A stretch of 64,000 nt of DNA from Clostridia bacterium (lineage in GTDB: Bacteria > Bacillota > Clostridia > TANB77 > RGIG9151): assembly GCA_017934955.1 (NCBI GenBank), contig JAGBIO010000034.1, positions 2,123 to 66,122 of the forward strand, in the 5' to 3' direction. Numbering within the stretch: position 1 is the stretch's first letter; each line of letters opens with the position of its first letter. The notes under the pieces were generated by a model. It was not told where the DNA came from. It searched no databases and saw nothing but the letters and a program-made list of their open reading frames with translations. The translations under genes and the position numbers were made by a program. Of this stretch, positions 1 through 64,000 are shown piece after piece.

Positions 1-1470
1 TTGTATGTGTTTATTACCGGCAGTTCTGTTTCAGTGGTTCGTGCCGGAATTGGTGCAATTTTTTTACTGTTATCGAAGTTTTTGGGACGAAAGAGCGATT
101 CGTTAACTTCTTTATTTTTGGTGGCATTTTTGATTTTGCTCTGTAATCCGATGGCGATTTATTCCTTGAGTTTTCAACTATCTTTTGCAGGTGTCTTGGG
201 AATTTTGATTGCTTTTCCGAAGTTGAAATGTTACTTGGGAGGATTGCCGAGGAAGATAGGAGAATGTTTGGCAGTGACAATGGCGGCGCAGATTTTTGTG
301 ACGCCGATTTTGGTATGTCAGTTTCATACGCTTTCTTTGAGTGGATTGTTTTCTAATCTTTTTGCTGTGTCTCTTTCCGGTATCATTATGATGCTGGGCT
401 TTGCGGCATTTTTTATTTGGTTTTTCCTTCCTCCGTTGGGGTTATTGCTAAACAAGATAACGTATTGTCTGATTCTTTTGATGAATGGGATTGCGGAGTT
501 TTTTGCGGGATTGGATTTTTTGTCTTATACGGTAGTGACACCGAAATTGAGTTTTGTGATGTTGTATTATTTATGGATGCTGTGTTTGTTTGGGTTTTGG
601 AGGATTCGGAAGAGGTTCCTTGGGATGATTACGGGTGCTGTTTTGTTGATCGAACTTTTTCTTGGATGGATTCCTTCTGGTTTGGAGATTAATTTTATTG
701 ATGTGGGACATGGAGATAGTATTTTTATGGTTTTGCCGGATAAAAGGAGTGTTTTGATTGATACGGGCGGTGGCTATTGGATCGGAGAGAAGGAGTACAA
801 TGCAGGGCGTGATACGGTTGCGCCGTATTTGTTGAGTCGCGGGTATCGGCATGTGGATATGATGGTAATTACGCATTTTGATGAGGATCATGTGGGTGGT
901 TTGGCGGAGATTTTAGAGGTGATTGATACCGATGTGGTGGCGGTGAGTGTTCATGCGAAGGAAAAGGAGCGGTATTCTGAGATTGCGATGTTAGCGAAGA
1001 AGCATGGGTTTGTTGTGAAAGAATTGGCGGCGGGAAGTGCGTTTTCTTTGGGAGATGTGCGGTTTGATGTGTTGTCTCCTTTTCGAGAAGTAAAAGCGGA
1101 GTCGGAAAATAATGATTCGGTTTGTTTGATGTGCGAGTATGAGGGTGTGAAGATTTTGTTTACCGGAGATTTAGAGGCGGCGGGGGAAGAAGTTTTATTG
1201 CAACAAGGTGTTTCGGTGGACGCGGATATTTTAAAGGTGAGTCATCACGGATCAGTGACGTCGTGCAGTGAGGAATTTGTGAGGGCAGTAACCCCAAGAA
1301 TTTCGGTGATTAGTGTGGGAACTCGATTTAAGAGTTTGCCGGGAAAGGCAGTATTAGAGCGCTTAGAGGAAGTTGGATCGAAGGTGTATCGGACGGATTT
1401 GCAGGGCGAAGTTTCGATTCGTGTGCGAAAGGGTTCTATTTCGGTGGATACTTGCGTAAATATGGACTAA
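1..1470 (+). CDS. comEC: Competence protein ComEC/Rec2, C-terminal part. The 5' end lies outside the window.
   Basis: The ORF is open from the window edge. A polytopic membrane region is followed by metallo-beta-lactamase-fold motifs (HFDEDHVGG, DTGGG, LKVSHHGS) typical of the ComEC C-terminal domain. Confidence 0.7.
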   Translation: MYVFITGSSVSVVRAGIGAIFLLLSKFLGRKSDSLTSLFLVAFLILLCNPMAIYSLSFQLSFAGVLGILIAFPKLKCYLGGLPRKIGECLAVTMAAQIFVTPILVCQFHTLSLSGLFSNLFAVSLSGIIMMLGFAAFFIWFFLPPLGLLLNKITYCLILLMNGIAEFFAGLDFLSYTVVTPKLSFVMLYYLWMLCLFGFWRIRKRFLGMITGAVLLIELFLGWIPSGLEINFIDVGHGDSIFMVLPDKRSVLIDTGGGYWIGEKEYNAGRDTVAPYLLSRGYRHVDMMVITHFDEDHVGGLAEILEVIDTDVVAVSVHAKEKERYSEIAMLAKKHGFVVKELAAGSAFSLGDVRFDVLSPFREVKAESENNDSVCLMCEYEGVKILFTGDLEAAGEEVLLQQGVSVDADILKVSHHGSVTSCSEEFVRAVTPRISVISVGTRFKSLPGKAVLERLEEVGSKVYRTDLQGEVSIRVRKGSISVDTCVNMD

Positions 1471-1512
1471 ATGTGGAAGATAACCGTAAGGGTATCAGAT
1501 GGGAGGAAAAGG

Positions 1513-1872
1513 ATGTCTATTCATTTATTAAAGGGTGTTGTGACAAGTTATGGATTTACTTTTGTGGCGTTTTTGGTGTTTGCAGTGATTTTGAGTTTTA
1601 CCAATATTCCGGATTCGACAATGCCGGGAATGATTTTATTGATTTCGATTATCAGCATTTTGTTTGGCGCGGCAACTTGTACGCGACAGGCAAGTACGCA
1701 AGGATGGCTTTGGGGTGGCATTGTGGGATTGATTTATGCCGGTGTGATTTATTTGTTGAGTAGTTTTTTGGTGACAGGTTTTTCGACGCCAATGTCAACG
1801 CTATATTTAATATTGAGCTATGTCGGAACCGGCGCAGTGGGAGGAATTGTGGGGATAAATATGAAGAAGTAA
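1513..1872 (+). CDS. Small polytopic membrane protein of unknown function.
   Basis: ATG at 1513 follows a GGGAGGAAAAGG RBS. Three to four hydrophobic helices are predicted. Confidence 0.4.
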   Translation: MSIHLLKGVVTSYGFTFVAFLVFAVILSFTNIPDSTMPGMILLISIISILFGAATCTRQASTQGWLWGGIVGLIYAGVIYLLSSFLVTGFSTPMSTLYLILSYVGTGAVGGIVGINMKK

Positions 1873-1924
1873 AGGCTTGCGTATCCCTTCTATATGTGAT
1901 AAAATCTTTCCATTGGAGGGTGCC

Positions 1925-2440
1925 ATGGAATACGCTAATGATACGCAGGATAAGTTGATTGTGTTATATATTATCAGTAAATTGAATAAATCAATTACGA
2001 ATTTGCAGATGGTGGATTTGATTTTGGATTCTACGGGAATTGATTATTTTACGTTGCAGGATTTGTTGATTCGGTTGCAGAATGCGGGATTGATCAATTT
2101 GTTTTATCAGAATGATATCCGCTATTATAAGATTACCGAAGAGGGAGAGCAATTATTGGACTCTTTGATGAATTTGGTCCCGGAATTTATTTTGTTTCGA
2201 ATTGATGGGAAGATTGAGGATTCGAAAAAGGAAGTGCAACAGAAGTCTGTGGTTTATGCGGATTTTTTCCCGGATGGAAAAGGGTTGTATCAGGTAAAGT
2301 GTAAAATCAGTGAGGGCGGAGAGCCGCTGGTGGAGCTTTCAATTAGCGTAAATTCGCGTGAACAGGCGATTATGATTTGTAACGATTGGTATGAGAATCC
2401 TTCGAAGTATTATATTGATATTATTAAGATGTTTAACTAA
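1925..2440 (+). CDS. Hypothetical cytoplasmic protein, DUF4364-like.
   Basis: ATG at 1925 follows a GGAGGG RBS. 171 aa with no catalytic motif recognised. Confidence 0.4.
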   Translation: MEYANDTQDKLIVLYIISKLNKSITNLQMVDLILDSTGIDYFTLQDLLIRLQNAGLINLFYQNDIRYYKITEEGEQLLDSLMNLVPEFILFRIDGKIEDSKKEVQQKSVVYADFFPDGKGLYQVKCKISEGGEPLVELSISVNSREQAIMICNDWYENPSKYYIDIIKMFN

Positions 2441-2470
2441 GAATATTGCAGGACAGCGGGAAAGAAGCAG

Positions 2471-2512
2471 TGAAATTGTGTCCCTACAATGATAACATAA
2501 TCATTTGATAGC
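2471..2512. repeat. REP 3' half-site plus a conserved tail (aaattgtgtccctacaatgataacataatcatt).
   Basis: The same CCCTACAATGA...ACAATCAT tail follows REPs at 23480 and 32247. Confidence 0.6.
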
Positions 2513-2599
2513 GTTTGATATTATTTAGAAAACATAGTAAAATAATAATAGGAGTGTACTTTTTGAAAAAGATTATGTAGGAAAAATGGGAGTGAGAGT

Positions 2600-2908
2600 A
2601 TGAGCGAGAAGGTTTATACAATTCATGAAATAAAGACAATTTTGGCAGAAATTTTAAAAAACCTACCGGTTTATCGTGTGATTTTGTTTGGCTCTTATGC
2701 CCAAAATACTGCAACCGGGAATAGTGATTTGGATTTGGTCATTGATACACGTGAAACGTTAATGGGATTTAAATTATATAGTTTGATTACAAAGATAGAG
2801 GAAGTTTTTCAAAAGGAAATAGATGCTTTTGAGCAAACAGAAATTATTGAAAATTCAAAAATAGACGAGGAAATCAAGAAAACCGGGGTGATTGTGTATG
2901 AGAAATAA
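2600..2908 (+). CDS. mntA: Minimal nucleotidyltransferase (MNT) antitoxin of a HepT/MNT toxin-antitoxin pair.
   Basis: Carries LFGSYAQ...SDLDLVID, the Pol-beta-type nucleotidyltransferase G[SG]...D.D motif. Overlaps the next gene. Confidence 0.7.
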   Translation: MSEKVYTIHEIKTILAEILKNLPVYRVILFGSYAQNTATGNSDLDLVIDTRETLMGFKLYSLITKIEEVFQKEIDAFEQTEIIENSKIDEEIKKTGVIVYEK

Positions 2909-3248
2909 AGAATATATTTCTTTAGAGAAAATGATTGAATATATCGATAAAGCACTTTCGTATACAAAGGAATATACATTTGAAGAATTTTCTTCTGATG
3001 ATAAAACAATTGATGCAACGGTTTTTGCACTTAGTCAAGTCGGAGAATTAGTAAAGAATATTACGTTGGAAACAATGCAAAAATATTCTAATATTGAATG
3101 GAAAATGATAAAAGGATTAAGAAATCGAATTGTTCACGATTATGAAGGAATTAATCTAAAAAATATATGGTATATTGTAAAAAATGATGTGATTGAATTA
3201 AGAACAGAAATTAAAAAAATTATTGATGAAGAAAAATCGAGAAAATAA
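2898..3248 (+). CDS. hepT: HepT (DUF86) HEPN-type toxin.
   Basis: The RNRIVHDY sequence matches the R-x4-HxY HEPN motif. It overlaps the end of the MNT gene by 11 nt, the classic TA arrangement. Confidence 0.7.
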   Translation: MRNKEYISLEKMIEYIDKALSYTKEYTFEEFSSDDKTIDATVFALSQVGELVKNITLETMQKYSNIEWKMIKGLRNRIVHDYEGINLKNIWYIVKNDVIELRTEIKKIIDEEKSRK

Positions 3249-3292
3249 TACTACTTAAATAATAAAAAGAAAGCATATTTCTCAATCTAATT

Positions 3293-3335
3293 GTAGGGAC
3301 AGCATTCATGCTGTCCAAAGAAGAGGCAGTGACAT
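3293..3335. repeat. REP element (type A), GTAGGGACAGCATTCATGCTGTCC plus an AGGCAG-containing tail.
   Basis: A perfect 9-bp stem palindrome preceded by GTAG. Same family as the ~60 other copies in the window. Confidence 0.85.
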
Positions 3336-3337
3336 TT

Positions 3338-4072
3338 ATGGAGATTACGAGTTTGGAGAATAAGTCGGTGAAGTTGGCGGCTTCTTTGCAGAAGAAGAAG
3401 TACCGTGATTTGCATGGAAAGTTTTTGATTGAGGGAATGAAACTGATTCGTGAGGCGATGGCTTTCGGGTATGAGTTTGATTCTGTTTTTTATGTTCCCG
3501 ACAAGGTTGCGTATGATTTAGATTTACCGGCTTATGAGGTTTCCTATGAGATTTTGTGTAAGATTACCGATACTGTGACTCCGCAGGGAATTGCGGCGAT
3601 TGTGAAGGGGAAGGAACCGGATTTTGTGAAGCTTCAAAAAGCGCAACGTGTGGTGTATTTGGATCGGGTACAGGATCCGGGAAATGTGGGAACGATTATT
3701 CGGACGGCGGATGCGTTTGGGTTTGATGCGGTGATTTTGTCGAAGGAATGTGCGGATTTGTATTCTCCAAAAGTGCTTCGTTCCGCGATGGGGTCGGTGT
3801 TTCATTTAGAGATTTATCGGGATTTTTCGGCAGAGGATTTGATGAAATTGGGAAAAAAGATTTATTCTTCTTCGCTTGAGGCGTCGAATATGCCGGAGAA
3901 GATTGAGCTTCCTGCCGTTTTGGTGATTGGAAATGAGGGACAAGGTATTTCGGAGGAGATAAAAGCAGTAACGGACGAGTTTGTGAAGATTCCGATGGCG
4001 GGGAATGCAGAGTCGTTGAATGCGTCGATTGCGGCGGGGATTTTGTTGTATGAGTTTCGGTTGAAATATTGA
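3338..4072 (+). CDS. TrmH/SpoU-family RNA 2'-O-methyltransferase (RlmB-like).
   Basis: Contains SPOUT motifs (GNEGQGISEE, ESLNASIAAGILLYE). The ORF-track start at 3308 lies inside a REP element, so start is placed at ATG 3338. Confidence 0.7.
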   Translation: MEITSLENKSVKLAASLQKKKYRDLHGKFLIEGMKLIREAMAFGYEFDSVFYVPDKVAYDLDLPAYEVSYEILCKITDTVTPQGIAAIVKGKEPDFVKLQKAQRVVYLDRVQDPGNVGTIIRTADAFGFDAVILSKECADLYSPKVLRSAMGSVFHLEIYRDFSAEDLMKLGKKIYSSSLEASNMPEKIELPAVLVIGNEGQGISEEIKAVTDEFVKIPMAGNAESLNASIAAGILLYEFRLKY

Positions 4073-4122
4073 GAAGATTGATAGAGATAGTTGTTACTAT
4101 CCAACCTCAAATTTATAAAAAA

Positions 4123-4326
4123 GGCACAAATGTTGTGTGGACAGCATGAATGCTGTCCGTACGGATGAAAGAGGCAGTGGCATTGTAGGGACAGCATTTA
4201 TGCTGTCCAAAGAAAAAGCAGGACAGCATGAATGCTGTCCGTACGGATGAAAGAGGCAGTGACATTGTAGGGACAGCATTTATGCTGTCCAAAGAATAGG
4301 CAGAGGCTTAGAATTAGGACACAATA
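4123..4326. repeat. REP cluster of four type-A REPs in alternating orientation (two ~62-bp BIME-like units) plus a partial type-B REP.
   Basis: Direct reading shows ggacagcatgaatgctgtccgtacggatgaaagaggcagtgRcattgtagggacagcatttatgctgtccaaagaa, repeated twice. Confidence 0.9.
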
Positions 4327-4465
4327 CAGGGAACTACAGTAGAGATTACATCAAATGTAGTCTTTATTTTTATGTATATAATATTTTAGCTTGTTTAAAA
4401 ATAGTATCACAATGTTGACGATTGTAATACAATGTATTATAATTAAATTAAAGGGGTTGATTATT

Positions 4466-4684
4466 ATGACTATTTCGGTAAGATTAAGCGATGATGATAC
4501 AAGATTGATAAAAACTTATGCAGAAATGAATAATATGTTATTATCTGATTTGATTAGAATTGCAGTAATCGAGAAAATTGAAGATGAATATGATTTAAAA
4601 TGCTATGAACAAGCTCTTAAAGAGTATAAAGAAAATCCTAAAACTTATACATTAGATGAAGTAAAAAAGGAGTTGGGATTGTAG
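4466..4684 (+). CDS. relB: RelB/DinJ-like ribbon-helix-helix antitoxin.
   Basis: ATG at 4466 follows an AAAGGGG RBS. Small acidic protein with an N-terminal RHH-like strand (TISVRLSDDD). Stop overlaps the toxin start. Confidence 0.6.
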   Translation: MTISVRLSDDDTRLIKTYAEMNNMLLSDLIRIAVIEKIEDEYDLKCYEQALKEYKENPKTYTLDEVKKELGL

Positions 4685-4950
4685 TGAAATATAGAGTAGT
4701 ATTTACAGAAAAATCTAAAAAACAACTTTCAAAATTAGATAGATCAATTTCAGCTTTGATAGTTGGATGGATAGAAAAGAACATCGAAGGTTGTGAAAAT
4801 CCAAGGATATATGGTAAAGGATTATTAGGTAATAGAAGTGGACAATGGAGATATCGTATAGGAGATTATAGAGCGATATGTGAAATAAGGGATGATGAAA
4901 TAATAATTTTGGTTTTGGAAGTAGGTCATAGAAAGCATATATATGAATAG
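4684..4950 (+). CDS. relE: RelE/ParE-family mRNA interferase toxin.
   Basis: 88 aa ending ...YRIGDYRAICEIRDDEIIILVLEVGHRKHIYE, a typical RelE/ParE fold signature. Its 4-nt overlap with the antitoxin gene supports the pairing. Confidence 0.7.
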   Translation: MKYRVVFTEKSKKQLSKLDRSISALIVGWIEKNIEGCENPRIYGKGLLGNRSGQWRYRIGDYRAICEIRDDEIIILVLEVGHRKHIYE

Positions 4951-4984
4951 AAAATAATATAAGAATTAAGTGTTATAAAATGCA

Positions 4985-5033
4985 ACAATTTATTGTGTCC
5001 GTGGAATAGGCAGAGGCGTATAATTAGGACATA
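4985..5033. repeat. Partial type-B REP plus linker.
   Basis: Reads caatttattgtgtccgtggaataggcagaggcgtataattaggaca. Confidence 0.7.
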
Positions 5034-5085
5034 TGTATAAAAAGTTCCTTTTTTACTAATAATAAGGTAAAAAAGGAGCTTTTTT

Positions 5086-8000
5086 ATGATGAAGAATAAA
5101 TCGGACAGAGCGGTTTCTAAGATGAATCGGGATTTTTCGGCTATTTTTTCGGTGTATCGGAGGTTGAATGATAATCGAAAATTGAAGTCGAATTTGGTGC
5201 CGGCGAGTGAGTGGCTTTTGGATAATTTTTATATTGTGGAGGAGCATACCAAGCAGATTAAGAGGGATTTTACGAGTAAAATGTATCGGGATTTGCCATT
5301 GGTGGAGAGTGGATATACCAGAGCGTTTACAATTGCTCGTAAGATTGTGAGCGAGAATGATGCAAAAATTGATGAGAATGTGATTGAGAGTTTTATTAAT
5401 AAGTATGAAGAAGTGACGCCGCTTTATATGCGGGAGATTTGGTCGCTGGGCGTTTGTATTCGGATGGCGTTGATTGAGAAAATTCGGGAGATTAGCGATA
5501 AAATCAGTAAAACGTACAGCGAGTGGGAGCGTGCGGAGCGTTGGTTGGAAGAGTATAATTTGAATGCAGAGTTGAAACTTCCGGATGTTGGGGAGAATCC
5601 GTCTTTTTATGAGCATCTTTCGTATCAATTGCGGAGAATGGGAAAAAACGGTGTTGTGATATTAAACCGTATTGATCGGTACATAGAGAAATACGGGACG
5701 TCTTTGGAGTTGATTTCGCGGAAAGAGCATAGCGTGCAGGCGGCGATGAAGATTACTATCGGAAATTGCATCGGGAGCTTGAAGTCGATTTCTACGATTG
5801 ATTGGAATGAGTTGTTTAATCGTGTGAGCGAGATTGAACGAATTTTTTATTCGGAAAAATCCGGTGTGTATCCGAAGATGGATTTGGAGAGTAAAAATGT
5901 TTATCGAAGCCGGGTGGAGAAGATTGCAAAGGATTTTGCAATTTCAGAATTGCATGTGGCACGAAAAGTTTTGGCTTGTGCGGATGAAAATTTTGATGAT
6001 GAGAAATACGGGCATATCGGGTATTATTTGTTTGATAGAGAGGGGAGAAGAGAACTTCTTAACCGGTTGGATGTGAAGATTTCTTATGGGTATTTGTTTC
6101 GGGAAAATTTGAAGCAGAATCCGTTTGGAATTTATTTGTTGACGATTTTGCTGTTTTCGGCTTTGTCAACGGGACTTTTGGCATGGGTAATTAAGGCATT
6201 TTACGGTGGCTTTTCCGCTTGGAGTTATGTCGGCTTGGTGTTGGCTTTTCTGATTGCGTTTGATGGCGGGGTTTGCTTTGCGAATTATTGGTTTAGCAAA
6301 GTTTTTAAACCACGTGTGATTCCGCGGTTGGATTTTATGGAGGGTGTGCCGAAAGAGGCGACTACGATGCTGATTGTGCCGACGTTGCTGTCTTCGGAGA
6401 AGCGTGTGAGCGAGATGCTTTTGAATTTGGAAAAGTATGCGGCGGGAATCGATGACGATCATGTGTTTTATACATTAATCGGAGATGCGCGTGAGTATGA
6501 TTTGGAGCTTTGGGAAGCGGATGAGAAGATTATAAAGGTCGGCGAGGAGCTTGTGGCCGAGATGAATTTACGGGCAGGAAAGACGCGTTTCTTTTTTGTG
6601 TATCGAAAGCGATTTTTTAATGCCTCTGAGAATAAATGGCTTGGTTGGGAACGAAAAAGAGGGGCAATTTTGAAATTTAATGAGTTCCTTCAAGAGGGAA
6701 ATAAGGGTGATTACCGTTTCGTTTCGGAGGGATTTGAGGAGCTTCCTAAGATAAAGTATGTTTTGACGTTGGATGCGGATACTTTTGTTCCGATTAATGA
6801 GGCAAAAAAATTGATTGGTGCAATGGCGCATCCGCTGAATAAGCCGGTTTTGAATGAAGAAGGAACGGCGGTTGTTTCGGGGTATGGAATTATTCAGCCT
6901 CGTATCGGGATTGATGTGGTGAGTGCGAATAAGAGTCGCTTTTCAAAGATTTTTGCAGGAACCGGCGGAATTGATCCGTATGTGTGCGCGTCGTCGGATA
7001 TTTATCAGGATTTGTTTGGAGAGGCGATTTTTACCGGTAAAGGAATTTATGATATTGCTGTTTTCCAGAAGGTATTAGCCGATACGATTCCGGATAATGC
7101 GATTTTGAGCCATGATTTATTGGAGGGTTCTTATTTACGGGCGGGTCTTGCGACGAATATTGAGTTGATTGACGGATACCCTGCTCGCTATAATGCGTAT
7201 GCGATGAGAGCGCATCGCTGGGCGAGAGGGGATTGGCAGGTCTTACCGTGGCTTTCGGGGAGAGTAAGGAATCGAAATCATGAATTGGTGAAAAATCCGA
7301 TTGATGGGGTTTCGAAGTGGAAGATTTTCGATAATTTGCGTCGTACGTTGACAGCGCCGTTGATGATGCTTTTAATCTTTTTGTCGTTTTTTGTGTTACC
7401 GGAGTCCGCGTTACTTTGGAGTGTGTTTGCGGTTGTTTTGGGGATTCGTGGAAATAAAAAGCAATTTTTGTATCAGTTGCTGTTTTTGCCGTTTCAAGCG
7501 TCTTTGATGCTGAATGCGGTGGTTGTAACGCTTTATCGAATGTTTTTTGTGAAGAAGAATTTATTGGAATGGGTTACCGCAGCGGATATGGAGACGAAGC
7601 TAAAAAATACCGTCGGGAGTTTTTATCGTTTGATGAATCGCAGCCTTTTGATTTCGACGGTGATTTTCTTGGTAGCGTACTTTGTGAAGGGCGATGCGAT
7701 TTCGATTTATTTTTCGGCGTTCTTGTTCTTTTTATGGTGGATTGCGCCGCTTGTGGCATTTCATATCAGCTTATCGATTCGAGAACGACAGGAACGTTTG
7801 GATAACGCGGAAATTGAGGAATTACGAGAATTTGCAAAGAGAACGTGGTCGTATTTTGATACCTTGATGAATGAGGAAAATCATTTTTTACCGCCGGATA
7901 ATTTTCAAGAGGAACCGCCGAATGGGGTGGCGTATCGGACTTCTCCGACGAATATCGGATTGGGATTGTTGGCGATTATCAGTGCGTATGATCTTGGTTT

Positions 8001-10077
8001 TATTGATGTGAACAATATGATTTTGCGTTTGGAAAAGAGTATTCATACCATTGAAAAGTTGGACAAGTGGAATGGTCATTTGTTGAATTGGTATAATACC
8101 AAGACATTGGTACCACTTTTCCCACGATATATTTCTACAGTAGACAGCGGAAACTTTTTGGCGTATGCGATTACGGCGAAAGAGGCTCTGAGGAAGATTT
8201 TGAAGGAAGAAAAAGAGATTGATGTTGTTCTTGTGCATAGTCTGATGAGCAAGTTGGAGTCTTTTATCAAAGAGATGAATTTTGCGGTTTTGTATGATGC
8301 GAAAAAGAATATTTTTTCGATTGGCTATAATTTGGAGGATGGGCGTTTAACGAATTCTTATTATGATTTGTTGGCATCGGAAGCGCGACAGACGAGTTTT
8401 TTGGCGGTGTGCCGGCATGAGGTCCCGTTAAAGCATTGGTTTTTGTTAGGAAGAAGTTTGACAAAAATGAATCGTGAAAAAGGGCTTATTTCTTGGACGG
8501 GTACCATGTTTGAATATTTGATGCCGTTGTTGGTGATGAAGAATTATCCTGAAACGTTGTTAAATGAAACGTATGATTTTGTGATTAAAAGTCAGATGGA
8601 GTATGCGAAGAGAAAAGGTGTCGTTTGGGGAATTTCCGAGTCGGCGTTTTATAATTTTGATATTAATTTGAATTATCAGTATAAGGCGTTGGGAGTTCCG
8701 TGGCTTGGATTGAAACGAGGATTGTTGGAGGATACGGTGATTTCGCCGTATTCCACGATGTTGGCACTTATGGTGAAGCCGAAGACGGCGTTTAAGAATT
8801 TGTTGGCGTTAAAGAAGTTAAATATGTTGGGACAATATGGTTTTTATGAGTCGATTGATTTTACGCCGGGACGTTTGAAGGTTTTAGAGGGGGATAGGAA
8901 TTATGCGCAGGTTAAGAGTTACATGGCGCATCATCAGGGAATGAGTCTTGTGGCGATTAATAATGTGATTAATAATTTTGTGATGCAGGAGAGATTCCAC
9001 CGCGATATCCGGGTGATGTCGGGGGAAGTATTATTACAGGAGAAAGTGCCGGGAGATATTATCTATACAAAGAGTGATAAGGAGAAGGTGGTCCCGGAGA
9101 AGAATGTGGTTTATGAGAGTGTGAATACCGATCGTTTAATTGAAATCGATACAGAAACACTTCCTTCTTGTAACGTTCTTACGAATGGTGCTTTCTTTAC
9201 ACAAATTAATGACAGAGGAGTGGGATTGGTGCGCTATCGGAATTGGGACCTTTCGCGTTATCGTAGTAATACGTTTGCAGAGAATTACGGACCGCTCTTT
9301 TATATTCGCTGCTTAAATGATTCACAAGTTTGGTCAGCAACGTACAAGCCGTTTTTGAAGGAACCGGATAAGTATTTTGTGGTTTTTTCGGGAGATAAGG
9401 CGAAGTTTGTGAGACGTGACGGAGATGTTGAGACGGTGACAGAAGTGATTGTGGCGACGGAAGATAATTTGGAGATTCGCAGAATTTCTTTGGTGAATCA
9501 TGGAACCGCAGAGGTGGATTTTGAGATTACTTCTTATGTAGAGCTGGTAACAGGCGATCAAAACGGGGATATTGCGCATCGAGCGTTTTATAGTATGTTT
9601 TTGACGACGGAGATGCAAAAGGAAGTTTTGATGGCGAAACGACAGAAAAGACGTTCTTGTGAGGAAGATTTGGTTTCCTATCAGCATTCTTTTGTGATTG
9701 GCGAAAGTTTTGGGGATTTTCAGTTTGAAACGGATCGAATGAAGTTTATTGGCAGGTATCGGAATACCGAGACGCCGAATGTGATTTTGGAAGGAAAGCC
9801 GCTGTCGGGGACGGTTGGTGCGGTTTTGGATCCGATTTTTTCGGAACGGCGGTATTTGCGTGTGAAACCGGGCGAGACAGGAAAGGTGATTTTTATTACG
9901 GGTATCGAGAAAGATGTGGATAAAGTTTTAGAGGTTGTGGATAAGTATCAATCGGAGGAAGCGGTTCAAAGAGCATTTCGTTTGGCATATGCAAGAAATC
10001 AGGTGGAGCTGTCTTATTTGAATGTGACGTCGGAGGAAATTCGGGATTTTGATGATATGATGAAGTTTTTAATATAA
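5086..10077 (+). CDS. Cyclic beta-1,2-glucan synthase (Cgs/NdvB/ChvB)-like protein, N-terminal 1663 aa. Contains a GT84-type glycosyltransferase domain, membrane segments, a glucoamylase-like middle region and a GH94 N-terminal beta-sandwich domain.
   Basis: GT-A motifs are present (TLDADTF as DxD, RAHRWARGDWQ as QxxRW). Two blocks of transmembrane helices. The C-terminal ~330 aa resemble the N-domain of cellobiose/chitobiose phosphorylases. Confidence 0.6.
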   Translation: MMKNKSDRAVSKMNRDFSAIFSVYRRLNDNRKLKSNLVPASEWLLDNFYIVEEHTKQIKRDFTSKMYRDLPLVESGYTRAFTIARKIVSENDAKIDENVIESFINKYEEVTPLYMREIWSLGVCIRMALIEKIREISDKISKTYSEWERAERWLEEYNLNAELKLPDVGENPSFYEHLSYQLRRMGKNGVVILNRIDRYIEKYGTSLELISRKEHSVQAAMKITIGNCIGSLKSISTIDWNELFNRVSEIERIFYSEKSGVYPKMDLESKNVYRSRVEKIAKDFAISELHVARKVLACADENFDDEKYGHIGYYLFDREGRRELLNRLDVKISYGYLFRENLKQNPFGIYLLTILLFSALSTGLLAWVIKAFYGGFSAWSYVGLVLAFLIAFDGGVCFANYWFSKVFKPRVIPRLDFMEGVPKEATTMLIVPTLLSSEKRVSEMLLNLEKYAAGIDDDHVFYTLIGDAREYDLELWEADEKIIKVGEELVAEMNLRAGKTRFFFVYRKRFFNASENKWLGWERKRGAILKFNEFLQEGNKGDYRFVSEGFEELPKIKYVLTLDADTFVPINEAKKLIGAMAHPLNKPVLNEEGTAVVSGYGIIQPRIGIDVVSANKSRFSKIFAGTGGIDPYVCASSDIYQDLFGEAIFTGKGIYDIAVFQKVLADTIPDNAILSHDLLEGSYLRAGLATNIELIDGYPARYNAYAMRAHRWARGDWQVLPWLSGRVRNRNHELVKNPIDGVSKWKIFDNLRRTLTAPLMMLLIFLSFFVLPESALLWSVFAVVLGIRGNKKQFLYQLLFLPFQASLMLNAVVVTLYRMFFVKKNLLEWVTAADMETKLKNTVGSFYRLMNRSLLISTVIFLVAYFVKGDAISIYFSAFLFFLWWIAPLVAFHISLSIRERQERLDNAEIEELREFAKRTWSYFDTLMNEENHFLPPDNFQEEPPNGVAYRTSPTNIGLGLLAIISAYDLGFIDVNNMILRLEKSIHTIEKLDKWNGHLLNWYNTKTLVPLFPRYISTVDSGNFLAYAITAKEALRKILKEEKEIDVVLVHSLMSKLESFIKEMNFAVLYDAKKNIFSIGYNLEDGRLTNSYYDLLASEARQTSFLAVCRHEVPLKHWFLLGRSLTKMNREKGLISWTGTMFEYLMPLLVMKNYPETLLNETYDFVIKSQMEYAKRKGVVWGISESAFYNFDINLNYQYKALGVPWLGLKRGLLEDTVISPYSTMLALMVKPKTAFKNLLALKKLNMLGQYGFYESIDFTPGRLKVLEGDRNYAQVKSYMAHHQGMSLVAINNVINNFVMQERFHRDIRVMSGEVLLQEKVPGDIIYTKSDKEKVVPEKNVVYESVNTDRLIEIDTETLPSCNVLTNGAFFTQINDRGVGLVRYRNWDLSRYRSNTFAENYGPLFYIRCLNDSQVWSATYKPFLKEPDKYFVVFSGDKAKFVRRDGDVETVTEVIVATEDNLEIRRISLVNHGTAEVDFEITSYVELVTGDQNGDIAHRAFYSMFLTTEMQKEVLMAKRQKRRSCEEDLVSYQHSFVIGESFGDFQFETDRMKFIGRYRNTETPNVILEGKPLSGTVGAVLDPIFSERRYLRVKPGETGKVIFITGIEKDVDKVLEVVDKYQSEEAVQRAFRLAYARNQVELSYLNVTSEEIRDFDDMMKFLI

Positions 10078-10078
10078 T

Positions 10079-10177
10079 TTAGGACAGCATGAATGCTGTC
10101 CGTACAGGAAGATAGAGATTGAAATGGATAAAGGTTGCACGATCCTTGTAGGGACACAATTTATTGTGTCCGTTGAG
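10079..10177. repeat. REP pair (type A then type B) lying between the two cgs-like ORFs.
   Basis: Reads aggacagcatgaatgctgtccgtacagg ... gtagggacacaatttattgtgtccgttg. Confidence 0.9.
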
Positions 10178-10199
10178 TATATCTATGTGGAGGATAGAA

Positions 10200-12914
10200 A
10201 TGAGAGATACGAAGAGTATTCTTTGGAGTTATGGAATTTCCGGAGATTTACCGATTGTTTTGATTATTGTTCGAAAATATGAAGATTTGGATGTAATTGA
10301 TGAGTTAATCAAGGCACATGAATATTGGAGATTGAAGGGACTTTTCATTGATTTGGTTGTGATTAGCGATGAGGAAATGAGTTATCATCATCCTTTGTGG
10401 AATAGTATTTTTGATATTATTACTTCGGGGCATTTGATTAATCTACAGAATGTGAGTGGCGGTATTTTTTTGCTGCGGGGAGAGATTTTGTCGAAGGAGG
10501 ATATTTCAAAAATTCGGGAGATTGCGGCGATTGTGGCGGAGAATGGGAAAATTCTTTTGGAGGAAGAGTTGTATGGAGATAATAAGAAGTGCGGTTTTGA
10601 GCAGGAGAGTGTCCCGGAGAAGAAATGTTTGGAGAAGCAAAAGTTGGAGTTTTTTAACGGAATTGGCGGGTTTGATGCAGAGAAAAAAGAATATGTTGTT
10701 TATTTGAATAAACAGCTTTTTCCGTTACTTCCATGGAGCAATGTTTTGGCAAATCCGAATTTCGGAACAATAACGACGGAGTCCGGTGGCGGTTATACGT
10801 GGGCATTGAACAGTCATGAATTTCGTTTGACACCGTGGTTAAACGATAGCGTGAGTGACGGACAGGGAGAGTTTATTGAGATTTTCGATATCGATAAAAA
10901 TCTTTCGTTTTCACCTTATTGGTTGCCATTTCGAAATCCTTTGGAGTATGAAGTGAGATTTGGACTTGGATATACAATTTATACGACGCAGGCAGATGAT
11001 TTGAAGATTACGTTGACGGTGTTTGTGCCTTTGGAAGAGAATGTGAAAATTTCTTTATTGCGAATTGAAAATTTGGCGGATTCTCCGAAACGACTTGCGT
11101 TAAAGTATTATTTGAATCCGGTTTTGGCAGACCATAATCATAAGCGAGAGAATCGGATTGAGAGTTTTTTTGACGGTCATCGATTGACTTTTCGAAATTC
11201 TTTTGAAAAGACATTTATGGCAAATACGGTATATTCGCAGATTTCAGGGAATACAAGTTTCTTTCGAAATCATGAGTTTTATGTCTTGGAAAGTGACTTT
11301 GAAATTGCAGGGAAATCTGGAGCAGAGAAAGTTTGTTTATTGGGCATTTTGGAAGAGGACAGAAAAAACTTTTTGGATGCTTCTACTTGCCGAGAAGAAC
11401 TTAAAAAAGCGGAGGATTTTTATCAAAAAGATATTTTGCGGAGTCAAGTGGATACACCGGATTCGGCGATGAATCTATTGTTAAACAATTTTTTATTGTA
11501 TCAGACGTACAATTGCCGCATTTTAGCGCGAAGTTCTTTTTATCAGTCGGGTGGCGCCATCGGGTTTCGCGATCAGTTGCAGGATGTTCTGCCGTTTGCG
11601 TATTTGAAACCGGAGATTGTGAAGAAGCAGATTTTATTACATGCAAAACATCAGTTTGAGGAAGGCGATGTTCTTCATTGGTGGCATGAAGATTTGATGC
11701 GGGGTACGAGAACACGTTTTTCTGATGATTTGTTATGGTTGGTGTATGTGACGAATGAGTATGTGAATGTGACGCAGGATATGGATTTATTGGATTGCCA
11801 AGTGAATTTTGCGAAGGCACCGTTATTGGATGAGGGCGAGGATGAGCGATATTTGGAGTATTCTTATTCTGAGAATAGTGCGTCGGTTTTTTCGCATTGT
11901 GTGTTGGCGATTGAGAGAAGTTTGAAGTATGGGGAACATGGCTTGGCGTTAATGGGGTCCGGCGATTGGAATGATGGGATGAATGAGGTTGGAAATAAAG
12001 GAAAAGGGGAGAGTGTTTGGCTTTCTTGGTTTTTGTATAAGATCCTTGCGGATTTTTCTCCGATTTGTCGAAGTCGCGGAAGAAATGATTTGGCGGAGCG
12101 ATATTCGAAGGAGGCGGCAATTTTACGTGATAATATTAATAAAAATGCTTGGGATGGAGAATGGTATAAGCGAGCCTTTTTTGATGATGGGACAGCGTTA
12201 GGTTCGATTTCGAATGAAGAGTGTAAAATCGATTCGATTTCGCAGTCTTGGAGTGTGATTTCGGACGCGGGAGAAGAGGAAAAACGTCGAAGGGCGATGA
12301 GTTCGTTAGAACATTATTTGATGGATGATGAAAATGGATTGATTAAGCTGTTGTCGCCGGCGTTTAAGGATTGCGATTTGGAACCGGGATATATTAAGAG
12401 TTATCCAGAGGGAATTCGGGAAAACGGTGGACAGTATACGCATGCGGCAATTTGGGCAGGAATTGCGTTTGCGTTGATGAAGGAAACGGATAAAGCGAAT
12501 AAAGTTTTCGAGATGTTGAATCCGATTAATCATGCGAGAACGGATAGCGAGATGAAGAAGTATAAGGCGGAGCCGTATGTAATTGCGGCGGATGTTTATA
12601 CGAATCCGCTACATGTAGGACGTGGCGGTTGGAGTTGGTACACCGGTGCGGCGTCTTGGATGTATCGATTTGGGGTTGAGTATATTTTGGGATTCCGGAA
12701 AAGGGGAGAACGTGTGATGATGGAGCCTTGCGTGAAGACGGATTGGAGCGATTATGGTTTGACATATCGCTATAAAGATACGGTTTATCATATTCGGGTA
12801 TTCTTGAAAGGGGATAAGAAGAACAAAGTGATTGTGGATCATCATATTCAGGATGGAAATTCCTTTGAGTTGGTGAATGATGGAGAGGAACATTCGATTG
12901 AGGTTTATCGGTAG
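10200..12914 (+). CDS. GH94 glycoside phosphorylase-like catalytic domain, forming the C-terminal portion of the Cgs-like system.
   Basis: ATG at 10200 lies 5 nt after a GGAGGA RBS. Contains LWSYGISGDLPIV and an (alpha/alpha)6-barrel region typical of the cellobiose phosphorylase family. Confidence 0.6.
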   Translation: MRDTKSILWSYGISGDLPIVLIIVRKYEDLDVIDELIKAHEYWRLKGLFIDLVVISDEEMSYHHPLWNSIFDIITSGHLINLQNVSGGIFLLRGEILSKEDISKIREIAAIVAENGKILLEEELYGDNKKCGFEQESVPEKKCLEKQKLEFFNGIGGFDAEKKEYVVYLNKQLFPLLPWSNVLANPNFGTITTESGGGYTWALNSHEFRLTPWLNDSVSDGQGEFIEIFDIDKNLSFSPYWLPFRNPLEYEVRFGLGYTIYTTQADDLKITLTVFVPLEENVKISLLRIENLADSPKRLALKYYLNPVLADHNHKRENRIESFFDGHRLTFRNSFEKTFMANTVYSQISGNTSFFRNHEFYVLESDFEIAGKSGAEKVCLLGILEEDRKNFLDASTCREELKKAEDFYQKDILRSQVDTPDSAMNLLLNNFLLYQTYNCRILARSSFYQSGGAIGFRDQLQDVLPFAYLKPEIVKKQILLHAKHQFEEGDVLHWWHEDLMRGTRTRFSDDLLWLVYVTNEYVNVTQDMDLLDCQVNFAKAPLLDEGEDERYLEYSYSENSASVFSHCVLAIERSLKYGEHGLALMGSGDWNDGMNEVGNKGKGESVWLSWFLYKILADFSPICRSRGRNDLAERYSKEAAILRDNINKNAWDGEWYKRAFFDDGTALGSISNEECKIDSISQSWSVISDAGEEEKRRRAMSSLEHYLMDDENGLIKLLSPAFKDCDLEPGYIKSYPEGIRENGGQYTHAAIWAGIAFALMKETDKANKVFEMLNPINHARTDSEMKKYKAEPYVIAADVYTNPLHVGRGGWSWYTGAASWMYRFGVEYILGFRKRGERVMMEPCVKTDWSDYGLTYRYKDTVYHIRVFLKGDKKNKVIVDHHIQDGNSFELVNDGEEHSIEVYR

Positions 12915-12956
12915 AATGAGCATTTAATAGATAAGTTCTAAAAAGTTGTATATAAT

Positions 12957-12985
12957 TTGACTTTTTGGAACTTATCTATTATAAT
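12957..12985 (+). promoter_or_regulatory. Sigma-A-type promoter (TTGACT, 17-nt spacer, TATAAT) nested in a 13-bp perfect inverted repeat.
   Basis: Consensus hexamers read directly. AATAGATAAGTTC (12926-12938) and GAACTTATCTATT (12968-12980) flank and overlap them. Confidence 0.5.
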
Positions 12986-13005
12986 ATTCTTAAGAGGTGT
13001 TTTTT

Positions 13006-14298
13006 ATGAAAAGAGAAATTATGAAGGATTTGTTAAAATGGAAGGAATCGAATCATAGAAAGCCACTCATTGTTCATGGGGCAAGACAGGTTGGGAAGAC
13101 GTATAGTGTGAAAGAGTTTGGAAAGCAGAATTATGATAATATGATATATGTTAATTTTGAGACGAATAAGGAATTGAGTAAGCAGATTGATGAAAGCATA
13201 GATGTACACTATATTATCAATAAATTGGAGTTATTTTTCGGAGAAAAAATTATTCCGGGAAAAACTTTGGTGTTTTTTGATGAAATTCAGGCAAATGAGA
13301 GGGCATTGACTTCGTTGAAGTATTTTTGTGAGGATGCGCCGGAGTATCATGTGATTGCTGCGGGATCTTTGCTTGGAATTGCCATTAATCGTGAGAACTA
13401 TTCTTTCCCGGTAGGAAAAGTGCAAATGTTGAATATGTATCCGCTTTCTTTTCAGGAATTTTTGATGGCAGTCAATCGGGAGAATTTAATCGAGGAGATT
13501 CGGAGACATTTTGAGACGGATGAGAGAATGGATAACAATTTGCATGAATTGTGTTTGCGGCTATATCGGACGTATTTGATTGTAGGCGGAATGCCGGAGG
13601 TGGTTCAAACTTATTTAGAGGAAGAAAAAGTGATTGCGGTATTAGATGTGCAGGCAATGATTTTAGATTCTTATGTGAGAGATATGACGAAGTATGCTAC
13701 TAATTCCGAGTCCAATAAAATTGTAGCGGCATTTGATTCCATCCCGGTTCAATTGGCAAAAGATAATCCGAAATTTCAGTATAAAGTGATTTCTCGTGGG
13801 GCAACCTCAAGTTTGTTTGGACCTGCGATTTTGTGGTTAAAAAATAGTGGAATTGTGAATCAGGTATTTAAGGTGAATCCGCAAATACCATTAGAAATGT
13901 ATAAGGATTTAGCGTCGTTTAAGCTATATATGAGCGATGTGGGGTTATTTGTAAATAAGGCAGGTTATCCTTTATATCAGGTTGATTTAAGTTCACAACC
14001 GACGATGATTTCAATGGGACCTCTTACAGAACATTATGTAGCAAATGAGTTAAAAGTGAATGGATATGAAGCCTATTATTGGGAGTCAGAAGGAAAGGCA
14101 GAAGTGGATTTTATTATTCAAAGAGATATGAATGTTGTTCCGATTGAAGTAAAATCCGGAATTCAGATAAAGTCCAGAAGTTTGGATTTGTATCGGAAAA
14201 CATTTCAACCGGAGTATGCAATTCGAATTTCCGAGAGAAATTTTGGATTTGAGAACGGAATAAAGTCGGTACCATTGTATGCTGTGTTTTGTATATAA
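13006..14298 (+). CDS. AAA+ ATPase with a C-terminal DUF4143 domain.
   Basis: Walker A GARQVGKT and Walker B VFFDEIQ are present. RBS TAAGAGG lies 8 nt upstream. Confidence 0.7.
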   Translation: MKREIMKDLLKWKESNHRKPLIVHGARQVGKTYSVKEFGKQNYDNMIYVNFETNKELSKQIDESIDVHYIINKLELFFGEKIIPGKTLVFFDEIQANERALTSLKYFCEDAPEYHVIAAGSLLGIAINRENYSFPVGKVQMLNMYPLSFQEFLMAVNRENLIEEIRRHFETDERMDNNLHELCLRLYRTYLIVGGMPEVVQTYLEEEKVIAVLDVQAMILDSYVRDMTKYATNSESNKIVAAFDSIPVQLAKDNPKFQYKVISRGATSSLFGPAILWLKNSGIVNQVFKVNPQIPLEMYKDLASFKLYMSDVGLFVNKAGYPLYQVDLSSQPTMISMGPLTEHYVANELKVNGYEAYYWESEGKAEVDFIIQRDMNVVPIEVKSGIQIKSRSLDLYRKTFQPEYAIRISERNFGFENGIKSVPLYAVFCI

Positions 14299-14340
14299 AA
14301 GAAAAGCCCCTGTGCTGTTAACAGGAGCTTTTCTTTTAAA
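14299..14340. terminator. Bidirectional rho-independent terminator.
   Basis: AAAAGCCCCTGTGCTGTTAACAGGAGCTTTTCTTTT forms a hairpin flanked by A and T runs, between convergent genes. Confidence 0.6.
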
Positions 14341-14584
14341 GCATTTGTAAAATAAATAAAACGGCAATTCCTGGAAGACCTAAAACGCCGGCAACGAGTG
14401 CGGTGACGAAGTTTAGATCGATGTGGAAACCAAAATATTGACCGATGAAATTAATGATGATGAGGGCGAGTCCGCCTAAAATTGCATTTGCAAAGAGTTT
14501 TAAAATAAATTTTATCGGTGCGGCAAATAATTTTGCGATTAGGCAGACGCCGATAATCGCGGCTATGTATATGAATATTTCCAT
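14336..14584 (-). CDS. bofA: Sigma-K processing inhibitor BofA.
   Basis: 82 aa with two transmembrane helices. Matches the BofA pattern including the LGLPGIA-like C-terminal helix. Lies downstream of a yaaL-like gene, as in Bacillus. Confidence 0.6.
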   Translation of the reverse strand: MEIFIYIAAIIGVCLIAKLFAAPIKFILKLFANAILGGLALIIINFIGQYFGFHIDLNFVTALVAGVLGLPGIAVLFILQML

Positions 14585-14599
14585 GTGGATTCCTCCTTA

Positions 14600-14878
14600 C
14601 TAAAGCCCTTTTTCCTTTGCTTTTTTGAGTAAGTACTGGTATCTCGTTTGGGTTGCTTTGATGTTATAGGTGTAGTAATCGACGAGTTCCGGATCGTTTG
14701 CAAATTCATAGTTGTTTACGGCTGTTTCAAATTCATTTTGGGCATTTTTTAAATTTTTAATTAATTCAATGGTGTCGGTATCTTCGGGCTTGGTTTTTGT
14801 TATTTTTTCAAGCAGATACTGAAAGATATTGGCATCTTTCTTTTCGATATTTGTGATATCATTGAAAATCTCTTCCAT
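14600..14878 (-). CDS. yaaL: YaaL/DUF2508 family protein.
   Basis: 92-aa acidic helical protein immediately upstream of bofA, the conserved yaaL-bofA synteny. Confidence 0.5.
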   Translation of the reverse strand: MEEIFNDITNIEKKDANIFQYLLEKITKTKPEDTDTIELIKNLKNAQNEFETAVNNYEFANDPELVDYYTYNIKATQTRYQYLLKKAKEKGL

Positions 14879-14902
14879 ATGACTACCTCCAAAGTAATAA
14901 AT

Positions 14903-14929
14903 ACGAGGATCCTGTCCTCGTATTTACAT
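14903..14929 (-). terminator. Hairpin terminator after the SLH protein gene.
   Basis: ATACGAGGA-TCCTG-TCCTCGTAT gives a 9-bp stem followed by a T-rich tract on the minus strand. Confidence 0.5.
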
Positions 14930-14958
14930 TATAGTCATAGGTTTCTGAAATTATTCCA

Positions 14959-17325
14959 TTAATCCATTAAAATGATAAGACTGGTATAATATTTTGAAGA
15001 TTTTTCTTTGTATACGAAAACTACCACCTCATCGTCTTCGTCTAAAACATCTTCGTAGTCATCTGCATAGTAATATAAATCGCCTTCCGGGTCGTCGGAA
15101 GATCTTTCAATGATGACACAATCATCTGCAATTTCAAAGGAGTATTCTTCGCCGTCATCGTCTTCGATTACGAGCTCGTCGTCGTATAATTCCGTGATAT
15201 ATCCGAAAACATAACCGTCGTCGATATTACTGCTGCTTGAAGAGGAGGAATTGAAGGCTGATTCTTTTGCAGCTAATTCAATTTTTTCAATATAATCATC
15301 ATCGTCTAAGGTCAGTCTTAAGAAAAGACCTTTTTTATAAAGATAAGATGTTGTAGAAACTGCAGAATAAGTCTTTGATACGGCGTTGTAGGAGAAGGTT
15401 GTCTTATTATCGAAATAGTAATCTTCGTCGCCTTCATCATATTCACCAAGGTAATCGTCCATTAAAACGTATTCTTTTCCGTCTTCATCTTCAATAATGA
15501 GATAACCGTCGGATTTACCGACTTCTACGATTTCACCGACAATTTTTTCCGGAGTTTCATCATCTGTTAAAGTGGATTCTTTTGAAGCAACTTCGATTTT
15601 AGTAAGATAATCGTTTTTATCCATTGTAATTTTTACATAGTAGCCTTTTTTATAAAGGTAAGATGTAGTTGCAATCGATTTATAAGATTTTGAAGACCCG
15701 TTATAAGTAAAGTCAGTATCGTCATCGAAATAGTAATCTTCGTCACCGTCGGAATATTCATCAATGTAGTCATCCATTAAAGTATATTTTTCGCCGTCAT
15801 CATCTTCGATAATAATGTAACCTTCGTCGTCATCCGCTTTTGTGATTTTTCCGATAATGGTTTCTTCAGAAGAAGTAAATTCAGATTTTTTGGAAGCAAC
15901 TTCGATTTTCGTAAGGTAATCATTTTTATCCACTGTAATCTTTACATAGTAACCCTTTTTGTAGAGATAAGATGTTGTGGCAATCGATTTATAAGTCTTT
16001 GAAGAACCATTGTAGGTAAATTTGGTATCATCATCGAAATAGTAATCTTCGTCGTTATCGGAATACTCATCGATATAGTCGTCCATTAAAGTATATTTTT
16101 CGCCGTCATCATCTTCGATAATGAGATAACCTTCGTCATCATCTGCTTTTGTAATCTTTCCGATAATGGTCTCTTCGGTTGCTGTTGCTTTTTTCGTTTC
16201 GATTTTAGTAATCGTATCCTCATTTTCTACCGTTAAAGTGATAGAATAATTCTTTTTCAAAGCTGAGGAAGCTGTTGAAGTTTTTCCGTCTAAATAGAAT
16301 TTTGTAGAAGATGTGTAATTATAGGTTGTTTTCTTTGCATTTTTTGTAACAGTGACCGTCTTTTTGGAAGTATCAAAGTCGGAAATTGTACCACTGACGG
16401 TTGTAATTACATCTTTTGTCATCTTCATCATGGTAATGTATGTACTGTCTTTCAAGGTAACGGTTACCGTGAGTCCTTTTTCCATTTCACTTGACGTTTT
16501 CTTCGTGGAATTTACATAGAATTCCGTGGAAGAATCGTATTCGTATTCTTCGGTATTTCCGGAAGAGTCTTTAATAAATACTGTTTTTAAAGTGGTATCA
16601 ATTTTAGTGATAGTACCGTTTAACACGGTAACTTTTCCTGTTGAAGTATTGGAATTTGAAGAGTTATTCGAAGTATCCGGTTTAATATCTACTTTTTTAT
16701 AAATTCTTTGTAAAATACAAGCCGCTTGCGCTCTTGTTACATTTGTTTTCGGCGAGAAATTTTCACTATCTACGCCGGCCATAATTTTTTCGGTGGAAAC
16801 GTAATAAACGTATGGCTTAGCACTTGGCGTGATGGAAGAAGCATCTGCGAAAGGAAGAATAATTAAAGATTTCGACTTTACTTCTTCAGCTTTTCCCATT
16901 ACTTTTGTAATTAAAACTGCCATTTCTTCACGAGTAATCGGTGCGTTGACTTGATCCGCAGAAAGCAGATTATCTAAATCACTTGTTTCTAACACTTTTG
17001 TTCCCAATAAATAGGCAACATCTTTTTTATATTGGGTTGTATATTTTGAAAGCGTATCGTAATAAGTTTCTAAGTATTTGTTTGCTGCATCCGGATAATT
17101 GTTAATGCCGGCGATTCTTGCGAGTAAAATCAAACTCTCGATTTTTGAAATGTTTTTGGATGGACGAAACGTACCGTCGGTATAGCCGGAAATAATTTTT
17201 TGTTCTACCATCTCTTCTACTACTTTTTGTGCCCAGTGTGTTTCGGGTAAATCCGAAAAAGTTTGAGCTAACGATGTTGATAATAGCATTGCTGCCGCAC
17301 ATGACAGTGCAATAAGTTTTTTCAT
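14959..17325 (-). CDS. Cell-surface protein with an N-terminal S-layer-homology (SLH) region and C-terminal highly acidic tandem repeats.
   Basis: Signal peptide MKKLIALSCAAAML is present. The SLH-like segment reads FSDLPETHWAQKVVEEM...ISGYTDGTFRP. There are three ~105-aa repeats rich in D/E (DDDGEKYTLMDDYIDEYSD). AGGAGG RBS precedes ATG at 17325. Confidence 0.7.
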   Translation of the reverse strand: MKKLIALSCAAAMLLSTSLAQTFSDLPETHWAQKVVEEMVEQKIISGYTDGTFRPSKNISKIESLILLARIAGINNYPDAANKYLETYYDTLSKYTTQYKKDVAYLLGTKVLETSDLDNLLSADQVNAPITREEMAVLITKVMGKAEEVKSKSLIILPFADASSITPSAKPYVYYVSTEKIMAGVDSENFSPKTNVTRAQAACILQRIYKKVDIKPDTSNNSSNSNTSTGKVTVLNGTITKIDTTLKTVFIKDSSGNTEEYEYDSSTEFYVNSTKKTSSEMEKGLTVTVTLKDSTYITMMKMTKDVITTVSGTISDFDTSKKTVTVTKNAKKTTYNYTSSTKFYLDGKTSTASSALKKNYSITLTVENEDTITKIETKKATATEETIIGKITKADDDEGYLIIEDDDGEKYTLMDDYIDEYSDNDEDYYFDDDTKFTYNGSSKTYKSIATTSYLYKKGYYVKITVDKNDYLTKIEVASKKSEFTSSEETIIGKITKADDDEGYIIIEDDDGEKYTLMDDYIDEYSDGDEDYYFDDDTDFTYNGSSKSYKSIATTSYLYKKGYYVKITMDKNDYLTKIEVASKESTLTDDETPEKIVGEIVEVGKSDGYLIIEDEDGKEYVLMDDYLGEYDEGDEDYYFDNKTTFSYNAVSKTYSAVSTTSYLYKKGLFLRLTLDDDDYIEKIELAAKESAFNSSSSSSSNIDDGYVFGYITELYDDELVIEDDDGEEYSFEIADDCVIIERSSDDPEGDLYYYADDYEDVLDEDDEVVVFVYKEKSSKYYTSLIILMD

Positions 17326-17575
17326 AAGTATCCTCCTTACGTAAAACACAATAAATTTTACACCATCATTCTATCATAAAACATTGGAGAATGGTAGTGT
17401 TTTTCATTTTTTCAACTTGGAAAATTTTCTTAACACATCTCATTAGACGAATTTTGGCAAAATTAAGTTTCACAAATTTGGAATTTTAAATTTTTTTTTC
17501 AAAATTTGTTAAGTAAGTTTGAAAAATGCCGATATGTTGGTTAGATAAATCAAAAGACAAGTGGAGGTTAGGAAT

Positions 17576-18166
17576 ATGAAGAGCAAAGGGAACGTTTTTA
17601 TAAATGCAGAGGACTTATATCAAGGGAAGACTGCTAAGATTGTGTATAACGGATCTTTAGCAAAAACAGGAAGTGACGCATTATATATTCATTTAGGATT
17701 TGGTATGATGTGGGATAATCTCACAGAAATTAAAATGACAAAAACAAATGAAGGATTTGTAGCAGAGGTACCGATTGCAAAGGCTGATTCGATTAACTTC
17801 TGCTTCAGAGATTCGAATAATAATTGGGATAATAATTCTTGCAAGAATTATTCTTACGCTGTTTCGAAACCGAAGATGATTAAAGCGACAGCTGAAACGA
17901 TCATTACTCCGGTAACGAATAAAGTAGAAGCCAAAATGTCTGAAATTGCAAAGATTATTGAGAACGCAACTCCTGCTGTTCCTAACGAACTCAGTTTGGT
18001 TCCTTCCAAGAATATTACGGAAGCGTATATTCAGAGAAAGAAGAATAAGTTGATGTTCTATAGATTGTTTAATTTTATTCCGAGAGAATTAACCGGAAAC
18101 GGAAAGAAGAACAAGACTTCCGGCGGATTGTTCAGCGGATTGTTTGGAAATACAAGAATTAAATAA
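17576..18166 (+). CDS. Hypothetical protein with a CBM25/26-like carbohydrate-binding N-domain. Its C-terminal ~40 aa are duplicated downstream.
   Basis: GGAGG RBS present. W/Y-rich beta-sandwich-like pattern (YIHLGFGMMWDN, NNNWDNNSCKNY). Confidence 0.35.
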   Translation: MKSKGNVFINAEDLYQGKTAKIVYNGSLAKTGSDALYIHLGFGMMWDNLTEIKMTKTNEGFVAEVPIAKADSINFCFRDSNNNWDNNSCKNYSYAVSKPKMIKATAETIITPVTNKVEAKMSEIAKIIENATPAVPNELSLVPSKNITEAYIQRKKNKLMFYRLFNFIPRELTGNGKKNKTSGGLFSGLFGNTRIK

Positions 18167-18176
18167 GAGATGAAAA
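18035..18176. repeat. Direct repeat, copy 1. Covers the 3' end of the 17576 gene and its terminator leader. Copy 2 is at 21655..21778.
   Basis: About 125 bp near-identical apart from two small indels. Flanks the 3.5-kb surface-protein module. Confidence 0.85.
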
Positions 18177-18200
18177 GACGGTGCGGTACCGTCTTTTTTG
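18167..18200 (+). terminator. Rho-independent terminator.
   Basis: AAGACGGTGCGGTACCGTCTTTTTTG. Confidence 0.7.
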
Positions 18201-18382
18201 CAATTCAGACTATAACTTATGGAGAACGTTTGCGCCATTATTTACCCAATTTCATATTGTAACTTATTTACTATAAAACCAATTATTGTTATACTTTTTT
18301 TTACTCTGCTGTAATGAAATTTTCTGTTAAGAAATAGGAAGAGAATGCCGATATTTAGAAAGAATGAGGAGGTGTACCCGAA

Positions 18383-18478
18383 ATGACTGAATTACAGAAT
18401 TTATTAAGTGAAATGAACAAAAATATTTGCGAAATCAATATGGTAAAAACTGTAATTGGGGGGGGGGTACACTATTAG
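18383..18478 (+). other. 31-codon leader ORF containing a G10 homopolymer (18458..18467), upstream of the surface-protein gene.
   Basis: GGAGG at 18368 precedes ATG at 18383. The G10 run is translated as GGG-GGG-GGG-G and stops at TAG 18476. A run this long is exceptional in this AT-rich genome. Confidence 0.6.
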
Positions 18479-18581
18479 ATAAAAAGAATAAAGAAGAAAT
18501 AATAAAGCATAGGGAAGAAAGTAGTTTAAAGTCAGAAGGGCTTTAGACTGCTTTCTTTTTGTGTTTTAAAGGAGGAGCAAG

Positions 18582-21500
18582 ATGAAAAAAGCAGTTATGG
18601 CGATGATTTCATTTGTAGTATTATTCAGCGTAGCGATGGGATATACTTTAACAATCCATGAGGAAAGCAGGGTTGTTACGGAAGAGGTGAGTGAAGGCGA
18701 AACGGTTACGATAGGCTTACCGGATCGTTCGCGAGCTAAATATACGGTAAATCAAGGAAATCCGCTATTAAGGGATTTTGGAAATCGATGTAAATTTATT
18801 ATGCCGGCTGAAAATGTAGAAATTACAATAGAAAAAGTATATGTAATAACTTTTAACAGTAACGGAGGAAATCGGGTAGTTACTAAAAAAATGGTTGCCG
18901 GGGAACCATACGGAACTCTGCCCATACCGAGCAAAAGCGGAAGCACGTTTGCCGGATGGTATAGCGACAGTGGACTTACAACAGAAGTAACAAGTACCGA
19001 TACCGTACCGGCGAGTGACCATACGTTATATGCAAAATGGAATCAAACAGAAGTCTTTACATTTGGGACAAACGGGAACACAACATGGGCAAAGTCCCAA
19101 GGGACAACAGTAAGTATCAGCGGTATAGCTGTAAAATCCGGAACTGCCAAATATCTCTGGAAACAAGGAACCGCAACAGCGGATGAAATCAGTAGTAGCG
19201 GAACAAGTTTTACAAGTGGAGATACAGTTACAAAGTCAGATGGAACAGGAAACAATTGGCGATTAAATGTTTATTGTGAAGACACAAATGAGAATCAATA
19301 TATAGCAGCAAGTGATGTATTTTATTTAGATAATACAGCTCCAACTGTGACATTAGCAAGCAAACAATTCAAAATGTTTCCGGACTTACCATATAGATTG
19401 AGTAACATAACTGAAGAAACGGTAGATGGGGTAAAAACATACACAACAACAAGTACGATACCAATCATTTATTTAGAAACAGGACTAAAGAAAGGAATTA
19501 GCGGAGTTACATTCAGCATTTCTCCGGCACCGAGTGAAGACTTACCGATCAGAATTTATACCAACGAACACACTACTTTGGAAACGTCTATTTTAGGGTC
19601 AGTCCCTGCAGGTAAGTCAAGAGCAACAATAGAAATACCGGAAGGAGACTATACGCAGATTGGCGTAAGGGTCGGATCTGAAGCAGGATTAACTTTTACG
19701 ATGAATCCGCTTGATGTTTTTGCAACGGATAATGATTTGTCGCATCCAACTTATATAAGATTTAATTTAAGCGGAACAGACGCTCATTCCGGAAATATAA
19801 CATATCAAGTAAGCAGCGATAACAAAGCAACTTGGAGTGACGTGAGCGGAACTCAATATACGGCAAAAGAACCTGGAACCTACTACTTTAGAGCCAAAGA
19901 TAAATTAGGAAATATAAGTGAAGCAATAGGTGGTTATACACACACAAGATCCTACAAACTTTACTTCAACAGTAACGGTGGAAGTACTGTAGCAACTCAA
20001 ATAGTAAAAAACGGAGATACTTATGGAACGTTACCAACGCCAACAAAGACAAATTATACATTTGCCGGTTGGTACAAAGAAAGTAGCTTAACCAATCAAG
20101 TAACAAGTAGTACTACAGTAACTGCAACGGGTAACCATACCTTATATGCGAAATGGACGGGAGTAAAATCAAACGTAACGTTAAATAATCAAAGTGCGAC
20201 AACAGCGGGAACAACGAGTGTAACAGCAACGTACGGAAGTGCAATGCCAAGTATAACAAAACCGTCAAAAACCGGTTATACTTTCGGAGGCTACTATACG
20301 GAAACAAACGGAGGAGGAACGCAGTACTACAAAGCAGACGGAAGCAGTGCAAAGAACTGGGATAAGACTGCGGCGACAACGTTATATGCAAAATGGACAG
20401 TCAATACGTATACGGTAACGTTAAATAATCAAAGTGCGACAACGGCGGGAACAACGAGTGTAACAGCAACGTACGGAAGCGCAATGCCAAGTATAACGAA
20501 ACCGGCAAAAACCGGTTATACGTTCGGTGGTTACTATACAGAAACAAACGGAGGAGGAACGCAGTACTATAAGGCAGATGGAAGCAGCGCGAAGAACTGG
20601 GATAAGACTGCAGCAACAACGTTGTATGCAAAATGGACAGCGAATACGTATACGGTAACGTTAAATAATCAAAGTGCGACAACAGCGGGAACAACGAGTG
20701 TAACGGCGACGTACGGAAGTGCAATGCCGAGTATAACGGTACCTACGAAAACCGATTATAGGTTTTTAGGATATTACACCGGAACAAATGGAACTGGTAC
20801 GCAGTATTATACATCAACAGGGACAAGTATAAAAAATTGGGATAAAACAACTGCGACAACACTTTATGCGGCCTGGAAAAGTGTAATTCCAACCTATACG
20901 TATACAGGAACTTCAAGTACCTCCAAAGATGATACATATTGGTATATTTATTTGAAATCCAGTGGTAATTTAACCTTTAGCGAAGCACAGTCAATCGACA
21001 TATTCCTTGTAGGTGGAGGCGGAGGCGGATATAATCAATCTTCTGGAACCGGACGTCGTGGAGGCGGAGGAGGTGGTGGATATACTGCCACACACAAAGG
21101 AATATATGCCGCTAATGGTACTACTTATTCTATAGTAGTTGGAGCCGGTGGTGCAGTGAACTGCAAAGGTGGTACAACATCTGCGTTTGGTAAATCTGTA
21201 AGTGGCGGATATCCTGGAACACACTGTGATAATATTAAAGATGGAGGTGATGGCGGCTCCGGTGGTGGTGCCGGTGCAGATTTTAGAACAAGTTCTAGTT
21301 ATTCCGGTACAGCCGGTGCAAGTAATGGTAACAGTGCAACAAGTGTATCCTATGGTAGTCCTTGGAACGACTATAACTATGGAGGAACAGGTCAGGGATC
21401 TACCACAAGAGCCTTCGGAACAGGTGCACTCTATGCCGGTGGAGGAGGCGGCGGTGGACAAAATCCAAGCTCCGGTGGTGCCGGTGGAGGTGGTGCCGGT

Positions 21501-21641
21501 GCAGGTAATGTCGACGGAATTTCCGCTGTTGCCGGAACTGCCAATACCGGCGGCGGAGGCGGCGGTGGTAGTGGAGATTCTACTTGGGCACGTGGTGCAG
21601 CCGGTGGTTCCGGTGTTGTAATTATCCGCGGTCTTCATTAA
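18582..21641 (+). CDS. Large secreted surface protein with Listeria-Bacteroides (Flg_new-type) repeats and a C-terminal glycine-rich (Gly_rich-like) domain.
   Basis: Signal peptide present. Multiple units read YTFAGWY...TLYAKW. Three identical 80-aa repeats. C-terminal GGGGGGY/GGGGGG tracts. Confidence 0.7.
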   Translation: MKKAVMAMISFVVLFSVAMGYTLTIHEESRVVTEEVSEGETVTIGLPDRSRAKYTVNQGNPLLRDFGNRCKFIMPAENVEITIEKVYVITFNSNGGNRVVTKKMVAGEPYGTLPIPSKSGSTFAGWYSDSGLTTEVTSTDTVPASDHTLYAKWNQTEVFTFGTNGNTTWAKSQGTTVSISGIAVKSGTAKYLWKQGTATADEISSSGTSFTSGDTVTKSDGTGNNWRLNVYCEDTNENQYIAASDVFYLDNTAPTVTLASKQFKMFPDLPYRLSNITEETVDGVKTYTTTSTIPIIYLETGLKKGISGVTFSISPAPSEDLPIRIYTNEHTTLETSILGSVPAGKSRATIEIPEGDYTQIGVRVGSEAGLTFTMNPLDVFATDNDLSHPTYIRFNLSGTDAHSGNITYQVSSDNKATWSDVSGTQYTAKEPGTYYFRAKDKLGNISEAIGGYTHTRSYKLYFNSNGGSTVATQIVKNGDTYGTLPTPTKTNYTFAGWYKESSLTNQVTSSTTVTATGNHTLYAKWTGVKSNVTLNNQSATTAGTTSVTATYGSAMPSITKPSKTGYTFGGYYTETNGGGTQYYKADGSSAKNWDKTAATTLYAKWTVNTYTVTLNNQSATTAGTTSVTATYGSAMPSITKPAKTGYTFGGYYTETNGGGTQYYKADGSSAKNWDKTAATTLYAKWTANTYTVTLNNQSATTAGTTSVTATYGSAMPSITVPTKTDYRFLGYYTGTNGTGTQYYTSTGTSIKNWDKTTATTLYAAWKSVIPTYTYTGTSSTSKDDTYWYIYLKSSGNLTFSEAQSIDIFLVGGGGGGYNQSSGTGRRGGGGGGGYTATHKGIYAANGTTYSIVVGAGGAVNCKGGTTSAFGKSVSGGYPGTHCDNIKDGGDGGSGGGAGADFRTSSSYSGTAGASNGNSATSVSYGSPWNDYNYGGTGQGSTTRAFGTGALYAGGGGGGGQNPSSGGAGGGGAGAGNVDGISAVAGTANTGGGGGGGSGDSTWARGAAGGSGVVIIRGLH
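20161..20880 (+). repeat. Three near-perfect tandem copies of a 240-bp unit inside the surface-protein CDS.
   Basis: taacgttaaataatcaaagtgcgacaac recurs at 20181, 20421 and 20661 with an exact 240-bp period. Confidence 0.9.
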
Positions 21642-21654
21642 GTGTTGCTCTATT

Positions 21655-21778
21655 GAAAGAATAAGTTGATGTTCTATAGATTGTTTAATTTTATTCCGAG
21701 AGAATTAACCGGAAACGGAAAGAAGAACAAGACTTCCGGCGGATTGTTTGGAAATACGAAAGTTAAATAAGAGATGAA
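21655..21778. repeat. Direct repeat, copy 2: an orphan 3' gene fragment (KLMFYRLFNFIPRELTGNGKKNKTSGGLFGNTKVK).
   Basis: It matches 18035..18176. No start codon, and an in-frame TGA lies immediately upstream. Confidence 0.85.
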
Positions 21779-21806
21779 AAAAGGCGACGAAAGTCGTCTT
21801 TTTTTT
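21778..21806 (+). terminator. Rho-independent terminator.
   Basis: AAGGCGACGAAAGTCGTCTTTTTTTT. Confidence 0.6.
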
Positions 21807-21859
21807 GAATAGGCTGACTTTTATGTAAAACTGTGGTAAAATAAAGTTAAAATAGAAAA

Positions 21860-22025
21860 AAGTTACTATTCAGACTCAAATCTATAGAAAAAGTACAAGT
21901 ACTGTAGGGACAGCATTCATGCTGTCCACAGAATAGGCAGAAAAGCAGGACAGCATAAATGCTGTCCCTACAATAAATTGAGAAAAATTTAAGGTCATAT
22001 ATATAGGTAAGTCTGACCTGTAACA
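21860..22025. mobile_element. MITE-like unit: a REP doublet (21903..21972) bracketed by terminal inverted repeats GTTACTATTCAGACT / AGTCTGACCTGTAAC.
   Basis: Both TIRs and both REPs were read directly. The same architecture recurs at 23340..23545 and 32183..32360. Confidence 0.55.
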
Positions 22026-22040
22026 AAAAAGGAGTCGGGT

Positions 22041-23273
22041 ATGAGGGTAATTGTGATTGGCGCAGGTGCGTCGGGGCTTATGGCGGCGGGTGTTGCGGCT
22101 AAGAAAGATGACGTGCTTGTGATTGAGAAGAATGATAGGGCAGGGAGAAAATTAGCGATTACGGGGAAGGGCAGATGCAATATTACAAATGCGGCGGATA
22201 TTGGTGATTTTATCGATATGGTGCCGGGAAATGGGAAGTTTTTGTATTCTGCGTTTTATTCTTTTACGAATGAGGATGTAATTGCGTTTTTTCGAGAATT
22301 AGGGGTTGAAACGAAAGTGGAACGTGGCGGAAGAGTTTTTCCGGTTTCGGATTCGGCGAAAGATGTGGTAAATGCGTTGGTGAAATTTTGCAGGAATACC
22401 GGTGTAAAATTTCGTTATAATAGCAGTGTGAAAAGGATTTTAACGGAAAATAAAGCTGTAAAAGGCGTTATTTTGCAGGATGGGTCAATCTTGGAATGCG
22501 ATAAAGTGATTGTGGCAACCGGGGGAAAGAGTTATCCGGCGACGGGGTCGACAGGCGCTGGCTATCGTTTCGCGGAGGAAGCGGGACATCGAGTTCTTCC
22601 GATAAAACCGTCTTTAGTGGGATTGGCGGCGAAGGAAGGGTATTGTAAGGAGTTGCAAGGGCTTTCTTTAAAAAATGTTGCGTTTACTTTAAAAACGAGT
22701 GTCGGAAAGGAAATTTATTCAGATTTTGGAGAGATGCTTTTTACGCATTTTGGCGTGTCCGGACCGATTGTGTTGAGTGGAAGCCGATGGTTGCATCCGT
22801 TTATGAAAGAGGATAGAAGTGTGACAGGTGTTAAGGCGGAGATTGATTTGAAACCGGCGTTGGAGGAAGAGCAGTTAGATAAGCGATTATTGCGGGATTT
22901 TGAAAAGTATCAAAATAAACAGATAAAAAATGCATTGTTTGATTTGCTTCCGGAAAAGTTGATTCCTGTCGTGATTGCATTGACGAAAATTGAGGAAGAA
23001 AAGAAAGTGAATGAAATTACGAAGGAAGAACGAAAGCGAATGGTTGAAATTTTGAAACATTTTCCATTGACAATTGCGGGACTTCGACCGATTGATGAGG
23101 CGATTATTACGGCGGGTGGCGTTTGTGTGGATGAGATTGATCCGGGAACGATGGAGTCGAAGCTGGTGAAAGGTTTGTATTTTTGCGGAGAAGTTTTGGA
23201 TTTGGATGCCTATACCGGAGGTTTTAATTTGCAGATTGCCTTTTCGACCGGATATTTGGCGGGGCAGAGTTAA
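22041..23273 (+). CDS. HI0933/YhiN-family FAD-dependent flavoprotein (NAD(P)/FAD oxidoreductase).
   Basis: N-terminal Rossmann motif VIVIGAGASGLMAA. 410 aa is typical of the family. AAGGAG RBS present. Confidence 0.75.
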   Translation: MRVIVIGAGASGLMAAGVAAKKDDVLVIEKNDRAGRKLAITGKGRCNITNAADIGDFIDMVPGNGKFLYSAFYSFTNEDVIAFFRELGVETKVERGGRVFPVSDSAKDVVNALVKFCRNTGVKFRYNSSVKRILTENKAVKGVILQDGSILECDKVIVATGGKSYPATGSTGAGYRFAEEAGHRVLPIKPSLVGLAAKEGYCKELQGLSLKNVAFTLKTSVGKEIYSDFGEMLFTHFGVSGPIVLSGSRWLHPFMKEDRSVTGVKAEIDLKPALEEEQLDKRLLRDFEKYQNKQIKNALFDLLPEKLIPVVIALTKIEEEKKVNEITKEERKRMVEILKHFPLTIAGLRPIDEAIITAGGVCVDEIDPGTMESKLVKGLYFCGEVLDLDAYTGGFNLQIAFSTGYLAGQS

Positions 23274-23339
23274 ATTTGAAGAATTTATATTGATTAAAAA
23301 GAAACTCTTTTGGAGAGAATAGTCTCTAAGAGAGTTTCT

Positions 23340-23545
23340 TTTTTGTTATTATTCAGACTCAATAGCCTTTAAGTTTCGAACTGAACTATTAAATTCTACC
23401 GAAATAAAGGCGAAAACGCTGTAGGGACACAATTTATTGTGTCCGCGGAATCGTCAGATAGTCGAAATAGGACACAATAAATTGTGTCCCTACAATGATA
23501 ATACAATCATTGAAGAAAGATATAGTCTGAAAAGTAACCTTTTTT
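23340..23545. mobile_element. MITE-like unit: a type-B REP doublet (23419..23493) within GTTATTATTCAGACT ... AGTCTGAAAAGTAAC inverted ends.
   Basis: Read directly. Confidence 0.5.
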
Positions 23546-23567
23546 AAACATTTCTGCGGAGGCTTTT

Positions 23568-24782
23568 ATGAATAAGAAGATTTTTAAAATTATGACGTTA
23601 CTTACAGCTTTTTTATTATATGTATATGTTTCGATTTACAGTAATGTGCCGAGTAGCATTACTTTGATTGAGGGGAAGGAAATTACGTATCCGTTTTATC
23701 AAATTTTGAATATGGATTTTTCGCCGGAGAGTAGTATTAAGGCGGTGGGAAGCAAGTTGTCGTCTTCGGTGGTGGGGAAGGAAAGTGTGCGTGTTAGTTT
23801 ATTTGGGAAGATTCCTCTAAAAAAGATTGATGTGAATGTGATTTCGAAGTCGGTGGTGTTGGCGGATGGTGAGATTATTGGGATGAAGCTTAAGACGCCG
23901 GGATTGACGGTAGTGACGTTTGAGGAGTTTACCGGAAGAAATTATCAGAAAGTACGACCGTATGAGAATTTGAATATTCAGCGTGGCGATATGATTACTT
24001 CGATTGATGGTGAAGAGATTACAGATGTGGATATGTTTGTGGATCGAATTCAGAAATCTCAGGGAAGAGAATTGATATTGGAGCTTCAGCGGAATAAAGA
24101 GAAGCTTACCGAGCGGATTAAACCGGAGATAGATCGAAATGATGGTAAATATAAATTGGGCATTTGGGTGAAGGATTTAACGAGCGGCGTTGGGACGGTA
24201 ACTTTTATTGAACCAAGTCGGTATATGTTTGCGGCGTTGGGGCATGGAATTAATGATATTGATGAGATGAATTTGCTGGAAATCAAGGGTGGAACGGCTT
24301 ATCGGGCGATGGTTTTGTCGGTTGTGAAGGGGCAGAAAGGTGCGCCGGGCGAGATTCGTGGGGCGATGAAGGAGAACGATATTTTCGGAAATATTGTGAA
24401 AAATACGCGAAATGGTGTGTTTGGGTATTTGGATAACAATGTAGAACTTTCGCTAAATCCGATTGAAGTTGGGTTAAAGGATGAAGTGATGGAAGGAGAA
24501 GCGGAGATTTTGGCGACGGTGTCGGGAAATGATCCGAAGCGTTACAAGGTGATGATTGAGAAGGTGAATCGGAAGGATAGCACCTTAGGACGAAATATGG
24601 TGATTCGGGTGACGGATGAGGAGTTGATCGCGAAAACCGGTGGAATTGTGCAGGGAATGAGCGGCAGCCCGATTATTCAGAATGGTAAATTGATTGGAGC
24701 GGTTACGCATGTCTTGATTAATGAGCCGACGAGGGGATATGGAATTTTTGTGGAGAATATGTTGAATGAGATGGCGGGATAG
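23568..24782 (+). CDS. spoIVB: Stage IV sporulation protein B (SpoIVB), an S55 peptidase with a PDZ domain.
   Basis: PDZ region reads GDMITSIDGEEI. S55 C-terminal region reads GIVQGMSGSPIIQNGKLIGAVTHV. Has an N-terminal signal anchor. GGAGG RBS present. Confidence 0.8.
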   Translation: MNKKIFKIMTLLTAFLLYVYVSIYSNVPSSITLIEGKEITYPFYQILNMDFSPESSIKAVGSKLSSSVVGKESVRVSLFGKIPLKKIDVNVISKSVVLADGEIIGMKLKTPGLTVVTFEEFTGRNYQKVRPYENLNIQRGDMITSIDGEEITDVDMFVDRIQKSQGRELILELQRNKEKLTERIKPEIDRNDGKYKLGIWVKDLTSGVGTVTFIEPSRYMFAALGHGINDIDEMNLLEIKGGTAYRAMVLSVVKGQKGAPGEIRGAMKENDIFGNIVKNTRNGVFGYLDNNVELSLNPIEVGLKDEVMEGEAEILATVSGNDPKRYKVMIEKVNRKDSTLGRNMVIRVTDEELIAKTGGIVQGMSGSPIIQNGKLIGAVTHVLINEPTRGYGIFVENMLNEMAG

Positions 24783-24791
24783 AGTAATGCT

Positions 24792-25922
24792 TTAATAGAG
24801 ATAATCGGAGTAGTTTAAAAATTCCGTTAAGATGGAAAAATAATAATCTTTTGTGGTTTTCTTCTTAATATTTCTCGGGCACAGCAAATTTAATTCTCCT
24901 AAGATTTCATCGTTTAGGAGAAACTGGATTTTTCCGATTTCCTGGTTGACTTCTACAGGGGCGTTGACCTCGTCGGGAAGGTAGGTTTGGATGGTGAGGT
25001 TTTGTTTTTCTTTTTCGGTCAGAGGGAGGATTAAATCCGATTCGTAGATGGGGAGGATGGTTTTTTCGAGTGATTTTTTGACCGGTACGGAGAATTGGGC
25101 GGGGTAGAGTTCGGTGATGTTACAGAGAGAGTAGTTACTAAAGCAGTAATTTAGGAGTTTTGTGGTGTCGGCGATTCTTAATTTGGAGGAGGGTTCGCCG
25201 AAGGTGATGGCGATGAGTTCCATTCCGTTTTGTTTAGCGGATGCGACTAAACATCTTCCGGCGAGTCCTGTATAGCCTGTTTTGACGCCGGTTATTCCGG
25301 GATAGCTGAAAAGCAGGGGGTTGGTGTTTTTTAATTCTTTGGTTTTGCCATTTTTAAAGGTCATGGTGTAGAAGGTTGTAGAGACTAATTTTTGAAAAGT
25401 TTCGTTATGTAAGGCATAATCCGCGATTAGTGCCATGTCGTAGGCGGTGGAGTAGTGGTTGTCGGTATCTAACCCGTGGGGCGTGACGAAATGAGTGGAA
25501 AGAGCCCCTAATTCAACGGCTTTTTGGTTCATGAGATTGGCAAATTCTTCAACACTTCCGGCAGTATGTTCGGCGATGGCTACCGCGGCGTCGTTTCCGG
25601 ATCTTAGCATAAGTCCGTAAAGCAGTTCGGAGAGGGCGATTTCATCATTTTCCTTTAATCCGACATCCGATCCACCGGTCCCTGCAGCTTTTTTACTTAC
25701 TTTTACGACGCTGTTTAAGTCATTGTTTTCAAGCGCGACAATACAAGTCATGATTTTGGTAGTACTTGCGATATAAGCCTTATCAAAGGCTTTTTTTTCA
25801 TATAAAATTCGATGGCTGTTTCGTTCGATGACGATCGCGTGATAGCCGGAGATAGAGGGCGTTGTGTCGGCGAAAGAGACGATAGGAAACAGCAGAAAGA
25901 GAATCCAAATTATTTTTTTCAA
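24792..25922 (-). CDS. dacB: Serine-type D-Ala-D-Ala carboxypeptidase (PBP5 / DacB / DacF family).
   Basis: SxxK (ASTTK), SGN (RSGND) and KTG (VKTGYT) motifs present. Signal peptide present. TTG start at 25922 lies 6 nt from a GAGGTG RBS, preferred over GTG at 25931. Confidence 0.75.
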   Translation of the reverse strand: MKKIIWILFLLFPIVSFADTTPSISGYHAIVIERNSHRILYEKKAFDKAYIASTTKIMTCIVALENNDLNSVVKVSKKAAGTGGSDVGLKENDEIALSELLYGLMLRSGNDAAVAIAEHTAGSVEEFANLMNQKAVELGALSTHFVTPHGLDTDNHYSTAYDMALIADYALHNETFQKLVSTTFYTMTFKNGKTKELKNTNPLLFSYPGITGVKTGYTGLAGRCLVASAKQNGMELIAITFGEPSSKLRIADTTKLLNYCFSNYSLCNITELYPAQFSVPVKKSLEKTILPIYESDLILPLTEKEKQNLTIQTYLPDEVNAPVEVNQEIGKIQFLLNDEILGELNLLCPRNIKKKTTKDYYFSILTEFLNYSDYLY

Positions 25923-26051
25923 TGGTGTCACCTCTTTGTTAGTTTATGCGGGGAGTGAAATTGTAGAAGTGAAAAAGTTATAATCGAGTGCAAAATGAGC
26001 TTTTAAGAATCGAAAATGCACTGTTTTTTTAAAATATTGTGCATTTTTTTT

Positions 26052-26254
26052 TATAATGATGGTACAAACACCGTAGGGATAGCATTTATGCTGTCCATGA
26101 AGTAGGCAGAAAAGCAGGACAGCATAAATGCTGTCCGTACAATAATTGGTACCATTAATTTGTCAAGAAGGCACAAACACTGTAGGGACACAATTTATTG
26201 TGTCCGCGGAATAGGCAGGTGGTAGAATTAGGACACAATGAATTGTGTCCGTAC
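26052..26254. repeat. REP cluster: two type-A plus two type-B REPs arranged as two inverted pairs.
   Basis: Reads ccgtagggatagcatttatgctgtcca...aggacagcataaatgctgtccgtac ... ctgtagggacacaatttattgtgtccgcggaataggcagg...ggacacaatgaattgtgtccgtac. Confidence 0.9.
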
Positions 26255-26341
26255 AAGTCGTATTCTGACGATATTTTTTTGAAAAATACAAAATTTGAAT
26301 CTGACCGGTAACCAAGAGTTTTATGGAATATTGCCAAATCA

Positions 26342-26370
26342 TTGACATTAGGCGAATTTTGTAATATTAT
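26342..26370 (+). promoter_or_regulatory. Sigma-A promoter for aspS (TTGACA, 17-nt spacer, TATTAT).
   Basis: Consensus hexamers with exact 17-nt spacing lie ~30 nt upstream of the aspS RBS (GGAGGG). Confidence 0.55.
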
Positions 26371-26397
26371 GTTGCTATTCGAGTTGGAGGGATTGAT

Positions 26398-28146
26398 ATG
26401 TATAGAACGAATACTTGTGGGGAACTTAGAGTAAGCGATGAAAATAAAACCGTGAAGTTGGCGGGATGGCTGGATACCGTGCGTGATTTGGGGGCTGTGA
26501 TTTTCTTTACGCTTCGGGATTTTTACGGTGTGACGCAGGTTGTGGTTAGTGAGGAAGAAATGAAGGCTTCTTTACGAAAGATTTCGAGAGAGTCTACTAT
26601 TTCGGTTACCGGTAAGGTGGTAAAGAGAAGTGATCCGAATCCGAATCTTCCGACGGGGGAAATTGAGATTATTCCGGAGGAAATAGAAGTGTTAGGAAGA
26701 TGCACCGAACTTCTTCCTTTTGAAATTAATAATTCTTTGGAGTCGAGAGAAGATATTCGGTTAAAATATCGTTTCTTGGATTTGAGAAATCCGGTAAATA
26801 AAGATAAGTTAATTTTGCGTTCGAAGGTAATTCGTTTCTTGAGGAACGCAATGTGTGAAAAGGGATTTTTTGAGATTCAGACGCCGATTTTGACAAGTTC
26901 TTCTCCGGAAGGAGCGCGTGATTATTTGGTACCGAGCCGTGTGCATCCGGGTAAGTTTTATGCGTTACCGCAGGCACCGCAACAGTTTAAGCAGTTATTG
27001 ATGGTATCGGGTATCGATCGTTATTTCCAAATTGCGCCTTGTTTTAGAGATGAGGATGCGAGAGCGGATCGTTCGCCGGGAGAGTTTTATCAATTGGATA
27101 TGGAAATGGCGTTTGCGACGCAGGAAGACGTGTTCGCGGTTATGGAAGATGTTCTTTCCAAGACTTTCCGCGAGTTCTCGAATTTTGAGATTGCGCAGGT
27201 TCCGTTCCCGAGAATTAAGTATGTGGATGCGATGGAGAAATACGGTTCGGATAAGCCGGATTTGAGAAATCCGTTGATTATCCATGATGTAACAAGCATT
27301 TTCGCGAAGACAGAGATTGGTTTCTTTAAAGATAAAGTGATTAAGGCGATTGGATTAAATGATTTCCATCAACCGCGTAGTTTCTTTGATAATTTAAATA
27401 CCTTTATTACACAAAACGAAGGAAAAGGGGTTTCCTGGACAAAGATTGGTGAGGACGGCGAGTTCTCCGGCGGTATTACGAAGTATTTAAGCGATGAAGA
27501 AAAGGCGGCTTTGATTGCTGAGTTTGATTTGAAGGCAAATTCTGCAGTATTGTTTATTGCGGATGAAAAGGGTAAGGCGCAAAAGTTAGCCGGATTATTG
27601 AGAAATGAAGCAGGCAGTAAGTTAGATTTGATTGAAAAAAATGTGTATAAATTCTGTTGGATTGTGGATTTTCCAATGTTTGAATTGGATGAGGAAACGG
27701 GGGAGATTTGTTTCTCGCATAATCCGTTTTCGATGCCGCAGGGCGGAATGGAAGCTTTAAAGACGATGAATCCTTTGGATATTGTGGCTTATCAGTATGA
27801 TATCGTTTGTAACGGAATTGAGTTGTCGTCGGGTGCGGTAAGAAATCATGATTCTGAAATCATGGTGAAGGCGTTTGAAATTGCGGGTTATCCGCCGGAA
27901 GTGGTGGAAACAAAGTTCCCGGCATTATTTAATGCGTTTAAGTATGGTGCTCCTCCGCATGCCGGAATTGCGCCGGGGGTTGACAGAATGGTGATGATGC
28001 TTGCGAATGAGCCGAATATTCGTGAGGTGATTGCATTCCCGATGAATAAAAATGCGCAAGATTTATTGATGGGTGCACCGGGAGAAGTGACGCAAAAGCA
28101 GTTGGATGAGTTGAGAATTTGTGTGAAGAAGGAAGAGAAGAAGTAG
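26398..28146 (+). CDS. aspS: Aspartate--tRNA ligase.
   Basis: N-terminal anticodon-binding OB fold. Class II motif 2 reads FRDEDARADRSPEF. The GAD insertion is present. 582 aa. Confidence 0.9.
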   Translation: MYRTNTCGELRVSDENKTVKLAGWLDTVRDLGAVIFFTLRDFYGVTQVVVSEEEMKASLRKISRESTISVTGKVVKRSDPNPNLPTGEIEIIPEEIEVLGRCTELLPFEINNSLESREDIRLKYRFLDLRNPVNKDKLILRSKVIRFLRNAMCEKGFFEIQTPILTSSSPEGARDYLVPSRVHPGKFYALPQAPQQFKQLLMVSGIDRYFQIAPCFRDEDARADRSPGEFYQLDMEMAFATQEDVFAVMEDVLSKTFREFSNFEIAQVPFPRIKYVDAMEKYGSDKPDLRNPLIIHDVTSIFAKTEIGFFKDKVIKAIGLNDFHQPRSFFDNLNTFITQNEGKGVSWTKIGEDGEFSGGITKYLSDEEKAALIAEFDLKANSAVLFIADEKGKAQKLAGLLRNEAGSKLDLIEKNVYKFCWIVDFPMFELDEETGEICFSHNPFSMPQGGMEALKTMNPLDIVAYQYDIVCNGIELSSGAVRNHDSEIMVKAFEIAGYPPEVVETKFPALFNAFKYGAPPHAGIAPGVDRMVMMLANEPNIREVIAFPMNKNAQDLLMGAPGEVTQKQLDELRICVKKEEKK

Positions 28147-28151
28147 AGTGT

Positions 28152-28192
28152 AAGGACAGCTGAGTGAAGGACTTGGCTGTCTTTTTATTTTG
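28152..28192 (+). terminator. Rho-independent terminator after aspS.
   Basis: GACAGCTGAGTGAAGGACTTGGCTGTC stem followed by TTTTTATTTT. Confidence 0.6.
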
Positions 28193-28244
28193 AATTCATA
28201 CTTTTTGTTTTCTTTGAATATCCATGAAACAGGAGTGTGAGATT

Positions 28245-29135
28245 ATGAAGAAATTGATTTTTGAGGGTTCGGGTGTGGCGCTTGTGACGCCGTTTACAAA
28301 TGATGGGGTAAATTATGAGGTTTTGGAGGAGCTGATTGAGTTTCAGATTGATAACGGAACAGATGCGATTATTGTTTGCGGGACGACGGGGGAGCCGGCG
28401 ACGATGAGTGATGAGGAGAAGCATGATGTGATTCGTTTTACGGTGGAGAAGGTGAATGGGCGAGTTCCGGTGATTGCGGGGACGGGTTCGAACAGTACGC
28501 GACATAGCGTGGAACTTTCGATGTATGCGGAGAGTGTGGGCGCGGATGGTTTGCTGATTGTGACGCCGTATTATAATAAGACGACGCAACGTGGTTTAGT
28601 GGCGCATTATAAGACGATTGCGATGACAACGAAGTTGCCGATTATTCTATATAATGTGCCGGGGAGAACGGGACTTAATATGATGCCAAGGACGATTGCA
28701 GAACTTTCAGAAATTGAAAATATTGTGGGGTTAAAGGAGGCAAGCGGTAATTTTTCGCAGATTGCGGAGATTATGACGTTATGCGGCGAGGATCTATGGT
28801 TATACTCCGGAAATGATGATCAAGTAGTTCCGATGTTGGCGTTAGGTGGTGTTGGCGTAATTTCGGTGGCGGCGAATGTGATTCCGCATGATATGCACCG
28901 GATGGTGAAGTATTATTTGGCCGGGGAAGGAAGAAAAAGTCGAGAAATTCAGTTGCAGGCGATTGAGTTGATCCAGGCGTTGTTTTCCGAAGTGAATCCG
29001 ATTCCGGTGAAGGAAGCGGTTCGGCAGATTGGATTTGATGTGGGAAAATGCCGAATGCCGCTGGTGGATATGACAGAGGAGGGACAAATGAGGATTTCGG
29101 TGGCTTTGAAGAATTATTTTGATAGAATGGAGTAA
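28245..29135 (+). CDS. dapA: 4-hydroxy-tetrahydrodipicolinate synthase.
   Basis: The DapA/NAL family signature reads GVALVTPF...AIIVCGTTGE. AGGAGTG RBS present. Confidence 0.85.
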   Translation: MKKLIFEGSGVALVTPFTNDGVNYEVLEELIEFQIDNGTDAIIVCGTTGEPATMSDEEKHDVIRFTVEKVNGRVPVIAGTGSNSTRHSVELSMYAESVGADGLLIVTPYYNKTTQRGLVAHYKTIAMTTKLPIILYNVPGRTGLNMMPRTIAELSEIENIVGLKEASGNFSQIAEIMTLCGEDLWLYSGNDDQVVPMLALGGVGVISVAANVIPHDMHRMVKYYLAGEGRKSREIQLQAIELIQALFSEVNPIPVKEAVRQIGFDVGKCRMPLVDMTEEGQMRISVALKNYFDRME

Positions 29136-29159
29136 GTTAAAAAAGAGAGAAATAGGCTG

Positions 29160-29207
29160 TAAAAAAACACCTCGGAAAATTTTATTTTTCCGAGGTGTTT
29201 TTTACAG
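29160..29207. terminator. Bidirectional terminator.
   Basis: AAAAAAACACCTCGGAAAA-loop-TTTTCCGAGGTGTTTTTTAC lies between convergent genes. Confidence 0.7.
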
Positions 29208-29213
29208 CACCGT

Positions 29214-29765
29214 TTAATATTTTGGGGTAATAGCAGTATTTTTTGAGGTTAAAGTTTGGAGAAAACTTTCTATTTTCTCAAAAGATTTTCCATATAGCTT
29301 TCTCGTGGCTTTGACAAATTTTGCACAGTGATATTGAAACAGAAACGAATTTGTACCGTATTGTTGGACGTAAAGTATAATGCGCATTAGATCGGCAAGA
29401 GGTAGCAGTATAGATACAGTAAGGGGATAGATGGATGCAAATATCAATAATATGAAAAATGGAGCTATTTGTCTAAAATATAGCAAACTCAACATAAAGT
29501 TCAACAAAAGAGGAAAATAAAAGCTTAAACAGGAAGTAACAACAAGAAAAGTCAGCTTAATGGGATTTGTGTAATCCTTCTTGCTATGCATTTGTTGAAG
29601 GAATTTCAATGTGTATAACAGGATTGAGAAAATGTAGGCGTAGGAGAAAAGCAAGATAAGAAGCGGAAATATACAATTTTCCGGAGAGAGTCGAGAGGTT
29701 AAGAGTAGGCCTAAGAGTGTCTCGAGTGTTGCGTAAAGAGACCAAAAGGCTAAAATTTTTGTCAT
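29214..29765 (-). CDS. Polytopic membrane protein of unknown function.
   Basis: 183 aa with five to six hydrophobic helices and no motif. Confidence 0.35.
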   Translation of the reverse strand: MTKILAFWSLYATLETLLGLLLTSRLSPENCIFPLLILLFSYAYIFSILLYTLKFLQQMHSKKDYTNPIKLTFLVVTSCLSFYFPLLLNFMLSLLYFRQIAPFFILLIFASIYPLTVSILLPLADLMRIILYVQQYGTNSFLFQYHCAKFVKATRKLYGKSFEKIESFLQTLTSKNTAITPKY

Positions 29766-30246
29766 GTTAATTCCTCCGTTATTGTATGAAGTTTGACTGA
29801 GATTTTTTTACGTTTTAGAAAGTTTTTCACATCATTTTCAGATAGTTATGTTCAACGTTTCGACGAACATTTAACGTAAGTAGTATATATCATATTTATG
29901 CAAAATTCAACAGATATTTTTACAATAGAGATAGGCGTTATAAGGTATAAAAAAGCACAAACACTGTAGGGAAGATATAGTATGAATAATAACAAGTTGC
30001 AGTTTTTTTTGAAAATTTTAAAGCATTAGTTTTAAGAATAGGTCATGTCTTTATGGATTGGGAAAAATATTATAAAAGTCAAGTATAATAGGTTAATAAT
30101 ATTTAGGTACTTCAAGATGTGATGTTTTAAAGAATTACTGACATATGATTGACTAACCTACAATGTTGTAGTTTTTTTGTATTTTTATTTTATTGCTTTT
30201 AGTTAATATAGAGTATATAATAAAAATAGAAGAAACGGAGGATTTT

Positions 30247-30672
30247 ATGACAAAAGAAGAAAAGTATACTCATTAGGAAAATTTAGCGAAATATGATTTA
30301 GAGACTGCTGAAGTTATGTTAAAAAGTGGGAGACATATGTATGTTTCTTTTATGTGTCAACGAGCTATTGAAAAACTGGCAAAAGCATTACATGTATTAT
30401 ATTTAGATAAAGAAGCACCAAAAACTCATAATATAGTTACTGTAATGAATTTGGTATTTGAAGGAACAACGGATGATGGTATAAAAAATTCAATAGGTAA
30501 GTATAAAGAATATAAGTCTTTTATGGTTGAATTGCTGACATATTATATTTCTGAAAGATATGTTGAATATAAAAGTAAAATAAATCAAACTTTAAATCAG
30601 CAAGTTTGTAATGAAATAATATCGAAAACAAAGGAGGTATTTACATGGTTACAATCTCTAAAGAACTTTTAA
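30247..30672 (+). pseudogene. HEPN-domain protein gene with an in-frame amber codon at codon 10. The ORF track restarts at 30316.
   Basis: A strong RBS (GGAGG, 7-nt spacer) precedes ATG 30247. The translation reads MTKEEKYTH*ENLAKYDLETAEVML.... The TAG falls where HEPN proteins of this type have a conserved Trp, so the likely change is TGG to TAG. Confidence 0.5.
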
Positions 30673-30971
30673 AGATAATTAATAATTATGTGTTAGAGTT
30701 ATCCAAAGAAATTAATATTAATAAGGTTATATTATTTGGTTCTTATGCAAAGGGAACAAATCATGAAGATAGTGATATAGATTTAGCGATTTTTTCTGAT
30801 GATTTTTCGAACATGGATAGAATAGAAGCACTTAAATTTTTACTATTGAAAGCAAGTGATTTAACAGTTGATTTACAACCACAACCTTTTACATTGGCAG
30901 ATTTAGAAGATGAGGATAATTGGTTGGCTAAAGAAGTTGAGGAGACAGGTATCGAACTAAATGTAGCTTAA
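30645..30971 (+). CDS. Nucleotidyltransferase (MNT-type) partner of the HEPN gene.
   Basis: Carries ILFGSYAKGTNHEDSDIDLAIF. Overlaps the HEPN gene end. Confidence 0.65.
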   Translation: MVTISKELLKIINNYVLELSKEININKVILFGSYAKGTNHEDSDIDLAIFSDDFSNMDRIEALKFLLLKASDLTVDLQPQPFTLADLEDEDNWLAKEVEETGIELNVA

Positions 30972-31148
30972 ATAAATAATTTCAAGACTTTGTCAAGTAA
31001 AGTGTGTAATTTTTTTCATCCATACTCAATTTAGAAATGTTGATGTTCATTTTCAACTGAAAAAAGTGTGTTAGAAAGAATTTACAATTTTTAGGTATCT
31101 CAAATAAAGAGATTACTGCTAATCCCTTAGTTTGAGGTATTAGTTATA

Positions 31149-31688
31149 TTATAAGTTTTCATACAATTCAATTCTTGATTGCATTTCAGCATTCATAGAG
31201 AGCTGATTACGAACCATAGACCAGTTTGGGACAGGACGATTATTCCATTTTTTGTAAAGCTCTGTAATTCGCAAATAGAGTAATTTTAGTAAAGCATTTT
31301 CATTTGGAAATGATCCCTTTTTTGTTACTTTTCTGAAACTGGAGTTAACGCTTTCTATTGCGTTGGTTGTATACATTACTTTCCGTACAGCACTACCGTA
31401 ATTAAATAACTGTTCTACGTGATTCCAATTTCTTACCCATACTTCAACAGCCCCGGGATAAGAATTCCATACTTGTTTAAATTTTTCAAATTCAGCCTCT
31501 GCAGCTTTTAAGCTTGGTGCTCCGTATATTTTCTTTAAATGTCCGGTAAACGCTTGATAATCTTTGCTTGGTACGTATTTTATAGAGTTACGGATTAAAT
31601 GTACCATACATCTTTGAACTATAACATTTTTGAATATAGATTTCGCTCCTTCTTCTAATCCGGAAACTCCGTCGCTGGATGTTTTGAT
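31149..31688 (-). pseudogene. IS256-family (Mutator-type) transposase, C-terminal ~178-aa fragment.
   Basis: The conserved C-terminal region reads CMVHLIRNS...YTTNAIESVNSSFRKVTK. The N-terminal two thirds are absent. The upstream part of the annotated ORF is unrelated sequence. Confidence 0.6.
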
Positions 31689-31739
31689 ACTAAATTTTAT
31701 GGATTTAATGAAATTCGTAATGAGAATGATATTGAGAAC

Positions 31740-31982
31740 ATGAGATTTCAAGGGGGCGGTGGTACTGATTTTAATGTGGCAGTAAATGCGTTTTCTCGTA
31801 GAGTAGAAAATAAGATAATTTTTACTGACGGTGAGGCACCTATGCCGGAAAAAGCAATGGATGCAATATGGATAGGATTCGGAGAAGATAAGATTAAACC
31901 TAAAGGTGGTAAAGTAATTACTATTACAAGAAGACAACTAGAACGATTATGTAGATTTCATGATATAGATATGAGTAGATAG
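31740..31982 (+). pseudogene. C-terminal fragment of a vWA-domain protein.
   Basis: GGGGTDFNVAVNAF...IIFTDGEAPMPE resembles the end of vWA_3-type domains. No N-terminal part, and it abuts the IS256 fragment. Confidence 0.3.
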
Positions 31983-32182
31983 TATTAGAAATAAGGTATA
32001 AGTAAAAATATGAATAAAAATATTGCAAAATTTTGTTGTAATTTTTAGAATATCCGTAAGAAATAAAAAACAGGTAGAATTGTCTTTTTTGGTGCTTTAG
32101 TAGAAATTGTCCATTTGTATTATATGTTGGTACAAAAAAACTTGTAAAACGTAAAGAGCTTGAGCAATTTAGCAGCGATACG

Positions 32183-32360
32183 GTTACAGGTCAGACTCAA
32201 ATTGTTACAAATATATCGGGACGTCGAGGACGCCGTCCCCTACAATGACGGCACAATCATCGTAGGGACAGCATTTATGCTGTCCTGCTTTCTGCCTTTC
32301 CTGTGGACAGCATAAATGCTGTCCCTACACTAGATTGTGCCATTTTTATAAATTTAAGTC
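32183..32360. mobile_element. MITE-like unit: a REP doublet within GTTACAGGTCAGACT ... AGTCTGAACAATAAC ends.
   Basis: The left TIR is the exact reverse complement of the right TIR of the 21860 unit. Confidence 0.5.
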
Positions 32361-32478
32361 TGAACAATAACGCGATACGCTAATAATTTAGTAGATAAGG
32401 TTGAAAAAACAGAGCTAATGTGGTATAAATAATTTATTGCATTGGCTCTTTTTTCCTGTTGAGGAAAGGAGTTAATAG

Positions 32479-33028
32479 ATGGGGAAAAACTTAAAAGTAA
32501 AAGAATGTGGCAAAGGTATTTGCCAACGGAAAGATGGCTTGTATTACGCCCGTTATGTAGATAAAGCAGGTAAACGACACGAGAAATATTTTAAGACTGT
32601 CCCGGAAGCGAAAAATTGGATTGAGGATTCTAAATACGCTGACAAACACGAGGATGTATTTGTTGCTGATGATACTATTGTAGATGAATGGTTTGATTTT
32701 TGGATAGTTATAATCAATATGCTTTGATTTTAGAGACAGGACTTAGGACAGGAGAAATGATTGGTTTAACTTGGGATGCAGTCGATTTTGAAAAGCGAAC
32801 AATAACTATCAATAAAACTTTAGAGTATCGTCAAAAACAAGAATATTGGAGTGCCGGTCCTCCAAAGACACAAAGCAGTTATAGAACAATTCCCCTTACC
32901 GATTGTGCCTACAATATTGCAGGAATTACTGGGACATAGTAGTATAAAAACAATTATCGATAGGTATGTTCACGTTACAACTGATTCAATGGAGGAAGCT
33001 ATAAAACAATTAAAAAAAGGGTTTTAGC
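32479..33028 (+). pseudogene. Tyrosine recombinase (phage or ICE integrase) remnant in three frame-shifted pieces.
   Basis: The N-terminal arm-binding-like segment reads KDGLYYARYVDKAGKRHEKYF. The core start reads ETGLRTGEMIGLTWDAVDFEKRTITINKTL...GPPKTQSSYRTIPL. The extreme C-terminus reads LLGHSSIKT.IDRYVHVT and includes the catalytic Tyr. Most of the catalytic domain is missing. Confidence 0.55.
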
Positions 33029-33120
33029 ATAAAACTTTATGCGTAAATGGTGTAAGAATGGTGTAAAGCTCATTTTTGAAACACTTATAAACCTTGAAAA
33101 TAAAGGAGATGTAATAAATT

Positions 33121-34212
33121 ATGAAATTAGGAATTGTTGGGTTACCGAATGTGGGTAAGAGTACGTTGTTTAATGCGATTACGAAGGCGGGGGCGGAGTG
33201 TGCGAATTATCCGTTCTGTACGATTGAGCCGAATGTGGGAGTTGTGGCGGTGCCGGATGAGAGATTGACGGAGCTTGCGAAGATTTATAACCCGAAGAAA
33301 GTGACGCCTGCGGTAGTGGAGTTCGTGGATATTGCGGGTTTGGTAAAAGGGGCAAGTAAGGGAGAAGGTCTTGGGAATAAGTTTTTATCGCATATTCGTG
33401 AAGTGGATGCGATTGTGCATGTGGTTCGTTGTTTTGAAAATGCGGATATCGTGCATGTAGATGGTAGCATCAATTCGCTAAGAGATGTGGAAACAATTAA
33501 TTTGGAACTTGTTTTTGCAGACTTGGAAACGGTTGAGAAGAAGTTGGAAAAGGCGATAAAAGCGGCGAGAGCGGATAAGAAAATGCAGTTTGAGGTGGAT
33601 ACGTTAACGCGTGCGAAAGAGGTTTTGGCGGCAGGTAAGCCGGTTCGTTCGATGGAGATGAATGAGGACGAGCGGGAAGTGATTAAAAATACTTTCTTAT
33701 TGACGACGAAGCCGGTAATTTATGTGGGAAATATCAGCGAAGATGAAATTGCAACGGCAGATCAGAATGAAATGTTTCAACGCTTAACGGAATATGCGAA
33801 GTCGGAAGGTTCTGAGGCGCTTGCAATTTCGGCGAAGATTGAGGAAGAATTGTCGACTTTAGAGGATGAGGAGAAGAAGGAATTTTTGACGGAACTCGGT
33901 ATTGCAGAATCTGGTTTGGATAAGTTAATAAAGGCAAGCTATCGCCTGTTGGGATTAATCAGCTTTTTAACGGCGGGAGAGCCGGAAGTGAGAGCTTGGA
34001 CGATTGTTAACGGGACAAAGGCTCCGCAGGCGGCAGGAAAGATTCATAGCGATATTGAAAGAGGATTTATTCGTGCCGAAGTGGTTGCATATGATGATTT
34101 TATGAAGTATGGTTCTTTAAATGCGGTAAAAGAAAAAGGTTTATTGCGGTCGGAGGGAAAAGAGTATGTGATGAAGGACGGAGATATTGTTCTTTTCCGA
34201 TTTAATGTGTAA
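33121..34212 (+). CDS. ychF: Redox-regulated ribosome-binding ATPase YchF.
   Basis: G1 motif reads GIVGLPNVGKSTLFNA. The C-terminal TGS domain is present. 363 aa. Confidence 0.9.
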   Translation: MKLGIVGLPNVGKSTLFNAITKAGAECANYPFCTIEPNVGVVAVPDERLTELAKIYNPKKVTPAVVEFVDIAGLVKGASKGEGLGNKFLSHIREVDAIVHVVRCFENADIVHVDGSINSLRDVETINLELVFADLETVEKKLEKAIKAARADKKMQFEVDTLTRAKEVLAAGKPVRSMEMNEDEREVIKNTFLLTTKPVIYVGNISEDEIATADQNEMFQRLTEYAKSEGSEALAISAKIEEELSTLEDEEKKEFLTELGIAESGLDKLIKASYRLLGLISFLTAGEPEVRAWTIVNGTKAPQAAGKIHSDIERGFIRAEVVAYDDFMKYGSLNAVKEKGLLRSEGKEYVMKDGDIVLFRFNV

Positions 34213-34214
34213 GG

Positions 34215-34254
34215 CAGGAAGCTATAGGACAGCATGAATGCTGTCCGTACAGTA
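34215..34254. repeat. Single type-A REP.
   Basis: Reads aaggcaggaagctataggacagcatgaatgctgtccgtac. Confidence 0.85.
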
Positions 34255-34327
34255 GATAGTTTCATTATTTTAGATGCTATAAAGGAACGTTTGATTTATC
34301 ACAAAAATTTAGAGAGGAGAGAGTGAC

Positions 34328-35257
34328 ATGGGCGAAAACGAAGAAACGAAACTGCAAGAAGGGGTAGAGAATAAGGCGGAGGAAAAAGCAGAAAGCGCAG
34401 CAGAGAATAAGACTACAGAGAAAGTAGAAGAGAATAAGGCAGAAGAAAAAAAGGAAAAGAAAGAAGAAAATCAGGAAAAACAGGCTGAAGTTAAGAAAAA
34501 AGAAAAAAAGGAAAAAAAGCCGATTAATGCTTTGAAGATTTTTTATAAGCCGGAGGAAGCGGTAAAAACAGCTGTAAAGAATAATTATTGGAAGAGCGGA
34601 TTGATATTTCTTTTCATTTATTTCTTGATTGTCGGAATGGTTTCTACTTTGCAGTTTGTTCAAGTGAAGTTATCCGGTTATGATTTTTCGATAAAGTATG
34701 CACAAGAACGTTTGGATAAAGCCAAGGAAAATTACAGAGAGCGTCAAACGACTTATAATAGATTACAAGTTGAGAAGTATGAAGAAACGTTAAACGAGGT
34801 TAGAAAGAGTAAATGGGAAAACTTTGCGGATTTTGAATTTTATCTCTCGATGGGCGGTAAATTTGTGACCTCTGCTGTAACGGCGTTCATTCGTATACTT
34901 CTGTTGATTGCTTTATTGTATGCAATCGGAAAACTTATGAAGGGCCAAGGAAAATTCTCGCAGGTTGTAGCCGGTGTAGGTGTTTCTGTTAATATTTATT
35001 ACATTAGTTTGATTCTATTGCCGTTATTGGCGAAGATCCCGTTTTTAAGCAGTGTTTCGGTGCTTGGCTCGGTAGTTTCGGCATTGTTCTTAGTATTAAT
35101 TTATTTTGCATTCAAAAATACATTTGAGTTGGATGAAGATCGTTCCGTTATTGGTGCGGTTTTGGCGATGGCAATTATGGTGTTGATTATCGCTTTCGTT
35201 TCGGATGGATTTACCTTTGTTAGTGATGTTGTAAAAAAAGTAGTAGATCAATTTTAG
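34328..35257 (+). CDS. Yip1-domain-like membrane protein with a K/E-rich low-complexity N-terminus.
   Basis: ~60-aa charged repeat-like N-terminal region, followed by five hydrophobic helices. Confidence 0.4.
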   Translation: MGENEETKLQEGVENKAEEKAESAAENKTTEKVEENKAEEKKEKKEENQEKQAEVKKKEKKEKKPINALKIFYKPEEAVKTAVKNNYWKSGLIFLFIYFLIVGMVSTLQFVQVKLSGYDFSIKYAQERLDKAKENYRERQTTYNRLQVEKYEETLNEVRKSKWENFADFEFYLSMGGKFVTSAVTAFIRILLLIALLYAIGKLMKGQGKFSQVVAGVGVSVNIYYISLILLPLLAKIPFLSSVSVLGSVVSALFLVLIYFAFKNTFELDEDRSVIGAVLAMAIMVLIIAFVSDGFTFVSDVVKKVVDQF

Positions 35258-35269
35258 GGAGGTTTTTTG

Positions 35270-36868
35270 GTGATTAGTGCAGTTGGAGTTACTTTGCGAT
35301 TTGGCGGAAGAGTGTTATTTGAGGATGTAAATATAAAGTTTACCGACGGAAATTGCTATGGGTTAATCGGAGCGAACGGGACCGGAAAAAGTACATTTTT
35401 GAAGATTTTATCGGGAGAAATTGAACCGAGTAAAGGAGAAGTGGTGATTCCGGAAGGAAAGCGTTTAGCAGTTTTGAAGCAGGATCATTTTGCGTATGAG
35501 GAATACAGTGTTTTAGAGACGGTTATTATGGGATATCCGAGATTGTATGAGGTGATGAAGAAAAAGGAAGAACTTTATGCGAAACCGGATTTTAATGATG
35601 AGGATGGAATTTTGCTTTCGGAATTGGAAGGCGAATTTGCGGAAATGAACGGCTGGGACGCGGAGACGGATGCGGAGAAGCTGTTAAACGGAATCGGGAT
35701 TGCGCCGGCGTTGCATCAGGCGAAAATGTCGGAATTAGAAGCGACGGAAAAGGTAAAAGTATTATTGGCTCAGGCGTTGTTTGGAAATCCGGATGTTTTG
35801 TTGTTGGACGAACCGACGAACCACTTGGATTTGAAGACAGTAAAGTGGTTGGAAAATTTCTTGGTGAATTTTGAGAATACCGTAATTGTAGTTTCGCATG
35901 ACAGACACTTCTTAAATGCGGTTTGTACGCAAATTGCGGATATTGATTATAATAAGATTCAGCTTTATGCCGGAAACTACGATTTCTGGTATGAGTCCAG
36001 TCAGTTGGCTTTGCAACAAGCGAAGGATGCAAATAAAAAGGCGGAAGCGAAGATTAAAGAATTACAGGAGTTTATTCAACGTTTTAGTGCAAACGCGTCA
36101 AAATCAAAACAAGCAACTTCGCGTAAAAAGTGGTTGGATAAGATTCAATTGGAGGAAATTAAACCTTCTTCAAGAAAGTATCCTTATATTGATTTTAAAC
36201 CGGATCGAGAAGCGGGAGACCATATTTTGACGGTGGATAATATTTGTTTGAATGTTGATGGCGAGGACATTTTGAAGAATGTCAGTTTCTCACTGAATCG
36301 TGGCGATAAAGTGGCGTTTGTAGGAAATAACGGCATTGCGAAGACGGCATTGTTTAAGATTTTGATGGGCGAATTACAGCCGACTTCGGGTGAGCTTAAG
36401 TGGGGAATTACGACAAGTCAGGCGTATTTGCCGACGGATAATTCGAAGTATTTTGAGGGGAATGAGTTAAATTTAGTAGAGTGGTTGAGACAGTATTCGA
36501 AGGATGAGACGGAAACCTTCTTAAGAGGCTGGCTTGGCAGAATGTTATTTTCGGGAGAAGAAGCATTAAAGAAAGTGAATGTTTTGTCGGGAGGAGAAAA
36601 AGTTCGCTGTATGTTGGCGAAGATGATGTTAAGCGGTGCGAATGTTTTGATTTTCGATGAACCGACCAACCACTTGGATCTGGAGTCGATTACGGCTTTA
36701 AATAACGGAATGATGAATTTTAAGGGTACGATGTTGTTTACTTCACACGATCATCAGTTGGTGGATACGGTGGCAGACCGTATTATTGAGATTAAAGAGG
36801 ACGGAATCGTGGATAAACGCATGAACTATGAGGAATATTTAGAGTGGTTAGAGGCAGAGAGAGCATAA
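35270..36868 (+). CDS. ABC-F family ATPase with two ABC domains and no transmembrane domain.
   Basis: Two Walker A motifs (GANGTGKST, GNNGIAKT) and two LSGGE signatures. GTG 35270 lies 7 nt from a GGGAGG RBS. Confidence 0.8.
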   Translation: MISAVGVTLRFGGRVLFEDVNIKFTDGNCYGLIGANGTGKSTFLKILSGEIEPSKGEVVIPEGKRLAVLKQDHFAYEEYSVLETVIMGYPRLYEVMKKKEELYAKPDFNDEDGILLSELEGEFAEMNGWDAETDAEKLLNGIGIAPALHQAKMSELEATEKVKVLLAQALFGNPDVLLLDEPTNHLDLKTVKWLENFLVNFENTVIVVSHDRHFLNAVCTQIADIDYNKIQLYAGNYDFWYESSQLALQQAKDANKKAEAKIKELQEFIQRFSANASKSKQATSRKKWLDKIQLEEIKPSSRKYPYIDFKPDREAGDHILTVDNICLNVDGEDILKNVSFSLNRGDKVAFVGNNGIAKTALFKILMGELQPTSGELKWGITTSQAYLPTDNSKYFEGNELNLVEWLRQYSKDETETFLRGWLGRMLFSGEEALKKVNVLSGGEKVRCMLAKMMLSGANVLIFDEPTNHLDLESITALNNGMMNFKGTMLFTSHDHQLVDTVADRIIEIKEDGIVDKRMNYEEYLEWLEAERA

Positions 36869-36871
36869 AGA

Positions 36872-36935
36872 AAAGGACCTGTAAAAAAACTGCCTCAGAA
36901 AAATAAAATTTTCTGAGGCAGTTTTTTTACAGGTC
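36872..36935. terminator. Long nested bidirectional hairpin terminator.
   Basis: AGGACCTGTAAAAAAACTGCCTCAGAAAA...TTTTCTGAGGCAGTTTTTTTACAGGTCCT. Confidence 0.7.
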
Positions 36936-36993
36936 CTTCTGTTCTTATTAGTAAAAACGGGCGAGCGATGCTCGCCCCTACTATTATAATTTC

Positions 36994-37284
36994 TTATTTT
37001 ACGCGAATTGTTAATTCTTGACCGGCACGGATGTCGGAGGTGATGTTGTTTAATTCTTTTATTTCAGCGATTTTATCGCGAATGTCTTGATTTTCGAATT
37101 TATATTCTTTTGCGATGTTCCAAAGGCTGTCTCCTTGGGCAACAACAATGGTTGCGTATTCCGGGAAACTGTCACCGGAGGCCGGAGTTTGAAATAAGAG
37201 TGTAAAAAATATGGATAAACAAATGACCGTTAGCGTAAAGATTAATAATCTTACCGGGTTTTTCAAATAGATTCTTTTCTGCAT
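36994..37284 (-). CDS. LysM-domain membrane-anchored protein.
   Basis: N-terminal transmembrane anchor. LysM region reads GDSLWNIAKEY...AGQELTI. Its own GC hairpin terminator lies downstream at 36955..36980. Confidence 0.6.
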   Translation of the reverse strand: MQKRIYLKNPVRLLIFTLTVICLSIFFTLLFQTPASGDSFPEYATIVVAQGDSLWNIAKEYKFENQDIRDKIAEIKELNNITSDIRAGQELTIRVK

Positions 37285-37518
37285 ATGTATCTCTCCTTTC
37301 GAACAATCGTTCTGTAATTATAATAACCGAACAACTTTTCGATGTCAATATGTTTTTGAAAAATATTTTCAATAAATATATCGTTAGGATGGATATGTAA
37401 TATTATTACAGAACGATTAAGAGTAGGTTAAGATATTGATATCATCTGTAATTACTATTGTTCACATTTTCTATATTTGACGTTTGGGGAATTTTTGTAT
37501 AAAATACAGTTGAAATTA

Positions 37519-37546
37519 GGACAGCATGAATGCTGTCCGTACAATG
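37519..37546. repeat. Single type-A REP upstream of ispG.
   Basis: Reads ggacagcatgaatgctgtccgtac. Confidence 0.85.
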
Positions 37547-37600
37547 ATTTTGCGACATTCGAGAAAATTATAAAATCTATAAGGAATTGAGGCTTTTGTT

Positions 37601-38647
37601 ATGGGGGAAAATACGAGGAAAGTGAGAATCGGAGATAGAGTGATTGGCGGTGGAGAGCCGGTTTTGATTCAGTCGATGTGTAATACCGATACGAGAAATG
37701 TTTCAGAGACAGTTCGACAGATTTTACAGTTAGAAGAAGCGGGGTGTGAGATTATTCGTGTGGCGGTTTTGGATCAACAAGCGGCTGCTGCGATTTCGGA
37801 GATTAAGAAGCAGATTCATATTCCGTTGGTAGCGGATATTCATTTTGATTATCGTTTGGCGATTGCAGCGATTGAAAACGGTGCGGATAAGATTCGTATT
37901 AATCCGGGAAACATCGGGGATATAGAGCGAGTGAAAGCGGTCGTAAAGACGGCGAAGGAACATGAGATTCCGATTCGTGTTGGAGTGAACGGCGGCTCTC
38001 TTGCGAAGGATGTTTTGGCGAAGTATGGAAAAGTTACGGTAGAAGGTTTGGTAGAAAGTGCTTATGAGAATGTGAAGTTGTTGGAGAATTTGGACTTTGA
38101 AAATATGGTGGTTTCGTTAAAGGTTTCAAATGTGGACATGACGCTTAAAGCATATGAGTTATTGGCGGAAAAATGCAATTATCCTTTACATATCGGTGTG
38201 ACAGAGGCGGGAACTTTAATTGGCGGAACGGTGAAGAATGCGGTGGGTATCGGAATTTTGTTATCGAAAGGAATTGGAGATACCTTGCGTGTTTCTTTGA
38301 CGGCGGATCCGATAGAAGAGGTGAAGGTCGGTTGGCAGATTGTGAAGGCTTTGAGACTTCGAAATCGGGGCGTGGAGTTTATTTCTTGTCCGACTTGCGG
38401 AAGAACGAAAGTGAATATGTTTCCGATTGCGGAACGTGTGGAGAAGGCACTTAGCGGGTGTGAGAAGAATATTAAAGTAGCTGTGATGGGTTGCGCGGTG
38501 AATGGTCCGGGAGAAGCGAGTGAGGCGGATTTCGGCGTGGCTTGCGGCGATAATTGCGGATTATTATTTAAGAAGGGCGAGATTATTAAGAAGGTGCCGG
38601 AAGAGGCGATTGTGAAGGAATTGTTGGAGATGATTGAGGCTGAGTAG
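37601..38647 (+). CDS. ispG: 4-hydroxy-3-methylbut-2-enyl diphosphate synthase (flavodoxin).
   Basis: The IspG/GcpE family is recognisable across the full 348 aa, including the C-terminal Cys triad (CPTCGR ... GC). Confidence 0.9.
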   Translation: MGENTRKVRIGDRVIGGGEPVLIQSMCNTDTRNVSETVRQILQLEEAGCEIIRVAVLDQQAAAAISEIKKQIHIPLVADIHFDYRLAIAAIENGADKIRINPGNIGDIERVKAVVKTAKEHEIPIRVGVNGGSLAKDVLAKYGKVTVEGLVESAYENVKLLENLDFENMVVSLKVSNVDMTLKAYELLAEKCNYPLHIGVTEAGTLIGGTVKNAVGIGILLSKGIGDTLRVSLTADPIEEVKVGWQIVKALRLRNRGVEFISCPTCGRTKVNMFPIAERVEKALSGCEKNIKVAVMGCAVNGPGEASEADFGVACGDNCGLLFKKGEIIKKVPEEAIVKELLEMIEAE

Positions 38648-38649
38648 AA

Positions 38650-38735
38650 AAGGCAGGACAGCATGAATGCTGTCCGTACGGAAGAAATGTGGCACAATCT
38701 TGTAGGAACACAATTTATTGTGTCCATGGAAAAAG
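38650..38735. repeat. REP pair (type A then type B).
   Basis: Reads ggacagcatgaatgctgtccgtacggaag...gtaggaacacaatttattgtgtcca. Confidence 0.9.
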
Positions 38736-38770
38736 CGGGATAGAAGAGTTATAAAAAGGGGCGATGGAGT

Positions 38771-39238
38771 ATGAAAACGGCGATATATGCGGGGTCTTTT
38801 GATCCGTTTACGAATGGTCATTTGCATGTGTTAAAACAGGCAGTGAAGGTGTTTGATAAAGTTTATGTGGCGATTGCGGTGAATTCGGCGAAAAGCAGAA
38901 GAACGGATAAGGAAGAGATGAAGGCGGTAATGGAGCGTATTTTTATGCGTGAAGGAATTCATAATGCCGAAGTGATTCTTTTTGACGGTTTGACGGTGGA
39001 TTTGGCGATAGAGAAAAAGGCGGAGTTTTTGGTGCGTGGCTTGCGAAACGGGACAGATTATGAGTATGAAGAAACATTGGCGATTGTGAACAGTAAGGTG
39101 GCGAATGTGGAAACAATCTATTTTAGAGCGGGAAAAACATCGCATATCAGTTCTTCGATTGTGATGGAGTTATTCCGTTACGGAAAGGATATTTCCAAGT
39201 GGGTTCCGGAAGAAGTGCTTGAGATACTAAAAAGATAA
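38771..39238 (+). CDS. coaD: Phosphopantetheine adenylyltransferase.
   Basis: Carries the (T/H)xGH nucleotidyltransferase motif FDPFTNGHLHV and the C-terminal HISSSIV. Confidence 0.85.
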   Translation: MKTAIYAGSFDPFTNGHLHVLKQAVKVFDKVYVAIAVNSAKSRRTDKEEMKAVMERIFMREGIHNAEVILFDGLTVDLAIEKKAEFLVRGLRNGTDYEYEETLAIVNSKVANVETIYFRAGKTSHISSSIVMELFRYGKDISKWVPEEVLEILKR

Positions 39239-41233
<1,995 letters not shown>

Positions 41234-41235
41234 GT

Positions 41236-41368
41236 GGACAGCATGAATGCTGTCCGTACGGAAGGGAAGAGGCAGAGTTGCGTGGTGGACACAATAAATT
41301 GTGTCCGTACGGAAGGGAAGAGGCGGAAATGTGATGGACACAATAAATTGTGTCTGTACGGAAGTGAG
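41236..41368. repeat. REP cluster: one type A and two type B, all in the same orientation, with ggaagggaagaggc linkers.
   Basis: Read directly. Confidence 0.9.
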
Positions 41369-41404
41369 GCATAAATATTTGCATGGCGAAATGGAGGAGC
41401 TTAT

Positions 41405-42514
41405 ATGAAGAAACGAATTTTGATTTTGACATCTTATGTGACGGGACATGGGCATAAGAGTATTACAAATGCGTTGGAGGAAGAACTGAAGAAGAGAAGC
41501 GATATTGAGTATAAGTCTGTGGAGGCCTTTGCGTTTGCGGGTAAAATCGGAGTGAGAATCGGAAAGATGTATGCGCCGATTATTCGTACTTCGGAGGATA
41601 TGTGGAAGTTTATTTTTAAGCTTTCTGCAAAGGAGCCGGGTTCGGTTCGTCATGTGGTTCGCCGTTCGATGAAAACGAAGTTTTTGAAATTGTTAAATGA
41701 GTTTAATCCGGATATTATTTTATCGGTGCATCCGGCGTTTACCAGTGCGGTAATTGATTTGATTGAAAAGCGAAAGAAGAAACCGAAGTTTGCCATTTTG
41801 TTTGCGGATTTAATTTCGATTTCTCCGCTTTGGGTGGATCCGCGTGCGGATTTGATGATTGCTCCGACGAAAGAGGCATGGGTTTATGCGTTGAAAAAAG
41901 GGGCAGATGAAGATAAAATGGCGATTTTGAATTTGCCGGTTCGTAAGGAAATTTTAAAGGCAGGGGCAAAGATTAAAGTTGTGGATGAGAAAGCGATTCG
42001 TGAAAAGGAGAATATTGATTTCCTTTTGATGAGTGGCGGAGAAGGTTCGGGAGATATGGGTTCGACGGTAGATAAACTGTTAAAGATTCCGAATTCGAGA
42101 ATTTCGGTGGTTGCCGGAAGAAATACGAAGTTGAAGGAAGTTTTGGAGACGAAGTTCCAAAACGATCGGCAGCGTGTGACAATTTACGGGTATGTGAAAG
42201 ATGTAGAGAATTTGATGACGACGCATGATATCGGAATTGTGCGTGGTAGTCCGAATGTGTTGATGGAGTGTATTACCTGCGATTTGCCGGTAATTATTAC
42301 CGGGACGTTGCCGGGACAGGAAGAAGGAAATGTGGATTTTATTTTAGGAAACGGTTTGGGACTTTTATGTAATAAAAGTGAAGATTTATTGAAAGTGGTT
42401 AATAAGATGATTCGAAACGATAAAGAGCGATTGATTGAGATTAAGAAGAATCAGTTGAAAGTGAGAGATTTAGATGCGGCTGAAAAAATCGTGGATCGGT
42501 TGATGGAACTTTAG
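41405..42514 (+). CDS. GT28-family diacylglycerol glycosyltransferase (MGDG synthase / UgtP-like).
   Basis: The N-terminus reads ILILTSYVTGHGHKS. C-terminal GT-B domain present. GGAGG RBS present. Confidence 0.65.
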   Translation: MKKRILILTSYVTGHGHKSITNALEEELKKRSDIEYKSVEAFAFAGKIGVRIGKMYAPIIRTSEDMWKFIFKLSAKEPGSVRHVVRRSMKTKFLKLLNEFNPDIILSVHPAFTSAVIDLIEKRKKKPKFAILFADLISISPLWVDPRADLMIAPTKEAWVYALKKGADEDKMAILNLPVRKEILKAGAKIKVVDEKAIREKENIDFLLMSGGEGSGDMGSTVDKLLKIPNSRISVVAGRNTKLKEVLETKFQNDRQRVTIYGYVKDVENLMTTHDIGIVRGSPNVLMECITCDLPVIITGTLPGQEEGNVDFILGNGLGLLCNKSEDLLKVVNKMIRNDKERLIEIKKNQLKVRDLDAAEKIVDRLMEL

Positions 42515-42528
42515 AGAGGGTGGTTTGA

Positions 42529-42813
42529 GTGATAGAGAAAAAGGATATTTTATATGTGGCAAAATTGGCGAAATTAAGCTTGTCGGAGGAGGAAATTCAG
42601 GCGTTGACTCCGCAGATGGGGGAAATTATCGAGTTTGCGAATAATATCAGTAAATTAGATACAGAGGGTGTTTTGCCGACGAATCATATTTTGGAGATTC
42701 AGAATGTTTTTCGTAAGGATGAGGTGAAGGAGTCTTATCCGAGAGAGGATATTATTAAGAACGCTCCGACGAAGGAAGCGGGCTGTATTTTGGTGCCGAA
42801 TGTGGTGGAATAG
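42529..42813 (+). CDS. gatC: Glutamyl/aspartyl-tRNA amidotransferase subunit C.
   Basis: 94 aa carrying LAKLSLSEEE...L. GTG start follows a GAGAGGG RBS. Precedes gatA and gatB. Confidence 0.8.
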   Translation: MIEKKDILYVAKLAKLSLSEEEIQALTPQMGEIIEFANNISKLDTEGVLPTNHILEIQNVFRKDEVKESYPREDIIKNAPTKEAGCILVPNVVE

Positions 42814-42816
42814 GCA

Positions 42817-43103
42817 TTAGGACAGCATGAATGCTGTCCGTACAGAAAGGTAGAGGTATAATGGGACACAATAAATTGTGTCCGTACAGAAAGGTAGAGG
42901 TATAATGGGACAGAATGAAATAGGCAGAAACTGGTGTAGGGACACAATTTATTGTGTCCATGGAAGAGGCAGAAACTAGTGTAGAGGTATAATGGGACAG
43001 CATGAATGCTGTCCGTACGGAAGGGTAGAGGAAAAATCGGCAGAAACCGGTGTAGGGACAGCATTTATGCTGTCCATGAAATAGGCAGAAACTACTGCAG
43101 AGG
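42817..43103. repeat. REP cluster of five or six elements (types A and B) between gatC and gatA.
   Basis: Read directly. Linkers include gaaaggtagaggtataatgg and aataggcagaaac. Confidence 0.9.
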
Positions 43104-43138
43104 CAAAAATGGGATTTTGGGGAAAGGATTTGAGATAG

Positions 43139-44566
43139 ATGGAATGGTGTGAATATACTGCTCATGAGTTGGCAGAAATGTATCGAAGCAAGAAAGTGAC
43201 GGTTCGGGAAGTTGTGGAATCGGTTTATCGGAAGATTGAGGAGAGAGAGGGCGTTGTGAAGGCGTATATCTCTTTACAGAAGGAAGAGGCTTTAAAGCAG
43301 GCGGATGAAATCCAGAAGGCGTTTGATAACGGGGAAGAGTTGCCGTTATTGGCGGGGATTCCGGTTGCGGTGAAGGATAATATTTGTACAAAGGGCGTTG
43401 CGACGACTTGTGCGTCTAAGATGTTGGAAAATTTTGTTCCGCCTTTTGATGCGACGGTGATGGACAAGCTACATGAAAATAGATGTATTGTGATTGGAAA
43501 GACGAATTTGGATGAGTTTGCGATGGGTGGTTCGACGGAAAACTCGGCGTTTTGTAAGACGACAAATCCGCATAATGCGGAATGTGTTCCGGGCGGAAGC
43601 AGCGGCGGTTCTGCTGCGGCGGTTTCGGCGGATGAGGCGATTTTTTCCTTGGGGTCGGATACCGGTGGATCGATTCGTCAACCATCTTCCTTCTGCGGTG
43701 TGGTTGGTTTGAAGCCGACTTACGGGACAGTGTCGAGATATGGATTGATTGCGTTTGCGTCTTCTTTGGATCAGATTGGACCGATTACGAAGGACGTTAC
43801 CGATGCGGCTTTGGTGATGAATGTGATTTCGGGAAGAGATGAGAAGGATTCTACTTCGGTGGAACTTGAGAAGAAAGATTATACAAAGGCTTTGGTGAAG
43901 GATGTTAAAGGATTAAAAATCGGATTGCCGAAGGAGTTTTTCGGAGAGGGAATCCATGAAGAAGTAAAGAGCGTCGTTATGGCGGCAGTAAAGGAATTAG
44001 AGGCGAAGGGTGCAATTGTGGAAGAGTTTTCTATGCCGGTGATTGAGCATGCTTTACCGATTTACTATATTCTTTCTTCAGCGGAGGCAAGTTCGAATTT
44101 GTCGAGATTTGATGGGATTAAGTATGGTTACAGAAGTCCGAATGCGAAGAATTTGAATGAGATTTATGAGATGAGCAGAAGTGAAGGATTCGGACCGGAA
44201 GTAAAGAGAAGAATCATGTTGGGGACTTACGTTCTTAGTTCGGGATATTATGATGCGTATTATCATAAGGCGTTAAAGGCGAGAACCTTGGTAAGAGACG
44301 AGTTTAACAAGGCGTTTGAAAAGTATGATGTTATTATCGGGCCTACTGCTCCGATGACGGCGTTTAAGATTGGAGAAAAATCCGGTAATCCGGTGGAGAT
44401 GTATTTGGCGGATATTTGCACGGTCCCGGTAAATATTGCGGGTGTTCCTGCGATTTCGGTTCCGGTTGGGTTTGATAAAAACAAGATGCCGGTGGGAATG
44501 CAGATTATCGGAAATATTTTTGAGGAAGAAAAGATTTTGCGTGTGGCTTATAATACGGAGAAATAG
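43139..44566 (+). CDS. gatA: Glutamyl-tRNA(Gln) amidotransferase subunit A.
   Basis: Amidase signature [11 protein letters not shown] plus the Ser-cisSer-Lys triad context. Confidence 0.9.
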
Positions 44567-44569
44567 GCA

Positions 44570-44690
44570 GAAACGGTATATGGACACAATAAATTGTGCC
44601 CGTACAGGAAAAAAAGGAAAATCAATATATGGACAGAAATAGGCAGAAATGATGTATGGACACAATTTATTGTGTCCCTGAAATAGGCAT
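44570..44690. repeat. REP cluster between gatA and gatB (two type B plus a partial).
   Basis: Reads ggacacaataaattgtgcccgtac ... ggacacaatttattgtgtccctg. Confidence 0.85.
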
Positions 44691-44709
44691 TATGTTGGAG
44701 GTTGATAGT

Positions 44710-46143
44710 ATGGAATATGAAAGTGTGATTGGTCTTGAAATACATTCGGAGCTTTCTACAAAGACAAAGATTTTTTGTGGTTGTACGACGGAGTTTGGCG
44801 GAGATGTGAATACACATTGCTGCCCGATTTGTTCCGGAATGCCGGGAACGCTTCCGGTGATGAATGAGAAGGTTGTGGAATACGCGGTGAAGGCGGGGCT
44901 TGCGATGAATTGCGAGATTTCATTATTCAGCAAGCAGGACAGAAAAAATTATTTTTATCCGGATTTGCCGAAGGCGTATCAGATTTCTCAGTATGATTTG
45001 CCTATTTGTAAAAATGGTTATCTTGATATTACGGTGAATAACGAAGTGAAGAGAATCGGTATTACTCGAATTCATGTGGAGGAGGATGCCGGTAAACTTT
45101 TACATAATGCTTGGGGCAACGGAACATTGGTGGATATGAATCGTTGCGGTGTGCCGTTGATTGAGATTGTTACGGAACCGGATATGAGAAGCGCGGAGGA
45201 AGCGAAGGCTTTATTGGAGAAGATTCGTACGATTTTGCGTTATATCGATGTTTCGGATTGTAAGATGCAGGAGGGTTCTTTGCGTTGTGACGTAAACGTT
45301 TCGGTTATGCCGAAGGGTTCTACGGAGTTTGGTACGAGAACCGAGATGAAGAATATCAGCTCATTTAGTGCTACTGAAAGAGCGATTAATACCGAGATTG
45401 CACGTCAGATTAATGTGGTAAGTGAGGGCGGTACGATTTCGCAGGAGACAAGACGTTGGGATGATGAGAAGGGCGAAAGTTTTGTGATGAGAACGAAGGA
45501 AGATGCACAGGATTATCGTTATTTCCCGGAACCGGATTTGGCTCCGATTGTGTTGACGGAGGAATATGTCGAGAATATTCGCAAGAATTTGCCGGAGTTA
45601 CCGGATAAGAAGCATGCGAGATACTTGTCGGAATATGGCTTGTCAGAGTATGATACGACGTTGTTGGTACAGACGAAGGAGCTTGCGAAGTTCTTTGAGG
45701 AAGCAGTTTCTTACGGGGCTTTACCGAAGGCGGCAAGCAACTGGATTTTGGGAGATATTTCGAAGGTGTTGAATGAACGCGGTATTACGATTGAGGAGAT
45801 TGAAATTACACCGAAGCAGTTGGCGGAATTGATAGGAGAGATTTCTAACGGTAAAATCAGCAATACGGCGGGTAAGACGGTGTTTGAAGAAATGTTGTTG
45901 AACACCGGAAAGTCGGTTGCGGAGATTATTGAGGAGAAAGGTTTGGCGCAAGTGAGCGACGAAGGAGCTATTTTAGAGATGGTGAAAAAAGTTCTTTCGG
46001 AGAATGCGGAGTCGATTGAGGCGTATAAGAAGGGTAAGACAAATGTTGTCGGTTTCTTAGTGGGAAAAGTAATGAAGGAAAGTCAAGGAAAAGCAAATCC
46101 GAAGATTATCAATCAATTGATTGTGGAAGAATTGAACAAATAG
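44710..46143 (+). CDS. gatB: Glutamyl/aspartyl-tRNA amidotransferase subunit B.
   Basis: The GatB N-terminus reads GLEIHSELSTKTKIFCGC and the C-terminal YqeY-like domain is present. ATG 44710 follows a GGAGG RBS. The track start at 44656 lies inside a REP. Confidence 0.9.
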   Translation: MEYESVIGLEIHSELSTKTKIFCGCTTEFGGDVNTHCCPICSGMPGTLPVMNEKVVEYAVKAGLAMNCEISLFSKQDRKNYFYPDLPKAYQISQYDLPICKNGYLDITVNNEVKRIGITRIHVEEDAGKLLHNAWGNGTLVDMNRCGVPLIEIVTEPDMRSAEEAKALLEKIRTILRYIDVSDCKMQEGSLRCDVNVSVMPKGSTEFGTRTEMKNISSFSATERAINTEIARQINVVSEGGTISQETRRWDDEKGESFVMRTKEDAQDYRYFPEPDLAPIVLTEEYVENIRKNLPELPDKKHARYLSEYGLSEYDTTLLVQTKELAKFFEEAVSYGALPKAASNWILGDISKVLNERGITIEEIEITPKQLAELIGEISNGKISNTAGKTVFEEMLLNTGKSVAEIIEEKGLAQVSDEGAILEMVKKVLSENAESIEAYKKGKTNVVGFLVGKVMKESQGKANPKIINQLIVEELNK

Positions 46144-46960
46144 GCAGGACAGCATGGATGAGGAAGAAACTTCGAATGGACAGCATGAATGCTGTCCGTA
46201 CAGAAAGAGGCAGAAATTTTATATGAATAGAATGAAAGAAGCAGGAACTTTGTAGGGACAGCATTTATGCTGTCCACATACAAGGAAAAAAATAAAAAAC
46301 AGAGGACCGGAGAAATGGAGTAAAAGTTGAAGTTTAATGGTAGAAAAGTAATTAGAAAGTCCGGGTATAATTATTCGTTTTCAGGTTGTTATTTTATTAC
46401 AATTTGTTCGAAGGAGAAAAAGTTTATTTTTGGCGATATAAAAGAACGAAAAATGTATTTAAATGAAGTTGGGAAACTTACGAAATTAGAAATTCTAAGG
46501 TTAAATAATGAAAAAGATGTAGATGTTGTTAAATTTGTTATCATGCCCAATCATGTGCATTTATTAATTTTCTTAAAAAGTGATGCGAATTGTTTTATAG
46601 AACGTAAAGGGAAAAAATTAGAAGATGTAAGAGTACTTGCGGAGGCACGTATTCCGAAAATAATACAACAATTTAAATCAAGGGTTTCAAGATGTGTTGG
46701 AACAAGCATTTGGCATTCGAGATATCATGATCATATTGTGAGAAATCAGCGGGAATATAAGATGATATATAATTATATAGAGAATAATCCGATGAATTGG
46801 GACAAAGATTGCTATCGATAGGAGGTAGAATGGACAGCATGAATGCTGTCCGTACAGAGGGAAAGAGACAGGAACTTTGAATGGACAGCATGAATGCTGT
46901 CCGTACAGAAGGAAAGAGACAGAAACTTTGAATGGACAGCGTTTATGCTGTCCACAGACA
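46144..46960. mobile_element. REPtron-like block: a REP cluster (46144..46290), the RAYT gene, then a second REP cluster (46822..46960).
   Basis: The gene sits immediately between two sets of inverted type-A REPs of the same family that is dispersed through the window. Confidence 0.7.
46327..46821 (+). CDS. IS200/IS605-like Y1 HuH transposase, interpreted as a REP-associated tyrosine transposase (RAYT).
   Basis: HuH motif reads IMPNHVHLLI. The C-terminal region reads WHSRYHDHIVRNQREYKMIYNYIENNPMNW, with the Tyr and Q/NNP motif of the Y1_Tnp family. 164 aa single ORF with no TnpB. TTG start 6 nt after GGAG. Confidence 0.7.
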   Translation: MKFNGRKVIRKSGYNYSFSGCYFITICSKEKKFIFGDIKERKMYLNEVGKLTKLEILRLNNEKDVDVVKFVIMPNHVHLLIFLKSDANCFIERKGKKLEDVRVLAEARIPKIIQQFKSRVSRCVGTSIWHSRYHDHIVRNQREYKMIYNYIENNPMNWDKDCYR

Positions 46961-46994
46961 AGAGAAGAAATAAATTATAAGGGAGATAACAGAA

Positions 46995-48392
46995 GTGGCG
47001 ATTAAGGTATTAAGTGACGAGGAAATGCGGGTGCAGAAGGGATTTATTGAGAAGATGCGCTCGTTTGCGACAGGAAAAATGTATCATATTTTTACGATGG
47101 GTTGTCAGTTGAATGAGAATGAGTCGGAGAAGCTTGCGGGAATGGCGAGTGAAATGGGGTATTCTTTTACCGATCAGCCGGAGACGGCGGATTTGGTGAT
47201 TTTTAATACTTGCTGTATTCGTGAAAATGCGGAGGATAAGATTTTAGGACAGTTGGGTTATTTTAAGGCTTTAAAAAGAACCAAAACCGATATGGTTTTG
47301 GCTCTTTGTGGCTGTATGGCGCAGGAGCCGCATATGGTGGAAAAGTTTCATAAGACGCATGGACAGCATTTGGACTTGATTTTCGGAACGCATAATTTAT
47401 ATCGTTTTCCGGAGTTGTTATACGAGGCAGTGACGACGCAAAAGAAGCAGGAAGATATTTGGGAGATGGACGGTACTTTGGCGGAGGATATTCCGATTAA
47501 GAGGGATAGCAGTTTGAAGGCGTCTGTGACGATTATGTACGGTTGTAATAATTTCTGTTCGTATTGTATTGTGCCGTATGTGCGTGGACGTGAGAGAAGT
47601 CGTGAGCCGGAAAAGATTTTGGAGGAAATTCGAGGTTTGGCGAAGGACGGCTATAAGGAGATTACTTTGCTTGGACAAAATGTGAATTCTTATGGAAAAG
47701 ATTTGGCAAATCCCATGTCTTTTGCGGAGCTTTTGAAGGAGATTTGTAAGGTTGACGGTATTTTTCGAATTCGTTTTATGAGTCCGCACCCGAAGGATTT
47801 TTCCGATGAATTGATTGATGTGATTGCGACGGAGGAGAAAGTGACGAAGTGTATTCATTTGCCGTTGCAGTCGGGAAGTACGAATGTGTTAAAGAGTATG
47901 AATCGGAAGTATACGAAGGAGCAATATTTGGCTTTGGTGGATAAGATGCGGGTGAAGATTCCGAATGTGACGTTTACGACGGATATTATTGTGGGATTTC
48001 CGGGGGAGACGGAAGAAGATTTCTTGGATACGATGGATGTGGTGAGACGGGTTCGATATGATTCGGCGTTTACTTTTGTTTATTCTCGTCGTGTGGGTAC
48101 GGTTGCGGATAAGATGGAGAATCAGATTGAGGAAGAAGTGAAGAAGGAGCGTATCGGCAGACTGATCGAGCTGGTAAATAGTATTTTAGAGGAACAGAAT
48201 GAGAAGTTTGTTGGGACGATTCAGAAGGTTTTGGTGGAAGGCAGAAGTAAGACGAATCCGGAAATGTTGACGGGAAGAATTGAGTCGGGAAAGGTGATTA
48301 ATTTTTCCGGCGGGGATGACTTAATCGGAAAAGTGATTGATTTGAAGATTACGGAGCAGAGAAAGTGGTATTTAACGGGGGTTTTAGCATAG
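46995..48392 (+). CDS. miaB: tRNA-i6A37 methylthiotransferase MiaB (radical SAM MTTase).
   Basis: N-terminal MTTase domain with a Cys triad. Radical SAM motif CSYCIVPY. C-terminal TRAM domain. The start is uncertain: GTG 46995, ATG 47025 or ATG 47058. Confidence 0.8.
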   Translation: MAIKVLSDEEMRVQKGFIEKMRSFATGKMYHIFTMGCQLNENESEKLAGMASEMGYSFTDQPETADLVIFNTCCIRENAEDKILGQLGYFKALKRTKTDMVLALCGCMAQEPHMVEKFHKTHGQHLDLIFGTHNLYRFPELLYEAVTTQKKQEDIWEMDGTLAEDIPIKRDSSLKASVTIMYGCNNFCSYCIVPYVRGRERSREPEKILEEIRGLAKDGYKEITLLGQNVNSYGKDLANPMSFAELLKEICKVDGIFRIRFMSPHPKDFSDELIDVIATEEKVTKCIHLPLQSGSTNVLKSMNRKYTKEQYLALVDKMRVKIPNVTFTTDIIVGFPGETEEDFLDTMDVVRRVRYDSAFTFVYSRRVGTVADKMENQIEEEVKKERIGRLIELVNSILEEQNEKFVGTIQKVLVEGRSKTNPEMLTGRIESGKVINFSGGDDLIGKVIDLKITEQRKWYLTGVLA

Positions 48393-48394
48393 GG

Positions 48395-48712
48395 AAAAGG
48401 CAGGAATTATGTAGGGTGGACAGCATGAATGCTGTCCGTACGGAAGAAAGAGGCAGGAATTATGTAGGGTGGACAGCATGAATGCTGTCCGTACGGAAGA
48501 AAGAGGCAGGAATTATGTAGGGTGGACAGCATGAATGGTGTCCGTACGGAAGAAAAGCAGAAATTTTGTGGGATGGACAGCATGAATGGTGTCCGTACGG
48601 AAGAAAAGCAGAAATTTTGTGGGATGGACAGCATGAATGGTGTCCGTACGGAAGAAAAGCAGAAATTTTGTGGGATGGACAGCATTTATGCTGTCCGTAG
48701 AAGAGGCAGAAA
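48395..48712. repeat. Tandem array of seven REPs, all in one orientation. Three 50-bp units are followed by three 45-bp units carrying the variant GGACAGCATGAATGGTGTCC, then one more.
   Basis: Identical inter-repeat sequences, so these are REP tandems and not CRISPR. They translate as an artificial mutS N-terminal extension in the ORF track. Confidence 0.9.
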
Positions 48713-48734
48713 TTATAGAAACGGAGAGAAAAAA

Positions 48735-51329
48735 ATGGCTGATGTTACGCCGATGATGAAGCAGTATTTGCAGATTAAGAAGGAGAATCAAGATTCGATT
48801 TTATTTTTTCGTTTGGGCGATTTTTATGAGATGTTTTTTGATGATGCAATTACGGTGTCGAGAGAGTTAGATCTTACTTTGACCGGGAAGAATTGTGGTC
48901 AGGAGGAGCGGGCGCCGATGTGCGGGATTCCGTATCATGCGGTGGAGCCGTATTTGTTGAAGTTGATAAAAAAAGGTTATAAGGTTGCGATTTGTGAGCA
49001 AACGGAAGATCCGAAGATGGCGAAGGGGATTGTGAAGCGTGAGATTGTTCGTGTTGTGACGCCGGGTACGGTTACCGATAGTTTGATGTTGGATGAGAAG
49101 AAGAACAATTATATTTGTGCGATTTATAAAGTGGGTACGACGATTGGATTGGCAAGTTCGGATGTATCGACAGGTGAATTTTCTTGTACAGAGTTTTCGG
49201 GTGCTTCGAGTTTTATGGAGTTGATGGATGAACTTGCGAGAATTAAGCCGTCGGAGCTTGAGGTGAATGAGATTTTATATCAAGACGAGAGTATCATGAG
49301 TGTTTTGAAGAAGCGTTTTGATTGCTTTGTGGCATGTTTGGATCATACGTTTTTTGATAGAGAATCGGCAGTTCGTTTGATGGGAGAGCAGTTTGAGAAT
49401 TTTGAGGAGGATAAGAAGCGTTTTTCTTCGGCGTATGTAGCGGCAGGTGCGTTGGTTCGTTATTTGAAGGAGATTCAGAAAGTGAGTCTTGCCCATATTA
49501 ATTCGATTCAGGTGTATGAGTCGGCAAGATTTATGACGATTGATATGGCGAGTCGACGGAATTTGGAGATTACCGAGACGATGCGGGATAAGAGTAAGCG
49601 AGGAAGTTTGTTATGGGTGATTGATGATACGAATACGGCGATGGGTGCGAGGTTGTTGTATTCTTGGATTGAGCGTCCGCTTATTCAGATTGATGAGATT
49701 CAGGCGAGATTGGATGCGGTGGAGTATTTTAAGAATCAGCCGTTGTTGCGTTCGGATATTATTGATGCGTTAAAGAAGATTTACGATTTGGAGAGATTAA
49801 TCGGGCGTGTGGTGTATGGTAGTGCGAATGCGAGAGATTTGATTGCGATTAAGATGTCGCTACGGGTTCTTCCGGATTTGAAGGCGCTTTTGGAGCAGGT
49901 GGATAATGCTTTGATTCGTAAGCTGACGGCGAATTTGGATGTGATTTCGGATATTGCGGAGTTGATTGAGAAGGCGATTACCGATGATCCGCCGATTTCG
50001 GTTCGAGAGGGTGGCATGATTAAAACCGGTTATAATGCGGAAGTGGACAAGCTTCGTTTTGCGGGTAGTAACGGAAAGGGCTTTATTGCGGAATTGGAGG
50101 CGAAAGAACGGGAGCGTACCGGAATTAAGAATTTGAAAATTGGTTTTAACAAGGTTTTTGGATATTATATCGAGGTGACGAAGTCGTATTTGAGTTTGGT
50201 GCCGGCGGATTATATTCGGAAGCAGACTTTGGCGGACAAGGAGCGGTATATTATTCAGGAATTAAAAGAAATGGAAGATACCATCTTGGGCGCGGAAGAG
50301 AAAATTGTTGTTTTGGAGTTTGAGCTGTTTGATGAGATTCGGAAGCATATTGCGAGTCAGGTAGAACGTTTTCAGCGGACAGCGAATGGCATTGCGAATA
50401 TTGATGCGTTGTCTTCCTTGGCTTGTGTGGCAGAGAGGAACAATTATTGCAAGCCGGTTGTGACGGAGGATGGCGAGATTGAGATTAAGGAAGGACGTCA
50501 TCCTGTGGTGGAACAGTGTATTGAGGAAGGTACTTTTGTGCCGAATGATACGCTTTTGGATTTGACGGAGAATCCGATTAATATTATTACCGGTCCGAAT
50601 ATGGCGGGTAAATCGACCTATATGCGGCAGGTGGCATTGATTACGTTGATGGCGCAGATTGGAAGTTTTGTGCCGGCGACCTCGGCGAAGATTGGGATTG
50701 CGGATCGTATTTTTACGAGAGTCGGGGCGTCGGATGATTTGGCGCAAGGGCAGTCGACCTTTATGGTGGAAATGTCGGAAGTGGCGAATATTTTGAATCA
50801 TGCGACGAAAAACAGCCTTGTAGTGTTGGATGAAATCGGGCGTGGTACGAGTACGTTTGATGGTCTTAGCATTGCTTGGGCGGTAATTGAGTATATGAGT
50901 GAGACAGTTGGTGCGAGAACGTTGTTTGCGACGCATTATCATGAGTTGACGGATTTGGAAAATAAGATGGAAGGCATTAAGAATTATTGTATTTCGGTGA
51001 AGGAAAAGGGCGATGATGTTATTTTCCTAAGAAAAATCATTCGTGGCGGTGCGGATGGCAGTTACGGAATTCATGTGGCGAAGTTGGCGGGAGTTCCTTA
51101 TGCGGTGGTGAATCGTGCGAAGGAAGTTTTAAAGAAGTTAGAGGATGCAGATCTCGGAAAGCGTCAGATGAAGGAAGCGAAGAAGGCGGAAGCGGTAGTT
51201 GCCGGACAGGTAGATATGTTTAATTATAAGGGAACCAAGATTGCGGATGAGTTGGAGAAACTTGATTTGAACGGTGTTACGCCGATTGATGCGTTGAATA
51301 TTTTGTATCGCTTGAAGGAGAAATTGTAG
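48735..51329 (+). CDS. mutS: DNA mismatch repair protein MutS.
   Basis: The N-terminal mismatch-binding region reads TPMMKQYLQIKKENQDSILFFRLGDFYE. Walker A reads GPNMAGKST. ATG 48735 follows a GGAGAG RBS. Confidence 0.9.
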   Translation: MADVTPMMKQYLQIKKENQDSILFFRLGDFYEMFFDDAITVSRELDLTLTGKNCGQEERAPMCGIPYHAVEPYLLKLIKKGYKVAICEQTEDPKMAKGIVKREIVRVVTPGTVTDSLMLDEKKNNYICAIYKVGTTIGLASSDVSTGEFSCTEFSGASSFMELMDELARIKPSELEVNEILYQDESIMSVLKKRFDCFVACLDHTFFDRESAVRLMGEQFENFEEDKKRFSSAYVAAGALVRYLKEIQKVSLAHINSIQVYESARFMTIDMASRRNLEITETMRDKSKRGSLLWVIDDTNTAMGARLLYSWIERPLIQIDEIQARLDAVEYFKNQPLLRSDIIDALKKIYDLERLIGRVVYGSANARDLIAIKMSLRVLPDLKALLEQVDNALIRKLTANLDVISDIAELIEKAITDDPPISVREGGMIKTGYNAEVDKLRFAGSNGKGFIAELEAKERERTGIKNLKIGFNKVFGYYIEVTKSYLSLVPADYIRKQTLADKERYIIQELKEMEDTILGAEEKIVVLEFELFDEIRKHIASQVERFQRTANGIANIDALSSLACVAERNNYCKPVVTEDGEIEIKEGRHPVVEQCIEEGTFVPNDTLLDLTENPINIITGPNMAGKSTYMRQVALITLMAQIGSFVPATSAKIGIADRIFTRVGASDDLAQGQSTFMVEMSEVANILNHATKNSLVVLDEIGRGTSTFDGLSIAWAVIEYMSETVGARTLFATHYHELTDLENKMEGIKNYCISVKEKGDDVIFLRKIIRGGADGSYGIHVAKLAGVPYAVVNRAKEVLKKLEDADLGKRQMKEAKKAEAVVAGQVDMFNYKGTKIADELEKLDLNGVTPIDALNILYRLKEKL

Positions 51330-51332
51330 AAG

Positions 51333-51480
51333 GACAGCATGAATGCTATCCGTACGGAGGGAGAGAGGCTGATGTTAAAATGGACAGCATGAATGCTGTC
51401 CGTACGGAGAGAGAGAGGCTGAAATTGCGATGGACACAATAAATTGTGTCCGTACGGAGAGGGAGAGAGGCTGATGTTAA
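51333..51480. repeat. REP cluster (two type A, one type B, all the same orientation).
   Basis: Read directly. Linker reads ggagRgagagaggctgaWRttRMRat. Confidence 0.9.
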
Positions 51481-51498
51481 AATAGAGGAGGTTGGGTT

Positions 51499-52428
51499 GT
51501 GGATAAGATTTCGGTGATTGTGCCTTGCTTTAATGAGGAGGAAGTGTTACCGCTTTTTTTTGAAGAAATTGTGAAAGTGATTTCTTCGATGAAGGAGTGT
51601 GTGTTTGAAGTTTTGTTTGTGAATGATGGTTCGTCGGACGGGACTTTGAAGGTTTTGAAGGAGTTTTCGAAGAAGGATGATCGAATGAAGTTTATTTCTT
51701 TTTCGCGAAACTTTGGAAAAGAGGCGGCGATTTATGCGGGGCTGAAAGAGGCGACCGGGGATTTTGTGGTTTTGACGGATGCGGATTTGCAGGATCCTCC
51801 GACGTTGATTCCGGAGATGTATCGGAGTTTAACAGAGGGAGAAGTGGATTGTGTTGCTACAAGACGTGTGACGCGAAAGGGAGAGCCGGTTCTTCGTTCT
51901 TTTTTTGCGAGAATGTTTTATCGGATTATTAATCGATTGGCGAAGATTAATATTGTGGATGGTGCTCGGGATTTTCGGATGATGAAGCGTTCGATGGTGA
52001 ATGCGATTTTGGAGGTTTCGGAGGTTAACCGGTTTTCGAAGGGAATTTTTTCTTGGGTTGGTTTTGAAACGAAGTGGATTCCTTATGAAAATGTGAATCG
52101 TGCGGCGGGAAAGACAAAGTGGTCATTTTTTTCGCTGTTGCAGTATTCGATTGAAGGAATTGTGGGATATTCGACGATGCCTTTGACGTTTGCGGCATTA
52201 TTGGGAATTTTGTTTTGTTTTATTTCGCTGATTTTGATTTGCGTGATTATTGTTCGTACTTTGGTGTGGGGGGATTCTACGGCGGGGTGGCCGTCTTTGG
52301 CTTGTATCATCTTTTTTATTGGCGGAATTCAGTTGTTTTGTATCGGTATTTTGGGAGAATATCTTGCGAAGACATATTTGGAGACGAAGAAGAGACCGAT
52401 TTATGTAGTGAAGGAAAAAAGCGAGTGA
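51499..52428 (+). CDS. GT2 polyprenyl-phosphate glycosyltransferase (GtrB / dolichyl-phosphate mannosyltransferase-like).
   Basis: N-terminal motifs SVIVPCFNEEE and VLTDADLQD. Two C-terminal transmembrane helices. GTG start 6 nt from GAGGAGG. Confidence 0.75.
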   Translation: MDKISVIVPCFNEEEVLPLFFEEIVKVISSMKECVFEVLFVNDGSSDGTLKVLKEFSKKDDRMKFISFSRNFGKEAAIYAGLKEATGDFVVLTDADLQDPPTLIPEMYRSLTEGEVDCVATRRVTRKGEPVLRSFFARMFYRIINRLAKINIVDGARDFRMMKRSMVNAILEVSEVNRFSKGIFSWVGFETKWIPYENVNRAAGKTKWSFFSLLQYSIEGIVGYSTMPLTFAALLGILFCFISLILICVIIVRTLVWGDSTAGWPSLACIIFFIGGIQLFCIGILGEYLAKTYLETKKRPIYVVKEKSE

Positions 52429-52556
52429 TAAAAGAAGGAGATTTAGCAAAACAGAAACGTCCCCGATGAAAAAAAGAAGGAGATTTTCGAAAACAGAAAC
52501 GTCCCCGATGAAAAAAAGAAGGAGATTTTCGAAAATGGAAACGTCCCCGATGAAAA
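52425..52556 (+). repeat. Three tandem copies of a 41-bp unit (GAAGGAGATTTTCGAAAACAGAAACGTCCCCGATGAAAAAAA) starting at the GT2 stop codon.
   Basis: Unit starts at 52425, 52466 and 52507. Not related to the REP family. Confidence 0.85.
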
Positions 52557-52592
52557 AACTTTAGCGAATGTGTTAAAGTTTTTTTTTATTTT
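52552..52592 (+). terminator. Rho-independent terminator.
   Basis: AAAACTTTA-gcgaatgtgt-TAAAGTTTT followed by TTTTTATTTT. Confidence 0.65.
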
Positions 52593-52738
52593 AACGATAA
52601 ATGGAGTGTTGAGGGATTTGGTGAGTTTAAATTTTGAATTTTATGGTGATAATGCAAAAAAATCGACATAAAAACTAAAGTTTTTCGATGAATCTGACGA
52701 TATATATAATGATGCTAAAGATAAAGAGGTGAGAATGA

Positions 52739-53947
52739 TTGCCGAAGTATAGGTGTGTTGCTATTGATAAGGATGGTAAGCGTGACAGCAGAATTAGAGT
52801 TGAGGCACCTAATAAGGAGACAGTAGCAAGTGTTCTGAAGAATAAGGGATATTATATTGTTTCGATTCGTGAGGAAACAATTTTTGATAAAGAAATAGAA
52901 ATCGGTGGTAACGGAAGTCTTCCTTCTAAGCAGGTGGCGTTGTTCTCGAAACAGTTTTCGATGCTTTTGAGAGCGGGAATTTCGGTTTCAGCCTCTTTAG
53001 ATATCTTGAAGGATCAGTTAGAGGATAAGCGAGCGAAAAAAGCAATATCCGCTGCGTATGATGAGGTATTAAAGGGAATGTCGCTTTCGCAGGCGATTGC
53101 GAGTACGAAGCGTTTCCCGGACTTATTTGTGAACATGGTGGAAGCCGGAGAAGCCGGAGGTTTTTTGGATGAAGTCATGGAGAGAATGTCCGCTTATTAT
53201 GAGAAAGATACAAAGGTAGTGGAACAGGTTCGAAATTCTTTGATTTATCCGGTTGTGGTAATTGTTGTTACGATTGTGGTTGTGTATATCTTGGTGACGC
53301 AGGTTGTTCCTCAGTTTGTTACTATGTTTGACAGTATGCAGGTGGAACTTCCGGGAAGTACGAAGTTCTTAATTGCACTAAGTGATTTCTTGACAAAGTG
53401 GTGGTGGGCTGTTTTCCTTGGTGTCGGCTTAGGGATATTCGGTTTGGTGAAGTATGTGAATACTGCACGAGGTCGCTATCATAAGGATAATTTCTTGTTG
53501 CATTTGCCGATATTTCGGTCTTTGGTTTTGAAGTCGATTGTGGCGAGATTTACCAGAACGTTGAGTATTATGTTGAAATCGGGTGTTCCGATGATTCGTT
53601 CTTTGGAGCTTTCTTCGAGAATTGTTTCGAATAAAGTCATTGAACGCGATTTGATGAAAGTGGTGGATGAAGTTACTTCGGGTAAGTCTTTATCCGGTCC
53701 GATGGCGAATATGAAACGGTTTCCGAAGATGGTTATTTCTTTGATGCGAACGGGTGAAGAAACGGGTGCGTTGGATGAGATGATGGAAAAGTGTGCGGAG
53801 TTTTATGATATGGAAGTAGAAAACCTTTCCGCAAGATTAACAACATTGATTGAACCAATGATTATTTTAGTTTTGGCAGGAGTGGTAGGATTTATCGTTA
53901 TGTCGGTATTGGAACCGATGTTTACGATGTACAACAGTTTAGGTTGA
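52739..53947 (+). CDS. pilC: Type IV pilus assembly platform protein PilC (GspF family).
   Basis: Two GspF repeats and three transmembrane segments. TTG start follows an AGAGGTGAG RBS. Confidence 0.8.
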   Translation: MPKYRCVAIDKDGKRDSRIRVEAPNKETVASVLKNKGYYIVSIREETIFDKEIEIGGNGSLPSKQVALFSKQFSMLLRAGISVSASLDILKDQLEDKRAKKAISAAYDEVLKGMSLSQAIASTKRFPDLFVNMVEAGEAGGFLDEVMERMSAYYEKDTKVVEQVRNSLIYPVVVIVVTIVVVYILVTQVVPQFVTMFDSMQVELPGSTKFLIALSDFLTKWWWAVFLGVGLGIFGLVKYVNTARGRYHKDNFLLHLPIFRSLVLKSIVARFTRTLSIMLKSGVPMIRSLELSSRIVSNKVIERDLMKVVDEVTSGKSLSGPMANMKRFPKMVISLMRTGEETGALDEMMEKCAEFYDMEVENLSARLTTLIEPMIILVLAGVVGFIVMSVLEPMFTMYNSLG

Positions 53948-54005
53948 TACAATTTCTTTGGAAACAAAGAGTGTATATATGTAAAAATTTAAAGGAGGAA
54001 ATATT

Positions 54006-54617
54006 ATGGTAAAAAGTTTAAAAAGCAACAAAGGATTTACGTTAGTAGAACTAATTATTGTAATAGCGATTTTAGCGATAATTATGTTGATTGCGATTCC
54101 TAACTTTTCCGGAATTCAGCAGAGAATGCAGGTAAGAGCCGATAAGGCGACGGCAGCACAAATCGGTAAGGCAGTTAGAGTTTGGTTTATGGATTATACA
54201 ACGGACAAGACTTTGACAGCAATAGCAGAAGGGCAAGTTCTTCCGGTAGCTGCAACAGTAAATATTGGTGGTACAGATAAGAATATCAAGGGCTTACCTA
54301 CCCAAAATGAACTTACTGATCCGAAGGTAGTAAAATATGATACATTGGCGGGAATTGAAGGATATATTAGCAAAGGTCAAACACCTGTGTCATTAAAAAC
54401 GGGAGCAAACGGAAATAAAGTTAAATATCAGCATTATTGTGTAACGCTTTCTGAAGATGCTACAAGTGCTGGAGCTAAAATCCTTGTTTCTATCTGTGCT
54501 GAAGGTGAAGATGCTGGTGGTGATCCAGATGGTAATTTAACAGAACCTACATTTGGAACACCGATTACGGCTAATTATGATGGCAGTACTTCTGCTGTAG
54601 CATACGTTGAACCGTAA
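54006..54617 (+). CDS. pilA: Type IV pilin (PilA-like), paralogue 1.
   Basis: Prepilin leader and cleavage motif read KG/FTLVELIIVIAILAIIMLIAIP, with Glu at +5. AAAGGAGG RBS present. Confidence 0.75.
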   Translation: MVKSLKSNKGFTLVELIIVIAILAIIMLIAIPNFSGIQQRMQVRADKATAAQIGKAVRVWFMDYTTDKTLTAIAEGQVLPVAATVNIGGTDKNIKGLPTQNELTDPKVVKYDTLAGIEGYISKGQTPVSLKTGANGNKVKYQHYCVTLSEDATSAGAKILVSICAEGEDAGGDPDGNLTEPTFGTPITANYDGSTSAVAYVEP

Positions 54618-54641
54618 CGAAAAATAAGGAGGAATAAGAAA

Positions 54642-55235
54642 ATGAAAAATAATAAAGGTTTTACATTAGTTGAGTTAATTATTGTAATCGCAATTTTAGC
54701 AATAATCATGTTGATTGCGATTCCGAATTTCTCGGGAATTCAACAGAGAATGCAGGTAAGAGCCGATAAGGCGACAGCGGCACAAATCGGTAAGGCAGTT
54801 CGTGTATGGTTTACCGACTGCACGACAGATTCAGGTTTGATTAGCGAACATGATGGAACAGCGGCAGCAACTGTGACAAATGGTGTAGTTACTGTTGAGG
54901 GTAAGTATGCACCGGAAGATTTACCGGTAAAGGCTGTTGATAATACAACACCAACAAGATATGAGAACTTAATTGGAATTAAAGAGTATATTAGTTGGAA
55001 TCAAGTTCCTTCTTCTATGAAGGGAACAGTTGATGGTACTGATAAAGGACAAAAGATTGCAAATCAAGTTTATGGTGTGTTTTTGACGGCAGATGAAACG
55101 AGTGCGGATGCTAAAATTGTAGTTGCAATTGTTTCATCCTCGGAAACCGGTTATATGACGATTAACACTTCTGCTGCTACATTAACTGCCGGTTATGATG
55201 GTAATGGTGCAGGAATTGCTTATATTGAACCGTAA
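54642..55235 (+). CDS. pilA: Type IV pilin, paralogue 2.
   Basis: The first ~55 codons are nearly identical at the DNA level to paralogue 1. The C-terminal half is divergent. Confidence 0.75.
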   Translation: MKNNKGFTLVELIIVIAILAIIMLIAIPNFSGIQQRMQVRADKATAAQIGKAVRVWFTDCTTDSGLISEHDGTAAATVTNGVVTVEGKYAPEDLPVKAVDNTTPTRYENLIGIKEYISWNQVPSSMKGTVDGTDKGQKIANQVYGVFLTADETSADAKIVVAIVSSSETGYMTINTSAATLTAGYDGNGAGIAYIEP

Positions 55236-55249
55236 GGGAGCGCGGATTC

Positions 55250-55741
55250 TTGAAGAGAATAACAGAAGATAATGCAAAGGGCTTTACATTAGTGGAACTG
55301 GTTTTTGTGCTTGTTATCTTAGCGGCTATTATGATGATCATCATTCCGTTATATCCTACGTTAACGCATCGGATGAAGGTGAATACCGATCGTTCTTCGG
55401 CGGCGAATATCGCGGATGCGGTTAAGTGCTGGTATAGCGATTGTTCTACAGACGAGAAGTTAAAGGAGTTTTCGACAGAACTTCAAGTGGATACTACTAT
55501 TCGGTTTACGGAGGTTACGGGGCTTAGCAGATATTTAGATGTAGTAAATACGAAGCCGTGTTCTTTACTTAATGAAAATAAAGTAACGGAACCGTTACAG
55601 GAGTTTTTTATCGGTATGATAAAAAAAGATGGTGAGTGGAAAGTGGTCGTATCGATAGGAACTTCCGGCAGTAGTATTACAAGTGATTCTGTTGAGAATT
55701 ATGATGGAAATTCGTCCGGAATAATTTACATTGAACGATAA
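55250..55741 (+). CDS. Type IV pilin-like protein, paralogue 3.
   Basis: Carries AKGFTLVELVFVLVILAAIMMIIIP. TTG start. Confidence 0.6.
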   Translation: MKRITEDNAKGFTLVELVFVLVILAAIMMIIIPLYPTLTHRMKVNTDRSSAANIADAVKCWYSDCSTDEKLKEFSTELQVDTTIRFTEVTGLSRYLDVVNTKPCSLLNENKVTEPLQEFFIGMIKKDGEWKVVVSIGTSGSSITSDSVENYDGNSSGIIYIER

Positions 55742-55760
55742 ATAGAAAGGAAAGTTACTT

Positions 55761-56144
55761 ATGATGGAGAGTATTTTTGTTTTAATATTTGGTACTTTTA
55801 TTGGTAGCTTTCTGAATGTATGTATTTATCGAATTCCTAAGGGCGAGACGATTGTATTTGGGCGATCTCATTGTATGAGTTGTCAGAAAGAAATTAAATG
55901 GTATGATTTAATTCCTGTGATAAGCTATTTAATTTTAGGTGGTAAATGCCGATATTGCAAAGAGAAACTCTCTTTGCAATATCCGTGCATTGAACTTATG
56001 AATGGATTAGCTTATTTTGTTTTGTATAGAGTTTTTGGTTTTCAAGTTTTCTTTTTTATTTCTTGTGTGGTGTTTTCGGTGGTGCTTGTTTTTTTGATGA
56101 TACAGGTGAATCGCAGGTGTGAGAAGAAAGGCGGGACAGCATGA
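55761..56144 (+). CDS. pilD: Prepilin peptidase N-terminal Zn-binding domain only. The A24 catalytic domain appears to be missing.
   Basis: Carries CMSCQ...x21...CRYC (DiS_P_DiS domain) and ends after 127 aa. The last 8 codons (...RRCEKKGGTA) run into the first REP of the 56130 cluster. Confidence 0.55.
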   Translation: MMESIFVLIFGTFIGSFLNVCIYRIPKGETIVFGRSHCMSCQKEIKWYDLIPVISYLILGGKCRYCKEKLSLQYPCIELMNGLAYFVLYRVFGFQVFFFISCVVFSVVLVFLMIQVNRRCEKKGGTA

Positions 56145-56340
56145 ATGCTGTCCGTACAGAAAGAGAAATAAGCCGAATAGGGACACAATAAATTGTGTCC
56201 GTACAGAGGGAAAGAGAAATAAGCAAAATAGGGACAGCATGAATGCTGTCCGTACAGAGGGAAAGAGAAATAAGCAAAATAGGGATACAATAAATTGTGT
56301 CCGTACAGAGGGGAAGAGAATACAAGTACGAATGAGAATT
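56130..56340. repeat. REP cluster: four REPs alternating type A and type B, all the same orientation, with agagRgaaagagaaataagc linkers.
   Basis: Read directly. Confidence 0.9.
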
Positions 56341-56420
56341 GATGAATAAATGTCAGCAAATAACGGGTTTTATTTGTTGAGATTTGTTTATCAGCGAATA
56401 AAGGGACGGTGAGTAAAAAA

Positions 56421-58028
56421 ATGAAATCTTCGAAAAGTGAAATTGACAGGATGTTTAAGGGCAAGGAGCGTCATTTGATGTTAGAGGTTGGGAATTATAA
56501 TACGAAAATGATTGAGGTTGTTCCAGAGGCTCGGAAAATTAATATAGAGAAAGGTTTTATTTTTGCTACTCCGCCGGGAACGCTTGAGGATGACGTGATT
56601 GTAAATTATGATGAGCTTGTGAATGAGCTTATGGCGCGGATGAAAGAGGAAAAAATCACGACCAGACAGTTGACGGTGTCGCTTTCTTCTATGGATATTA
56701 TTACGAGAGAAATGAATGTTCCGGCAATGTCGAAGAAAGATGTGATTAGTTTTATTAAAAATAATTCAGCGGATATTTTTCCGGTGGATCTTTCGGAATA
56801 TACGTTGGCTTATACTGCGATTGATGCAAAACGTGGAAATTCGAAGCTTTTAATTGCTGCGATTCCGAATGAAATTATTGAGCCGTATATTAAAATTGCG
56901 GAGAAATTGAATTTGATTTTAAAAACATTCAGTTTTTCGGGTTTTGGATTGTTTAATTTGTTTGATTTGGAAATGGGATATAACGCCGGTACGTATGCGG
57001 TAATTGATTTGGGTTCGAAGAATACCAATTTTATTATTGTGTCTGACGGCGTGTTGATGTATAACCGGGTTTTGAAAATCGGGTCGGATGATATTACTAA
57101 AGAGATTGCAATGCATTTTAAGTGTACGTTAACGAAGGGAGAAAAGTTAAAGAGAGATTATAACAGTGTCATCATGGAGGGCAGTTTGAAGAAGGATGAT
57201 CCTGTATATATTGTGGCGGATATTTTCCGAAATGTGCTTGGGGGAATGCTAACGGATATTTCGACTTTAATTGAGTTTTATAATTCGAATCATACAAGAA
57301 ATACTGTATCGAAGATTTATATTATCGGAATTGCAAGTAAAATTTCGGGAATTTGTGAGTTTGTGCAGACGACGCTTGGTGTTGAGACGGAGAAGATTAA
57401 GTCTTTTGATCGTGTTCAGTTTGGGGAACGTGCGGAGAAGAATTTGAAGCCGAGACAGGTGACACTGGAGAATTGCTTAGGCGCAGTACCAATGGAAGGA
57501 AAACGAGTAAGAATTATAAAGGGAAAATTGGCGCTTACGAAGTGGTATCAGTCGATTGATCCGATTGTGTATAAATCTGCGATTTTAGTTGCTTGTTTGA
57601 TGATTCTGGTGTTGTGTCTTATTAATTTCCATACGTTTTTAACGAATAATGAAATTATGAAGTATAAGGGTATGATTGTAGAGAAGAAGGAAGTTGTTGC
57701 TTTACAGGAGGAGTTGAATCGTCTTACTTCGAAGAATGAGGCGAATAAAAAGAAAATGGAATCTGTTCCGGAGGGGGCAGAGAATCATTTGGATAAACTT
57801 GCATCGATTGAGAATTTATTAAGCTTGTATCCTTTAGTGGAAGTGACCGGATATGATTTTAAGGTGAATAGTATTACTTTAAATTGCAGTTGCCCGGATG
57901 AAATAGAGTTTTATGCTTTGAAAAACAGTGAGGAGTTTAAGGCGCTTTCCGGAAATGCAACGTCGATAAGAAATGAAAAGTTTACAATGAAATTTACCTT
58001 CGATAATACAGGAAAGCAGGGGAGGTAA
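56421..58028 (+). CDS. pilM: PilM-like actin-fold ATPase-like domain fused to a transmembrane helix and a PilN-like C-terminal domain.
   Basis: ~380-aa cytoplasmic PilM/FtsA-like domain (LMLEVGNYNTKMIEV), then a transmembrane helix at ~385-410, then a ~130-aa periplasmic domain. Confidence 0.55.
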   Translation: MKSSKSEIDRMFKGKERHLMLEVGNYNTKMIEVVPEARKINIEKGFIFATPPGTLEDDVIVNYDELVNELMARMKEEKITTRQLTVSLSSMDIITREMNVPAMSKKDVISFIKNNSADIFPVDLSEYTLAYTAIDAKRGNSKLLIAAIPNEIIEPYIKIAEKLNLILKTFSFSGFGLFNLFDLEMGYNAGTYAVIDLGSKNTNFIIVSDGVLMYNRVLKIGSDDITKEIAMHFKCTLTKGEKLKRDYNSVIMEGSLKKDDPVYIVADIFRNVLGGMLTDISTLIEFYNSNHTRNTVSKIYIIGIASKISGICEFVQTTLGVETEKIKSFDRVQFGERAEKNLKPRQVTLENCLGAVPMEGKRVRIIKGKLALTKWYQSIDPIVYKSAILVACLMILVLCLINFHTFLTNNEIMKYKGMIVEKKEVVALQEELNRLTSKNEANKKKMESVPEGAENHLDKLASIENLLSLYPLVEVTGYDFKVNSITLNCSCPDEIEFYALKNSEEFKALSGNATSIRNEKFTMKFTFDNTGKQGR

Positions 58029-58030
58029 TC

Positions 58031-58633
58031 ATGAACATTGATTTTTCGAAATTAAAAAATATGGATTTAAAAGATATCAATTTGAAGGATTTGAAGAATC
58101 GCAAAGAATTATTGATTTTGTTGGGAATTGTTATTTTTATTGTTGCAATTTTTTTAATCGGGAATGGACTTTGGAAAGAGAACGTAGAAGCGAGTTCGGA
58201 ATTGAAACGTTTGAAGGCTAAGTATGAAGAAATTTTAAGAAAAGAGAATTCGGTGGAGGTTTTAAGTCAGCAAATTGAGGAAATGAACACCGAGATTTTG
58301 GCGAGTGAAACGGCGATTCTTCCGATTGATGAGGCGGAGATTATTAATATTTTAGAGGATATGCAGGATAAGGTTGGAATCCGGTGGGATAAAAAAAATC
58401 GAGTTATTTCGGAAGCGACAGAGGTTCCTGAAGTGAAGGGTATTCTTAAATTTAAGGTTACGACTTCTTCTTTTACGGCTACTTATGAACAGACAAAAAA
58501 ATTAATGGAGTATATTGATCATTTGGGGAGCAGGGTGTCGTTGGAGTCTTATACGTTAGGGAAAAATTCTTTGACGGGTGAGTTAAGAGGAACGATGGTG
58601 TTGAATTTTTATATGGCAAAAGATGAAGCGTAG
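58031..58633 (+). CDS. pilO: PilO-like bitopic pilus assembly protein.
   Basis: N-terminal transmembrane helix then a coiled-coil segment. GGAGG RBS present. Position is immediately after pilMN. Confidence 0.45.
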   Translation: MNIDFSKLKNMDLKDINLKDLKNRKELLILLGIVIFIVAIFLIGNGLWKENVEASSELKRLKAKYEEILRKENSVEVLSQQIEEMNTEILASETAILPIDEAEIINILEDMQDKVGIRWDKKNRVISEATEVPEVKGILKFKVTTSSFTATYEQTKKLMEYIDHLGSRVSLESYTLGKNSLTGELRGTMVLNFYMAKDEA

Positions 58634-58679
58634 GATAGCAGTTGGTGCATTTTGAGAGAAAGCGGTTCGGAGGTTTTTT

Positions 58680-59603
58680 ATGAGAACTCATGTGTTGGTA
58701 GCGATTGGAATTATGGTTTTATTGACGGCTTGCGGTATGCAGAATACACAGGATGATGCGACGAAGCAAGTTGAGGAACTTACGAAGCAGGCGTTTTTAT
58801 TGAATGAGAATAAAAAGGCGTTTATGGCGGAGTTATCGCAGGAATCGATAGAGGATCTTTTCTTTCAGATAAAGGATGAAAACGATAATTTAACTGCTTT
58901 GAGCGAGTTTTATGGTTCGGTTACCGAAGGTTTGACGGATAACGATAAGGGACAAAAGGTGAATTGCTATAAGTTGCCGGTAACGATTACTTTTTCCGGT
59001 AATGAGAGTTTGATTAAGGAGTTCTTGGATGCGTTACAGAAGCTTGATGTTGCTGTGGCGATGAATAAATTTGATGTGACGGAGGAGAACGGCGAGTATC
59101 GTGTTGATTGCTTGATTAGTTTTATCGGAACTTCTGCGAAAGCGGGAGTTGGCGGCAGTTCAAATTCTTTTTCTTTGGTGAAGAAGGATAAGGCGGTGAA
59201 AGAGGAAGAAGAAATTGTTTTACGGGATTTTGATGTGAATTTGACAATTCGACCGAGTAATTCGGATGCAGCGGCGGTTACGCTTTCTACCGAAAGCGGA
59301 AAATCCTTGACAAGAGATGAAAATGAAGAAACGGATGTGAAGGTAAGTTTTTATAAAGAGGAAAGCCAATTTTATTGTCAATATTCGGTTGGAGGACAGA
59401 CGCAAACGGATAAAATCACGGTTGGCGATAAGGTGAAGTTTGATGTTTTGAGTTGTAAGCGGAAATTAGATACGGATCAAATAAAGGTTAATTTGACGAT
59501 AGAGAATCGCTTGGAGAAAGCGGTGAGCGTGATTGTTTATAATGATTTGGACGGACGTGTGAAGATTACGAAGTCGGGAAGTGTTGAGGTGGAGAAAAAA
59601 TGA
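58680..59603 (+). CDS. Lipoprotein of unknown function, pilus-cluster associated.
   Basis: Lipobox LLTAC. Confidence 0.4.
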   Translation: MRTHVLVAIGIMVLLTACGMQNTQDDATKQVEELTKQAFLLNENKKAFMAELSQESIEDLFFQIKDENDNLTALSEFYGSVTEGLTDNDKGQKVNCYKLPVTITFSGNESLIKEFLDALQKLDVAVAMNKFDVTEENGEYRVDCLISFIGTSAKAGVGGSSNSFSLVKKDKAVKEEEEIVLRDFDVNLTIRPSNSDAAAVTLSTESGKSLTRDENEETDVKVSFYKEESQFYCQYSVGGQTQTDKITVGDKVKFDVLSCKRKLDTDQIKVNLTIENRLEKAVSVIVYNDLDGRVKITKSGSVEVEKK

Positions 59604-60406
59604 GGCATTCAGAGCGAGGCTTTACTTTAGTGGAAGTTGTGGCGGCACTGGTATTGCTTGCTATTGTTGGGATTCCGTTGGCGAATGTTTTTATGGATTC
59701 TTTTAAGACTCAGGCAAGAGGACAGAAAAAAACAGAAGTGAATAAGGTGGCACAGTTTGTTGCGGAACAGTTAAAGGATGGAAAGAATTATTATGGAATT
59801 GATAGCTTAGACCTTACGATAGATAGGACGGTAACGAAGAAGAGCGAAGATATTTTATCGGATATCGGGACGTTAACCGAACCGTACGATATTGTGATTG
59901 AGGTTAAAAGTGAAGAGGTGGGACAGGATATCAGTGGAAATACGCCGACGGAGTTTGCGTATACGATTGAAACGGATGGTACGTTGTTTAACATAACGGA
60001 GGGAAGTGCAGAACATTCCGGTTTTTCGATTACTTGCTCGGATTTTATTATTCGAACGAGTGAGGATAACAATCAAGATGCTACTTACGATATTTTAATT
60101 GAGAATATCAGCGATAGTCAGGAGGCGACGTTTCAGATAGATAAGAGAACGCCGTCTGCTTTGAATATTTATACAAAGGGAAAGCAGAAAGTGAATTTAA
60201 AGGGATATCCGGAGAATCGATTGTCGAGAGAATATACTTCTTTTAAGACGTTTCATTTGGGAAAGAAGGACAGTGTTTCCAGTAAGAGTGAGGATTTTTA
60301 TAATGCAACGATTACGGTTACTTCTCGAGTGGATGAGACGATTCGGGCGAGTATGAATACGACTTTTACGATTCAAAGGGAAAAGGAAGAAAGCGGGACA
60401 CAATAA
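59600..60406 (+). CDS. Minor pilin (prepilin-type N-terminal cleavage and methylation domain).
   Basis: Carries ERG/FTLVEVVAALVLLAIVGIPL. Confidence 0.6.
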   Translation: MRHSERGFTLVEVVAALVLLAIVGIPLANVFMDSFKTQARGQKKTEVNKVAQFVAEQLKDGKNYYGIDSLDLTIDRTVTKKSEDILSDIGTLTEPYDIVIEVKSEEVGQDISGNTPTEFAYTIETDGTLFNITEGSAEHSGFSITCSDFIIRTSEDNNQDATYDILIENISDSQEATFQIDKRTPSALNIYTKGKQKVNLKGYPENRLSREYTSFKTFHLGKKDSVSSKSEDFYNATITVTSRVDETIRASMNTTFTIQREKEESGTQ

Positions 60407-60540
60407 ATTGTGTCCGTACGGATAGAGAGTGTGTCCACAGAAAGGGCAGAAAATAGGACAGCATGAATGCTGTCCGTACGGATAGAGAGTGTGTGTAGGG
60501 ACACAATTTATTGTGTCCACAGAAAGGGCAGAAAGCAGGA
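60395..60540. repeat. REP cluster (B, A, B).
   Basis: Reads gggacacaataaattgtgtccgtacggatagagagtgtgtcc... ggacagcatgaatgctgtccgtac ... gtagggacacaatttattgtgtccac. Confidence 0.9.
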
Positions 60541-60568
60541 AAGATAGAATGATGTGGAAGGAGTTTGC

Positions 60569-63121
60569 ATGAAAAGGCAAGAACGTGGATCGATTTTAAC
60601 GAGTGTAATATTGATGGTTCTTGTTATGACACTGATTGGGGTGCCATTACTTGGCATGGTTGTGTATAATTATCGGTTGCGTGAGATGGATAATACGTTA
60701 AGAAGTTCGGAGTATGAAGCGGAAATGGCGATGGATCGAATCTATTTGGTGATTCGTGAGACGGTGATTAATGCGATTGAGTATGCGAAGAGTAATGCGA
60801 CGCAGGCGGTTAATGCGACTTCGGAATTGCAGAGAACGCAGTATGCTGCATTACGTGCGGAATATGAGGATCTTTGGATTAAAGCGAGTGATAATCATAA
60901 TCAAAATATTGCAGAGATGATTCCGGATTTGGGAGTTTCGTCGGAGGAGATAAAAAATCAGTTGAAGAATGCTGCGACTTTGCAGGAGGCAAAAGAAATT
61001 TATTTAAATTATCAGTTAAATCGAAGACTTTCGGAAATTCATGATGGGGAATTGGAATCGGATATTATGAGTCCGTTATATGTCGGTTCGGTGGTGAATT
61101 CGGAAGACGGAATGATTAATGATGCGAATTTAAAACTTGCGTATAATAAGGTCTTTCAATATCATTATCAAGATTATTTTCAAAATACGGTTACATTGCA
61201 GGATGGCACGACGGATGAATTTAGTAATGTACTTAATCAGATTAATAAAGAGGAAAATTATACTTCGATTTCGGCGGATGCCATTGAAATTATTACAGAT
61301 GGAAGTGATGTGACAAAGGATTCTTATTTAAAAATCACGGCTAATTTGACGGATGAAGATCCGTTGGACGATATATTAAACGTTAATGCACGTGTCGATT
61401 TTCGAAGAAATAAGACAACACTTCCTACATATATTTCGTCTACCTTTGTGGTTGGAACGCCGGAATTTGATTCGGTTACCAATATTGAACAGCAGCCGGT
61501 TGCGTTAAGTAACCCGATCACCAATCAGGGAGTTACGGTTGGCGGAACGTTAAATGTAATGAATAATACGCATTTGGAAGTTGCGAATGATATTACGGTG
61601 ACGACATATAATGAGGCTTCGGGAGAAGATGTAGATAATGGTATTGTTTTATATGAGGGCGCTACCTTGATTGCGAAGGAGAACGGAGGTACGAGTGATT
61701 CGAGAATTGCCGTTAATGGGGATGTGGTGATGAAAAACGGATCGGAACTTAGTACGGGAACGAATCCGTTTTATTACAGAAATTTATATGTGGGACAGGC
61801 GAGTGATAGTGAGAGTGCGAAATATACGATTCGCTTTAATGGAAATGTAGTGGCGAAAGATGATTTGGAATTGAATACGGATGGAGAGGTTACGGTTACA
61901 CAAGCTACCGAAGCTAATTATTACGGATTTAACGATATAAACGATGAGGGACCGGATGCGAGCAGTGCTATTGTGGTGAATTCGGATAAATTGGAGAAAA
62001 AGACGTTGCAATTCGGGAATTTATATCTTGCGGGAAGAGCGTTTATTGATGGGGCGGTAAGCGAGAGAAGAAATCTGATACCGGATTCTGCAGGAGATTA
62101 TATTATTAATGAGAATGGAGAGCCTGTGAAGGTTGCTGCGGGAAGTGGTACGCATCGTAATGAGGATATTGTGTATAAAACCGGAGAGAGTATCGCTATT
62201 CGAGGCAATTATTTGGCGTATCAGACACCACTATATGATAATACGACTTATACGGCGGATAAAGTGAAGTATTCTACTTATTTTATTAAGAATAAGTCGG
62301 GGGATTACGGAAAAAGTGAAGTACCGATTCATTTGGCGGATTCCTTTATTAAAGCGGATAATATTTATAATAGTGATGATTACAGTAGCTTTGATACGCA
62401 AAATAAATGGGAATATTTTATGCAGTATGCTTCAGAGTATGCGGATATTTTAAAACGATTAAAGGTGACGGCGACGGTAAAATATATGATTGGAACCGGA
62501 TTTAATGCAAGTAAAAACGTTATTCTTCCTGTTACGCCGACGAATACAGCCTTTAAGGATAATTTGGCGGTGGAGTATGAGAAATATACGCAGTATTTCG
62601 GATATCGTCCGATTGGGGAGGATGGAAAACCGGATACGACAAAGGCAAAGACGCGAATTTTCGGAGAAAACGGCTGGATAAAAACGAATTCCGGTCTTTC
62701 TTCTAAGACGACGGGAGATTATCGACTGATTTATGATATGGATGCAGGAAAAACGACTAAAATTACTTTGGCAGGCAGTAATAATAAAGGCATTATTATT
62801 TGCAGAGGGAATTTAGAGATTACCGTTTCGGATAATGCTACGTTTTCAGGAATGATTGTGGTTGGTGGAAATCTTACCGTTACCGGTGGTGGTACTTTAC
62901 ATTTGGCGGATGCGAAGGAGGAAAATATTAATACCATTATTCAAAATTATTTAGGGAAGAACTCTGAGGAAACGGGAAGTAACGGCGGACTTTATGAGAT
63001 TTTTGAATATGATAATTCCGGTACGACGTATGTTGTGACGGAGGTAAATGATACGTTTATTAACGTGAATGATTTAATCAATATTACAAATTGGAAGAAA
63101 CAGAATGTCGGAAGAGTGTAA
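60569..63121 (+). CDS. Large PilX-like minor pilin or pilus tip-associated protein (851 aa).
   Basis: PilX_N-like N-terminus reads QERGSILTSVILMVLVMTLIG. GGAAGGAG RBS present. Confidence 0.5.
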   Translation: MKRQERGSILTSVILMVLVMTLIGVPLLGMVVYNYRLREMDNTLRSSEYEAEMAMDRIYLVIRETVINAIEYAKSNATQAVNATSELQRTQYAALRAEYEDLWIKASDNHNQNIAEMIPDLGVSSEEIKNQLKNAATLQEAKEIYLNYQLNRRLSEIHDGELESDIMSPLYVGSVVNSEDGMINDANLKLAYNKVFQYHYQDYFQNTVTLQDGTTDEFSNVLNQINKEENYTSISADAIEIITDGSDVTKDSYLKITANLTDEDPLDDILNVNARVDFRRNKTTLPTYISSTFVVGTPEFDSVTNIEQQPVALSNPITNQGVTVGGTLNVMNNTHLEVANDITVTTYNEASGEDVDNGIVLYEGATLIAKENGGTSDSRIAVNGDVVMKNGSELSTGTNPFYYRNLYVGQASDSESAKYTIRFNGNVVAKDDLELNTDGEVTVTQATEANYYGFNDINDEGPDASSAIVVNSDKLEKKTLQFGNLYLAGRAFIDGAVSERRNLIPDSAGDYIINENGEPVKVAAGSGTHRNEDIVYKTGESIAIRGNYLAYQTPLYDNTTYTADKVKYSTYFIKNKSGDYGKSEVPIHLADSFIKADNIYNSDDYSSFDTQNKWEYFMQYASEYADILKRLKVTATVKYMIGTGFNASKNVILPVTPTNTAFKDNLAVEYEKYTQYFGYRPIGEDGKPDTTKAKTRIFGENGWIKTNSGLSSKTTGDYRLIYDMDAGKTTKITLAGSNNKGIIICRGNLEITVSDNATFSGMIVVGGNLTVTGGGTLHLADAKEENINTIIQNYLGKNSEETGSNGGLYEIFEYDNSGTTYVVTEVNDTFINVNDLINITNWKKQNVGRV

Positions 63122-63265
63122 CTTAGGCAAGAATGTCTCCCGCCGCTAAGGCAGCGGGTTCCATTTTTCCTTCAGAGTGGGACACAATCCCCCACTGAAG
63201 GACAGGCGACAAAAGTCGCCTGCTTGCCACGATGAATGACGGGGCAAGCCCTTATTGGAGAGGTG
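63122..63265 (+). other. GC-rich, highly structured ~145-nt intergenic element (candidate cis-regulatory RNA or sRNA).
   Basis: At least four strong hairpins are visible: CCTTCAGAGTGGG/CCCACTGAAGG, CAGGCGAC-AAAA-GTCGCCTG, GCTTGCC/GGCAAGC and CCCGC.../...GCGGG. Its GC content is far above the neighbouring sequence. Confidence 0.4.
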
Positions 63266-63272
63266 ATTGTGT

Positions 63273-63815
63273 ATGCGGTCGGATGAAAAAGGAATTACGA
63301 TGGTGGAATTGATTATCGTTATGGCTATGTTTTTTGTGGTTTTGCCGTTGATTTGGAATTATATTAACGGCGCGATTGAGGATTCGGCAAATGTGAGTAA
63401 CAAAATGGTGGTTCAAACTACGGTGAATCAGTTGATGAATAATATGCAGCAGAATGTTCAGGAGGCGAGTATGCCGGTGACTTATTCGAGCGCTGATTTG
63501 GAAGGAAAGGAAAATGAAAGTGGAGGCAGTATTGAAATTCGGAAACCGGGAGGGATTACCGCGACTTATACCTACGACCCTGATACCGCAACGGTGAAGT
63601 ATGAGATGGAGGATGCGGAGGATAATCTTTTGGATTCTGCAGAGTATGGAAATATTGCAGAGTTTATTGTGAAGCGTATGTCGAGTAATGTGGATTCGGA
63701 AAGCGGAGAAGATTTGATGAAAGTAAATGGGCTTAAGATTACGATTACGGGAAGAATTGATAAGAAGTCAAATTATTCTTTGTCGAATGAGTATTATACG
63801 AGAAATACAATTTAG
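63273..63815 (+). CDS. Minor pilin or pseudopilin.
   Basis: Carries EKG/ITMVELIIVMAMFFVVLPL. GGAGAGG RBS present. Confidence 0.55.
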   Translation: MRSDEKGITMVELIIVMAMFFVVLPLIWNYINGAIEDSANVSNKMVVQTTVNQLMNNMQQNVQEASMPVTYSSADLEGKENESGGSIEIRKPGGITATYTYDPDTATVKYEMEDAEDNLLDSAEYGNIAEFIVKRMSSNVDSESGEDLMKVNGLKITITGRIDKKSNYSLSNEYYTRNTI

Positions 63816-63857
63816 AAGAAGGGCAGCTTGAGTGGCTGCCTTTAAAATTGGTGAGGG

Positions 63858-64000
63858 ATAGAATTAGGACACAATTTATTGTGTCCACAGAAAAGGCAGA
63901 AAGCAGGACAGCATGAATGCTGTCCGTACAAATCGCGTTTTATCGATATTTTTTGAATTGTAGCTATAGAAGGCAGGAACACTGTAGGGACAGCATTTAT
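63858..64000. repeat. REP cluster (B, A, then a partial A at the window edge).
   Basis: Read directly. Confidence 0.85.

Follow-up and report, generated by a model that had tools for sequence, protein, structure and literature searches.

The synthase of cyclic beta-1,2-glucan (Cgs), a virulence and symbiosis factor of about 320 kDa, is hard to handle due to its size. The closest described system is the enzyme of Agrobacterium tumefaciens, a single chain that runs from an N-terminal domain through a GT84 glycosyltransferase with transmembrane helices and a GH189/GH144-like cyclase to a phosphorylase module, which begins at residue 1536 and consists of GP1, RFL (residues 1847-2012), GP2 and GP3 (PMC10901819). 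In its structure GP1-GP2-GP3 form one rigid body, and RFL touches the N-terminal domain (PMC10901819). The engineered truncation Cgs1-1846 is inactive, while the D2528A variant is nearly wild type with only a minor effect, which points to a scaffolding function of the C-terminal part (Sedzicki et al. 2024, PMC10901819). SOGP, a GH94 phosphorylase acting on beta-1,2-glucans, has the GP1-GP2-GP3 arrangement as well, in one soluble chain with its own GP1-type N-domain and without RFL.

REPs of Escherichia coli, which include intercistronic ones such as that of malE-malF, stabilise mRNA. The GTAG REPs are short palindromes with stems of 5-13 bp, small loops and an unpaired GTAG (or GTAC) at one end, which are extragenic, reach high copy number and form inverted dimers (spacers of 20-60 bp) and tandem arrays (Di Nocera et al. 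2013, PMC3733652). A further trait of this super-family is a matching RAYT transposase (Y1/IS200-like, PF01797) in the genome. The 2013 survey found them only in Proteobacteria, Cyanobacteria, Chloroflexi and the PVC group, with none reported in Firmicutes (PMC3733652).

The window, as we call the whole 64,000-nt stretch of DNA that was analysed, comes from an uncultured Clostridia bacterium, has a G+C content of 40%, and contains a cgs-like gene in the form of two ORFs with a REP pair between them, as an earlier note on this DNA had recognised. The distance from the stop of the first ORF to the start of the second is 122 bp, of which the hairpin doublet takes up 90 bp (10082-10171); the 86 bp given in the earlier note is thus corrected. 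The features of the locus are as follows.

5086-10077, + strand: ORF1, the cgs large subunit gene, 1663 aa with the C-terminus ...DDMMKFLI; N-terminal domain, GT84 with transmembrane helices, GH189/GH144-like cyclase and first GH94-type supersandwich (GP1)
10075-10077, + strand: TAA stop of the large subunit gene, at the conserved fission point
10082-10107, + strand: REP hairpin A, GGACAGCA-TGAA-TGCTGTCC (10082-10101) followed by a GTAC tag; starts 4 nt after the stop
10108-10147, + strand: purine-rich linker of the REP doublet, from an alignment of 8 window doublets
10148-10171, + strand: REP hairpin B, a GTAG tag followed by GGACACAA-TTTA-TTGTGTCC (10152-10171)
10189-10194, + strand: Shine-Dalgarno sequence GGAGGA of ORF2, 5 nt before the ATG at 10200, with a counterpart in relatives L003, L006 and L002 (see below)
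10200-12914, + strand: ORF2, the cgs small subunit gene, 904 aa with an ATG start; Rossmann-fold-like RFL (about aa 1-110), second GH94 supersandwich GP2 (about aa 150-350), and GP3, made up of the GH94 catalytic (alpha/alpha)6 domain plus C-terminal sandwich

Our reading of this locus, to which we assign a probability of roughly 0.85, is that it encodes a two-subunit Cgs, that the split goes back to a single gene fission in the common ancestor of one clade of gut- or rumen-type Clostridia, all uncultured, and that the REP doublet arrived later. The furthest-upstream in-frame start of ORF2 is a TTG at 10164, and the ATG at 10200 yields the 904-aa product that agrees with all homologues; this product is identical to the database protein P0001. 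The existing labels of the two halves are “DUF3131 domain-containing protein” and “hypothetical protein”.

Aligned to the A. tumefaciens enzyme (8rf9_A), ORF1 covers index 48-1843 and ORF2, from its residue 6, covers index 1865-2773, with E-values of 0 and 2.4e-188, so that both ORFs together account for index 48-2773. The chain index equals the numbering of Sedzicki et al. 2024 minus 19, as derived from the LDADT motif (D605/D607 versus D624/D626), and in the numbering of that paper ORF1 ends at about residue 1862 and residue 6 of ORF2 lies at about residue 1884 (PMC10901819). Because the aligned ORF ends fall near the start of RFL (1847-2012), the alignments place the break at the GP1/RFL junction, about 16-37 residues past the published boundary, with GP1 on ORF1 and RFL-GP2-GP3 on ORF2. 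The earlier note had put the break between the GH94 N-domain and the catalytic domain, whereas the canonical N-domain (GP2) in fact stays with the catalytic domain. Pfam searches agree with this division: ORF1 contains Glycoamylase (PF10091, aa 1092-1305) and a complete GH94 supersandwich (PF06165, aa 1360-1606), and ORF2 has its own, second GH94 supersandwich (aa 178-348) followed by the GH94 catalytic domain (PF17167, aa 410-831, E = 1e-121). The cyclase region of ORF1 also matches the cyclisation domain of the T. italicus enzyme (8wy1_A, E = 2e-115). An AlphaFold2 model of ORF2 (mean pLDDT 72) opens with a beta-alpha-beta-alpha-beta-alpha unit at residues 1-110, consistent with RFL, and its best fold match per Foldseek is 8rf0_A over about 930 columns.

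The residues reported as catalytic or priming in PMC10901819 and PMC11842490 were then sought in the two products. ORF1 has the conserved motifs LDADT, SHDLLEG, HRWARGDWQ, GIDPYV, VDSGN, DLLASE and WGISE. For GT84 we found LTLDADT (D624/D626), SHDLLEGS (D739), AHRWARGDWQ (the (Q/H)RW motif), GIDPYV and the priming tyrosine Y694, and for GH189 cyclisation DLLASE and WGISE (E1300/E1386 in the A. tumefaciens enzyme, E1356/E1442 in TiCGS) together with VDSGN (D1104). ORF2 keeps the GH94 phosphorylase motifs GDWNDGMN and GFRDQLQD, with the catalytic acid D2528 and with D2393. Every listed residue is therefore retained (D624, D626, D739 and Y694 of the glycosyltransferase, D1104, E1300 and E1386 of the cyclase, D2393 and D2528 of the phosphorylase), and the domain order is that of A. 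tumefaciens Cgs. The one departure is that a single polypeptide of about 2.7-2.9 kaa is replaced by two genes of 1663 and 904 aa, with a summed length of 2567 aa, about 110 aa below the nearest fused relatives. Since the locus has every catalytic feature of Cgs that we looked for but is made of two polypeptides, we would file it as a split-gene variant of Cgs rather than a canonical Cgs.

The split is shared by all of the nearest homologues. The earlier note had proposed checking whether the best homologues are single proteins of about 2600-2800 aa; instead, the best 42 ORF2 clusters (50-100% identity) are all stand-alone, 40 of them complete at 899-936 aa and two truncated fragments of 885 and 700 aa, and the best 18 ORF1 clusters (58-100% identity) are likewise all stand-alone, at 1652-1687 aa. 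Longer fused forms appear in the ORF2 search only at 46% identity or below, and in the ORF1 search the first fused proteins are P0139 (2679 aa) and P0141 (2676 aa) at 54% identity. In a profile search of genome contigs (GTDB) with the ORF2 alignment, all matches listed were at 45% identity or below, and none of them belonged to the split clade. Fused Cgs is the norm: when homologues are clustered at 50% identity, 112 of the best 150 representatives reach a length of 2400 aa or more. A search of the literature for split Cgs found no description, absence there being no proof.

The break falls at the same residue throughout. All 18 ORF1 products end in ...[KR][FY]L[IV] before the stop, and the complete ORF2 products sampled (13 of the 42 clusters, and P0003) begin with M-x7-W-x2-GISGD, this motif lying a few residues later where the start was called further upstream. 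In the fused P0139 and P0141 the corresponding junction reads ...MMSYLIFNKPIKKHQLAENIGRKGLWSNGISGD, also given as ...EEMMSYLIFNKPIKKHQLAENIGRKGLWSNGISGD, and in other fused Cgs it reads ...ILYLSPLRRKxExxIKxNRKGQxGLWxYGISGD. The start of the L003 small subunit, MKNTKGILW, is still alignable to the KNxKGQxxLW of the fused forms, and about 13-20 linker residues are missing relative to fused relatives and to A. tumefaciens Cgs. The ORF1 and ORF2 genes are adjacent in every locus inspected (L001-L007). The spacers of the relatives, with the identity of their ORF2 to that of the window, are as follows.

L001, 83%, the closest relative: 141 bp with rearranged REP-family elements
L002, 75%: 58 bp, without a hairpin repeat, with a ribosome-binding site (RBS)
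L003 (GCA_963635575.1), 60%: 16 bp, TTATGGAGGAGAAAAG, REP-free, with an RBS
L006 and L007, 58%: 15 bp with GGAGAG, REP-free
L004, 50%: 144 bp with an unrelated hairpin

A simple tree of the ORF1 region, computed by neighbour joining with BLOSUM62 and without support values, places the split clade as monophyletic and sister to the fused P0139/P0141, and the other outgroups, of about 2.7-2.9 kaa, are all fused. As the split and the break residue are common to the relatives, several of which have REP-free spacers with an RBS, and the split clade is monophyletic, comparison of the sequences indicates that the fission is ancestral to the clade and older than the REP doublet. Relative to L002, dN/dS is 0.078 for ORF1 and 0.108 for ORF2, values that are approximate, dS of about 1.55 being near saturation; both halves are under purifying selection. 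The other option raised in the earlier note, a synthase that in this lineage is naturally made from two pieces, is thus supported, as is its description of both ORFs as undegraded.

The genes around cgs were also noted. Just upstream, window 2892-4950 holds toxin-antitoxin-type genes, namely a HepT-like ribonuclease gene (2892-3248) and, at 4391-4950, a DUF6290 gene together with one for a ParE toxin. Between them lies a SpoU methylase gene, the first ATG of which (3308) is inside a REP hairpin, which probably puts the true start at about 3338. A gene for an SLH-domain protein is found at 14959-17349 (- strand); L001, L002 and L006 likewise have such a gene near cgs, and BofA and DUF2508 genes go with it in several relatives. 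The loci are thus partly syntenic, which supports their orthology.

It could be asked whether the two products still form one enzyme. They might have become independent after the fission, with ORF1 a self-sufficient synthase-cyclase and ORF2 a free cytoplasmic, SOGP-like catabolic beta-1,2-glucan phosphorylase. Phosphorylase catalysis is non-essential in A. tumefaciens Cgs, judging by the minor effect of D2528A (PMC10901819), stand-alone GH94 phosphorylases are common, and a 122-bp spacer with hairpins would permit uncoupled expression. The domain content of ORF2 argues otherwise: it is without GP1, which belongs to the phosphorylase fold of Cgs as well as of LpSOGP and has stayed on ORF1, and it retains RFL, the subdomain seen touching the N-terminal domain in the structure of the A. 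tumefaciens enzyme. In addition, the two genes are neighbours in all inspected genomes, often only 15-16 nt apart, and truncation at residue 1846 inactivates A. tumefaciens Cgs. The ORF2 model does match SOGP in fold (E = 3e-24), and in Foldseek alignments it is much nearer to the Cgs C-terminus (about 35% identity versus 15% for SOGP); a sequence search of ORF2 against solved structures gave no hit to SOGP. We regard independent enzymes as unlikely, and prefer the two-subunit Cgs.

The REP doublet was examined against the known properties of GTAG REPs. The window has 36 matches to GGACAGCAnnnnTGCTGTCC and about 18 sites of GGACACAAnnnnTTGTGTCC, versus 0 expected in each case, which agrees with the two REP types reported in the earlier note. 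Altogether 54 GTAG/GTAC-tagged hairpins versus 0 expected, with 8-bp stems and 4-nt loops, lie between window positions 3297 and 63925 of the 64 kb, in two stem variants (GGACAGCA and GGACACAA). GTAG stands directly 5' of the TTTA-loop copies, and the partner copies have GTAC. The layout hairpin - GTAC - linker - GTAG - hairpin occurs at least 8 times, and besides the 8 aligned doublets there are tandem arrays at 4139-4290, 46832-46953 and 48418-48696 with a period of about 51-53 bp. In the cgs spacer, hairpin B is inverted relative to hairpin A, so that the pair is a tail-to-tail heterodimer in the terms of PMC3733652. Both hairpins fold as predicted, with perfect 8-bp stems for hairpin A, and no T-run follows either; no terminator-like site was found in the spacer. 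The window copies thus share with GTAG REPs the stem length, the terminal tag, the high copy number, the extragenic position and the inverted dimers and tandem arrays; like GTAG REPs and the intercistronic REPs of E. coli, they can also lie just downstream of a stop codon inside an operon. They differ from the GTAG REPs of the 2013 survey in residing in a Clostridia genome and in that one member of each dimer has GTAC instead of GTAG. A half-REP (CAACAATTTATTGTGTCCGTGG) is present at 4981-5000, about 85 bp upstream of the cgs start; with the doublet in the spacer, the cgs operon is therefore flanked and interrupted by one repeat family.

The earlier note had suggested that the REP insertion split the gene and may have supplied the restart. 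On this account the doublet transposed into a continuous cgs, broke it, and by chance provided or exposed a restart site. The doublet does lie exactly between the two ORFs, beginning 4 nt after the stop, and intragenic REP insertions are documented in other bacteria (PMC3733652). The comparison with relatives is against it. Adjacent two-gene orthologues with the same break residue and spacers free of REPs (15, 16 and 58 bp), an arrangement that the earlier note itself held to speak against an insertion, were found in L002, L003, L006 and L007, which share the stop position, start position and RBS. The split is moreover common to clusters at 50-58% identity, with synonymous sites saturated, and with the doublet deleted the stop would remain and the roughly 13 lost linker codons would still be absent. 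Exact hairpin-A or hairpin-B patterns had no match in the loci of the nine relatives (L001-L009), although the L001 spacer contains diverged and rearranged copies of the family, which we characterised by reading and folding. As a recent event the splitting of cgs by the REP is already refuted by these comparisons, and overall we consider it very improbable. An ancient insertion of a mobile element, since erased, could in principle have caused the fission originally.

The doublet is instead best described, from the spacer comparisons, as a later insertion into an existing spacer and as an ordinary intergenic insertion. The GGAGGA and ATG of ORF2 were correctly located in the earlier note, but they did not come from the REP: the RBS is positioned 17 nt 3' of hairpin B and corresponds to that of REP-free relatives, so that the RBS and ATG are native. 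In L001 the left half of a hairpin-A copy begins 4 nt after the stop, as in the window, and the remainder is arranged differently. The window genome and L001 probably inherited the first REP insertion from their common ancestor. L001 2926-3102 holds this truncated hairpin-A copy together with a palindrome that is near-perfect, about 110 nt long (-93.8 kcal/mol, z = -13) and made of REP-family halves, with another palindrome nested inside in the style of a REPIN or MITE. An unrelated nested hairpin, AGGGACG...GTCTCGTTTATAAATGAGAC...CGTCCCT, is found in the cgs spacer of L004 (6857-7000), which is on the 50%-identity branch of the split clade. Palindromic elements seem to have landed repeatedly in the intercistronic cgs gap.

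Apart from the clade discussed so far, three further apparent splits of Cgs were looked at. In L008 (6001-13916, JGI 3300010162), on a distant branch of the tree, Cgs is split between RFL and GP2 into 1849 and 788 aa, with overlapping stop and start (TAATG) and GGAGGTG ahead as its own RBS. This looks like a real, independent fission at a different boundary, the sole such case among the apparent splits examined. In L009 (10800-10830, Thermohalobacter berrensis GCA_003609645.1), annotated as 1604 and 1247 aa, an in-frame TAA gives the context GYSKK-stop-ELQITRWRSD, versus GYSKYKNIFISRWRND in the fused P0139. As this stop lies inside the GP1 domain, L009 was rejected as a domain-boundary split, and it is probably a pseudogene, a sequencing error or a readthrough site. 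In L095 (1098-9753, on a 326-kb contig) the Cgs homologue is in pieces of 1296, 315 and 1250 aa, and a neighbouring AI-2E transporter gene is also in two pieces. Fragmentation being contig-wide, L095 was rejected as a true fission and is probably the result of assembly indel errors; it is a warning that short “stand-alone” GH94 database matches are often artefacts.

Since such cases occur in relatives (L095 and Thermohalobacter berrensis), it has to be considered for the window too that an ordinary one-piece cgs is decaying as a pseudogene, or has only been broken by a frameshift or nonsense error in assembly or sequencing. This is the least probable of the explanations weighed here, and hardly credible: four independent metagenome assemblies (three of the XIEF21 series, from ruminant gut, plus one more) match the window identically over 3.7 kb, spacer included, the break point is kept in 18 ORF1 and 42 ORF2 clusters, an RBS of its own precedes the downstream gene in all lineages, dN/dS is about 0.1 in both halves and the catalytic residues are all intact. 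Recoding by frameshift or readthrough to join the ORFs was also rejected, as the spacers contain stops and the frame offset from ORF1 to ORF2 differs among relatives: it is 2 for the window, 1 for L002 and L003, and 0 for L004, L006 and L007.

For the two-subunit Cgs we propose the following history and mode of working. In the fission, the basic linker of about 13-20 residues that leads from GP1 to RFL in fused relatives would have been lost, its place being taken by a stop codon, then a short spacer that contains a Shine-Dalgarno sequence, and then a new start codon. The ORF1 product would be the membrane-embedded part, in which GT84 initiates and elongates the chain and the GH189-like domain cyclises it, with GP1 attached, and the ORF2 product would be a soluble RFL-GP2-GP3 protein. 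We infer that the two physically associate, the one basis for this being the single-chain A. tumefaciens structure: the ORF2 product would dock non-covalently onto GP1 and the N-terminal domain of ORF1, and the docking would rebuild the rigid phosphorylase module, which trims chain length and scaffolds the enzyme. ORF1 ends just after GP1 and so is a natural near-equivalent of Cgs1-1846; by analogy with that inactive truncation it may be inactive alone. Cgs1-1846 differs in that it simply lacks the C-terminal part, whereas at the window locus the next gene supplies the missing part.

The GTAG/GTAC-tagged doublet was inserted later, in the lineage of the window genome and its closest relative, stretching the spacer from about 15-60 nt to 122 nt. 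Because the hairpins are without a T-run and no terminator features are present, transcription probably reads through both. The hairpins may alter the expression of ORF1 relative to ORF2: they could make the upstream mRNA more stable, uncouple translation, or cause ribosomes to stall at the stop codon, which lies 4 nt upstream. That ribosomes stall where a REP is near a stop codon is cited in PMC12306157. By analogy with the REPs of E. coli, the doublet may shift the ORF1:ORF2 ratio and abolish the tight coupling that spacers of 15-16 nt allow. For the combined proposal, that RFL-GP2-GP3 docks in trans and that the cell tunes the ratio of the subunits, and with it the control of ring size or the scaffolding, by way of the REP-remodelled spacer, we would give even odds.

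We would like to note that fissions of genes at linkers between domains are common in evolution, so that the novelty of this case is modest, and that the account in which a REP split the gene is wrong. The locus is also a caution for annotation, given the labels that the two halves carry. For the Cgs family, the conserved fission after GP1 suggests that the “rigid” phosphorylase module can assemble from two chains, and it offers a natural counterpart of Cgs1-1846, dead in Agrobacterium, with the missing part supplied in trans. It also suggests a separate expression route for the soluble length-control part. If the docking and tuning proposal is true, the scaffolding role proposed for the C-terminal part of A. 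tumefaciens Cgs can be supplied in trans, and these Clostridia would provide a tractable split system for biochemistry.

Follow-up and report, generated by a model that had tools for sequence, protein, structure and literature searches.

Phase variation driven by homopolymeric DNA tracts is textbook material for Campylobacter, Neisseria, Haemophilus, Helicobacter, and Moraxella. To our knowledge, the switches described in Clostridia are DNA inversions, for example those of cwpV and flgB. In the pyrBI attenuator of Escherichia coli, a leader open reading frame (ORF) stops near or within the terminator, and the control, by UTP-dependent polymerase pausing, is physiological and reversible in the cell. 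Moraxella catarrhalis uspA1 has a poly-G tract of 6 to 12 residues upstream, and G9 versus G10 (or G10 versus G11 to G12) separates low from high expression (PMC7302503). The leader of Helicobacter pylori tlpB-hp0102 has a G-repeat that is targeted by the small RNA RepG, and the length of the repeat tunes expression of a surface-related function (PMC8295292). In Haemophilus influenzae hmw1A, a simple repeat in the 5′ untranslated region is part of a long hairpin that governs adhesin expression, with RNase III processing (PMC12721329). Finally, the large surface protein gene cwpV of Clostridioides difficile is phase variable via formation of an intrinsic terminator in its leader transcript (PMC2784873).

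The DNA analyzed here is a single 64-kb stretch (the window). A G10 homopolymeric tract is present on its forward strand at positions 18458 to 18467. The initial annotation had described this run as highly unexpected, and our counts bore out both its position and its rarity. It is the sole run of at least seven G's or C's in the 64 kb; no C run is longer than 5, and the only other run of at least six G's is a G6. G runs of length 3, 4, 5, and 6 occur 523, 104, 20, and 1 times, an approximately 5.5-fold drop for each extra G. Extrapolation of these counts predicts about 0.004 runs of at least 10 G's in the window, versus 0.1 from base frequencies alone. The leader tract is also the only G or C run of at least 6 in the 12 kb around a paralogous locus and in the 9 kb around a homologous locus on a JGI contig (L041), both described below. 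Homopolymers of about 7 to 8 residues or more that are anomalous for their genome are regarded as candidate slipped-strand contingency loci, and the tract is of this kind. Over the whole window, the G content of the forward strand is twice its C content. A poly-G artifact of NovaSeq sequencing was excluded as the origin of the run. Its flanks are unique, several assemblies contain it, a second locus has such a tract as well, and the counterpart in the unrelated JGI data set is a G7. A search for the tract with its flanks (CTGTAATT-N7-15-TACACTATTAGA) matched GTDB species genomes 10 times and JGI metagenomes 21 times, always at chance level and never with a G run. This pattern was too strict, as it missed L041 even though L041 is from JGI data.

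Downstream of the tract, on the same strand, is a gene (18582 to 21641) for a secreted 1019-amino-acid (aa) protein with InlB B-repeats (Flg_new) and a glycine-rich region, which NCBI annotates as an InlB B-repeat-containing protein. The initial annotation had placed a gene for a secreted surface protein at 18582. We agree, because the product has a signal-peptide-like N terminus and Flg_new (Listeria-Bacteroides/InlB B) repeats, together with Gly_rich_2 at its C terminus. Its Shine-Dalgarno sequence, AAGGAGGAG, is at 18569 to 18577 of the forward strand. An identical 1019-aa protein is encoded on five public contigs. Their sources are the ENA XIEF21-1 assemblies of ruminant gastrointestinal metagenomes and an NCBI MAG that bears the name "Clostridia bacterium." The libraries of the underlying study were PCR free and were sequenced as 150-nucleotide (nt) NovaSeq reads (PMC8199421). 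Other genes in the window include SLH-domain, SpoIVB, GH94, MutS, and type IV pilus genes. The encoded MutS is intact, so slippage rates would be moderate.

The tract is inside a small ORF, for which the initial annotation had reported 31 codons and a strong ribosome-binding site (RBS) and ATG. All of this held up. A Shine-Dalgarno sequence, GAGGAGG (18366 to 18372, forward strand), is 10 nt from the ATG at 18383, and the G10 allele of the ORF (18383 to 18478, forward strand) encodes MTELQNLLSEMNKNICEINMVKTVIGGGVHY in 31 codons before a TAG at 18476 to 18478. Our comparison of leaders covers three loci only: the window, a paralogue (L003/L004), and L041. All three have a Shine-Dalgarno sequence and AUG with a spacing of 8 to 11 nt, and in each of them a whole number of codons separates the ATG from the tract (75 nt in the window, 75 nt in L041, and 66 nt in L003). 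From the sequence, the leader ORF is predicted to be translated. Changes in tract length shift the frame and stop codon of this ORF, not the frame of the surface gene. The tract is followed by a purine-rich linker (18468 to 18546, forward strand), in which two frames have four stop codons each and the third has none. The G9 frame encodes 32 aa and stops at a TAA (18480 to 18482), within 4 codons of the G10 stop, and both of these stop codons are 31 to 35 nt ahead of a hairpin described below. In contrast, the frame of G8 or G11 is the one without stops in the linker. It encodes 54 aa and ends at a TAG (18544 to 18546) within the 3′ arm of the hairpin. With about 0.15 stops per codon, the chance of 25 open codons is about 0.02 per frame. 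The initial annotation had also proposed an extended state of the leader, and its arithmetic was right, in that 11 G's would extend the ORF to 18546. However, at this locus we found only the short G9 and G10 ORFs, and the equivalent of the extended state is a C plus G10 at the paralogous locus.

Relatives of the leader product were sought in two word-index searches and an exhaustive HMMER search (5.8 billion clusters, 1.84 billion representatives), which found only the paralogue and truncated alleles. One of these searches used a profile of all of the leader peptide variants, and the HMMER search used the 51-aa paralogue; neither added further members. The N-terminal 19 residues are not conserved across the homologous leaders. 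The lack of other relatives and the nonconserved N terminus are more in keeping with a regulatory role of the ORF than with a functional protein. The MVKTV of the peptide resembles the MVKTD of the cat-86 leader; we judged this likeness to be chance.

The initial annotation had suggested that tract length be compared across isolates, and the comparison was positive. L001/L015 (SAMN15830134) has G10, as in the window, whereas L016/L017 (SAMN15830104) has G9, and the 32-aa product of the G9 allele (P0003) is on three contigs. Counted by contig, G9 was found in three and G10 in two (scaffold_659 and the window). Between L001 (G10) and L017 (G9), the tract is the sole difference, with 0 mismatches in 6,901 nt. 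The window differs from the other contigs in the tract and by one substitution that is also in the leader, at 18508 on the forward strand. This is the only substitution in about 9 kb. The base is C in the window and A in the other contigs and the paralogue, and the C can pair with G18563 to extend the hairpin stem. At the start of the contig from SAMN15830109 (L002) there are exactly nine G's, the ninth being the last base common to both alleles; coexistence of G9 and longer alleles would make an assembly graph fork after it. At the paralogous locus, the G10 tract is identical in four contigs, and these include the assembly that has G9 at the window locus (SAMN15830104). Therefore, a G10 run is not intrinsically misassembled. 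G8 and G11 were never seen at the window locus, for which there are five or six contigs. The evidence that the tract changes length in nature is good, though indirect. Because 9 and 10 G's occur in otherwise identical strains, the run is probably a heritable random switch, with a predicted effect on the surface gene.

The paralogous leader was retrieved with the hypothetical 54-aa G11 product as the query, which matched a 51-aa protein (P0001) with 71% identity. Its locus, flanked by a Cu_amine_oxidN1 gene and by groES, belongs to the same organism, and the gene behind the leader encodes a different Flg_new/glycine-rich protein of 656 aa. Common to the two loci are a near-identical promoter block, a sigma-D-like motif, and a near-identical stretch that extends from ATATGGTAAAAACTGTAATT over the tract, linker, and hairpin. 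Divergence is seen in the RBS and in the N-terminal half of the ORF. The paralogous tract is a C followed by G10, which puts its ORF in the long frame (equivalent to G8 or G11). The window and the paralogue are nearly identical in DNA over this region, and so their long open frames amount to little more than one observation. A third leader is on L041, upstream of a gene for a 1119-aa protein (P0006) that is only 47% identical to the window protein, so L041 is from a different species. The order of its elements is TAAA-N16-GACGATAA, RBS and AUG, 25 codons, ATGGTAAAAATTGTAATT, G7, linker, hairpin and U-run, and then RBS and ATG. The linker contains three copies of a 14-nt unit. The G6 or G9 frame of this leader stops 11 nt ahead of the main stem of the hairpin, abutting an outer 5-bp extension, and the other frames stop 39 to 46 nt ahead. 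The L041 tract has only seven G's, and even the longest of its frames ends ahead of the hairpin and not within it. A further paralogue, P0005, has no such leader, and P0122 and P0106 were set aside as unrelated loci. Even so, the leader is a conserved unit of promoter motif, RBS and AUG, 18-nt block, G tract, and hairpin with U-run at three loci.

Two putative promoters precede the leader ORF. An upstream block (18228 to 18310, forward strand) is about 95% identical between the paralogous loci and is not recognizable in L041. From alignment and promoter scans, it has a sigma-A-like promoter consisting of TTTACT (18267 to 18272), 17 nt, and TG-n-TATACT (18290 to 18295). Closer to the ORF is a sigma-D/sigma-28-like promoter, TAAG-N15-GCCGATAT (18328 to 18354, forward strand), which the initial annotation had overlooked. 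RNA from this promoter is predicted to begin at about 18361, immediately 5′ of the leader RBS. The sequence fits the Bacillus subtilis sigma-D consensus as a TAAA-N15/16-GCCGATAT-like motif. The equivalent motifs are TAAA-N16-GCCGATAA in L003 and TAAA-N16-GACGATAA in L041, and TGCCGATA is invariant between the paralogous loci amid an otherwise diverged stretch. Only three sequences in the window match the motif, and each of them precedes genes: the adjacent CBM53 gene, this leader, and a type IV pilus operon.

The leader RNA is predicted to bring the tract and the start region of the ORF together. In the minimum-free-energy folds of all three leaders, a C-rich stretch between the RBS and the AUG (GGUGUACCC in the window, CCUC in L003, and CCCU in L041) pairs with the 3′ end of the tract and ACAC. 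In the window, the two strands of this predicted long-range helix are at 18371 to 18379 and 18465 to 18473 (GGGUACACU) of the forward strand. Immediately before the tract is an 18-nt block, ATGGTAAAAACTGTAATT (18440 to 18457, forward strand), which is conserved at 17 of 18 positions across species. Its last part, CUGUAAUU (18450 to 18457), and the first G's are predicted to pair with the first codons of the leader (18390 to 18397 for CUGUAAUU), leaving the AUG in an internal loop. Because synonymous positions of the block are conserved too, the constraint seems to lie on the RNA or DNA rather than on the peptide. In the predicted folds, 6 of the 7 G's are paired in L041 and about five in the window. 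Neither the fold nor the exposure of the RBS changes between G5 and G14, so G9 versus G10 could be neutral. From these models, the run probably began as a structural strand and then expanded in the window species, where a one-base change mainly alters the frame.

Between the tract and the surface gene is a terminator-like hairpin (18514 to 18567, forward strand). It is 20 to 22 bp long and rich in A/U and G·U pairs, with arms at 18514 to 18533 and 18539 to 18558, an AGAAG loop, and UUGUGUUUU directly after it. Terminator scans found a hairpin and U-run at all three loci. The hairpin has an energy of −26 kcal/mol and a fold z-score of −6.3, and its pairing is kept in 95% of cells over four sequences. 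Two pairs are altered on both sides, but with four sequences this covariation is below significance (71 of 500 shuffles did as well). These properties suggest a terminator, although a long A/U-rich hairpin could instead serve as an RNase III site or a stabilizer. The hairpin tail is 1 nt from the Shine-Dalgarno sequence of the surface gene and 3 nt from its GGAGG core. A promoter could not fit into so short a gap, and so expression of the surface gene requires transcription through the hairpin. The hairpin and U-run, which had been overlooked in the initial annotation, are the only obvious route from the leader frame to the gene.

Duplex searches for an antiterminator that could rival the hairpin gave only weak, nonconserved partners (−10 versus −26 kcal/mol). 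Attenuation in response to glycine starvation was considered, because the tract contributes GGG codons and the surface protein is glycine rich. We set it aside because a stalled ribosome would be more than 40 nt from the hairpin and there is no antiterminator. A pyrG-type mechanism, in which poly-G acts as an antiterminator on the pyrimidine-rich 3′ arm, was also set aside, because the adjacent 20-bp hairpin would outcompete G·U pairing. No Rfam 15 family matched the window at its gathering score. Within 18150 to 18620, the Rfam matches were at chance level: the best score was for STnc40 (20.8 bits versus a cutoff of 45), and the lowest E value, 0.03, was for rli43 (18.5 bits versus 100). In two scans of viral contigs, neither the hairpin core nor the 18-nt block was matched.

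We tentatively propose that slippage toggles ribosome-dependent read-through of a putative leader terminator according to tract length modulo 3, which we consider a real possibility, if somewhat short of probable. In this model, a slippage-prone G repeat is part of a translated upstream ORF in the attenuator-type 5′ leader of a small family of surface genes. Transcription would start from the sigma-D-like promoter, or from the sigma-A-like one further upstream, and polymerase would have to pass the hairpin and the U-run, which ends 3 nt before the RBS of the gene. The gain or loss of one G would relocate the leader stop codon. With G9 or G10, ribosomes would halt 31 to 35 nt short of the hairpin, allowing it to form and terminate transcription (expression off or low). 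With G8, G11, or C plus G10, ribosomes would cross the 5′ arm and halt within the 3′ arm, so that the hairpin would be occluded and polymerase would read through (expression on). Ribosomes in this third frame may also aid translation of the surface gene. The older role of the run would be structural, with about five G's paired to C-rich segments around the leader start codon. What is observed is the anatomy of the leader, which is conserved at three loci, together with the polymorphism in tract length and the geometry of the frames.

An intrinsic terminator in E. coli is almost fully repressed when a stop codon is a few bases away and has full efficiency beyond approximately 30 bp (PMC4824070). 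By analogy, the frames described here would fall on either side of that boundary. One stops inside the 3′ arm and two stop 31 to 35 nt upstream, which is compatible with ribosome coupling. The model supposes that the leader is translated, that the hairpin terminates transcription, that ribosome and polymerase are coupled, and that expression changes as a result. B. subtilis RNA polymerase outruns ribosomes, and this would weaken ribosome-dependent antitermination unless the polymerase pauses. If the switch operates, the two paralogous loci of the organism would be in different states, one in the "on" frame and another in the "off" frame. An extension of the model, which we hold with more reserve than the switch itself, is that the leader is a heritable stochastic attenuator on several paralogous surface genes, so that different cells would display different members of the family.

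The most serious competitor, doubtful in our view yet well worth considering, is that the G run is mainly a structural RNA strand that sequesters the start region of the leader. Control would then be exerted in another way (by a protein, RNase III, or translation efficiency), and G9 versus G10 would be neutral. This would account for the pairing of the tract and ACAC with a C-rich stretch beside the RBS in all three leaders, with the AUG in an internal loop, and for the pairing of 6 of the 7 G's in L041. It would also account for the conservation of the 18-nt block at synonymous positions, for a fold that is the same from G5 to G14, and for G9 and G10 ORFs that end within 4 codons of one another. 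At 22 bp, the duplex has the length that RNase III needs (compare the hmw1A 5′ untranslated region; PMC12721329). However, this pairing needs only about five G's and leaves a run of 9 to 10 unexplained. It also does not predict that one linker frame would be free of stops and end in the hairpin when the other two have four stops each, or that a U-run would directly follow the hairpin at all three loci. Another reading takes the small ORF to be a genuine gene that encodes approximately 51 to 54 aa. The gene would have its own terminator and be frameshifted here (as a pseudogene or by phase variation within the ORF), with the surface gene expressed by leaky read-through. The paralogue does encode an intact 51-aa product (an NCBI "hypothetical protein"), a stop codon within a terminator stem is common for ordinary genes, and the long-frame translations of the window (TLLDKKNKEEIIK) and L041 (TQLEDNREKIIEK) are loosely alike. 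Nevertheless, we consider this unlikely. The product has no relatives but the paralogue, and its N-terminal half is not conserved. In L041, the homologous frame is closed and falls short by 13 codons, and where there is conservation, it is at the nucleotide level. Past the hairpin, moreover, there is no separate promoter for the surface gene.

Two further explanations have less in their favor. The length difference might be a sequencing or assembly artifact at a homopolymer that is stable in vivo, since NovaSeq uses two-color chemistry, metagenome assemblers pick one path, and there are only five or six contigs, some possibly from the same reads as the MAG. Against this, the libraries were PCR free, both lengths recur (G9 in three contigs and G10 in two), the paralogous tract is identical in four contigs, and one assembly (SAMN15830104) has the paralogous G10 yet G9 here. 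An artifact is therefore quite improbable. Slightly more improbable still is a switch at the DNA level, in which the tract alters the distance between the two elements of an internal promoter (TTGGGG ... TAGATA/AATAAT) or inverted repeats mark an invertible promoter segment. Promoter-like matches are present in the linker at all three loci, but they are no commoner than in shuffled sequence, their hexamers are poor, and a transcript from an internal promoter would still carry the hairpin. Inverted repeats at 18245 to 18268/18437 to 18460 and 18279 to 18290/18448 to 18459 connect the promoter block with the tract block, and a repeat core (TTTTTACC/GGTAAAAA) recurs in L003 and L041. However, the repeats are short and imperfect (73 to 83%), the paralogue does not conserve the best of the window arms, and every contig that spans the segment has it in one orientation. 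Furthermore, no recombinase family was found among the eight neighboring gene products scanned (5086 to 24782).

If the switch model is correct, an uncultured Clostridia bacterium of the rumen would use slipped-strand control. The wiring would also be new, in that the repeat would act on an upstream ORF whose stop codon gates a terminator, and not on a promoter or the frame of the gene itself. The combination of RBS and AUG, G run, and a stop-free frame into a hairpin and U-run would then be a signature with which gut metagenomes could be mined for hidden surface variation.

How does this leader compare with the known systems? Its leader ORF stop near or within a terminator, where a following ribosome is predicted to block the hairpin, is like the pyrBI and tR2 series. 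However, the variable in pyrBI is polymerase pausing, whereas here it would be a heritable frameshift of the leader ORF, with coupling in Clostridia assumed by analogy. We did not find a trp- or his-type antiterminator, and a pyrBI-type mechanism has no need of one. A clostridial parallel is cwpV, also a surface gene with a terminator-in-leader logic downstream of the promoter. In cwpV, a 195-bp segment is inverted by a site-specific recombinase, whereas we saw no inversion here and the candidate switch is a homopolymer in the leader ORF. The hmw1A repeat is a heptanucleotide that is itself a hairpin arm, but the window repeat is 46 nt upstream of the hairpin, inside an ORF. With tlpB, the window shares a variable G-repeat in the leader and a pyrimidine-rich RNA partner (predicted here). 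However, the tlpB partner is a small RNA acting in trans, and the window partner is predicted to act in cis, as the C-rich segments around the leader AUG. Also, tlpB lacks both a leader ORF and a terminator, and control there is gradual, not frame periodic. Finally, in uspA1 a poly-G tract is shortly upstream of an adhesin ORF, as it is here upstream of a surface protein ORF, and its length sets the level of mRNA. Unlike the window tract, that of uspA1 is 29 bp from the ORF in a Gram-negative species, with no leader ORF or terminator described, and its length effect is measured, whereas the effect at the window locus is predicted. By this analogy, the window tract would work most like the upstream poly-G tract of uspA1. 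Even so, with its repeat in an upstream ORF, a partner predicted in cis, and presumed terminator gating, the window leader is not a member of any of these systems.

The surface gene (18582-21641, + strand), which encodes the 1019-aa secreted protein, lies between the two copies of a perfect 92-bp direct repeat (18041-18132 and 21657-21748). The CBM53 gene is the upstream neighbor of the leader, and its 3' end is present again directly after the 1019-aa gene. This duplicated tail brings a second stop codon and is accompanied, near 21779-21806, by a terminator-like hairpin. Given the 92-bp duplication of the CBM53 gene 3' end, the surface gene together with its promoter block and leader looks, from the sequence, like a 3.6-kb cassette inserted in the tail of the CBM gene. 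Within the surface gene itself, at 20139-20860, there are three tandem copies of a segment of ~240 bp, which are 78-87% identical. They code for repeated NNQSATTAGTTSVTATYGSAMPSITKP... Flg_new modules, and recombination between them could produce size variation in the surface protein.

Imperfect inverted repeats join the conserved promoter block to the block ending in the G tract. In the window, these are 18245-18268 with 18437-18460 and 18279-18290 with 18448-18459. Their counterparts are 5928-5949 with 6037-6058 at the paralogous locus of the same organism (contig L003) and 2709-2724 with 2845-2860 in the other species (contig L041), and the core TTTTTACC/GGTAAAAA is found again in both species. 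Pairing between the two blocks was absent from the minimum-free-energy folds. These repeats may form a helix in the RNA of the longer transcript, be a dyad bound by a protein, or mark a site of recombination.

Position 18508, within the leader, is C in the window versus A in the other contigs, the sole substitution over about 9 kb. This C is predicted to pair with 18563, which would give the extended hairpin one more C-G pair at its base. The L041 leader has a linker (2887-2928) made of three copies of a 14-nt unit, GATAATAGAGAAAA. Since 14 is not divisible by 3, gaining or losing copies would likewise be expected to shift the leader frame, as well as the distance to the hairpin.

A palindromic, REP-like element (core TGTAGGGACA...TGTCC) is abundant between genes, mostly as inverted pairs. 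It has 37 matches in the window versus about 2 expected, with example sites at 21903-21972, 23420-23494, 26132-26255, and 56149-56307. Copies border the leader at the paralogous locus (L003 5773-5859 and 6186-6259), and another is on contig L039 (2541-2613). The + strand of the whole window is 27.0% G versus 12.9% C, a very strong asymmetry, and nearly all large ORFs are on this G-rich strand. Homopolymers of G and of C are strongly underrepresented, with two G runs of at least 6 versus 18 expected from base frequencies alone.

An AAA_14 + DUF4143 ATPase gene is near the surface-protein locus (12997-14298), and another (L039 8541-9893) adjoins P0005, the third paralogue. This may be a coincidence or a linked function. 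The sigma-D/sigma-28-like motif of the leader also occurs upstream of the CBM53 gene (17510-17535, TAAG-N14-GCCGATAT) and upstream of a type IV pilus operon encoding PilC, three pilins, PilD, and PilM (52676-52703, TAAA-N16-GACGATAT). Its presence at these sites suggests a surface/motility regulon common to the CBM53 gene, the leader, and the type IV pilus operon.

Follow-up and report, generated by a model that had tools for sequence, protein, structure and literature searches.

REP doublets (REPINs) normally depend on a tyrosine (HUH) enzyme, the RAYT, and they are thought to be confined to vertical inheritance. Some insertion sequences (IS) target REPs: IS1397, ISKpn1 and ISPpu9/10 interrupt the REP or the BIME, and the REP halves are then found outside the IS. 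In the IS66 family, the ISBst12 group is defined by a lone transposase ORF, the accessory genes tnpA/tnpB being absent (PMC12898284), and one of its members, ISDge4, whose activity was demonstrated experimentally, was described in a 2026 paper with the ends GTGACTACTCAGCA and GTAACTGCTCAGCA and an 8-bp direct repeat (PMC12898284).

Here, we will examine a window from an uncultured Clostridia MAG, placed close to Acetivibrio/Ruminiclostridium; by window we mean the whole stretch of 64 kb of DNA that was analysed. An earlier note on this DNA had proposed a second, non-autonomous mobile layer that carries REPs as cargo, or else REPs that insert preferentially into such elements. In our reading, to which we give a probability of about 80%, three units that we call E1, E2 and E3 are MITEs with IS66-type ends, which carry as cargo a REPIN of a separate REP/RAYT system.

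The REP/RAYT system of the window

The palindrome GGACA-N2-AT-N2-AT-N2-TGTCC is present 54 times in the window, for 0.15 expected, and these copies form 20 clusters. The REPs of the + strand have a GTAG 5' tag and a TT loop, and those of the - strand have a GTAC tag and a TC loop. They are arranged in head-to-head pairs, in tail-to-tail pairs and in 51-nt tandem arrays of up to six copies (e.g. 48418-48696 and 56134-56302). The tail-to-tail pairs, with spacers of 19-25 nt, are found in E1 to E3 and in a fourth locus, E4, and also elsewhere without terminal inverted repeats (TIRs); the MITE-borne doublets carry GTAG on both arms, and the free doublets of the window carry GTAG/GTAC. The idea that tail-to-tail doublets could be nearly exclusive to TIR-bearing units was dropped, since at least five further doublets without such ends lie in 6.4 kb of extra scaffold that adjoin the window.

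The window also encodes a RAYT of 164 aa (46327-46821, + strand), whose gene has REPs on both sides (46178-46275 and 46832-46953). Its product matches Pfam Y1_Tnp (E 3.2e-7) and NCBIfam REP_Tyr_transpos (E 1.3e-17, below the curated cut-off), and it shows an HVH motif and a C-terminal YHDH...Y region. This RAYT is likely the enzyme of the REPs and not that of the TIRs. Together, the palindromes and the RAYT make up a classical REP/RAYT system such as those already described (PMC3116915, PMC3733652). As free REP doublets are common and a RAYT gene is present, the REP layer is independent, so that the MITE would have acquired the REPIN and not the reverse. In a sister species (L041 and L042, position 22), we also observed a REP variant, GGTCAGCAT..ATGCTGACC, which shows a compensatory A-T to T-A change of the stem compared to GGACAGC...GCTGTCC.

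Five loci with common inverted ends

The motif GTTAC-N3-TCAGACT (12 specified bases) has 12 matches with up to two mismatches in the 64-kb window, versus 2.6 +/- 1.5 expected, and this count was attained in 0 of 100 shuffles. The seven matches with zero or one mismatch are exactly the six paired ends of E1-E3 and a solo right end at 26298-26312, which the earlier note had rightly seen, placing it at 26296. The "footprint" that it had also reported at 18206 did not hold: this site (18197-18216) is a mere half-site with two mismatches, indistinguishable from the ~2.6 matches expected by chance. In the relaxed form GTTAY-N3-TCAGACT, the motif of the window comes down to three inverted pairs (E1, E2 and E3), the solo right end, and a deleted remnant at 29949-29993. 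Each of the three inverted pairs contains a tail-to-tail REP doublet, and REP hairpins are enclosed by, or abut, every one of these loci, so that REP sequence is found at 5/5 TIR-bearing loci of the window. Rfam and tRNA scans of the window gave no matches.

E1 (21862-22024, + strand, 163 bp) lies between the ends GTTACTATTCAGACT (21862-21876) and AGTCTGACCTGTAAC (22010-22024), and an A-run borders it on both sides. It contains a type A REP doublet at 21904-21971, with GTAG on both arms. The predicted RNA fold is one long hairpin, in which the ends are paired and the REP doublet is at the tip (-60.7 kcal/mol, z -8.2). E2 (23345-23538, + strand, 194 bp) has the ends GTTATTATTCAGACT (23345-23359) and AGTCTGAAAAGTAAC (23524-23538) and a type B doublet, GGACACAATTTATTGTGTCC, at 23421-23493. 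It is inserted just past the terminator T-tract of the gene at 22041-23273, and CTTTTTT is duplicated at both of its junctions. E3 (32183-32371, - strand, 189 bp) belongs to the subfamily of E1, in the opposite orientation, and has the ends GTTACAGGTCAGACT ... AGTCTGAACAATAAC; it holds a doublet at 32262-32328 and an extra degenerate REP at ~32218-32245. With its target duplication, E3 extends over 32175-32379: the duplication is a perfect and non-repetitive 8 bp, GCGATACG, at 32175-32182 and 32372-32379. The three pairs of TIRs around REP doublets that had been reported are thus real, with coordinates that were slightly off (the right edge of E3, for instance, is at 32371 and not at 32360), and the left end of E3 is, as had been stated, the exact reverse complement of the right end of E1.

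There is no ORF of at least 60 aa within E1 or E2, and E3 holds just two short overlapping reading frames that run through REP sequence (32160-32315, + strand, and 32275-32367, - strand). A weak promoter-like site (AGGACA-16-TACAAT, 9/12) that faces the downstream gene is formed in both E1 (21947-21974) and E2 (23469-23496) by the second REP, through its outer arm and its CTACAAT flank.

The two other loci, E4 and E5, are decayed relatives of E1-E3. E4 (26073-26312, + strand) is made of two REP doublets, of type A (26073-26140) and of type B (26182-26254), 88% identical to those of E1 and E2, followed by the solo right end AATCTGACCGGTAAC at 26298-26312; no left end is detectable in E4. E5 (29949-29993, + strand), which had been missed by the earlier note, is a deletion remnant in which the 5' flank of a REP, GCACAAACACTGTAGGGA, runs directly into AAGATATAGTATGAATAATAAC, a right end with its subterminal sequence; the latter, AAGATATAGT, matches that of E2. 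In all, 4 of the 20 REP clusters of the window carry IS66-type ends (E1-E4). We considered whether the other REP clusters could be decayed MITEs and rejected it, as the best end-like matches at the 16 other clusters are at background level, with the exception of one marginal site. The latter (4093-4107, GTTACTATCCAACCT), which is situated just before the REP cluster of 4139-4290, has three mismatches, its first 8 nt being those of the consensus end; it may be a decayed left end, at a level of similarity that is within chance.

E3 and E5 are found in a decayed mobile island (29800-33100). Besides these two elements, the island comprises a putative HEPN/nucleotidyltransferase-like pair (30316-30971, recognised by eye from the translations), a 5'-truncated IS256-family transposase gene (31149-31937, - strand) and fragmented tyrosine-recombinase-like ORFs (32479-33027). 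The IS256-family transposase next to E3 was considered as the source of the ends and discarded: it is a C-terminal fragment only, and the ends match IS66-type elements.

Empty sites, target duplications and the insertion sequences with the same ends

We compared the window with contigs from five related lineages that carry an orthologue of the flavoprotein gene (22041-23273), with protein identities of 87, 87, 86, 84 and 81-82%. The sites of E1 and E2 are unoccupied in these lineages (L037/L038, L039-L042, L172, L173 and L174), that of E1 being empty in L037, L039, L041, L172, L173 and L174 and that of E2 in all the relatives compared. The similarity between the flanks and the window stops at the outer edges of the inverted repeats, and the breakpoints fall exactly there. 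The E1 site reads AATGAAAAAAGGAG in L037 versus AGAAAAAA, E1 and AAAAAAGGAG in the window, and the E2 site reads GAGTTTTCTTTTTTAAACC in L037 versus GAGTTTCTTTTTT, E2 and CTTTTTTAAAC in the window. Because both intergenic regions align up to the ends and are devoid of everything in between, the inserted segment is the whole unit, with its ends and its REP doublet. The earlier note had left open that the ends might belong to a conserved promoter or terminator, which is contradicted by their absence from the orthologous intergenic regions.

This presence/absence comparison covers E1 and E2, no orthologous locus having been found for E3. No intermediates were found in the closer relatives (P0003-P0005), in which the sites are simply empty, and we found neither a REP-free MITE at the same site nor a REPIN-free copy in the ~70 kb of this genome that were read. 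As there is no such intermediate, the order of events given below is deduced.

Two other insertions of these regions deserve a description. The closest relative has its own long-palindrome insertion of ~270 bp (L037, 3160-3440), between the stop codon of the flavoprotein gene and its terminator, which has no relation to the GTTAC...TCAGACT family and probably represents another MITE. The window itself contains a segment of ~3.6 kb (18041-21780) that is missing in the relatives, where the CBM53 gene directly precedes the flavoprotein gene. This segment is bounded by an exact 92-bp duplication of the 3' end of the CBM53 gene (18041-18132 = 21657-21748) and carries a gene (18582-21641) whose product, of 1019 aa, is a Flg_new/Gly-rich surface-type protein; tandem repeats of 240 bp occupy 20175-20894 within this gene. 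Ten consecutive G (18458-18467), ~115 bp upstream of the start of the gene, are a possible slipped-strand phase-variation tract.

Relative to the empty sites, an A- or T-run is duplicated at the junctions of E1 and E2. As the duplicated target is such a homopolymer run, the length of these duplications is certain to 6-7 nt only, and the flanks match at 5/8 in strict register. The target duplication of E3 has its counterpart in the wider family of elements with the same ends, for which we pooled the copies from genomes and metagenomes into 40 unique short pairs. Their 8-bp flanks are identical in register in 16/40 cases and match at 7 or more of the 8 positions in 20/40, versus 0/40 with 8/8 identity at offsets of 1-8. 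Flanks that agree in this way are what a DDE transposon making an 8-bp staggered cut would leave as its signature.

These elements extend well beyond this genome. When 185,579 species genomes were scanned for the two ends as one pattern, 18 elements were found, in eight Clostridia MAGs. They measure 167-188 bp, a size range that is set by the gap limit of the scan, and the window's own copies are not among the matches. Among these MAGs are Clostridium sp. CAG:465 and bins of rabbit, chicken and human-gut origin, and the ends of their elements read GTTACTATTCAGACTA. More generally, elements delimited by the same ends, of 120-330 bp and for the most part of ~180 bp, are present in metagenomes and in other Clostridia MAGs. 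The interiors of the elements of the other MAGs are mutually unrelated and do not contain the REPs of this genome; a REP doublet interior was found only in this genome among the same-ended MITEs examined. No autonomous element was found among the first 18 genome loci, just mini forms of 49 and 84 bp (L004, 5616-5664 and 1987-2070), which comprise little beyond the two ends and have flanks that match at 6/8. A scan of viral contigs with the 16-mer gave 16 single, unpaired matches, which we took as chance.

The autonomous partner was found in metagenomes. The scan with the 16-mer gave at least 120 loci, with inverted pairs at IS-like distances among the matches listed. In particular, L084 contains at 5359-7129 an element of 1771 bp with identical 16-nt ends and one ORF of 500 aa, the remaining ORFs being short and antisense; L129 carries a decayed copy. 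The 500-aa protein matches Pfam DDE_Tnp_IS66 (PF03050; E 2.9e-23, 83 bits, above the 23.1 cut-off) and DUF6444, and it reaches 140 bits (E 1e-40) with NCBIfam transpos_IS66, below the curated cut-off of 180. A homologue that is 69% identical (P0129) is present on 85 contigs, within an element of 1769 bp whose ends, GTTACTATTCAGAGT, have one mismatch. This second IS shows perfect 8-bp duplications at three separate sites, AATTTGTA (L164), TAGTTTTA (L165) and GTCTAAAT (L166). The nearest annotated plasmid relatives are IS66-family elements of Geobacillus, Bacillus and Clostridium, with at most 31% identity. Most IS66 members are listed with a GTAA start, and the window-type ends start with GTTAC instead; the core GTnACTnnTCAG is common to the window-type ends and to those of ISDge4. 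From the ends of these two IS, their transposase matches and the ISDge4 core, we assign the window ends to an ISBst12-like IS66 lineage, of which E1-E3 are the putative MITEs. The earlier note had suggested looking for target-site duplications, for empty sites in related strains and for a full-length autonomous element with matching TIRs, and all three were found. The autonomous element is a 1.77-kb ISBst12-like IS with 8-bp duplications, present in other organisms and not here: neither the 64-kb window nor the 6.4 kb of extra scaffold revealed an IS66-family transposase. In our reading, a matching transposase would exist, or have existed, in this genome.

The same ends are also found around other DNA. 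Two units of 1.6-1.9 kb (L063, 2124-4003, and L116, 2572-4166) have IS66-type ends and a passenger gene, whose product has an N-terminal hydrophobic, putative pilin-like segment (by eye) and a weak FGE-sulfatase-like match (E 2.7e-4, just below the Pfam cut-off). In L063, the left end, the passenger gene and an adjacent MITE moved jointly, in a unit of 1880 bp that is flanked by a perfect 8-bp duplication, AATATATT, which shows that foreign DNA can be moved by these ends.

Nesting of the two layers and comparison with known systems

The following mechanism would account for these units. An IS66-family (ISBst12-group) single-ORF DDE transposase, supplied in trans, would bind both inverted ends of 15-16 bp, and its 8-bp staggered cut at insertion would give rise to the 8-bp target duplication. 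The REP doublet between the ends would be carried passively, and the composite would have landed at several intergenic sites. REP turnover would have continued within the copies, with E3 gaining an extra REP and the subfamilies carrying REPs of type A or type B. Indeed, the alignment of E1 with the reverse strand of E3 starts at the end and continues over the subterminal sequence and the entire doublet; both have the end variant GTTACAGGTCAGACT, and their main difference is the extra degenerate REP of E3. Since they are alike through the doublet and lie at unrelated loci with different flanks, the composite appears to have moved when it already contained the doublet. A second subfamily, characterised by a type B doublet, is made up of E2 and the 29949 remnant, which have their right end in common; as E2 is unlike E1 and E3 in both REP type and subterminal sequence, the interior would have been acquired, or replaced, at least twice. 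Thus, of the two possibilities raised at the outset, a mobile layer with REPs as cargo is favoured, and the insertion of REPs into such elements contributes too: E3 shows that some REPs were gained inside the copies.

The explanation that comes next, which we find rather unlikely, is that the MITEs were initially free of REPs and that doublets then entered each copy independently, the hairpin-forming interior being a preferred target of the REP/RAYT system. The extra REP of E3, which E1 does not have, would be in line with it, as would the different REP types of E1/E3 and E2/E5, the two doublets beside one end in E4, and the same-ended MITEs without REPs in other genomes. However, E1 and E3, which lie at unrelated loci, agree in their doublet and its position, in their subterminal sequence and in their end variant, so that the same point would need to have been hit twice. 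Moreover, REP sequence is present at all five TIR-bearing loci when, as estimated from their coordinates, the REP clusters cover a few percent of the window, and a REP-free copy is absent from the 70 kb read.

A second alternative, which we consider very improbable, is that the inverted repeats flank invertible segments, i.e. phase-variable switches upstream of genes that a site-specific recombinase would flip. The repeats do bound segments of 160-195 bp directly upstream of + strand genes, and E1 and E3 are oppositely oriented, but this does not fit with the 8-bp direct duplications outside the repeats, with orthologous sites that are devoid of the whole unit, with the presence of the same ends at the termini of transposase-encoding IS, nor with the neighbouring genes, as no recombinase gene lies beside E1 or E2 and the integrase-like ORFs next to E3 (32479-33027) are fragmented and decayed. 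Finally, a regulator's operator, in line with the two-block form of the motif (5 + 7 bases around a variable 3-base spacer), which resembles a protein-binding site, or a chance co-occurrence with REPs, is the least credible explanation of all, given that none of the 100 shuffles reached the observed count, that the motif is missing from the orthologous promoter regions of the relatives, and that it is present at the ends of insertion sequences.

Taking E1-E3 as IS66-type MITEs with a REPIN as cargo, we infer how the REPIN was first acquired as well as any effect on the neighbouring genes. E1 separates the ribosome-binding site of the flavoprotein gene from a promoter-like site upstream (21814-21842, + strand, CTGACT-17-TAAAAT with a TG upstream), which the relatives conserve, and its transcript would place a very stable hairpin of 163 nt in the 5' untranslated region of this gene. 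E2 lies between the terminator of the flavoprotein gene and spoIVB. Insertions such as these two may alter expression, and metagenome assemblies are broken by them.

Each unit nests two non-autonomous layers that depend on different classes of transposases: the REPs on a Y1/HUH RAYT, and the ends on a DDE enzyme of IS66 type. Should the composite indeed move in one piece, then a foreign enzyme can spread REPs, and perhaps transfer them, which, if true, bears on the models that tie REPIN populations strictly to one vertically inherited RAYT. We would go further only tentatively, at somewhat less than even odds: REP doublets may have gained a second route of spread by hitch-hiking in MITEs moved by an IS66-type DDE transposase, with ends that repeatedly capture short hairpin-forming DNA. 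Such repeated capture would explain why same-ended MITEs have a different interior in each Clostridia lineage. The analysis also defines a widespread and previously undescribed ISBst12-like IS lineage, with its MITEs, in gut and rumen Clostridia.

How do these elements compare with the known systems? The partner IS is like those of the ISBst12 group (ISDge4, ISBst12, ISGst1 and ISGka4) in its size of ~1.77 kb, its single DDE_Tnp_IS66 transposase of ~500 aa and its 8-bp target duplication, and it has short ends with the core GTnACTnnTCAG, as does ISDge4. As differences, the linked transposases fall below the NCBIfam IS66 cut-off, and they are at most ~31% identical to those of the annotated plasmid-borne IS66 elements. 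E1-E3 resemble IS-derived MITEs in that they are non-coding derivatives of 160-195 bp bounded by the ends of the partner IS, but their interior is a REP doublet and not an IS remnant. With their 20-nt palindromes, their 5' GTAG/GTAC tag, their 54 copies in 64 kb arranged in inverted doublets and arrays, and a RAYT gene flanked by REPs, the REPs of the window are like the REPINs/BIMEs mobilised by RAYTs (Bertels & Rainey 2011, PMC3116915; Di Nocera et al. 2013, PMC3733652). Classical REPINs, however, have no DDE-type TIRs or target duplication, whereas some REPINs of the window sit in a TIR-bounded unit that makes such duplications. The physical association of a DDE-type element with REPs is reminiscent of IS1397, ISKpn1 and ISPpu9/10, with the difference that here the doublet is intact and inside the transposon ends. 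As in transporter IS and in the cargo-carrying unit of L063, the same ends mobilise DNA that is unrelated to the transposase, but the cargo in the window is a non-coding REP doublet of 70 bp. E1-E3 therefore do not represent a new kind of element: two kinds of mobile DNA, each of them known, are nested in an unusual way. They are MITEs of an undescribed ISBst12-like IS66 lineage, whose less usual feature is a REPIN interior that comes from a second mobile system.

Follow-up and report, generated by a model that had tools for sequence, protein, structure and literature searches.

A probable REP/RAYT system with a dense population of extragenic palindromes in a Clostridia bacterium

The RAYT gene and its flanking repeats

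The window, the whole 64-kb stretch of DNA analysed here (64,000 nucleotides), comes from an uncultured, low-GC, spore-forming member of the Clostridia in a ruminant gut metagenome. Between gatB and miaB it carries a gene for a 164-aa protein resembling the REP-associated tyrosine transposases (RAYT, TnpAREP), which begins with TTG and has GGAG 6 nt upstream. Two 20-nt palindromes (REPs), type A (GGACAGCAT-NN-ATGCTGTCC) and type B (GGACACAAT-NN-ATTGTGTCC), recur through the window, mostly beside a GTAG or GTAC foot, and adjoin the gene within 71 nt upstream and 11 nt downstream, so that gene and repeats form a REPtron. The features are listed below, the REPs as found by a scan for palindrome and foot; a strand is given where one was assigned.

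3297..3316, + strand, single type A REP with GTAG foot
4139..4290, four type A REPs, an 82-nt doublet unit present twice
4981..5000, degenerate type B REP with 3 mismatches
10082..10171, A + B doublet, feet inward, between two GH94-type ORFs
21908..21967, type A doublet, feet outward (GTAG...CTAC), linker acagaataggcagaaaagca
23425..23489, type B doublet, feet outward
26077..26250, divergent intergenic region holding an A-A and a B-B doublet, both feet outward
31152-31937, truncated IS256/Mutator transposase fragment
32266..32324, type A doublet, feet outward, linker inverted, adjoining the truncated IS256 transposase
34227..34246, - strand, single hairpin-GTAC REP after ychF
37519..37538, - strand, single hairpin-GTAC REP upstream of ispG (GcpE)
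38656..38725, A + B doublet, feet inward
41236..41355, - strand, three hairpin-GTAC REPs in tandem (A, B, B), starting from the ligA TAG stop codon
42820..43075, five REPs in the gatC-gatA spacer
44582..44677, two type B REPs in the gatA-gatB spacer
46147..46275, upstream REPtron arm, a half-REP (46147) and two REPs, feet inward, with a 58-nt linker (hairpin-GTAC REP at 46178-46197, GTAG-hairpin REP at 46256-46275)
46327..46821, + strand, RAYT/TnpAREP-like Y1 HUH gene, 164 aa, recognised by profiles, alignment and fold
46832..46953, downstream REPtron arm, three type A REPs in tandem with period 51 (at 46832, 46883 and 46934), two with a 3' GTAC and the last footless with a TT loop
48418..48696, - strand, six type A REPs in tandem in the miaB-mutS spacer, period 51-53, 5.9 copies
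51332..51451, - strand, three REPs in tandem after mutS, whose stop codon lies within a GTAG foot
56134..56302, - strand, four REPs in an alternating A/B tandem, 102-nt unit in 1.9 copies; the loop of the first REP contains the TGA stop of the upstream ORF
60396..60518, three REPs (B, A, B); the loop of the first REP contains the TAA stop of the upstream ORF
60554-63121, ORF of 855 aa, for which no database record was found
63867..63925, B + A doublet, feet outward

The protein matches Pfam PF01797 at 30.9 bits (cutoff 23), a profile named 'Transposase IS200 like' that does not separate RAYT from IS200. With the NCBIfam profile NF047646 (REP_Tyr_transpos) it scores 64 bits, under the equivalog cutoff of 80 and far above the 18 bits obtained with the IS200 profile NF033573, whose cutoff is 55. 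The HUH motif is H76-V77-H78 and the catalytic tyrosine is Y150 in YIENNP (Y150-I-E-N-N-P155). Among solved structures the best match in both sequence and fold is Escherichia coli TnpAREP (PDB 4er8). In the alignment W129, D135, H136, R139, Y150 and N154 correspond to W94, E100, H101, R104, Y115 and N119, so that all are kept except E100, which is Asp, and the GTAG-reading residue Q95 of 4er8 is His. Across the family alignment MPNH-H, R139, Y150, I151 and N154 are invariant, and W129, D135, H136 and P155 are conserved in at least 90% of sequences. An AF2 model (mean pLDDT 81) returned 4er8_A as its top Foldseek match in the PDB (E 8e-7), with TnpAREP (TM 0.56) and IS608 TnpA (TM 0.52) not cleanly separated by fold.

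The motifs NHVH and YIENNP fit the class-2 signature Y---NP and the subclass 2.4 signature YIxNNP (Table 1 of PMC6006769). Judged from its sequence the protein is a class-2 TnpAY1 (TnpAREP/RAYT) enzyme, and its motif signature alone would place it nearest to subclass 2.4 (Bertels group 4). WH replaces the family consensus WQ, as it does in the 53%-identical homolog P0003. No TnpB was found beside the gene in the window, and no REP is inserted within the gene. The IS256/Mutator piece is truncated, which leaves the RAYT as the one transposase-like gene of the window that is intact. A tblastn search gave one RAYT match in the window and none on two further contigs, L217 and L218 (about 99 kb and 84 REPs over the three). 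The description in the earlier note of a solitary Y1 HUH protein in the arrangement typical of RAYTs, flanked by REPs on both sides and lacking TnpB, is borne out within the sequence scanned.

Number, structure and orientation of the REPs

Searches allowing up to 2 mismatches gave 36 matches to the type A query GGACAGCATNNATGCTGTCC and 18 to the type B query GGACACAATNNATTGTGTCC in the window, where shuffled sequences predict 0.00 and 0.01, respectively. With 3 mismatches permitted the window holds 55 REPs of both types; a further REP, starting at 63988 and cut by the window end, is outside this count. REPs make up 46 of the 64 perfect palindromes in the window that have a stem of at least 8 bp. 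Each hairpin is a perfect 9-bp stem closed by a 2-nt loop, free of bulges and mismatches, and the footed form can be written GTAG + GGACAGCATTTATGCTGTCC. As single-stranded DNA one REP folds with -7.4 to -8.5 kcal/mol (z -4.9 to -6.2), and a doublet with -23 kcal/mol.

The 55 REPs are grouped in 21 clusters, all of them extragenic. Gene bodies contain none, and a REP overlaps an ORF only in its final few codons or where the start was extended mechanically. REPs occur in 20 of 52 intergenic spacers, at about 0.85 per kb, and cover 3.4% of the window and about 30% of its intergenic DNA. They lie directly at or after stop codons and also within operons such as gatCAB. Genes followed by a REP end in TAG in 9 of 13 cases, against 9 of 33 for other genes (p = 0.017). 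No run of T follows the REP hairpins in the window, and REPs are therefore not intrinsic terminators. No Rfam family matched the window at gathering thresholds. Public annotations of this organism call REP arrays as short genes, and the arrays break or vary in length among short-read assemblies.

The feet are strongly oriented. GTAC, which differs from the GT[AG]G consensus foot at position 4, is carried by 33 of the 55 REPs, and on the + strand it stands 3' of the palindrome in all 33. GTAG is carried by 17, as GTAG 5' of the palindrome on the + strand in 14 and as CTAC 3' of it in three (GTAG on the - strand); 4-5 REPs are footless. Relative to gene and leading strand the hairpin-GTAC polarity is absolute, at 46 to 0 on the G-rich strand. 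For the GTAG-hairpin strand the ratio is 25:9 in favour of the G-rich strand, which is the lagging-strand template. The host genome has a very strong GC skew, and within the window the polarity of transcription and that of replication are inseparable.

REPs are arranged in BIME-like clusters of feet-inward pairs, feet-outward pairs and tandem runs, arrangements also described by Di Nocera 2013. The 15 inverted pairs in the window (9 feet-inward and 6 feet-outward) take in about 30 of the 55 REPs. About 23 are repeated in the same orientation every 49-53 nt, in tandem runs of up to 5.9 units that are built as (hairpin-GTAC + ~31-nt linker)n and usually end in one GTAG/TT-loop REP; the sequences between hairpins are 80-95% identical from unit to unit. 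Of the 55 REPs, 16 have an exact AGGCAG within 40 nt downstream; when 1 mismatch is tolerated the number is 36.

Several particulars of the earlier note can be read against these figures. Its two palindrome families occurring about once per kb are confirmed by the 55 copies in the window against nearly none by chance, and the REPs inside operons and in tandem arrays are found in the gatCAB spacers and in the same-orientation runs. It had placed both GTAG and GTAC in front of the palindrome, which is right for GTAG in the 14 + strand cases and wrong for GTAC, which follows the hairpin. Its statement that REPs mostly form inverted doublets holds for the paired fraction but misses the tandem arrays, and strict REPIN organisation fits part of the population only. 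The AGGCAG that it called invariant in the linker is not.

REPs and RAYTs in relatives and other phyla

L088 and L089 have RAYT orthologs (75% and 60% identity) between gatB and miaB, as in the window, and the proteins flanking them are 85-91% identical to those of the window. The RAYT dN/dS values are 0.21 and 0.13, compared with about 0.05 for neighbouring genes, and dS among the lineages sharing the locus is about 0.7 or more. The hairpin beside the orthologs is either unchanged or altered in a compensatory way; in L089 the REP stem is the compensatory variant GGTCAGCAT..ATGCTGACC. The identical RAYT protein was found in one genomic context in four assemblies. The RAYT gene is evidently domesticated, no longer mobile and vertically inherited at gatB-miaB under purifying selection.

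The REPs have a different history, and their gain is lineage-specific. In L088 the gatC-gatA spacer is 29 nt long (1538-1566) and the gatA-gatB spacer 14 nt (2995-3008); both are REP-free, whereas the window has five and two REPs in these spacers. In a second assembly the miaB-mutS array differs in length by 58 nt and the array after mutS by 50 nt. (A/G)TAG, or a position beside ATAGGCAG, is a candidate insertion target. Actively proliferating was the earlier note's description of the family; the empty orthologous spacers and the array-length differences are the observations behind it, and active proliferation is what we infer from them.

The 20 kb of L217, another scaffold from this sample, hold 18 REPs and the 15 kb of L218 hold 12; the two contigs, which belong to this organism or a close relative, carry both REP types and lack a RAYT. 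Their densities of 0.8-0.9 REPs per kb are subject to ascertainment bias, as the contigs were located via a REP-array ORF. REPs are therefore not confined to the window, in agreement with the earlier suggestion that the palindromes extend beyond it. A total REP number and a strictly single-copy RAYT are extrapolations from the approximately 99 kb scanned.

Both stems with the GTAG foot recur, among the matches listed, in Chloroflexota/Anaerolineae, Bacteroidota (Muribaculum), high-GC Clostridiales and many environmental contigs, and double-foot versions of the type B hairpin (GTAG...CTAC) occur among the metagenome matches listed. The source genome was not among the matches listed for the type A genome scan; those listed for the type B metagenome scan included no contig of this lineage and none that also carried type A. 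REPtrons of RAYTs that are 29-44% identical share the design GTAG-GG..(G/A)CAT-NN-ATG(C/T)..CC, and L085, L082 and L093 each have several stem variants around GG...CAT-NN-ATG...CC. This common design explains part of the recurrence across phyla. Carriage by phages was considered as a route for the cross-phylum spread and dropped because a scan of IMG/VR gave only 2 matches. Near P0015 (a 42% identical RAYT, GC 30%) and P0085 no obvious GTAG hairpins were found; a detectable REPtron is thus lacking in some close homologs.

Interpretation and significance

The E. coli REPtron consists of TnpAREP (PDB 4ER8), of subclass 2.2, with Y and Z REPs and BIMEs (PMC3333891; PMC3479197). The system described here resembles it in the single-copy HUH/Y1 gene flanked by its own REPs and in extragenic repeats of mixed sub-types with a 5' GTAG foot that occur as inverted pairs and tandem clusters. 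The two enzymes differ in being only about 18% identical and in their motifs (NHVH and YIENNP here, DHLH and YIHYNP in E. coli). The E. coli enzyme needs a stem mismatch, whereas the stems here are perfect; GTAC is here the dominant foot variant, same-orientation tandem runs are common, and the host belongs to the Clostridia. With subclass 2.4 or group 4 (PMC6006769; PMC5581495) the gene shares NH[IFV]H, YIxNNP, a variable insert between HUH and Y, a patchy occurrence across phyla and adjoining GT[AG]G REPs. REPs inside the gene are a hallmark of that subclass, and the homologs L090, L093 and L085 (41-44% identity) have GTAG REPs in-frame inside their own genes. Our RAYT departs from the subclass in having WH in place of WQ, a length of 164 aa where the median is 194, a gene free of internal REPs and hairpins that are short rather than 'long'. 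Repeat association in group 4 is weak, with a median of 14 occurrences of the flanking 16-mer (Bertels et al. 2017, PMC5581495), in contrast to the very high density here. The Pseudomonas REPIN-RAYT systems (PMC3116915; groups 2/3, subclass 2.5) are similar in their vertically inherited, single-copy RAYT under purifying selection and in their many short GTAG hairpins, partly in inverted doublets that fold into one long hairpin (the -23 kcal/mol doublet here). Their RAYT is of another subclass, and in the window inverted doublets take in no more than about half of the REPs, many others standing in direct tandem runs.

These comparisons, together with the REPtron and the dispersed BIME-like repeats, make it very probable that this Clostridia bacterium carries a REP/RAYT system. 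The mechanism proposed for it, which takes in catalysis, mobilisation of REPs in trans and the cause of the polarity, is inferred from homology with E. coli TnpAREP and IS608 TnpA. The RAYT would bind the REP hairpin on single-stranded DNA through the 5' GTAG foot and the stem, with H76 and H78 of the HUH motif holding a divalent metal. Y150 would cleave DNA close by, within a linker or an inverted REP, by way of a 5'-phosphotyrosine link, and would rejoin the strands, and non-coding REPs may in this way be moved or locally amplified in trans. No biochemistry of any subclass 2.4 enzyme was found in the literature surveyed. The E. coli enzyme needs a C-T dinucleotide (PMC3333891); if the same were true of this RAYT, the CC-GTAC junction lacks a C-T, and most REPs carry GTAC.

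REPs might instead be mainly host-selected regulators, acting as stabilisers of mRNA 3' ends, attenuators within operons or gyrase/IHF-type binding sites, with the RAYT incidental or serving some other role. Such roles are documented for E. coli REPs (PMC6006769), and the absolute 46:0 polarity, the placement at or after stop codons with its excess of TAG stops, and the REPs within the gatCAB operon would all suit them. However, the hairpins have neither a T-run nor an Rfam match, the orthologous spacers of the close relative L088 work without REPs, and the arrays of up to six near-identical units that differ in copy number between assemblies look like amplification. The polarity itself loses force as an argument, since transcription and replication are inseparable in the window. 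On balance we regard this explanation as distinctly improbable. A regulatory role is compatible with an origin by RAYT-driven spread.

That the ORF is an IS200/IS605 TnpA, with the palindromes as its subterminal hairpins and gene-less PATE/MITE-like derivatives, has a much smaller chance of being right. The HUH/Y1 fold and presumably the hairpin-guided chemistry on single-stranded DNA are common to both, the TnpA proteins of IS608 and ISDra2 are strong structural matches, the Pfam domain bears the IS200 name, and the bias towards the lagging-strand template is of the same kind. Feet-outward doublets (GTAG-hairpin...hairpin-GTAC/CTAC) also resemble left and right ends without cargo. Against this stand the motif YIENNP (Y---NP) in place of Y[IV]ENQ (Y---Q), the low score with the NCBIfam IS200 profile, the missing TnpB and the lack of private ends beyond the REPs. 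One gene copy accompanies 84 REPs in about 99 kb, and the gene is immobile, at the same chromosomal locus in lineages separated by a dS of about 0.7 or more, its exact protein keeping a single genomic context in four assemblies. The earlier note's view that this is not a canonical IS200/IS605 element is upheld. Reading the tandem arrays as degenerate CRISPR arrays or assembly artefacts draws on the superficially CRISPR-like sizes of repeat (20 nt) and spacer (about 31 nt) and on array lengths that differ between assemblies. Its probability is close to nil, as the 'spacers' are nearly alike among units, no cas genes are among the ORFs scanned or called, the same units stand singly and as inverted pairs at 21 sites, and the same REPs appear in independent assemblies from other samples.

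Within the REP/RAYT reading, we tentatively raise one further proposal, itself unlikely, that the hairpin, rather than being specific to one species, serves a single RAYT subclass as a conserved recognition module and that a GTAC-footed variant of this common design, evolved in this Clostridia lineage, removes the C-T cleavage dinucleotide and leads to one-way accumulation, units being added and no longer excised. One-way accumulation would account for the extreme density, for arrays of the form (hairpin-GTAC)n-REP and for the 46:0 polarity. If true, this lineage would be a naturally occurring example in which REPs accumulate one way, linked to the lagging-strand template.

Work on the well-known REP/RAYT systems has dealt almost wholly with Proteobacteria, and they are hardly described in Clostridia. 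In the surveys consulted, GTAG REPs are recorded for Proteobacteria, Cyanobacteria, Chloroflexi and PVC, with Firmicutes/Clostridia not among them. A literature search with the exact REP sequence matched only unrelated human primers, and the sequence is absent from the supplements of PMC6006769 and PMC3733652. Distinctive here are the REP density, the strand polarity and the hairpin cores common to several phyla. The lineage offers dense REPs, relatives with empty orthologous sites, absolute polarity and strong GC skew, and includes one intact and one decaying RAYT at the same locus. It is thus a natural system for asking how REPs insert and amplify, and whether replication or transcription orients them.

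REP palindromes and their arrangement

With up to two mismatches, the window holds 36 copies of the type A palindrome (GGACAGCATNNATGCTGTCC) and 18 of type B (GGACACAATNNATTGTGTCC), where dinucleotide shuffles predict 0.00 and 0.01, respectively. The total is 55 REPs with three mismatches permitted, and a 56th, beginning at 63988, is interrupted by the window end. The REP family reported in the earlier note is therefore real, and its interpretation as a REP/RAYT system is supported by the analyses below. The window contains 64 perfect palindromes whose stem reaches 8 bp or more, and 46 of them are REPs; the two types differ at two stem positions, each compensated on the opposite arm. Folded as single-stranded DNA, a single REP gives a hairpin of 8-9 bp (-7.4 to -8.5 kcal/mol, with z between about -5 and -6) and a REP pair a long hairpin of -23 kcal/mol. 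Grouped into 21 clusters, the REPs cover 2,192 nt, or 3.4% of the window; set against its 7.4 kb of intergenic DNA, the share is about 30%.

REP orientation was assigned from the foot and loop. On the + strand there are 14 GTAG-hairpin REPs (most with a TT loop), 33 hairpin-GTAC REPs (loop GA in type A, AA in type B) and three hairpin-CTAC REPs, and a further 4-5 are footless. GTAC had been described as preceding the palindrome; on the + strand it lies 3' of it. The description of REPs as usually inverted doublets holds in part, as there are nine feet-inward pairs (hairpin-GTAC, a linker of 23-58 nt, GTAG-hairpin) and six independent pairs with feet outward (GTAG-hairpin, a gap of about 20-25 nt, hairpin-GTAC or -CTAC), but about 23 REPs lie in same-orientation tandem runs with a period of 49-53 nt, the last unit of which is typically one TT-loop REP. 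Four REPs are singletons. The tandem runs are:

41233-41364: REP tandem run
46828-46953: REP tandem run
48394-48699: REP tandem run, 5.9 copies
51332-51483: REP tandem run
56133-56320: REP tandem run

The linker motif TAGGCAGAAA is enriched (17 occurrences with at most one mismatch, 4 expected), but AGGCAG is not invariant as had been proposed, since an exact copy lies within 40 nt downstream of 16 of the 55 REPs (36 of 55 with at most one mismatch). GTAG REPs as singletons, both kinds of dimer and tandem reiterations were all described by Di Nocera et al. 2013. Two other elements were seen in the window. A lone, different GTAG-tagged hairpin at 36959-36977 (GGGCGAGCGATGCTCGCCC, then CTAC) resembles REPs of other RAYT lineages, and a 42-nt tandem repeat at 52430-52558, unrelated to REPs, lies in the spacer that precedes the T2SSF gene (3.1 copies with 94% matches).

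Public gene calls turn REP arrays into short protein-coding genes of 30-76 aa, with motifs such as GQHECCPY and DSMNAVRTEGKR. These are spurious ORFs, yet usable as probes for REP arrays elsewhere. The arrays called as genes in L001, a second assembly of the window's contig, and further gene calls of this kind are:

L001 4917-5048, 6666-6758, 12039-12155, 19903-20133: REP arrays called as genes
P0121-P0127: REP arrays called as genes

A protein-database search with one such ORF yielded further loci, of which two matches were taken, and REPs do occur outside the window: 18 in 20.1 kb of scaffold_1380 from the same sample (L217, mreBCD-minC-fmt region) and 12 in 14.9 kb from a different sample (L218, pfk-ruvB region). 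Both loci contain types A and B, have a GC content of 40-41% with strong GC skew and, besides the probe array, each hold 5-7 separate REP clusters. The REP count for the window, L217 and L218 combined is 84 over about 99 kb, with L217 and L218 ascertained through a REP array.

A resident RAYT gene

The predicted transposase is encoded by a single ORF:

46327-46821, + strand: RAYT, 164 aa, TTG start, GGAG 6 nt upstream

The product passes Pfam Y1_Tnp (30.9 bits, cutoff 23). It scores 64 bits against NCBIfam REP_Tyr_transpos, under the equivalog cutoff of 80, and only 18 bits against the NCBIfam IS200 model. Among solved structures its closest sequence match is 4ER8, the REP complex of E. coli TnpAREP, whose W94, E100, H101, R104, Y115 and N119 align with W129, D135, H136, R139, Y150 and N154 of the RAYT; Q95 of 4ER8 is replaced by His. 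In an alignment of 42 homologues, M73-P-N-H76, R139, Y150, I151 and N154 are invariant and H78, W129, D135, H136 and P155 are kept in at least 90%. The AlphaFold model (mean pLDDT 81) has 4er8_A as its top Foldseek PDB match (E 8e-7, TM 0.56), with ISDra2 and IS608 TnpA close behind. Quentin et al. 2018 (PMC6006769) assign Y---NP to class 2 (TnpAREP-like) and Y---Q to IS200, and give NH[IFV]H plus YIxNNP as the signature of subclass 2.4, equivalent to Bertels group 4. GTAG hairpins within the RAYT reading frame itself, a peculiarity of subclass 2.4, are present in the more distant homologues L090 (41% identical), L093 (44%) and L085 but absent from the window RAYT.

By tblastn the window has one RAYT copy, and none was found in L217 or L218. 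The identical protein occurs on four assemblies in one and the same context. Orthologues in relatives lie beside the same genes, in the order MGDG synthase-gatC-gatA-gatB-RAYT in L088 (75% identity) and RAYT-miaB-mutS-GT2 in L089 (60%), with flanking proteins 85-91% identical to those of the window. The RAYT is a resident gene and not an IS. Comparison with L088 gives the RAYT a dN/dS of 0.21, and comparison with L089 one of 0.13; its neighbours have 0.05-0.06. All these figures are rough because dS is near or above 1. These values and the fixed locus resemble the domesticated transposase of Bertels et al. 2017 (PMC5581495). In L089 (positions 1-240) the start codon is lost, codons 1 to ~30 are disrupted by indels and stop codons, and the product as called has 144 aa; this RAYT may be undergoing decay even as REPs with an altered stem remain.

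REP gain and genomic setting

The RAYT and REPs go together in the relatives, and the number of REPs varies. L088 has an identical type A hairpin 3 nt 3' of the RAYT stop and, upstream of its MGDG synthase gene, a REP pair with feet inward. The REPs of L089 are mostly GGTCAGCAT..ATGCTGACC, in which stem position 3 is changed and the change is compensated. The gatC-gatA spacer is 29 nt without REPs in L088 and holds five in the window, the gatA-gatB spacer is 14 nt without REPs in L088 and holds two, and the miaB-mutS spacer has one REP in L089 versus six. In three cases (gatC, gatB, mutS) TAA in the relative corresponds to TAG plus REP in the window. As ATAGGCAGAAA is already present in the REP-free L088 gatC-gatA spacer, this sequence comparison suggests that it may be a preferred REP target rather than a component of the element.

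Up to 51475, L001 and the window do not differ outside REP arrays; further on they are 99.65% identical (the last 5.4 kb contain 17 mismatches and a single gap). Within arrays L001 carries an extra 58 nt at ~48540 (48537-48580) and 50 nt at ~51400 (~51332-51475), which could be real copy-number variation or an artefact of short-read assembly.

The genes of the window (comEC, spoIVB, aspS, dapA, ychF, ispG, ligA, gatCAB, miaB, mutS and type IV pilus genes) are those of an ordinary chromosome from a spore-forming member of the Clostridia. None of its 55 REPs lies within a gene body, and 20 of 52 intergenic spacers hold REPs, including both internal to gatCAB. REPs adjoin stop codons: those of ligA and mutS fall in GTAG-like feet, and ORF 59600-60406 terminates at TAA in a REP loop. 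Of the 13 genes directly 5' of a REP, 9 have a TAG stop, as do 9 of the other 33 (p = 0.017, Fisher test). No REP hairpin in the window has a T-run 3' of it, and the window has no match to Rfam families.

A prepilin-peptidase ORF (55761-56144, 127 aa) looks truncated, as it has the A24_N domain only and its stop TGA falls within a REP loop, that of the first unit in an array of four. Two huge GH94-type ORFs (5086-10077 and 10164-12914; 1663 and 916 aa) are separated solely by a REP doublet, and the first stops just past the supersandwich domain, without a catalytic domain; they may represent one gene that a REP insertion has split or truncated. A REP doublet lies ~330 nt upstream of a truncated IS256/Mutator-family transposase (31152-31937, - strand; profile positions 231-377 of 379). 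The window also has three toxin-antitoxin-like pairs (2600-3248, 30316-30971 and 4391-4950), two nucleotidyltransferase/HEPN (MNT-HepT type) and one DUF6290/ParE.

Strand polarity and recurrence in other lineages

GC skew, (G-C)/(G+C), is positive throughout the window (+0.13 to +0.46, mean 0.35) and is 0.31-0.44 in L217, L088 and L089. It is exceptionally strong and uniform, and the G-rich strand carries nearly all genes. The + strand, being G-rich, thus has the sequence of the leading strand and is the template for the lagging strand. IS608-type enzymes act on the lagging-strand template. Over the window, L217 and L218, GTAC-footed REPs lie as hairpin-GTAC on the G-rich strand in 46:0 cases (p ~3e-14), and GTAG-hairpin outnumbers hairpin-CTAC by 25:9 (p = 0.009). 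With nearly all genes co-oriented, replication and transcription are inseparable as the source of this polarity.

E. coli TnpAREP binds GTAG-REP and cleaves C|T, CC|TAC included, within a linker or an inverted REP close by, and a cleavage-and-priming model in which tandem units are added was proposed by Ton-Hoang et al. (PMC3333891). The window arrays, (inverted REP + linker)n then one REP, fit this model. A GTAC foot would abolish the C|T dinucleotide; any effect of this loss is speculative.

Among the genome-contig matches listed, the exact type A palindrome is shared by many other genomes, among them at least 12 MAGs of Chloroflexota/Anaerolineae, a MAG each of Muribaculum and Bacteroidetes, and the high-GC Clostridiales RUG103 and RUG311. 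It has a GTAG foot in 79 of the 93 matches listed, with a chance expectation of about 9 in 596 Gb (596e9/4^18). Type B with GTAG is common among the environmental metagenome matches listed, often as a perfect 28-nt double-foot GTAG...CTAC palindrome (GTAGGGACACAATATATTGTGTCCCTAC), and only two IMG/VR contigs carry the hairpin sequence. The REPtrons of more distant RAYTs have several stems each but a single design: GGACGCCAT and GGACAGCAT in L082, GGGCGGCAT, GGACAGCAT and GGGACGCAT in L085, and GGAACGCAT and GGAACGGAT in L093. From these stems the GG base and CAT-NN-ATG apex appear conserved in this RAYT subclass, with a variable middle, which explains part of the recurrence.

The surveys consulted record GTAG REPs in Proteobacteria, Cyanobacteria, Chloroflexi and PVC. 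There, group 4/subclass 2.4 is reported to be common in Cyanobacteria, Chlorobia, Caldilineae, Bacteroidetes "and various phyla", and Clostridia appear with group 1 (without REPs) and IS200 only (PMC6006769, PMC5581495). No description of a REP/RAYT system in Clostridia turned up in our literature search, which was incomplete in coverage. The system type (REPtron, BIME, REPIN) is well known; unusual here are the REP density, the direct tandem arrays and a GTAC foot that dominates and whose polarity is absolute. The system itself would hold no surprise for a specialist, but the lineage would be useful for testing how REPs are inserted and amplified and how the strand is chosen.
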